A DNA stretch of 33,826 bases, from positions 1 through 33,826 of the forward strand of contig RBNJ01000298.1 of assembly GCA_003990765.1 (NCBI GenBank). The letters are read 5' to 3'. The notes under the pieces are model-generated. The model was not told the DNA's origin. It worked only from the letters and a program-made list of their open reading frames with translations, and did not search any database. This DNA comes from Jimgerdemannia flammicorona (taxonomy: Eukaryota). A program made the position numbers and the translations under genes. This document shows, piece by piece, positions 1 through 33,826 of the stretch. Position 1 is the stretch's first letter, and each line of letters starts with the position of its first letter.

Positions 1-860
1 TCATCAAGAATTGAGCCTATCCCCTTCCACTACATCACAATGGATATCATTGGACCACTACCAGTAACACTATCAGGAAACTACTATATTATAGTTATTG
101 TAGACCTCTTCACCAAATGGATAGAGGCAGGAGCATTACAAGAAGCCAATGCCCTCTCTATAGCTGACTTCCTATACTGAGAAATCATCTGCCACTACAA
201 GACACCAAAGCAAATCACAACAGACCGTGGTACAGAATTTGTTAATGGATTCTATGAGATAATATATCAGAAATACAAGATCCAGCACATCAAGACCACT
301 GCATACCACTCTCAAGGAAATGGACAGATAGAGAGAACCAACAAGACTCTCAAGAACATCCTAGCAAAGATCTCAGAGACATATGAGAATTGGGATAACT
401 ATCTTTCAACTGCCCTCTCTGTTCTACAAGACATAGGGTCACAGAGTACACATTTTACCCCAAGAGAGCTGCTCTTTAGAGAAGAAGATTCTGATGGAAC
501 CTCAGCCATAATCTAGACCTAACTTGGAAACAGGTTGATACAGAAATCTGGGGACTATACCAAATCAGGAAGAAGGCTGAAGATTATATCACCAAGTCAC
601 AAGCGCTGACAAGAAAGAATGTGGAAAAGAATCACAAGGCCCTAGAACCCATCTGAATCGGAGAAAAGGTTCTACTGTATCGAAATATGGTAGAAGCCTC
701 ATGGTCACAAAAACTGGAGCCCAAATGGGAAGGACCCTTCTATGTGCAAGATATCAAGGGAACTACCTTCTGGCTTAGAAAAATCTCAGAGACCATACTG
801 TCTACCATGGTACATAGGAACAGACTCAAGAAATATCATGAACCTATACAAGAGAAGTAA
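1..860 (+). pseudogene. Gypsy pol C-terminus (integrase DDE core + GPY/F), disabled
   Basis: Integrase motifs as above. In-frame TGA at 178-180, frameshifts after ~420, terminal TAA at 858-860. No chromodomain seen. Confidence 0.9.
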
Positions 861-861
861 A

Positions 862-1434
862 ATGTGATGACCACCTACAAGGTTCTAGTCTGCAAATCAT
901 AACAGCATATCCCATGACCAGCAGGCTATCTGTCTGGACCATTCTCTAAGGGATATGACACTGGCAACTACTCATCTATGAGACTTTCGAAGTCAGAGAA
1001 GTTCAAACTATCAACTGATTGGTCAAGATCAGAATCAGGCCCTTGCTCTATATGAAGTGAGCAACCCTTCACCATCATGCCAAAATACAAAAGGAAGATA
1101 TCAGCCCATAAACACCAGTTTTCGACACCTTGCCAGAGGTTATGGGATCAGCAAATTTTTCAGGACTGGACTAATGAATAAGGATGCTCAGAAAGATCCT
1201 TATTCAGGAGGAAGATGTAATAGTGACCCCAGAATGATGACATCAACACAGGAGACAGCCTTTCCTTGCAAGCCACCAGATCAGAGCACAAGAAGATCAT
1301 ATGGCATATGAAATGAGCAATGATGACCAACTGTGAGTCATTGTGACCACAGCATAAGCATCCTGAAGAATATAAAAGAAGGATCAAGAAACCACAGTAG
1401 CAGCAACCAACAAGAACCACCAATCCCAAAATAG
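862..1434 (+). pseudogene. Putative accessory ORF A of the gypsy element (~190 codons, unknown function)
   Basis: ATG lies 1 nt after the pol stop. One frame runs to TAG 1432-1434 and includes track ORF 1057..1311. Internal stops are mostly TGA, as expected from CGA by C-to-T. Confidence 0.4.
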
Positions 1435-1457
1435 CTCAAAGACTTATCATAAACAAA

Positions 1458-2291
1458 ATGCCTGCTGTATGCCAAACCTCAAGGTTAAGGAATCACTAAG
1501 GTATCTTGGTTGAGGAAAGGATGTTCCAAGACATCAGAAGAGCCATGAGGACCTGCTCAAGAAGGACTCCTAGTGTCAACCTAGGTACTGCAGACTCTTA
1601 TCACTTCATTCTCTACTGCCATGAAATAGAAACAAGGATCACTATTACTACTGAATGCCTCCAAATATGGCAGAAGTACGAAATAGAAAACCTCCTCTGC
1701 CAAGAGTTCCCACAAACCAGCATCCAAGAGCTACAAGATGCCACTTCCATGAATATACACAAAACAAGGATAGCTAAGAAGATCCATCAGATCTTCAGGC
1801 ATACACCATGATCAATCCCCAACTTGGAGTATGTTAGAGTCTCAGACTTCAGAGACCTATCATCCTGCCATATCAATGCACTAGAAGCCAGGGTGGCTAC
1901 AGAAGCCTAGTCCACTATCACCCTCAATAGTGAAGAAGTAGAAGACTTCTGGCACCCTATCCTTCAGGACAACCCAGACCAATTCCTGCAAAGATTGATC
2001 TCAGTATTCCAAGGCCCAAGCATCCAGGTTAGACCTCCCCAAGACCCCACATTTGTTCCCTATTTTGTAGAAGAGAACCTCATAAACTGGAGAGCTCTAG
2101 ACCTTATTTCTGATTTCCCTGCCACAGCCGAATGTGATGACGTCATCGGCGATGACATCATCCCATATGACATATCTGAAGTACGCAAAGAATGTAAAAC
2201 ATGTGACCTGCATGACAAATTTGCAGATCTCATCTCCTTCAGTGATGATGATGATGATGAAGCCCCTATGATCCTGAACTTTCTGCTCTAA
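1458..2291 (+). pseudogene. Putative accessory ORF B of the gypsy element (~277 codons, acidic C-terminus)
   Basis: ATG at 1458 follows an A-rich context (aaacaaaATG). It is in frame with track ORFs 1506..1811 and 1995..2291, with three internal stops (1497, 1809, 1908). Shares a motif with the ORF at 22221-22712. Confidence 0.65.
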
Positions 2292-2802
2292 GTTCTTTAT
2301 TACACTGGATAATGCCAGCACTGGTATTCTCATGTAATACTGGATAATGCCAGCACTGGTATTCTCATATAACACTGAATAATGCCAGCACCAGTATTCT
2401 GAGGTGATGCGAAATTGTTCCAGCACTGGCATTTTGATATGATACTAAATAATGCTAGCATTCTGAACCTGTACAACCATCAATACCGACTCTGGAACTT
2501 AGTAGTTTTAGTTATTGGAATTTATATTTAGCTTTATATCTTAGCAACCATTGAATTATATTTTGTATAAATACCTCTCTTATTTCCTCTGAAATAAAGT
2601 CAGTTCCAGTTTCACTTACACACACTTTCTTGCAAACAATCTAAGAGATAACAAGACAGTTAAAGATAAGAAGTTTGAGGACTATAAGACCTTGGGAAGG
2701 AACTCCAATAAGAACTTGCTTATAATAACTTGAGTTAGTCTAAGAGATACACCTTGAAGAGAATCTGGTATATTTGAAGAACTCAGTGACCACTATATGA
2801 CA
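2133..2802 (+). repeat. Probable 3' LTR (left boundary uncertain, 2133 or ~2292)
   Basis: TGTGAT...ATGACA imperfect inverted ends, internal tandem repeats, TATA box at ~2566, aataaa at ~2593. No clear PPT and no partner LTR in the window. Confidence 0.4.
2302..2434. repeat. 35-bp tandem repeat, 3 copies plus a partial, each with an internal palindrome (AATGCCAG-CA-CTGGYATT)
   Basis: Units start at 2305, 2340 and 2375, with a partial copy at ~2420. Confidence 0.85.
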
Positions 2803-2809
2803 ATATATT

Positions 2810-3288
2810 TATTATTATTTAGGAATTCAGTAATAAGAATGATTTTTTTTACTGCATATTCTGCTTCTTTTCCTGTTAATCCTTGATTATATGCATCCAT
2901 ATATCTAAAAGATTTTCTAGCATATTTTTGAATAGTTGATAATTTAATACTATCTAAAGCTTGAGGAATAATTTCATTTAAACTATTCCAAGTATAATCA
3001 CAATGTTCTCTTGTAAATAATTTTGCAGCTCTCCAAAACATTTCAATATAATTAAGTTCACAATGAAATTTAGGATAAAAAATAATTTTATGACCAGCTG
3101 TAATAATAATTTCTTCAAGCATACATTTTTGATTAAGAAAATCAGGTTGTAATTCTAAAATTCTTTGTGCACAACAATTATTTCTTAATTTTTTTTTTCA
3201 TTTTTAATATATAGTTGACAAATTTTTAATAAATTATCTTTCCATAATCCTCTTTTTTGTAAAATTATTTTCATTCCTTTTGATTGAT

Positions 3289-3291
<3 letters not shown>
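2810..3291 (-). pseudogene. Tc1/IS630-like (DDE_3-type) transposase, C-terminal remnant
   Basis: QSKGMKIILQKRGLW...CCAQRILELQPDFLNQK..LEE....GHKIIFYPKFHCELNYIEMFW..AK..TRE.CDY...RKSFRYMDAY..GL..KEAEYAVKK. Broken on its 5' side by the LINE poly(A). Confidence 0.8.

Positions 3292-3368
<77 letters not shown>
3292..3368 (-). repeat. Poly(A) tail of the LINE (T77 on + strand)
   Basis: Homopolymer ~22 nt downstream of AATAAA (3391-3396 on - strand). Confidence 0.9.
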
Positions 3369-3371
<3 letters not shown>

Positions 3372-3394
3372 GTCACTTGGACTTTCTTCCTTTA

Positions 3395-6300
3395 TTATGC
3401 CCATCTATCCCATATAAATACAGTGACTCTACCCCCCTAACCAATCCCCCTAGGGGGGTCCCCCTCCCCCTACCCCTTCTCAATGAAAGACCACTCTGTC
3501 TAACACCATCCCCACTCTCCCACCACTCTGCTCACAGATCCTTACTACCAAACTGCGACGCTGCCCCCCCTGAGGACCCCAACCCACCCACCATCCAGTC
3601 AGCAGATCCCCCAATAGCTCCTCCCACCTTAGTATCTTCTTCTGCTGCCCCATCTACCTCCTCTCCTCAAATACAAAAAGCCAATGTCACACTAGTCCTA
3701 CCCATACTGCTAATACTCACCCTACAGTAAGCCAACTATCACCCACCCCACCCACTAGCTGAGATCTCAAGTCCTCCCAGCAGCCCCCTACACCCGCCAG
3801 CCTTCGCTCCACACCCAGTCTATCCCCTATTTCTACCCAAAAGTCCCCCAAAACCTCACACTCTCCCAGCCAGTGTTCCAGCATCTACACCAGACCCCTA
3901 GCTTGCCCAATATTGTAACACTCCTCACACTCGAAATGGCCACCATCCACCAGATGCCTAGCATGGAAATTCAACATAATATTCCTCTGCAGTATCTGCC
4001 ACCATACCACCCAGAATTTGGGAGGAAGCCATCTTCACACCTCAGTACTCCATGACCAGACACCTGCCCAGTCCCACTTCTTGCCAATCCCTGCTGCCTG
4101 CTAGCTACTCAGCCAAAGATCCTGACCAAGACCCTGCTGACACTCCACTCTATCCCTGATATCAAACATAGTAAGTGGAGCACCCCCCAGGAGCAGTCTA
4201 TCCCAATGCTACATATTAGGCCCCCACATCACCTTCCCCTCATTGTCTTGCCAATGCAGGCCAATTTGGTGTGCTCTATCTACCACTCTCCACCAAAAGC
4301 CCTTGAATCACAGCCGCTGAATTCCATTAGCCCCACCAAAGAGAGTAGATCTCTGGAGGACCCTCAAGGGGAGGTTCTCATCTCCCACACCTTCCACAGC
4401 AGAGGCACCCAACCCCTGCCCTGCAGTTCAGCAGCTCTCTTTAACCACCAGGCTCGCAAGCAGTGCAGCCTCTTAGGGAAATCCACAAGGCCCAGATCTC
4501 CCCTGACCACTGGTGTTGCCAAAGTATTCCAACTGACCTGGGCCCTCCTTCCTGTCCAAATCCAATCCCTAGCCACCTTTGTCAGCCTCTTCACTACCTA
4601 TGCTGGAAATTCGAGGTGATAGGCTATGTACCATAGCTTGGGGAACCAGTATACATTCAGAATTGACACCTGCCCTGCCAGAGAGATATGGTGGCCTCTC
4701 CAACCTCGAAGGGCCTCTCCCCAAATGGTCACTCTGCTCTCCCACCATACTCATGGCAAGACAGAACCATATACAGAAAGGAAGATGCCCAGATACTACA
4801 CTACCTCACCAGTAGAGACAATTGTTCCAATGATGTCCCCACCTACTAGCCCATTCTCTAGCACCATTGTCTCACACTTATTCCAGTTGAGCTTTGCCCC
4901 AGAGTGAGCCTCATACCATTCCACTGTCTCCTTAAGTGCCTCTACATCCACCACAGACCCAAGTCCAACCACCATGTCATCAGCAAAGGTCCCCACCTTC
5001 CACACTATACCATATATAGAAAACCCTACCACCCTCTGACGAATCCTATCCATCAATGGCTCCAGTGAGAGGGCATAGAGAATAGGGGACAAAGGATCCC
5101 CCTGAGGAACTCCTCTTCCCAAGGAAAATGCCAGACCATGGTATCTATTACACATCAGTGCTGCCTGACTGCTCCCTAGCAGATTCAACATAGAGGCCTA
5201 AAATCTTGGGGGAACACTAATTTGATCCATCACTTTGGCCAGCCAAACCCACCATACCCAGTTATAGGCCTTCTTCTGGTCCAAAAAAACCAACCTTCCA
5301 TCCAGTCTACAGGCCCGGGTCCCTTCAATGACACCATGTACCCATACAGTCCCATCTCTTATAAGTCTGCCCCCAACAAAGCCCCGCTGCTCCTCCCCCA
5401 GCACCTGTTGGGCAACTTTCTGCAGCCTAGCAACAACCACCTTAATCATCATTTTCCTGTCCATACCTAGAAGCATGATCAGTCTCCAGTTCTTCCAGTC
5501 CTCTCTCCTCTCTTTATCTTTGAACAATAAGGCCACCAGCCTGAGGTCCAGCTCTCCAACCCACTCACCATTCTGAATAACATGGTCATAGAGGGCAGTC
5601 ATCTCACTCAAAACTCTGGAGACCTTCACTATCTTCTTCCAGAAGTTCCATGGCAATCCATCCTCCCCTGGTGCCATTCTAAGCTTAGTTGCTGCAAGGA
5701 CACTCTGGATCTCCTCTCCTTGCACCGATAAGATCAAGTCACCCAGTTCAGCTACTTGTGGCAGCCTCCACTCCCCTAGTGTATCTGCAATCATTACCTC
5801 ATCAGTACCCCCTTCTCCCTCACTCTACAAACCCTGCCATCTCTCCTTCAAAACCCCTAGGATTTGTTGTGTGCCATGCACCATGTCCCCATCAGCATCC
5901 AGGACCCCATTCTATTGATACCACACTCTCCTAATGTTGAGGAGTCTTGATAAGTACCTAGTAGGCTGCTCACCCTCCTCAAGCCCCTGCCACCATAGCC
6001 TAGCAGCCATATCTTGCATATGAGTCTCCTCCTCTTCTCTCAACACCTGTTGCAATTCCACTATCTCCAATTTTGCCCTTTCTATCCTCCAGTCCTCCAC
6101 CCCCTCAGAAGTGAGCAAATCTGCCCAATCCATTAGCAGTCTCCTCAGCCTATTGGAAGTACACCTCGTGCACACCCTCCTTCGCCTCCCAGTCTCTCTA
6201 CCAGCTCCTCTCCAATAGACCCTCACAGCCTCTTTCAATCTTATCCAATGGACATCCACAGATAAACCCTCATGCCTCCAGACAACAACCTTTGCCTGAA

Positions 6301-7096
6301 TGTCCTCCACTCATGAATCCTATAACCCCTTCTCAGCCAGCAGGGAGGAGTTAAGGCACCAATGTCTGGGTCCATCTCCACTCCCCCCAAACTGCCCCTG
6401 TCCCAATAGTCCCCAGTAATCAGACCATGGGCACCACTCCACCTCCAATGACTTCCAAACATCTGAACCCCAACACTCCACCATCAGGATCCAGTCAATT
6501 CTTGTATCTAAGCCATTCACCCAATGTGTATAGACCCTGGTGTCACCCCACCACATTCGGCCCATATCTCCTAAGGAGCTCAACCTCTCTACCTCCTCCC
6601 ATACATCCAGTCCTCCACTTCTCCCCCCTGCACTCCTCCCTCCATCAGTCCTGTCCAGATGCTGATCCCGAACTATATTAAAGTCCCCCCTGAGAACATC
6701 AACCCCTTCCTCCAAGAGAATACCCTCCTCCAGCAGCTCCTCAATCCATGCAGTCCTCTCACCTCTAACTGTAGGGCAGTAGCAAGAGCCAACTCTCACT
6801 GACTCCCACCCTGGCTGCTACCAATCACTCCAGACCAAGTGATCACCCTAGCTCCTTACTCCCTCCAAGTCTCCTCTACCCTTCCTCACCAGAATCGCTA
6901 CTTTTCCAAACCAAGCAGTCACCCCACCCCATTCCTTAGTCCACTCTACCCAATTATCCTCATTCTCATACCGAACATCCTGTAGTAAAAAGAGATCAGC
7001 CTCCAATCCCTTGAGCTAAGTAAAAATGTTCTTACACCATCCAGAACTCCTCAACCCATTCACATTTAAAGAGAAAATGTTAGTTGTACTATTCAT
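3395..7096 (-). pseudogene. LINE ORF2: AP endonuclease + reverse transcriptase + C-terminal CCHC finger (~1233 codons, internal stops)
   Basis: MNSTTNIFSLNVNGLR, GDFN, TRID (APE). APGEDGLP, NWRxIxLL, GVPQGDPLSPILY, FADD, YLG (RT). CEEC...EHWLGEC (zinc finger). Track ORFs 6320, 5912, 5198, 4796 and 4364 share one frame with ATG 7096 and TAA 3395. Confidence 0.92.
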
Positions 7097-7151
7097 AGGA
7101 AATAATATTAAATAGCAATCCCATTCTCTACAAGTCCATATTCTGCTCCTC

Positions 7152-9161
7152 CTACACCAAGTCCAAGTTATGTTCAGCAGCTAGTTCCCTTTCCCCAGCT
7201 TCCTGTGCCTCCAACTCTTCCAGAAGTTCCACCATCACCCTATCTTCTTTCTCCTCAAAGTCCTCACAATACTCCATACAGGCCTCTCTCCAGAGCTGCA
7301 GACCATGATGCTCAGCCCAACAGTAAGCTGCCTGCTCACCCGCAACCACTGCCAGCTCCACCTTCCTCACCTCATCGACCTCATAACCCTCCTCCTCTAG
7401 GAAGATTGCCAGAATCTCTGCCCTCAGCACCTCTACCATGCCATCTCTATGCAGAATCCGCTCCCAATACTCCTCAGGCATTGCCCACAGGTCCACTTCT
7501 CCCAATATATCAGCCACGAGGTTATCCATCACCTTGCTCATCCACAGCAAGTTTCCCACCTCCTTCTCTCCTGGAGTCCCTGGCCATCCTGCATTCAACA
7601 TCATAGTGTCTGTACTGACACTGGCGGCCTCATCCCACTCTTCCTCAGAGACATCCACTAGCTCATCCTTACCCGCCACCACCACCTGGCCCCCTTTCAT
7701 CACATCAGGGACCCCAAAGCACACTCACTGGGCCCCCTGCATCAGCACATCCTCTGTTGTCCTTCTCTTCACAACCAGGTCCCTCCTGATAAGAGGAGGG
7801 GGGGTGGTATCTAATTCCTACTCCCAGACCTCAAAAGTGCCATCAGTATAGGAGTCCTTGCTCAGCACCTTCCCAGCTCCTTTCTTGCCTACCTCCACCT
7901 CCCCTACTCCTTTACTAGCCCAGACACTGGCTTTGATGCCCCCAGACACCTCAGCTCCAACTGCCTTCTTCTTTGCCTTTACTGTCATACTCACCAGTAG
8001 CTCCCTCTGTCTTTTACACCCCTGTGCCTGCTCCCACTGCCTCTTGTCTATGCAGATATGCTTTCCCTCTACAACCTCCAGATTTGTCATCTCCTCAAAG
8101 AGCTTCCAGGCCTTCGCCCTCTATTCCACTGCACCACTCAACTCCTCTAGTGCTTCTAACAAGTCCTCCTCCTCCTCCTCACTTCCCTTTACCCTCGACA
8201 CCCTACAGATGACAGCCCCCCACATTAATACTGATGGCCAGTTACTCGCCTTTCCCATGGCCTCTCTCCCTGCCAGCCTAATTCTGACATCCACATTGCC
8301 TGTCCTAGTTGCCATCCCCTCCCACACCCAGAATCTGATATCCACCACATTGCTATACTCAGCCACCACCTCCTCTACCCTCCTCCTAGTCTCAACCTTC
8401 ATTACCATAGGAACCCCTTTGACTAGCAGCTATACTACCCTGAGGTCCCACCTAAGGCACTGCATCATAGGGACCACCACTTCACCAACTACCACTCTAG
8501 TCTTCATTACCTCATCCAGTGGGCCCGCCTCTTCAAAGCCAACCTCTACTCCCTCCAGCCCCTTCAGGAACTTCACTGAGGCTGTCCCAGCCACCTGCTG
8601 CGAGATAAGCTCCAGGACCATCCTCACTGTCACCGCCAAGCCCCGGAAGTACAAGGTAGCCGCAAACTCCGAGACCGACTTCTTGAGTAATGGTGCTACC
8701 ACCAGCCCCATCACACCATTGGCCAGGTCTCCCTTCCTCTTTGGGCCCATCTGCCCAGCCCCCACACCAACAGTCACATCTGGATTTTTTTCCAGATTTC
8801 CTGTCATGCTACCATCAGCAGTCCCACTATTACCCCCAGTAGCTACTCCACTATCTCCACCACCCACTGATAAAGGCCCAGCTCCCCCATCATTCCCAGC
8901 CCTCTGCTTCCTCTTCCCACCTGCCTGCCTACCATGGGCTCCCATTGACCATCCTCCAGCCTGCAGCATATCTGCAAAACTCCTTCCTTACTGCCCTCCA
9001 GCCCCCCCACCAGTGCCTCCTCTACTGCCAGAGCTGCCCTGCCCACTTGAGCCACCAAAAGGCCCCATCTTCAGTCCATACCCTCTCCCAATATGTTGCC
9101 AGTTGAAGGCCCCAGGTCTACCTGACCTAGTACACATGTTGGCTTGCTTGCTGGTTGACAT
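7152..9161 (-). pseudogene. LINE ORF1 (~669 codons; Gly-rich N-terminus, acidic C-terminus; internal stops)
   Basis: Track ORFs 8988, 8430, 8121, 7818 and 7152 are in one frame from ATG 9161 (MSTSKQ). It lies directly upstream of ORF2. Confidence 0.8.
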
Positions 9162-9239
9162 TGCCTTAATATCTTTCTCCAATAAACGATGTGAAAGTGT
9201 GTTGTAAAAGTGTATGTAATGTGAATTGTAGTGGAGAAA

Positions 9240-10790
9240 GATGGCCATGTAGTATTGGCTCCTGTACTCACAGTTTCATCCCACTTCTCCTCTGTCACAT
9301 CCACCAGCTCATCCTCACCAACTGCCACCATCTGTCCTCCTTTTGCCAGATCCAGAACTCCAAAATACATCCACTGGGCTCCATATATCAGTACATTCTC
9401 TACTGTCTGGCTCCTTGTAGCAGGACCATGCCTGACAAGAGGGGGGGTGCCATTGAAGTCCTGTTCCCAGACTTCAAATGTACCATCTGCATAAGGGTTG
9501 CTGTGTGGTGGCTTCTCTGCCCCATCCTGACCCTCCTTGACCTCCCCTCTCTCCTCACTGGCCCAGACACTCACCTTAGTGCTCTCTGACTTCTCAATAC
9601 TTCCTGCCTTCCTCTTCTCTCCTTCTTCCATACTCACCAACAACTCCCTCTGCCTCTTGTACCCCTGAGCCCCTCCCACTGCCTCTTATCAGTGCAGATA
9701 TGTTTTCCATCCATGATCTCCAAGTACATCGAATCCACATACACCTGCCAGACCTTAGCCCTCCACTCAACCACTCCACTCCTCTCTTTCAGAGCCTCTA
9801 GCAGATTCTCCTCCTCCTCTTCACTCCTCTTCACCCTTGACACCTTACAGATAAAAACCCCCCACAGCATGACTGAAGGCCAGTCACTTGCCTTCCCAGT
9901 ATCTGAAATCCAATATTCACCACATCTCCATACTCAGCCATCACCTCCTCAACCCTCCTCCTAGTCTCCACAGTCATCACTGTTAGCACTCCCTTCACTA
10001 GTAGCTGAACCACTCTGGGGTTCTACCTCAAGCACCACACCATAGACATCACCACCTCTCCTATAGCCACTCTAATCTTCAACACCTCCTCCAGCAGACC
10101 TGCCTTCTCAAAACCCACCTCTACTCCCTCCAATCCCTTCAGGAACTTCACTGAGACAGCCCCCACCACCTGCTTTAAGATAATCCCCAGGACCATCCTT
10201 GCTGTCACTGCTAGGCCTTGGAAGCACAAAGTTACTGTGAACTCCAAGATTGACTTCTTGAGTAATGGTACTATCACTAGTCCTATCACACCATCCACCA
10301 GGTCCCCCTTCCTCTTTGGGCCCATCTGCCCAGCCCATACATCAATAGTCACATCTGGATTTTTTTCCAGATTCTCAGTCATGTCTCTATCAGCAGTCCC
10401 ACCACTACTCTCAGTAGCTACTTCACTAGCCCTATCTCCTACTGGCTGAGGTCCATACCTCCAGCTTCTCCAACCTTCTGCTTCTCCTTCCCATCTGCCT
10501 GCCCACTCTGAGTTCTCACTGGCTAACCTCCAGCCCATAGCATGTCTGCAAAGCTCCCCTCCTTCTGCCCCCTGGCCCTACCACTAGTGCTGCTTCTACT
10601 GCCTGAGCTGCCCTGCCCACTTGGACCACCAAAAGACCCCATCCTAAGCCCATACCCTCATCTGACATATTGCTAGTCAAAGGCCCCAGGTTTACCTGAC
10701 CTAGTATGTGCATCTACTTGCTTACTAGTTGCTATTGCCTTAGTACCTTTCTCTAATAAACAACTTAAAAGCATATTGTAAAAGTATAGC
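9240..10790 (-). mobile_element. Second, diverged copy of the same LINE's 5' UTR/ORF1, truncated at its 3' end
   Basis: Colinear with ~7600-9215. For example NLEKNPDVT....GQMGPKRKGDL and SVKFLKGLEGVEVGFE occur in both copies, and both 5' ends read ...aataaac...ttgtaaaagt on the + strand. Confidence 0.9.
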
Positions 10791-10869
10791 CTTATAGTTA
10801 GCAGTCCTCAATTTTGACAATTTCTAAATATTTCAAAAGATTTGAAATTGAAGACCTAATATAGTATAG

Positions 10870-11450
10870 CATTTCAACAATGTCAAAATATTTCAACACT
10901 TTTGAAATAACTCATAACTTAGTCACCCATCTCATAGCTAGCAAACTTATATAAATAATTCAGTATCTTAGAGTAAATAAACCTTAAATTAAAATAGTTC
11001 AAAATAAAGAGAAAGCAAAGGAACTAGTAAGTCTGCAGACAGATATACATCAAACTCACTCATCTATATCCTGAGGACTCTGTAGAGTCAAAAAAAATCA
11101 AGTTTTCAAGATATAAAAATTCAAAGTTAAGTATCTGCTATGTTATAATATATATATTTCTTAAAATTAATATATACTAGATTTGTCAAAATTGGCAATT
11201 CAACTATATATTGATTGATTTTATCAAGCTATCAGAATCTCATTCAGATAAAAATCTTGCTAGTGCCTTTGTGAACTATATTTTGAGATTTTGATATATA
11301 GATAAAGATATATAGAAAATAAGTCTTTCAAAAAGATAATATTTTAAAAAGATTAAGTATTTAAAAAAGATTAGATTTTTGAAAAAGATTGAGTTTTCAA
11401 AAAAGGGCAGGTTTTTAAAAAGGTTGGGTTTTTGAAAAAGGTTAAGTTTT

Positions 11451-11516
<66 letters not shown>

Positions 11517-13090
11517 TTGAGTTTTTAAAAAAGATCAGATTCTCAAAAAAGATTAAGTTATTAAAAAAGGGTATCTTATATTCAAATTAATGATTTTTTA
11601 CTCTAGATATTAGTTATAATAACAGATAATATATTTAACAATACTATATTTTTTCAAATAATTGAGATAGAGTTCAATTATACTGGTCTTAACTATCAGT
11701 CAATATAATATATATACTGTCTGGCTTATATTATTAATTTAGCTATTCAGAACTTTTTAGTCTATTTAAAGCTGATGATGATGTAAGTTAAGATAGTTCT
11801 AAAGAAATAATTTCAAAGCTCTAATTAATTATTATCAAGATCTGATTATCACTATAATATCAAGAGAAATTTATTATATAATATAAAGCTTTTAGAGTCT
11901 ACAATCTAAAAGAACTTATTTTGAATTTTGAAACTTAATGAAATTCAATATATTTGATAGTTGAATAAGCCTTGAATAATTAGAGATAAGTTGATTATAT
12001 TATATTTAATTTTTTTTCAGTTTTTTCTTCAAATAATCTAATAAATTAATCATTAATCTCAATGATTATAGCTAATAAAGATTTGCAAAAATATGCTATA
12101 GAAGACTATACTTGATAGATACTAAAAGATATTATTGATATACTAAAGTACTTTAAACAAGCAATAGATCTTATAGCTTGATATAAATATCTAAAGATTT
12201 ATTTTGCTATTCTTATTTATAACTTTCTAATAGATATATTGAAGAATAATGATTAAGAAATTTGAATATATACAAAAGAGCTAAATATTATTTATCTGAT
12301 ACTAACTGTAGCTATTACTAAATTAAAAATATATTATTCAATAAAAAATACTATAATTTATTATATTAGTACTAATAAGTAAATATTTTGATATTAGAGA
12401 TAGCATAAATCTATTTTGAAATTTACTTAGTATTAGAAACAGTATAAATCTATTTCAAAATTTACTTATTAGTAATTACTAATATATTTTAAATTTATTT
12501 TATTTTATTTTTTAATAAAAACCAGTACTTAATTCTAGATTTAAGCTAAAATATTATTTATCATACAATTGAGAAGACATTTAGATTAAAGAGGCTAAAG
12601 ACAAACTTTGTATAGTTTATATTTAAAACTATACTCCTCTATCTAGATTAATTAATTGAATAAGTTCTGAAGATCATAAAGAAGTAGGAGATAATATTAA
12701 TACTATATTATATAAATATATATTCAACAAAAAATAAAAACTAATGACAAATCCTGAATAGGAGATAAATACTTATTTAAAAAGTGAAACTATTAAATTT
12801 AAAGCAGGAGTTAATGAATTATCTTAGTAGTAAGTAGGTTAGAAATTTATATTTGAATTAAGTCAATTTTGAGTTTCTTTAATTAATTTAAATAATTGAA
12901 AATATTAGGGCCATAGTAGAGATTTTCCAAATTTAGCAAAAATAGCATATAACTACTTAACTATCACAGTAACAAGTACTCTAATTGAGAGAGTTTTTTC
13001 AAGTAGTAAAGATCTTATAGTAACTAAAAGAGGTATTTTAGACTCTGAAATAATTTATAAATATATGTATTTAAAGATATAATAATTATC
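10870..13090 (+). mobile_element. hAT-family DNA transposase remnant with introns, heavily mutated
   Basis: LIDFIKLSESHSDKNLA, ILVIITDNIFNN, YCLAYIINLAIQ (CxxH motif), ET**NS (TRWNS), and the hATC domain FPNLAKIAYNYLTITVTSTLIERVFSSSKDLI. Intron-like segments at ~11130-11180 and ~11308-11607. TIRs not identified. Confidence 0.85.
11322..11575. repeat. ~20-21-bp tandem repeat (GTTTTYAAAAAGRTTRA-like) with an embedded A62 run, inside a putative hAT intron
   Basis: About ten TTTT-AAAAAG units seen directly. The A run spans 11452-11513. Confidence 0.8.
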
Positions 13091-13429
13091 TAGTATTTCA
13101 ATAATAATAGCTAATTTCAAATCTTAAAATATAGTTAAATTTTGAAATACTAAATAAATATAGTACTCAGGTATAAGTATAACTTAGAACTTATAGATAT
13201 ATAATATCTGAATATAATTTCTGAATATATATCTAATTGTTATATTTAAATATGATTTTTATCATTTCTAGCCCCAATGAGATAAGTGAGATATTATTAT
13301 ATCTATCTAGGAAAACTAAGAATAGATGACAAGTAGTATGAATGATATAATATATAGAATTTTAAATATATTTAAAGCTTAAGGACATATATTAGTTACT
13401 TAGTTATTATATCTAAAATGCTTATACTT

Positions 13430-13890
13430 ATAAGCTTACAAACCTGCAAGTATATAAGCAATAAGCACAAGTCTATAAGCTTACAATTATGTGAGTAATA
13501 GATATAAGCTGAGAGCTTTGGATATTATAACAAGTATAAGTCTGCAAGCCTGTAATTCTATAAGTAATAAGTATAAGCCAAGAGCTTTAAATATTGTAAT
13601 ATATATAAGCTTATAATTCTATAAGTAATAAGTATAAGTCAAGAGCTTCAAATATTACAATAAGTATAAGTCCATAAGTCTATAATTTCATAAATAATAA
13701 GTATATATAAGTCAAGAGCTTTAAATATTATAATAAGTACAAGCCTATAAGCTTGCAATCCTGTAAGTAATAAGTATAAACTAAGAGCTTCAAATATTAC
13801 AATAAGTATAAGTCTGTAAGTATAAGTCTACAAACCTATAAGTATTAAACATAAGCTAAAAACTTCTGATATTGTAATAAGTATAGGTAA
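13430..13890. repeat. ~70-bp degenerate tandem repeat, ~6 copies
   Basis: Recurrent core AGTAATAAGTATAAGYYRAGAGCTTYRRATATTRYAA. Copies differ almost only by C/T and G/A. Confidence 0.85.
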
Positions 13891-14186
13891 AATATATATA
13901 AATAAGCTAGCTTTAATAGTAAAATAAAATAAAAAACAAAAAATGACCTCACCTTATAAAAAACTTCAATTCTATATTGATCATCTTTCTGAAGCCTTTG
14001 AGAATATAAATAATGCTATTAACAAGATTGTCATCTAGTTAAATAATGAAAAATCTAAGACTGATGATAAATACAAGAAGAAGAAGAAGAAGAAGAAAAG
14101 AAGTAATTAAGTAATTTATCTTAAGAACTGCCTCTGAAGCCACCCCTCAGGCTATCTTTAAAGTCTCTACCTCTGAGGTCTCTGAA

Positions 14187-14330
14187 GCTACTGCCTAAGC
14201 TTAAGCTATCACCTAAGTCTAAACTACTATCTAAGTCTAAGCTACTACTCTAGTCCAAGCTACTACCTAAGTCTAAGCTACTGCTCAAGCCTAAGTTACT
14301 ACTCAAGTCCAAACTACTACTCAAGTTCAA
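14187..14330 (+). repeat. 18-bp tandem repeat x8 (ATTQVQ-like coding repeat)
   Basis: GCTACTRCYYAAGYCYAA units in exact 18-bp phase. Confidence 0.9.
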
Positions 14331-14339
14331 ACTGAGAAG

Positions 14340-17300
14340 ATCTCTGAGGTTCTCATGATCAGCAGTTCTGGTTTTTTTTAGCAAACATTATCTCAAATAG
14401 CTTTTATTTGGTAGAGGCAGTAGGGATATTCCAAATTTTCTATAGGATCTCAGATAAGCAGAGGTTCCAGTTAGTAGGATTGACTTAGGTAAGTTCTTTC
14501 TTGATGATATGATTCATTTTTTCTATCATATAATTGGTCTGAGGGTAGTATGATATAGTCTATTTGAGATGGATCTTATAAATTCAGATATAACTTATAA
14601 TTATGTTATTGATAAATTGGGTACCTCAGTCAGAGATAAGTTCTCCTAGAGATCCATATCTAAGTATAAGTCTATGGAGGAGATCAATGATGGTCAAGAT
14701 ATCTGTAATTTCTATTGGAAAGACTTCAGGCTACTTGGTCAGATATTCTACAAATACTAGGATATACTTATTTCTTCTTAATATAACTGGTAGAGATCCA
14801 ATTATATCTACTCTCTATCTTTAGAAGATATTGTCTGATAGTATGATTGATTGTAATAGTACTTGATAATTCTTCTTTTCTTAATACTTCTGGCAGATGT
14901 TACATTTCTTGAGTATGTCTCAAACTTGTATTCTGAGATCAAGCTAATGTTGATATATTATTCATAGCTTTTCTTCTATATTTACCTATCCTTGGTGAGC
15001 TTTTTGATATTCTTTTCAGATGAGATCTTCTTGTACTTAGATAGTCAGAGGAGCTTCCTTTAGAGTATAGTTCCTTGATATATCCTTCTCCTGGTTTATT
15101 GAGATTGGTGGAAAAATATATCAACATTATTGTAAGATTTTCTTACTTTATAGATAATAGTACTTTGTAATCCTAAAGGATAAGAATCTAGCAGACCAGG
15201 ATTCTAGTGAGTTTCTTATAGTTGAATAGTCATTTAAGGGTAGCATAGTTAGTTATCAGGGTGAATTTTTTTCCAATAAGATAATGCTTGAATAAAGTGA
15301 CAGTCTATATAACTGTAAGAAATTCCAATTTAGTACTACTATAGTTGATCTGCTGCTGATTGATAGCTCAGCTTATATAAGCTATTATATGATATTATTA
15401 ATCAGATCTTTCTTAGACTAGAACTGCTCCAAGACCATCTTTGGAAGCATCTGTATATAAGATAAATGACTTCTATAGATTAGGCCAGACAAGGATTGGT
15501 GCTGTAGTCATATAGTGCTTGAGTTTCTTGAAGATCTTCTTCTATGATTCTGTTCATTTATAAGGTACTTCTTTCTTGAGAAGGATTTGAATTAGAGTAA
15601 TAATTTGGGCAAAGTTCTTGATAAACCTTCTTTAGTAGAATACTAATATTAGAAATAATAGTATTTCCTTTGGAGTCTTAGGTACTGGCTAGTTGTTGAT
15701 CTTCTTGATTTTCTTTAGGTCTGTATAGATCTCTTCTTTCAAAACTATGAATCTAAAGAATTCAAGTTTCTATTTCCCAAAGTAGCATTTCTTGGCATTG
15801 AGCCTCAGGTGGTTCTTATGGGTGAGCTTGAAGAATTCTTCTAGATAGTGTAGGTATTCCTCAAAATTTGCATATATATAATTAGATAATGGTAGATCAA
15901 TAGGCTATAGACTGAATTCATCATTCTCTAGAAGATAGAGAGTATATTGCAAAGTCCAAAGGACATTCAAGAGTACTCAAATAGTTTTTCTAAGACAAGA
16001 AGACTATTTTCTAAATGTCTTTGAGATCTATAGAGATCTTATGGAATCCTGTAAAAAGGTCCATACTACTGAAGTATCTGGTATCTTGTAACTGATCCAA
16101 GAGATCATCAATTTTGGGCAAAGGATAGGCATCCTTCTCATTGACTGAATTGAGTTTCCTGTAGTCTATACAGAGTCTCTATCTTTCTTTCTTTGGTATA
16201 ATAAGTATAGAGCTGGCCCAAGGGCTGGTGAAGAGTCAGATGACTCCATTGTCTAAGAGTTCTTGAATATGTTCCTTTTCAAATATCTTGAAGTGATGGG
16301 ATATTCTATAGAGTTTCTGCCAGATAGGTATTGCATTTTCTGTATTTATTCTGTAGTAATATGATGGATTGTATGGTAGGTTATTATAATTAGTAGTAAA
16401 GATATCTTGGTATTTATTGAGAAGTTTTACTAGTTGTTGCTGTTGTTGAGATATTAATTCTTCTCCAATGTTAGTAGAAGGCTTCACTATCTTCTGGATC
16501 ACAGAGGGGTCTTTCTTTTCTTCTGGGACCTTTTGCTATTTCCTGATAGATTTAGCTTATAGACTTCTCTGTAGATTTAGTTGAGAAAGAGTACTTGGAG
16601 ATCTCCTGCAAGAAGTTGGACTTGTATAATGAGGTCTTCTAGTTCTTGAGCAATTTAGTCAAAGTTAGTAGCAGAGCTGTCTATATAATCTGGTTGGTCT
16701 GGTAGGAAGTCTGTTAGTACTAGCTGGGAATTCTATACTATACTGACTTCCTATTGAGATTCTTCTGATACTGGGTAGTTGATAAGTCTTGAAGTAATTA
16801 CTTCTCTTCCTATCCAGATGCTGGTGATGACTGATTCTCTTATAGTAGCAGAGATTGGTATTGTATCAAATGTATCCAGTTTGACTGTGGGTTCTTATAA
16901 GCTGAAAAGTTATATTAATTTTGAAATCTTCTCAGTTGAGCCCCCAAATATAACATACCCAACTCAATGGAGATAAATTACAAGGTTGGGAGTTAGTATA
17001 GTTTGACTTGAGCTCCTAGTTACTTTATCAAAAAGTAACAAAATATTCTAAGATTCCTTGTTAGAGTTTAGTAGTATAATAGTCAAAGCTAGATATCTGT
17101 GAATAATTCTGATAATTTCTTTATTAAGATGGTTCTTAGATATGAGCAGTGATTTATATATATATGTCAGATAATCTTTATATAATATGAATGGATTCCT
17201 TATATAGAACAGTCTGATAATTTAGCAGTTGCTTTCTTAAGTAGTAGTAATCTCTTATATAGTATGATGGATTCTTTATATAATTTTTGTATAATGATTA

Positions 17301-18050
17301 TATTTTTAAAAGTATGTGATTTCTGTATGATGATCTTAGTATAATGATCTCTGTATAGCATAATAATCTCAGTAGTATTCCTGAATAAGCAGTGATAAAC
17401 TGGCAGCTAACTCAATTTGATAGATAACTTGGTTTGGCAGATAACTCAGATAACTCAGTAACTTGGTTGGCAGATAACTCAATAACTTGGATAACTTGAA
17501 TAACTCAAAAATAGTAAATGATGTAGATTCTTCTTAAATTAGCAGACTTCTGAAAAATAACTCAGATAGTATAAATTGTAGATTCTTGGCAAGTTATGTC
17601 AAAGACTGGTTTTATTTATATAGAGTTATATTATAGACTAACTCTACTGTGAAGTTACATCAGATAGACTGGCTTGTAGTAAGATTTCTTAAGATGAGCT
17701 CTCTGGGAATAGTAGACTTCTTGAATAATAACTCAGATTCTTCTCTTAGTAAAGTTATATTAAAGACTGGTTTCATTTGTATAGGGTTATATCATAGACT
17801 AGCTCTACTGCAAAGTTATATCAGATAGACTGACTTTATAGTAAGAGGGATTTTAGACTTATCTGGTAAGTAGACCAAAATATAACAGATTTCTCTTAAA
17901 AATGACAGTAAAGTTCTTTTTTAAACTTAAGTGGTAAATACTCTTGAACTTGTTCTTTGTATCAGAAAGTAGACCAGAGTGGGAAAAAGTAAGCTCACAA
18001 TCTTCTAATAGTAGCTTTAGAGTTTCTCTTAAAGTGTGATAGATAGACTT
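14340..18050 (-). mobile_element. Ty3/gypsy element, degenerate (RT-RNaseH-integrase at ~16500-14340; probable gag region upstream)
   Basis: - strand: SPWASSILIIPKKD, KDAYPLPKIDDLLDQL, FSSMDLFTGFH (RT); YTDASKDGLGAVL, KHYLIGKKFTLIT (RNase H); CNICQK, VDIIGSLP, ELISD*GTQF, SYYPQTN (integrase). The 5' boundary is approximate and no LTR was identified. Confidence 0.85.
17400..17846. repeat. 9-bp GATAACTYR repeats followed by an imperfect ~140-bp direct duplication (~17545-17686 and ~17714-17846)
   Basis: Both copies contain aaagactggttt...tagacta.ctctactg..aagtta.atcagatagactg. Confidence 0.75.
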
Positions 18051-21000
18051 ATCTTTTGCTTTTGAACTTTTTGAACTGAGGTTTATTTACTCTTATCTCT
18101 GAGGTATTTTATATAGTATGATAATACTTTAGAAACTGATGATATAAAAAGCCAGAAGACTGCTCAGACTTTATAAAAAGAAGTAGCCTAGCCAGAGAAG
18201 AGAAACTCCATATAGCTGGAGGAGTTATAGACCAGAGATTCAAAGACAAAATCAAAGTCCTACTATATAATACTGGATAAAAGGTCATCAAAATCATCTG
18301 TGGAAAATGAATTGCTCAAGCTATTATTGAAGTGATATATAATGATCTTAAAGTAGAAAAAATAAGTGAACTATTACTTTTCAATAGAGGAGAAAAAGTC
18401 TTTAGATCAACAGAAAAGCACACTGACAAGACCAAGGAGAAGACTAAGATATAGAAGAACATCTACATTAAAGAACCCCAAGACTGAGACCAGAAATGGT
18501 ACTAGTGTATTACTGATAGATATGTCCTCACAGAATGATACCATCATGAAATCAAGATATACTATTTCAAACATATAGGAGAATGTATTATATGTGTCCT
18601 CAAATCCAAAAAGTTCAAGCCAACTATCTCAGAATAATGAAATAAAGAGATTAAAAACATCAATGATGAAGATGAAGAAGTATAAGATTAGGAAGAAACT
18701 ACCCCAGAAATAATTGCTACCTAGCAAAAGACTAATATAGAATGTATCTACCTATAAGAAAAAATTGAAGGAAACACTATTGAAGTTTTGATTGATAGTA
18801 GAGTAAGCAAATACTATCTTGATCAAGAAACTGTCAATAAATTTCACCTCAAGATACAAGGAAACTTAGAAGAAAACATTGCTATCTTTGGTAATAGAAT
18901 AATATAGAAACTTTTCAAGATATATAAGAATGTATTACTATAACTTAGAAACTATACTATAAGATAAATCTTCTATACCACATATCTTCCAGTATATAAT
19001 TTTATTCTCAGAAAATCCTGGCTCACTCAGAAGAATCCTCACATTAATTGGTGAACCAATATGATCTCTCTAGGTGATATCAAGCTATAACCTGAGCAAA
19101 TCAAGAAGAAACCAAAGTCTAGATATGATATCATCTCTGCCATCTAAATGAAAAAGTTAATTTAAAAACCAGACCAGTATATCTATATATGTACAGTCAA
19201 AGAAACTCCAGAAGAAGATGATAAAAAACTTCCTGAGCTCCTAAAAGATGAAGATGATGAGAAAGATAATCTTTAAGAACTACTCAATAAATATAAAGAT
19301 GTCTTCCAAAAATCTCAAAAACTGTCATCAGCCCAAGCAGTAGAATATAGCATCAAAACCATTCCTGGTTGTGACTCTTCCTATTATAAAATCTACTAAT
19401 TAGCCCAACCTAAGTTAAAGACTCTCAAAGAATAACTAGTAGAATTAACAAGCAAAGGACTTATCTGTCCATTAAAATCACCATATAGTATACCAATTCT
19501 CTTTATTTATAAGAAGGATAGAAGTCTCTATATGTATATTAACTACCAAGTACTTAATAAAATCTTAGTCAAGAACTTATATATACTCTCAAGAATCAAT
19601 AAACTATTTGATCAAGTATATAAGGCCAAGACCTTCTCACTTATTGATCTTATATCTGGATATTATCAAATTTGTATCAAAGAAGAGGATATTTCTAAAA
19701 TAGTCTTTTGAATAAAATTTGGTCATTATGAATTCTGTGTAATACTATTTAGTCTCACCAATATACTAGCAACTTTCCAAATACTAATAAATGCCATTTT
19801 TCAAAAATACCTTAGAGTTTTTATTCTGATCTACCTGGATGATATCCTGATATATAGTATAAGTAATATTATTCACTGACAATACTTGCAAATGATTTTT
19901 GACATACTCTATAAATATAAGCTTTTAGCAAAAAAGAAAAAATATAATTTCTTTAAGAAGATAATTGAATACCTAGGATATATCTTTGAAAATGATATTG
20001 CTATTAACCCTAAGAAAACTCAAGCAATCTACAATTGGCCTATTCCTAAGACTCTCAAGTCCTTATGAGGATTCAATAGACTAGCAGAATATTATAGGAG
20101 ATTTATTCAAAGATTCTCTATGATTACCATCCTACTCACAAGTCTTATCAAGAAAGGAGCTAATATCAAAAAAGAATAGACAGAGATATATGTATATCAT
20201 AGCTATGATCCTGATCAGTTCTGATCCAACAGGACCATTTGTAGTCACTACTGATACTTCCAATATTGCTATTAGAGTAGTTTTGACTCAATATAAATAT
20301 TCTGTTACCTACCTGTCTTAGAAACTCAATGAGTATGAAATAAACTATATAATATAAGATAAGGAACTCCTTACTGTCATCTGATCCTTATAAGTATAGA
20401 GATACTTCCTTTTTGACAAAAAGTTCACCTTGTAGACTGATCATTAAGCTCTTTAATATATCTAGACACAGTCAATCCTCACAGAAAGACAAGCCCAATA
20501 GATGTAGATCCTTATACTTTTTAATATCAAAATCAAGCACATTTCTGGAATTAAGAATGAAGTAGCTGATATACTCTCCCAAAGTACTCAAAAAGAAGAC
20601 CTCACAATAATTAATAATATTATCACTAGTCTATTTGAAGAAGTTAAGAAAGAATATATTAAAGATATTAACATATAAGAAATTATCAAACAAATCCTCA
20701 AAGAAGGCAGCAATATCATAAAGAAAGTCTATAAAAATGTATCTGTTCAAAATAGATATATATATCTTAATAATATAAGAATCTGGGTCTCTGATATCTC
20801 TATTTACTTATGAATTCTGCAAGAACTCTATGATATACCTATAGTTAGTTATATGGGATTTGACAAGATATACCAGAATATTGCCTGAGACTTCTACTGG
20901 TCCAAAATCACATCAGACATTAAGAATTATATTATATCCTGTAATATCTGTCAAAGGTACAAGTCCAACAATTAGATACTGACTGGTACTCTACAACTAC

Positions 21001-22220
21001 TACCAATTCTCACCCAAAATTGGGACTATATTGATATGGACTTTATTGTCCAATTGTCAAAAACTAAGAAGGGAAGAGATGCAATTATTATCTTTATTAA
21101 TTATCTCAGTAAGTAGGCCTACTTTATTACAATAACTACTATAGCAACAATACCAGAAACAGTACAACTGTTTATTGATAATATATTCTATCTTTATGGA
21201 CTACTATTAGTAATTATCTCAGACTAAGATACAAAGCTTACAAATAACTTTTGGTAAGCACTCTTCAAGAACCTAAGAGTGCAACTAAAAATGTCTACAG
21301 TATACTATGTATCTATAAACAGATGGCCAAACAGAAAGAATCAATTAAACTCTAAAGCAGATACTTAGTATCTACTGTGGCTATAAGCAAAATGATTGAG
21401 ATGAAAAGCTGATCTTAGCCAAATTCACTTACAACAACAGCCCAAGTATAAGTACCAAGATGATATCATTCTACTTGAACAATAGACAATACCCATAAAC
21501 TCCTATAGTTGCTATTCAAACCACAGTATCAGTAGTACAAGAAATTACCAATATCATACAAAATAATATTCAGCAAGCATAAGATGCTCTCATAGAAGTA
21601 CAGAAGATATAAATAGTATATACTAATAAAAATAGAAGAGAAGTTATCTACAAAATAGGAGAACAAGTATTACTCAGCATCTGGTATCTGATCCTGAGTA
21701 ATACTGATTCAAAGAAGAAACTCAGACTATGCTACATTAGACTATTCAAGATCTTTGAGAAATATAGACCTGTCATATACAAGCTTGATCTCCTAGCAAT
21801 ACTAAGAAGAATCTATTCAGTATTTCATATATCTCAACTTTAGCTATATACTCCAAATATCTTCAAAGGAAAAACCATGTCACCTCTAGATCTAGTAATT
21901 ATTAATCAATAATAAGAATATGAAGTTGATCATATCTTAGATTATAAGGATCACTGATTTGAATGAGCTACTAAGCCCATCTGGTACTATCTTATAAAAT
22001 AGAAAAGATATCCTAGATATGATACAACCTGGGAAAAAGAAGATAATTTTTTCCAAATGCAAAAGAAACAATAACCCAATATAGAAATTAAGTATAATAG
22101 AAATTCCAATGAAATTTCCAAAAGATAGTTATATCTCTATTTCTGATTAATCTAGTGAAAAGAAGTATAAATATCCTAATATAAACCTGTATAGATAACT
22201 CACCCCCCTCTCCTCCCAAT

Positions 22221-22712
22221 ATGAGTACTCAGTAATGACACCAAGAATAAGTCAAGAATAGGATTAGTACTGTTATTCTTAGAGCAATCGAATACCAATA
22301 GAACTCTACTGAACCACTATCTATCAATATACAAATCTCTGAAGATCCAGATCCAAATAAAGCCCAATAATGTCTTGGAAGAATATAATATTTTCAGGTC
22401 TTCTAATACTAATAAGAACTTAAGAAGTATTATGAGATAGGACACCTTATCTATTATAAGCTACCCTTAGTACTGCCAAATAATAAGCTCATCTTTTTAT
22501 CAACTACTATATATGTATATATAGTTACCAAGAGACTCTATGTTCTTTTCTGCACTTAATCTCAAGTTCTTGACCATATTTATAAAGTATCTCCTGAGAA
22601 TATTGCCAACTTAAGTAATGAACAATAAAGCAAAATTATCTTTTAAGTAGTCTAGTATACTGCTTTTCAGTTTGAGGAATATCTAGAGTTTAGTACTAAG
22701 TCTAATAAGTAA
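22221..22712 (+). pseudogene. Putative accessory ORF of the chromovirus (164 codons, many stops, no net frameshift)
   Basis: ATG 22221 to TAA 22710-22712 in one frame, filling the gap between the chromodomain and the PPT. Motif shared with ORF 1458-2291. Confidence 0.55.
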
Positions 22713-22720
22713 GCTCAAGC

Positions 22721-22734
22721 AAAGAAGAGAAGGA
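22721..22734 (+). other. Polypurine tract
   Basis: AAAGAAGAGAAGGA immediately before TGTAAT. Confidence 0.7.
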
Positions 22735-23116
22735 TGTAATGAATCATTATAAGCCTCTAGAATTTCTGACTAGCAGTTATAATTATTCAAAGTAGTATAA
22801 CTATATATAAATATACTCAGTATATCATATTTAGTCATAGCCTACAAATATGTATAAATATCCTCTATACTAAGTAAATTATAACCTCAGCTCCACTTTT
22901 CACAATATAAAAATAAAGTAGTATTCTTATAATAAAAACCTCAGATCTGACTTATTAATAATTTTAAGCCTAATCAACTTAAGATACAAGTACAATCTCT
23001 TTCAAAATAAGAACCTGAAAGTGATACTTAGACTCTACTATATTAGACAATTCAGAACTCTGCATTTTCTCAAAAACTCAGAACTTAGAGTTGATAGTTA
23101 CTGTTGATTATCTACA
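22735..23116 (+). repeat. 3' LTR of the chromovirus (~380 bp)
   Basis: Starts TGTA after the PPT, with a candidate TACA end at 23116 and TATA/AATAAA-like motifs at ~22905-22940. No 5' partner available to confirm the right end. Confidence 0.6.
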
Positions 23117-23119
23117 ATA

Positions 23120-24220
23120 TAGTAATTCTATCAATATATAGTTTTATTATAGTATTTTAAAATAATTATATATTATTTATTAATTAGATTATTTATTAAA
23201 TTATATAATTAGGTGTTTTTTTTTTTTTTAAATATATATATATTTAATTAACTAAAGATAATAGTAATAAAATTAATATAGCATAATTATAATATTTCTC
23301 AACTTATTATAGAATTTAATAGAGTATAAAAAGCTTTTTTCTATTAATAAGTTTTTTTTTTTAAATATATATATATTTCAGAGCCTTATCATAGATTTTA
23401 TCTTATTATGAGTTTAAATTTAATTTTTAATTATATTAAATAAGTTTTTATAAAGCAATTTCTTAAAATAAAAATAGAAATTAGTATAATCTAATTTCTT
23501 TATATTTAAGTCTTATTATTATTAATAATCTTATTAATAGTTTTTTTTACAAAACTTTCTATATATAGCTTTACTACTAAAAAAGTATAGTATTTGTTTG
23601 AAAAATTTTGTTTTTATATTCTAATATAATTTTAAGAATAAATATATTCAAAAACCTCTTATATCAAAATTATAAACAATTATATAGTTTTATTTTTTAG
23701 TTAGCTGTATACATATATTATAAATTATTTATGAGCAGTTAACACTCAATAGTCTTAATTAACTTTGATGAGACAGCTTGACTTAAAGCTTGGTCTTAGT
23801 GTATATTGCCCATTTAATAACTATATATTTTTGATGTACTGGATTCACTATTCAAAGGTGAATTCAGTACATCAAAGATAATTAAATTTGGAGGTATATT
23901 CATAGAGTTATTAATGTTATATTTACAGTCTATATCTGTATTAGCTGAATTTCGGTATTTTAGCGAAGCCGTCTTATTGATTTGAAGCCAAGTGGTCCCA
24001 TCGATTGAGGCCAAGCCAGCCTTTTTTTTTTTTTTTTAAGATATCTACATTAAATAGGTTTAATCGTCTCAATTTTTGCTTAATTCATTCATATGTCAAA
24101 AAACTACCTCAATTTTACGTCATTTAATGACTGTGACATAATAGATTAAAATCTTGTGAAATCTATTTCATTAATAAGATCAATTTTGTCACAGTAAGAT
24201 TTTAAAAGTGGCGACCTCAT
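23120..24220 (-). mobile_element. Unclassified AT-rich degenerate repeat, possibly the 5' part of a DNA transposon
   Basis: Track ORF 23814..24014 continues leftwards in a stop-riddled, coding-like frame. No diagnostic motif recognised. Confidence 0.25.
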
Positions 24221-25192
24221 AAATGATATAATTACACGATATGGATGATGGGGGCGGGGCAAGTATGAGGGCGAGCACATAAATATGCAAATTGGGTGCC
24301 TTTGTACCTACTTATAGACTTCCCGTTGTCCGTAGAGGGCTTTTCTTAGCGCACTTGCTGGTGCAGAGAGGGTGACAAGAATCCACATTCGTTATACGAC
24401 CTTTTCTTGTTTCCGAGCGCGACTTTTTTACTGTCTCTAATTACACCTCCTCCCCTACACCCCCCCTCCCCCCCGCGGGTTGTCTCTTTATCAAAACATG
24501 GGGCATGGTTGAGAGGTTCGGATGACATGCATTAGCTGCGACCCGCACCGGGACGTAAACAGGGTATTATAACTTGTATATTCGGGAACTTAAGGGAGAA
24601 CAGAAGGTATAGTTTGGCTCGTGAAAGTGTTGGCAAGCCACGGTTGGGTGGCTTTTTTCAATGCATACCACCGGATTCGCGTACTTCCGACGGATCTGAT
24701 GTGTCAACAGCTGTCATCATCCCAATTATATTAAGATGGATCAAGTGTTCTCCTGATATCCACGCCGATTATCTCGTTGCAGTATTTATGTCAGTTGCAT
24801 GTGGACAGCTGCAGGGGTCTTTTCTGTATGGCTATTTAGCGAGTAGTTTATTTAGCGAGAAAGTTCGACGACACCTTTCCCGTCCCCCTTTTTTTGGTTT
24901 CTTTTCCTTGTTTGCTATGTGGCAGACCACACCAAGACGGGTCGTATGTGCCTTGGATAATGGCTTCATTCAGCTCTCGAAATTGTCTCATTGAAAAATG
25001 ACTTATTGACGGGCATAAACCAATTAGGGGCTGGCGCTGCAAGTTCCACGTGCAGAGGTCCCATGGCTCAAAAAGGGCCACATGGCCAGGGTGGAACATG
25101 CCGATGGTGGCCAATGACGCCTTTCGGAGAGTATTCAGCCCACTTCGCAAAGTTAATTCACATGTGTAAGCCATATTACCGCATTGGGCTAC

Positions 25193-25212
25193 CCAATTGG
25201 TATATATATATC
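25193..25212 (+). promoter_or_regulatory. Putative core promoter of acyl-CoA oxidase (CCAAT + TATA)
   Basis: CCAATTGG followed by TATATATATA ~60 bp upstream of the ATG, then a pyrimidine-rich leader. Confidence 0.5.
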
Positions 25213-25266
25213 TCCCTACCCACCACAATTTCCTTCCCCTTCACTCATCTCAAATACACACACACC

Positions 25267-27739
25267 ATGACCACCGTACCCTCCGCAAAGTTCCCCAACC
25301 TCCGTCCCGCCGAGCCCCAGGGCTCAGACCTGCTGGCCGCCGAGCGCGCTCGTGCCTCATTCAACCCCTACGATCTGAGCGTGTTCATGTACGGCGAGGA
25401 GTGGATAGGGAGGTTCAATCGCATCCTGGAAATCCTCGAGAACGACCCGGCAATGGATAAGTCAAAGAGATATTACTCGGGCAGGGACGACCGCTTTAGC
25501 CACGCGCTATGGAGCGCGAGGCGGATGGTGGAGTTGCAGAGGTAAGCTTACTACTCGTCTCAACTGCTCGAAATCTCGGAGGTTTTTACTCACGTATCCT
25601 CCTACTTCCTTGCCGTATTCTTCGTACTTATATTCCATACTCTTATAGGGAACACAAATGGAACGCTACCGACATTTCTATTGCTGATTTCCTCCTTGAC
25701 GAGTCCGGTCCGGTATGTAACCACTCCGACTATCATCACATCTTGTCTCTCATGAACTTTGATGCTCACACATTTCAATCACTATCTGGTACATCGCAGT
25801 TCTCCTTGCACAAGAACATGTTCATGCCGACGATTATGAGCCAGGGCACCGACGAGCAGAAGGCCAAGTTTTTGGCGCCCGCGCAGAAGTACCAGATCAT
25901 TGGCTGCTATGCACAGACTGAGGTATGGTAACTCGCTTCTTGACCATTTCAAATAAAGAAAGCACGATCTGACATGCACCCTTTCATGCCACACTCTAGC
26001 TCGGTCACGGCTCCAACGTACAAGGCCTCGAGACTACTGCTACCTATATCCCCGAAACCGACGAATTTGACCTCCACTCCCCGACCCTCACCTCCTCGAA
26101 ATGGTGGATCGGTGGTCTAGGCAAGGCGGCCAACCACGCCATTGTCATGGCGCGCCTCATCTCCAATGGCAAGGACTACGGACCGCACCCCTTTGTTGTC
26201 CAAATCCGCTCTCTGGTCAACCACCGTCCCCTGCGCGGGGTGACCGTCGGCGACATCGGCCCCAAGTTCGGTTTCAATACCGTCGACAACGGTTTCGTCA
26301 TGTTCGACCACCTGCACATCCCGCGCTTCAACATGCTCGCCCGCTTCGCGTCCATCAAGCCCAACACGGGCGAGTACGCCTCCCCGCCCAACGCAAAGCT
26401 CAGCTACAGCACCATGGTTTTCGTGCGTGCCAACATCGTCATGGGTGTTCGTTTCGCCCTTGCCCGTGCCGCGACCGTCGCTATCCGGTACTCCGCCGTC
26501 CGACAGCAGTTCGTTGACGCCGCCAACCCCAAAAAGCATGGCTCCCGCGTCGTCGAAACCCCTGTGCTCGACTATACCATGCAGCAGTACCGAGTGTTTC
26601 CTGTCATGGCACAGGCGTACGCGTGCTACTTCACCGGCAAGGAGATGTTCCGCCTGTACAACGACAACCAGAAGCAGATGGGCGCCGGTGACTTTTCCCT
26701 ACTGGCTGACCTGCACGCCACATCCAGCGGGCTCAAGAGCTTGACCACCACCATGGCTGTCAGTGCCATCGAGGACTGCAGGAGGGCGTGCGGTGGACAC
26801 GGATATAGCTTGTTCTCCGGGTTGGCGAGTTTCTATCAGGATTACTTGCCGAATGCCACAGTATGTATCGAGATTGGTGGTGATGACATTCGATATACCT
26901 TCCTTTCAATTGTGTTCACATTACTTACAATCCCCAATATTTATTTTATATCACCTCAACAGTGGGAGGGCGACAATTACATCCTCACCCAGCAAACGGC
27001 CCGCTATCTCCTCAAGACCTTCCGCAACCTCGTCGCCGGCAAGTCCGTCTTGCAGAACCCGACCGTCTCCTACCTGACGACCTACCTCCAGAACCCGACG
27101 GCGACCTGCCCGGCGACGACGCCCACCGACTTTCTGAACCCGGAGCTACAGCTTTCGGCGTTTGCGCACCGCGCCGCGCACCTCGTAGCCCAGACGGTTG
27201 ACCAGCTGGACCGCCAGGGCCGCACCTGGAACTCGATGCTCGTCGAGGTCAACCGCGTCTCTCGCGCCCACTGCCAGCTCGTCCTCGTTCAGAACTTCCT
27301 TGCCGCCCTCCAGTCCGACTCAGACCTCCGCACCCCGGAGCGTGCGCCCCTCAAGAACGTCCTCACCACTCAGGCCCAACTTTACGCGCTGCACACCATG
27401 GAGACCGAGCTTGCCGAGTTTCTCACCTGCGGCTACCTGTCCCCGGCTCAGACGCAAATGCTCAAGTCCCAGACACTCGACCTGCTCGCCGCCGTGAGGC
27501 CCGATGCCGTTGCGCTGGTCGACGCGTTCGGCCTGCCGGACTATTACTTGAACTCGGCGCTCGGAAGGCAAGACGGTAAGGTGTACGAGGCCATGACGCA
27601 CATGGCTGAGCAAGAGCCGCTCAACCATTCGGATGTCGTGGCAGGGTACGAGGAGTGCATTAGGCCTCTTGTGTGGGCGGGGAAGAAGATTGAGGGGGCG
27701 ACGGTCGAAGTTGTGAAGGAGAGGCAGGCCAAGTTGTAA
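25267..27739 (+). CDS. POX1: Peroxisomal acyl-CoA oxidase (ACOX1/POX1-like), 699 aa; exons 25267-25541, 25649-25712, 25800-25922, 26000-26860, 26963-27739
   Basis: IGCYAQTE/LGHGSNVQGLETTA, KWWIGGLG, GDIGPKFG, CRRACGGHGYS, catalytic T/WEGDN and C-terminal PTS1 AKL. Four GT-AG introns join to a 2100-nt frame. Confidence 0.95.
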
Positions 27740-28059
27740 GAATTTGGTTGGAAACTTCGTTCCTATAACATTTGATTATTTCTAGAGTGTTTTTAGAATC
27801 TACGCACTATGCTCGCCCCAGTTTATTTGTACTTTGTATTTGTATGCGGCCCGAAAAACAGGTTCATCTACATCTTGATCTGTAATTTTCTCCCTTCCCT
27901 TGTACTTTTTGTGTCATGGTCTACCTTCGAACCTCCAAATCAAGAAACCGGAATATGTAGTTCACAGAATTTCATCAAACATGTATACATCCTTTCGCGT
28001 AAGAAATAAACAATGAACTAAACACGGTTCACAAATATTCGGTTTGAGGTATCCAACTC

Positions 28060-28520
28060 ACAACATGGTCTTTACCACCGCTGAAGTCCCGGCTTCCGCT
28101 GCTTGCGTTTTCGTTACACGGCAGGCCGTAGACGAACCAGATGTTGAGTGTTCTCGAAGTCGTAGCCATTCCTTTCGGTGTCCACCCTGCCCAGGCGCAA
28201 GAAGTCATTTGTCGGGTCCGCAAAGAGAACGTTCGACAAAACTCGTTCCTAGAAACAGAGATAGTCGGCACTTGCCAAATCCTTTGACTGGACGAAGGCG
28301 ATGTCCAAGCAAGGGTTCTTGAGTCACAACGAGGCCCAAAACAGTCGATCGTTGCTTATAGCTTGCTCGGGTTGAGTCCCAGGTACTTCTTGGGCGTGTC
28401 TGTATCCAAAAGCTTGGTGGGGGAAGCCCAAAAATCCACGCCGTTGGGCAATATTCAGTAAGTGCCATCCGCGAAGGTCATCGTCGTGGAGCGGGCGTTC
28501 TCTATGAAGGATTCGTCAAA
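28060..28520 (-). pseudogene. Possible decayed coding fragment of unknown family
   Basis: Protein-like reading (NFDESFIENAR...YLGLNPSK / DRLFWASL*LKNPCLDIAFVQSKDL...DFLRLGRVDTERNGYDFEN) with stops and one frameshift. Confidence 0.25.
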
Positions 28521-29626
28521 ATTTAGTTTTGCACAATTAATTGTCTGCAAGAACCCGCTCTTGATTGATCGAGCTTTTGCTGTTTGCCGTCACTACCTCC
28601 CGTCATGCATGTCGATGTAGCATCCACGGATTGCGCACTCAAAGGTTTCGAACCTCTTACACGCAACCGGGATTCGGGAACACCATAAAACCACGTCACA
28701 TAATTACATGGCGTATATATATAATACACATGTATATATTTAAATGAGGTAAGGTACCAGGATTTTATAATGTAATGGTTCGGCAGAGCAGGTGGCATAA
28801 AAACCGGTCGATTATCACATGCCAGTAAATCGAAGTATATACCAATGAATGGTAAAGTACAACAGATATAACCTCTTGTTTTTACGTCTACTCATTGCCT
28901 GTGCTTTCAGCTCGCTCGACGCTAAAATAATAATAATCAGGCAAAGCACGGAAAGCACGCCCCAATTGCCAAGAAGATTAAAGGTCCTCGATGTTTGGGT
29001 AAGGTTGCTTTATTTACAAATTCGGTACAAGTCTACGACAATTTCAACTCATTATTATGCTTGATGGTTGTCGACATTTGTTCTTACCAAATCTGTTATT
29101 CATTTTCGGCTTAGAGCCATAGTATCTTTCCAAGCCATTGAAACCTAGTTTGCCCATAGACGTTCGCCAGTCAGTTATCATTACCAGATCCTCAAAGTCC
29201 CTGTTGGATTCCAACGTATATACTTTTATCTTGTTTGCCAAATTCATCTGCAGAAATTGGCACCGAGTCAGCCTGCTACAAAAGAGTTTCGGCTGCACCC
29301 AATTCATGCCGAGTTTGTCGACTATCTACTGAATAGAGATGATCACCATTACTTCAGTTCAACGACATCGAGTTCGACTACACCATCAACAATTTCTCGG
29401 TTCCAGTCGGTCTACCTTAGCGAACTCATCTTCGACATTAGCAGCTCTTCTATCTCAGACTACAATTTCAAACCTTCCTCCGCATCCAGCCCTGTTAGTC
29501 TTACTTTTTACGGCAATGAACTATTCCCCATCAACACTTTCCTCTCCTCCGCCCTCTCCCGGCATCTGGAATCCATTGAGCAACCGCCTCACGCTTGACG
29601 TGACGCAAACGCTGCCCTGCATCTCA

Positions 29627-29664
29627 GCACGAGCACGCGCACGTGCACGCGCATGCGCTCGTGC
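29627..29664. other. Alternating purine-pyrimidine tract flanked by an 8-bp inverted repeat
   Basis: GCACGAGC...GCTCGTGC, with strict RY alternation over 29633-29658. Confidence 0.7.
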
Positions 29665-31135
29665 CACTCAATAAATCCAAGATCTCTCTGTCCACGATGT
29701 CACCAAAGCGACGATTGACACGCTGGCGTGGTGTTGCCAGCGTCTCGAATACTCGGTACCAGGGCCGTATGCAGCATGTCGCGGCACCAGGGACTCAGGA
29801 CTCAGTGGTGACTACAACGTGTATCAGGCTCGGAATGGTAGAAATCTTGGATGCTCCATTAGAAGGCTTTAGAGAAGGAAAGTTTCACATTGGAGGGGTA
29901 TAATTGGGTTCATGCGTTTAAAGTGTCCATTTAGGCAAGGCACAGGTGGAATGGGTGGAAGGTTCCTATTCGAATGAGAGAGGTGATTAATTCGAATGTT
30001 CAACTTATATAACAATCTTCATGTCTTTAGGAAGACGCTCGAGTACTGGAGGCCTCTGATTTGCCCGCCCCACAATTTTTTAACGGCCAGCAAATCCCTT
30101 ACGAATCGTAAAGTGCGCCGAAACGAATAAGGGTTTCCATCCACCATTCCTACGCACGCGATTCAGCGTCCCGAACCCACATGGGAGGGTGTGCTAGCAT
30201 AGTGGCAAGAGAGAAAAAAAAAAAAAGCCTGCTAGTGTGGACGCGGGGGACCTAACGAGTTTTTTTTGGTTTTTTTCCGGCACCTCACCAGATCGGAGAT
30301 CTCGATCCATTCGACGGGGCGTTCTCAACCATGTCACGTTAGCGTCGGTCAGGGATCGAGTTGAGAAAGGAATTTGGCGTTCCCAAAACATCCGTGGCGT
30401 CATGCCAAGTCTTCGCGGGAACGATCAACGTTTGCGCGCGGGAGACTTGTTTTTTTCTTCCCAAGCACAAAAGCCGGCAAAACCTGCTACCAAAGCAAGT
30501 AGGCCTTGTTGCACGCTTGCGTGAATCTCTTTTCTTGTTCGACGTTCTGGGAAATCTTTTATGAATTGTTCCCCCCCCCCCCCCCCTTTCCGCAGGTGAA
30601 CATTTGGTGCTTACTTCCATTTGGGAACGATGGCGAGGGTTGCTACGAAGCATTACTCGTTTCTGCCTGTACGTGGGTCGAGCATGACTCATGCAATAAG
30701 CACACTTACTTGGATTGTCCGTATTTCCACACAGTTGAATGAACGTTATTCGACCAGCGGAACACAAACTTTCGCCTCATACCGCGACGGTACTTTCTGT
30801 ATGGTCAACCGTGTTGTGACGTGGCGGGGAGATACTTTCTATAGGTCAGCCCGAGGCGTTACACTACTACACAAGGGACGTTACTCGAGTTCAACCAAAG
30901 ATCTGAGGGTATTGGGTAATGTTGGTAAAATTTACTTTGTACCAAAATGACGACTTTTTAAGGAACTATGTATATGCTACATATGTATACGTCCACAAGA
31001 GTGAACCACATCCGTGCGACTGACGCACGTGGATAAAACAAGCAAAGAAACGCGAAATCCCGCGGTACGGACATGAGAGCGAAACACAAGACAGGGATAC
31101 AGACTGATCACACTATTTACGTTGAAAAAACGACC

Positions 31136-31247
<112 letters not shown>

Positions 31248-31581
31248 AGAAATTCGAATAAATAAATAAAAGAATATAGCGAACAATGGAAATACCACAC
31301 CAAACGAGATGGGAATAAGCGAACTATGTGTATCCAAGGGCGGAATGGCATAACTAGGTATGATCTAGGATCAAAAAAAAAAAAAAAAAAAAAAAAAGGA
31401 ACGATGACGAGGACACCGTGTGAAGCGGCCGCTCTATGACGTGAAGCATGGGCGTATGGTTACCAGAACAGGGATTAAACGGAAACCACAATCAAATAGT
31501 CTTGGGTTTGTTTGTACGTCGCAAAGAAACCCAAAAAGGAAAACCACCTCATTTTCCAAAAGTCGCCTCCACATCCACTCC

Positions 31582-33774
31582 TCACGCCGTGGCCAGACTC
31601 TGCAACAACGAAACGGCGTTCGGCGCCGTATGATGGCTCGCGGCCGTCAATGTGTTCGACCCGGCCCTCGCCCTGTTTCCGCTCTGGCTCACCGTCCCGA
31701 CCTCCCTACCCACATTCATTACGCCCGCGACCCTTCCATGGACCAACGCGCCCGTACTCCTGCTTCTCGACACGGCCGGGCGCGGCTGCTGCGTCCTACT
31801 CGCACTCCCAGGCTGACTGGTAGTCACCGAGAACGGCCACTTGCTGGCCGGCCTGTAGATCTCAAAAAAATCGGACATGGACCGCTCGGGCACCGACACC
31901 TCCGGGTCCCGCTTCCGACGATGCGTTGACGGCTGCGGAGATAGGGTTGTCTGGGGTGGGAGCCTGCGGACAATTTCCTCGGTCGACGGGCGCGATCGGC
32001 GCGACGAGCCGGCAGGGTCATCGCCCTCGGCGGAAGCGAGGGAGGCGGCAATCCCCGACACCATGGGGTCCGTTTCTTCGGAATCGCTGGTGGTGTGGTT
32101 CAGCAATTGGACCAACTGACGAGTGTGTTCCGCGTGCTCTGACGTCGAGGCGTTGTCCAAACGCATGCGATCCAGCTCCTCGGACACGATAAACTCCTGG
32201 GACGCGGTATCCATTTGCGGCAGTGTCGGGGCCGAGGAGGAGACCTCATCTTCCTCCTCGCTCCAGCCGATGCCGTTCTCGTCGTCGTCCTCGCCGTCGA
32301 CGGTGTAGTCGGGTAGGCGCTCGCCGTCGCGCACGACTGAGCTGTAGCTTGGCAGACCCTCCGGATCGACGCCGCCGGCCGCTACAACCTCCTCCTTGCG
32401 TATGCGGCGCGTGACATTCAGGGGCAGACCAAGGCAGAGCGGAGGATTCTTGTATGGGTCGGAGAAGTCGACGCGCAGACGGACGTAGTGTGAGACGAGC
32501 AGGAAGGGCGAGTCAAGGGTGTGGGTAAGGGGGCCGGTGTGGGTAAGGGGGCCGGTGCGGGCGGTAAATTTTGTTGAGGTTGGGGTTGTGGGAGATGAGG
32601 GGGGGGGAAGGAAGGGGAAGGAGAACTGGATGGGGCAAGACCACGGCGGGTGAAGGTAGGTAGAGGGATGGGTCTGAGGGGTGACGAGGTGGCGCTTGGG
32701 GGGGTTGTTGGTGGGGAAGAGGAAGGTGGCGAGGTCGTTGGTGGAGGACTGGTCGGGGGTATCGGTGGGGCAGAGTCTGGATGTAAATGGTCATCAGCGA
32801 TGAGTTGGATTGTGTAGGAAATATCCTTCTCCTATACCCCTCCCCCCAAATAATACTAATACTACTATTACTAATAATAATAATAATCCGGCATTCTTCA
32901 AATATGTTATTTTTCATGCATTGTTCCAAAGTATGAATTAACGTAAAATAAAAATAAATCGATAAATTTACCTGTACAGCTCTTCTTGTATGACATCCAC
33001 CAATATCCGCTCAATCTTGGGCTCCTCCTCGCCTTCCTCCTCACCATCCTCATTGAGCCTTCCTCTCCTTTTAGTTTTGAAAAATGCGCCCACAAATTCG
33101 ACCCCTCTCTCGTCGTCTAGACACACAAACTTGGGCACTCGGAAATCCCACCTGATGCCCATGCTCTCTCTCCTCCCCGTCATCCTAACTCTGGGGACAA
33201 CGTATCCGCTCAGGTACCCGCAAGACACGTCCTTTGGCATGAGCGTCTTTACGATGTCAATCTTGCGTTCCACCCTTACGGGCTTCCCAAATTTCCCCTG
33301 TGGAGTCATCTTGGCGACAATCGCATAGCCGATCTCCAGGAACTCGGACAGGTACGAGTGTGGCAGGTGGCCGGGAATGGACATTTCGAATCCCAGATCA
33401 GTGACCCCAGCAGGTAGAGTCGCGTCTTCGAGCAGAATCTGTTTGGACTTGCGCAGGATTTTCCAAGCCTCCATGCGCTCGTTCATGAGGCCCAGACTGG
33501 CGCCTAAAGCAGCGGCGCTACCTGGGGGTGCACTGAAATTGCGCGAGCGCTCGCGCCAAGACAGATGGGTGAACCCCCTGAACTTGATCTGAACCTGGCG
33601 CAGCTTGATGGGTTTGGAGGTGACAATGCGCAGCTTGCCCCGCAGCTTGTGGCGTTTAGGGTGTGTGGTGTGGGTGTGTCGAGAGGAGGAAGAGGAGGAG
33701 GAAGCGGGCCGAGGGCCGAAGAAGTGAAGGGTTGTTGTAGGAAGGAGCAGGTCAATAGCAATGAGGTCCTTCAT
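31582..33774 (-). CDS. Alpha-arrestin (ART-like) domain protein, ~665 aa; exons 33774-32972 and 32776-31582
   Basis: Arrestin-N pattern (LRGKLRIVTSKPIKLRQVQIKFRG, LPAGVTDLGFEMSIPGHLPHS, IGYAIVA) and C-domain SPFLLVSHYVRLRVDF. PY motifs LPSY and LPDY. Intron GTAAAT...CCAG (32971-32777) keeps the frame. Confidence 0.85.
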
Positions 33775-33826
33775 TGCTAGAAATGCCACGTTGGACTAGT
33801 GTGTAAGTATGAGAGTGGAGGGGGGG

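Follow-up and report, generated by a model that had tools for sequence, protein, structure and literature searches.

A lineage-specific accessory gene of Ty3/gypsy retrotransposons and its probable core remnant in a distant chromovirus

The frame at 1458-2291 of the window, the whole 33,826-nucleotide stretch of Jimgerdemannia flammicorona DNA that was analysed, is best explained as a dead copy of a lineage-specific ORF3 of a Ty3/gypsy retrotransposon (element 1), of which an AT-rich chromovirus (element 2, ~18.2-22.1 kb) probably keeps a far more decayed core remnant. This remnant of the ORF3 helical core would lie at 22431-22670, just before the polypurine tract (PPT) of element 2. As both gypsy lineages would then carry ORF3, the gene would be older than their split or would have moved between them. 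In element 1, a PPT and an LTR start stand upstream of ORF3, which would place the gene in the U3 region of a 1587-bp LTR, possibly with a TATA box of its own.

An earlier note on this DNA had proposed that two gypsy elements carry a homologous, non-env accessory protein downstream of pol. For element 1, the relatives of the gene and an intact copy on a metagenome contig bear out a real, conserved coding family. For element 2, a profile match falls on the diagonal that the note had drawn, but it covers only ~80 codons and is non-significant by HMMER. The features on which the argument draws are collected in Table 1.

Table 1. Coordinates in the window of the features of elements 1 and 2.
Feature	Position	Strand	Basis or remark
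Element 1 integrase catalytic core	22-309	+	Pfam rve E 8.3e-11; residues 8-103 of frame-1 read-through
Element 1 integrase C-terminal SH3-like part	660-785	+	Weak, below cut-off: MLVIN_C E 0.025, SH3_Tf2-1 E 0.1
Element 1 polypurine tract AGGAGGAAGA	1206-1215	+	Purine-run scan; 10 nt, TGTAATAGTG directly 3′
Element 1 putative 3′ LTR, TGTAATAGTG...CACTATATGACA	1216-2802	+	1587 bp; PPT, TG start, inverted terminus
TATAAAAG, possible promoter of accessory ORF	1371-1378	+	87 nt upstream of ATG
Accessory ORF (ORF3), pseudogene copy	1458-2291	+	277 codons and terminal stop; 59-85% identity to P0001-P0005
35-bp tandem repeat	2298-2472	+	Units start TGTAA[T/C]ACTGG; repeat family D7, 4 copies of 70-nt window, 35-nt spacing
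Element 2 dUTPase	18179-18412	+	Pfam E 9.3e-8
Element 2 RVT_1	19511-19987	+	Pfam E 3e-15
Element 2 RNase H	20223-20513	+	Pfam E 2.7e-19
Element 2 Integrase_H2C2	20811-20966	+	Pfam E 4.7e-12
Element 2 integrase SH3 domain, SH3_Tf2-1	21661-21849	+	Pfam E 9.5e-10
Element 2 chromodomain remnant, end of pol	21919-22059	+	Pfam Chromo E 0.015, 15.6 bits, below 25.1 cut-off
Frame of the earlier note in element 2	22221-22712	+	ATG to TAA (22710-22712); 164 codons, 13 internal stops
Element 2 segment likely homologous to ORF3 helical core	22431-22670	+	Profile positions 75-154
Element 2 polypurine tract AAAGAAGAGAAGGA, then TGTAATGAATCA	22721-22734	+	Putative LTR start 22735; 8 nt past TAA

The ORF3 gene family and its decayed window copy

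The frame at 1458-2291 lies on the same strand as the rve integrase core and 3′ of it, a placement by which its ORF3 is assigned to a Ty3/gypsy LTR retrotransposon. It is interrupted by three internal stops, at 1497-1499, 1809-1811 and 1908-1910, where relatives carry Q, W and Q, respectively. A C>T or G>A change in the window codon explains 32 of the 36 differences between this copy and its closest relative, P0001. The copy is dead and, on the favoured explanation, was inactivated by C>T/G>A hypermutation.

The CpG observed/expected ratio is 1.0 in the genic part of the window and 0.0-0.15 in its long repeat stretches, with 0.73 as an exception in a short AT-rich stretch (23100-24300). Repeat-induced point mutation (RIP) is indicated by a C>T/G>A bias where TpA/ApT exceeds ~0.89 and (CpA+TpG)/(ApC+GpT) stays under ~1.03. 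Both thresholds are passed at 22100-23100 (1.20 and 0.91), and the values for 17400-22100 are 1.04 and 1.15. Element 1 passes neither (0.75 and 1.52), though 32 of the 36 changes in its ORF3 are C>T/G>A. Separately, the clusters nearest to the neighbouring acyl-CoA oxidase gene were commonest in Ascomycota.

Database searches with the 1458-2291 frame yielded 15 proteins and one metagenome contig, which fall into four lineages at 29-85% identity. With the stops read as X, the frame matched P0001-P0005 at E values of 6e-127 to 1e-32. Intact at 271 aa, P0002 spans this frame, MPA... through ...LNFLL. A profile search of 1,835,955,588 cluster representatives gave five clusters at E<=1e-3, with lengths of 138-342 aa, and a further profile search added P0013-P0015. 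A cluster look-up with the first nine ORF3 proteins returned 12 sequences, which JGI and ENA list as 'hypothetical protein' or without a name; their contigs measure 720-4848 nt, and a 4.8-kb contig carries P0008. The metagenome contig, L001, is 1535 nt long and holds an intact ORF3 of 291 codons.

No wider family and no named relatives appeared in the databases searched, within which the family is confined to the four lineages. The earlier note had likened the pattern to a large uncharacterised Glomeromycotina family, a comparison that is not supported by five clusters among 1.84 billion representatives and 15 proteins in all, hits that carry no taxon labels. A scan of metagenome contigs with an alignment of close members gave 250 pattern matches and no confirmed locus, and a feature search (Atlas) with the 126-aa open part of the window ORF gave no usable match.

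The intact relatives are 247-342 aa long, and their frames are open across all four lineages, which share 29-56% identity with P0008. An MPA or MPP start is kept in every full-length member of the four lineages. Between the window copy and L001, pN (0.41) is lower than pS (0.71) over 266 codons; the corresponding dN/dS is 0.26, a ratio that is only indicative as dS is saturated (2.26). Since frames of 247-342 codons stay open at 29-85% identity, ORF3 is read as a gene under constraint, and judging by its sequences the 1458-2291 frame is a copy of a real, conserved coding gene family. On the same kind of evidence, ORF3 is a separate gene and not a domain of pol: its frames are open, its start is conserved, pN is below pS and the profile search of 1.84 billion representatives found no pol-fused form and none longer than 342 aa.

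Four parts make up an intact ORF3: the MPA/MPP start, the helical core, a block of strong conservation (WNPILQDNPDQFLQGL..F.GPPI) and an acidic tail that is disordered and carries short hydrophobic motifs. The maximum 19-residue Kyte-Doolittle mean is 0.59-1.05 in five members (P0001, P0002, P0008, P0009 and the L001 ORF), in agreement with the earlier observation that the protein has no signal peptide or TM segment. Pfam gave no match to P0002, P0007, P0008, P0009 or the window frame. From its lack of a TM-like stretch and of a Pfam match, ORF3 is classed as not env-like.

An AlphaFold2 model of P0002, built on a 10-row alignment, was poor (pLDDT 50.6): residues 18-150 form helices, and the chain shows hardly any order past that point. 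A fold search with this model (VIA-align, 48,161 chains) returned nothing at Z>=5 and only single long-helix matches, a null result that means no fold was assigned and is not evidence of a new fold. The proposed structural check thus gave helices at low confidence and no fold match. The helical character that the earlier note gave its 'small helical cargo domain' agrees with the shared part being the helical core of this model, but the likely homology extends over ~80 codons only.

It is hardly credible that ORF3 is instead a captured fragment of a host gene, or an ordinary host gene beside a transposon. Such an origin would fit a protein that belongs to no Pfam family and cannot be linked to known retroelement proteins; among the 1.84 billion representatives, however, no longer or host-like relatives were found, and the ORF shows the hypermutation of the surrounding repeat. 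In L001, moreover, a polypurine tract and an LTR start come right after the ORF3 stop, and many soil metagenome contigs span the ORF together with flanking element sequence.

A candidate ORF3 remnant in the AT-rich chromovirus

Element 2 is a distant relative of element 1, since their integrase cores share 23% identity over 109 aa (E 1e-5). Its Chromo match stands directly 3′ of SH3_Tf2-1, and the sequence is heavily decayed. Pfam and LTR searches found no gag, and the element appears 5′-truncated; no 5′ LTR was found in the window by self-BLAST, transition-tolerant local alignment or a 21-mer search. Its polypurine tract AAAGAAGAGAAGGA is one of eight purine runs of at least 12 nt on the plus strand of 11001-24300 and the sole one that TGTAAT follows. 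The AT-rich block also holds other gypsy debris, for example at 15232-16426 on the minus strand.

The earlier note had rested its case on two peptides, and both are present in the frames given for them: IAKKIHQ... at 1770-1862 and VTKRLYV... at 22524-22616. Their similarity is at chance level. Aligned without gaps over 31 residues, they are identical at five positions and positive at 15, for a BLOSUM62 score of 14, which five of the 33,232 ungapped 31-mer pairs between the two frames reach or exceed (maximum 15). Shuffling the residues of the second frame gives 14 or more in 60% of 500 trials, and scores of 14-27 occur in other frames and on the opposite strand of that region. A BLASTP comparison of the two frames in full gave a best E of 11, on other segments. 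The 31-mer evidence alone would fail to support a shared gene. Nor is 22221-22712 an open reading frame, as had been assumed, given its 13 internal stops in 164 codons; the 1458-2291 frame is also broken, with three.

Homology was assessed with ORF3 profiles, all of which exclude the window copy at 1458-2291. Codons were scored directly because HMMER reads many stops as X and corrects for composition. Each observed codon was given a log-odds score under its profile column versus background, with C>T/G>A decay at a rate r. This codon-level scoring is the analysis's own, and r was chosen among four values; r = 0 also beat all shuffles. Scoring by the best ancestor per codon was rejected as too permissive: it drifted positive, and shuffles equalled or beat the real sequence in 5 of 300 and 16 of 300 cases. 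The calibrated log-odds model took its place.

Over three frames of 22100-23100, the first profile scored 27.1 bits at r = 0 and 32.6 bits at r = 0.3. None of 3000 dinucleotide shuffles scored as high, the shuffle maxima being 25.1 and 28.8 bits, and Gumbel fits gave p values of 2.7e-4 and 8.5e-6, respectively. After lineage 4 was added, the profile scored 28.9 bits (r = 0) and 34.7 bits (r = 0.3) at 22431-22670, again above every dinucleotide shuffle (0 of 500). The single-lineage profiles (r = 0.3) gave 23.4 bits for lineage 1 (1 of 500 shuffles as high), 28.7 bits for lineage 3 (0 of 500) and 22.6 bits for lineage 4 (1 of 500); lineage 2, at 17.4 bits with 76 of 500 shuffles as high, was not significant. 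The best matches of all single-lineage profiles lie in the same frame, with ends from 22619 to 22661, and those of three of the four (0-1 of 500) fall on the same diagonal.

Across the six frames of the whole window, 22431-22670 is the top non-self match. The next natural decoy scored 22.8 bits (22.6 with decay modelled) and a reversed-column profile 20.2-21.2 bits, so that the segment exceeds every natural or reversed-profile decoy by 6-12 bits. In 79 gapless columns, the remnant equals at least one member in 30 and shares 12-17 identities with each full-length member. Reversal of C>T/G>A changes, which had been claimed to add identities, raises this count to 26-31; in the codon model it adds 5-6 bits and leaves the shuffled controls unmoved.

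HMMER placed its best non-self matches in the same region, at non-significant scores. The 10-sequence profile gave -0.4 bits at 22419-22637 (reached by 5 of 100 shuffles of the 13-kb AT-rich part), the divergent members alone 1.5 bits at 22431-22652 (1 of 100) and the enlarged 11-sequence profile 1.2 bits at 22416-22637, with i-E values of 0.06-0.19 at Z=6 for these profiles. Overall, the HMMER scores for the element 2 match were -0.8 to 1.5 bits, with i-E of 0.06-0.26 at Z=6, and were matched by 1 to 8 of 100 shuffles of the same 13-kb part.

The signal is confined to the middle of the profile. The N-terminal 65 profile positions gave none in element 2 (389 of 500 shuffles do as well), and neither did the C-terminal half, which includes the most conserved block of ORF3 (398 of 500). 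An element 2 gene that stopped at the polypurine tract, 14 codons past the match, would account for the missing C-terminal half. A database search for relatives of the element 2 stretch itself (22221-23003, X-read) produced 86 candidates and none at E<=10; with no relative in the protein database, a second profile for element 2 could not be built. Taken together, the profile results indicate that the element 2 segment is likely homologous to ORF3, over ~80 helical-core codons only.

The match could instead be a chance one in AT-rich, LTR-proximal non-coding DNA, with element 1 the only carrier of ORF3, a reading that is considered unlikely. It gains from the chance-level 31-mer, the BLASTP E of 11, the HMMER i-E of 0.06-0.26, the undetectable conserved block, an internal stop density in 22221-22712 that is higher than in the pol parts, and the fact that the significant statistic is home-made. 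Chance does not readily account, however, for a score that none of the 3000 and 500 dinucleotide shuffles reached, that rose once a further lineage joined the profile and that leads all other non-self matches in six frames by 6-12 bits. It would also have to account for the position of the segment, which shares its strand with pol and has the chromodomain on its 5′ side and a PPT with TGTAAT on its 3′ side.

A further reading, held to be decidedly unlikely, accepts the homology and takes 22431-22670 for the tail of another decayed, ORF3-bearing element that lies beside a truncated chromovirus. The 5′ truncation of element 2, its lack of a detectable LTR pair or gag and the other debris in the AT-rich block (15232-16426, minus strand) would leave room for such a neighbour. 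Between the chromodomain and the segment, however, there is no second pol remnant; the two share a strand, the start of the segment being put ~160 nt past the chromodomain, and a single PPT with TGTAAT follows. An ORF3 core remnant that belongs to element 2 itself thus remains the preferred reading.

ORF3 and the putative 3′ LTR of element 1

The first base of the window falls within the pol of element 1. The SH3-like part at 660-785 shares its reading frame with the accessory ORF, and no Chromo match was found at E<=1 in three frames of 811-1457, where a decayed domain could escape detection. The 10-nt polypurine tract and the TGTAAT after it form an arrangement common to element 1, L001 and element 2. 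In L001, the ORF3 stop overlaps the polypurine tract AAGGAGGGAGGA, which is followed by T and then TGTAATAAG (TGTAAT start). In element 1, by contrast, the ATG of the ORF lies 242 nt 3′ of the polypurine tract and putative LTR start. The earlier statement that both ORFs sit between pol and the 3′ LTR accordingly holds for element 2, by motif only, and probably does not for element 1, where the PPT and TGTAAT are upstream of the ORF.

The LTR start TGTAATAGTG resembles TGTCATATAGTG, the reverse complement of the end CACTATATGACA at 2802. Soil metagenome contigs span 1-2814, and one of them bridges 1011-1392; 2815-3350 is left almost uncovered. One contig of X5 departs from the window after 2803 and continues with CT and TGGTGCCC..., which looks like a primer-binding site. 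Past element 1 the sequence is unrelated, with a DDE_3-like transposase fragment on the opposite strand at 2796-3197 (E 0.051, below cut-off). Summed contig depth is ~2-fold higher from 1207 on (2.2, 1.7, 4.6 and 2.0 for X1, X2, X4 and X5), but metagenome contig depth is not a copy number, and the difference carries no weight here. The motifs and the course of the contigs suggest that ORF3 of element 1 probably sits within the U3 of the 1587-bp 3′ LTR at 1216-2802, the borders of which are putative and motif-based.

The window holds no second LTR copy of element 1, and no LTR pair is visible in it for either element, their LTR borders being placed by motif. The three putative LTR starts (element 1, element 2 and L001) have only TGTAAT in common, and the rest cannot be aligned above shuffles. 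A look-alike of TGTATAAATA in both LTRs, seen with MAFFT, was discarded: it is missing from the best local alignment, which is itself not above shuffles.

The TATAAAAG 8-mer also occurs 80 nt upstream of the ATG in L001, and the window and L001 share conserved sequence in the 25 nt just ahead of the ATG. This arrangement may represent a promoter or TATA box of ORF3 itself. Downstream of the ORF, the start of the 35-bp tandem repeat units was compared by eye with the start at 1216, and the repeat at 2298-2472 may hold an older LTR start.

The repeat also gives rise to a competing reading that is quite possible, though it leans to the improbable side: the ORF of element 1 would be internal, as in L001, and the 3′ LTR would start at ~2298 with the TGTAAY units and be ~505 bp long. 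The AGGAGGAAGA and TGTAAT at 1206-1221 would then have arisen by chance or mark an additional polypurine tract inside the element. This reading gives element 1 the order of ORF, polypurine tract and TGTAAT that both L001 and element 2 have, and the TGTAA[T/C]ACTGG units, which start 7 nt past the ORF stop, are likewise similar to the LTR end in reverse complement. However, the sequence from the ORF stop to 2694 has no purine run of at least 9 nt, and a polypurine tract is not a feature that transitions could remove; at the upstream site, a 10-nt purine run is joined by TGTAATA, 7 nt identical to the downstream unit start. Placement of ORF3 inside the 1587-bp LTR is thus the reading carried forward here.

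Possible function, known systems and significance

Of the five ORF3 members tested, four have a net charge of -15 to -17 over their last 70 residues; for P0008 it is -8. Short hydrophobic motifs of the tail (DLISF.D, LNFLL) stand beside acidic or serine runs and presumably resemble SUMO-interaction or similar short linear motifs. It is conjectured that the ORF3 protein could be an element-encoded adaptor, with a helical core that would attach to the RNA-protein particle or integrase of the element itself and acidic tail motifs that would hook a host factor. A bolder scenario, which is speculative and judged improbable, would make ORF3 an ancient gene of chromoviral and non-chromoviral gypsy elements that the LTR of one lineage engulfed through an upstream shift of the PPT and LTR start. 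Every LTR, even a solo one, could then work as a self-contained expression unit, with the TATAAAAG box, ORF3 and the LTR poly(A) signal, for an adaptor whose acidic tail motifs connect the element with a host pathway.

Extra genes of LTR retrotransposons are the raw material for retroviral env and regulatory genes, and to our knowledge few are known in fungi. The ORF3 family is a new variation on this known theme of extra ORFs, one that has no named relatives. MMTV sag is an ORF in the U3 of a retroviral LTR, and its product, Sag, is a type II membrane protein. If the LTR start at 1216 is right, ORF3 of element 1 would likewise be a protein gene in an LTR, downstream of a polypurine tract; the two differ in that the ORF3 protein has no TM segment and no sequence or functional link to Sag, and its placement within the LTR is putative. 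A narrow phrase search of the literature found no published 'ORF within the LTR' of a retrotransposon.

Plant LTR retrotransposons carry aORFs, additional ORFs that are specific to a lineage, lie 3′ of pol and 5′ of the 3′ LTR and mostly have no function assigned. ORF3 is similarly lineage-specific and similar in placement, but its hosts are different, and no homology to aORFs was found, ORF3 having no relatives outside its four lineages.

In bdelloid rotifers, ORF3 types are common to diverse retroelements (Rodriguez, Kenefick and Arkhipova 2017, PMC5408684). As described there, these are non-env genes downstream of pol in LTR retrotransposons, with the same type in unrelated lineages, much as is proposed for the ORF3 of the window; some of the rotifer ORF3 lineages encode a dUTPase, as element 2 does (PMC5408684). 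The rotifer proteins described there are GDSL esterases, DEDDy exonucleases or env-like, whereas the ORF3 protein of the window has no recognisable domain and comes from another host group. A fungal parallel is brtn, an additional gene of the Boty-like (BcGypsy1) elements of Botrytis cinerea (Zhao et al. 2011, cited in PMC8365987). As represented in the citing paper, brtn is, like ORF3, an extra gene of a fungal Ty3/gypsy element besides gag and pol, with no function assigned. It is antisense according to the cited title, whereas ORF3 is on the pol strand.

The ORF3 family provides an annotation marker for 'hypothetical proteins' that are otherwise unlabelled in soil metagenomes. The differing position of ORF3 relative to the polypurine tract would be a concrete case of LTRs that engulf internal genes. 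Finally, a non-env ORF3 that is kept across gypsy lineages with 23% identity in their integrase cores would suggest a function that serves the element, in trafficking, targeting or escape from silencing.

CpG content and decay of the repeats

CpG observed/expected lies at 0.0–0.15 in the long repeat stretches within positions 1–23100, namely element 1 (the Ty3/gypsy element at the start of the window), the C-rich repeat (3400–10700) and the AT-rich block as far as position 23100. The corresponding values are 1.02–1.05 in the gene-bearing part (24500–33826), and the short AT-rich stretch at 23100–24300 is an exception, with a value of 0.73. CpA+TpG is high in element 1, which differs in this respect from classic RIP, the C>T/G>A type of hypermutation.

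Structure of the repeat-rich part

In element 2, the decayed, probable chromovirus of the AT-rich block, the dUTPase domain is followed downstream by protease and RT. As no gag was recognisable upstream of the dUTPase, the element looks 5′-truncated. The minus-strand segment that resembles part of element 2 suggests a further decayed gypsy fragment.

Inside the C-rich stretch, which is also covered by metagenome contigs, there is a 1.6-kb tandem duplication (7630–9214 versus 9276–10788, 72% identity), together with a 451-codon open frame at 7852–9204.

Features located in the window
Feature	Position	Strand	Details
Open frame just past the end of element 1	2796–3197	-	134 codons; weak, sub-threshold match to a DDE_3 transposase (E 0.051)
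Very long T run	3292–3368		about 77 T
C-rich stretch	3400–10800	+	GC skew -0.34 to -0.54
Very long A run	11452–11513		62 A
Weak inverted match to RT/RNase H part of element 2	15232–16426	-	56% identity
Tandem repeat immediately 5′ of element 2 coding part	17540–17913	+	unit about 161–170 bp
dUTPase domain, element 2	18179–18412	+	Pfam E 9.3e-8
Acyl-CoA oxidase-like ORF	26147–27739	+	intact, 530 aa
Very long A run	about 31137–31243		about 100 A

Acyl-CoA oxidase-like gene

The Atlas clusters matching the acyl-CoA oxidase-like ORF carry ACOX_C_alpha1 and ACOX domains, and Ascomycota is the commonest taxon in the nearest of these clusters.
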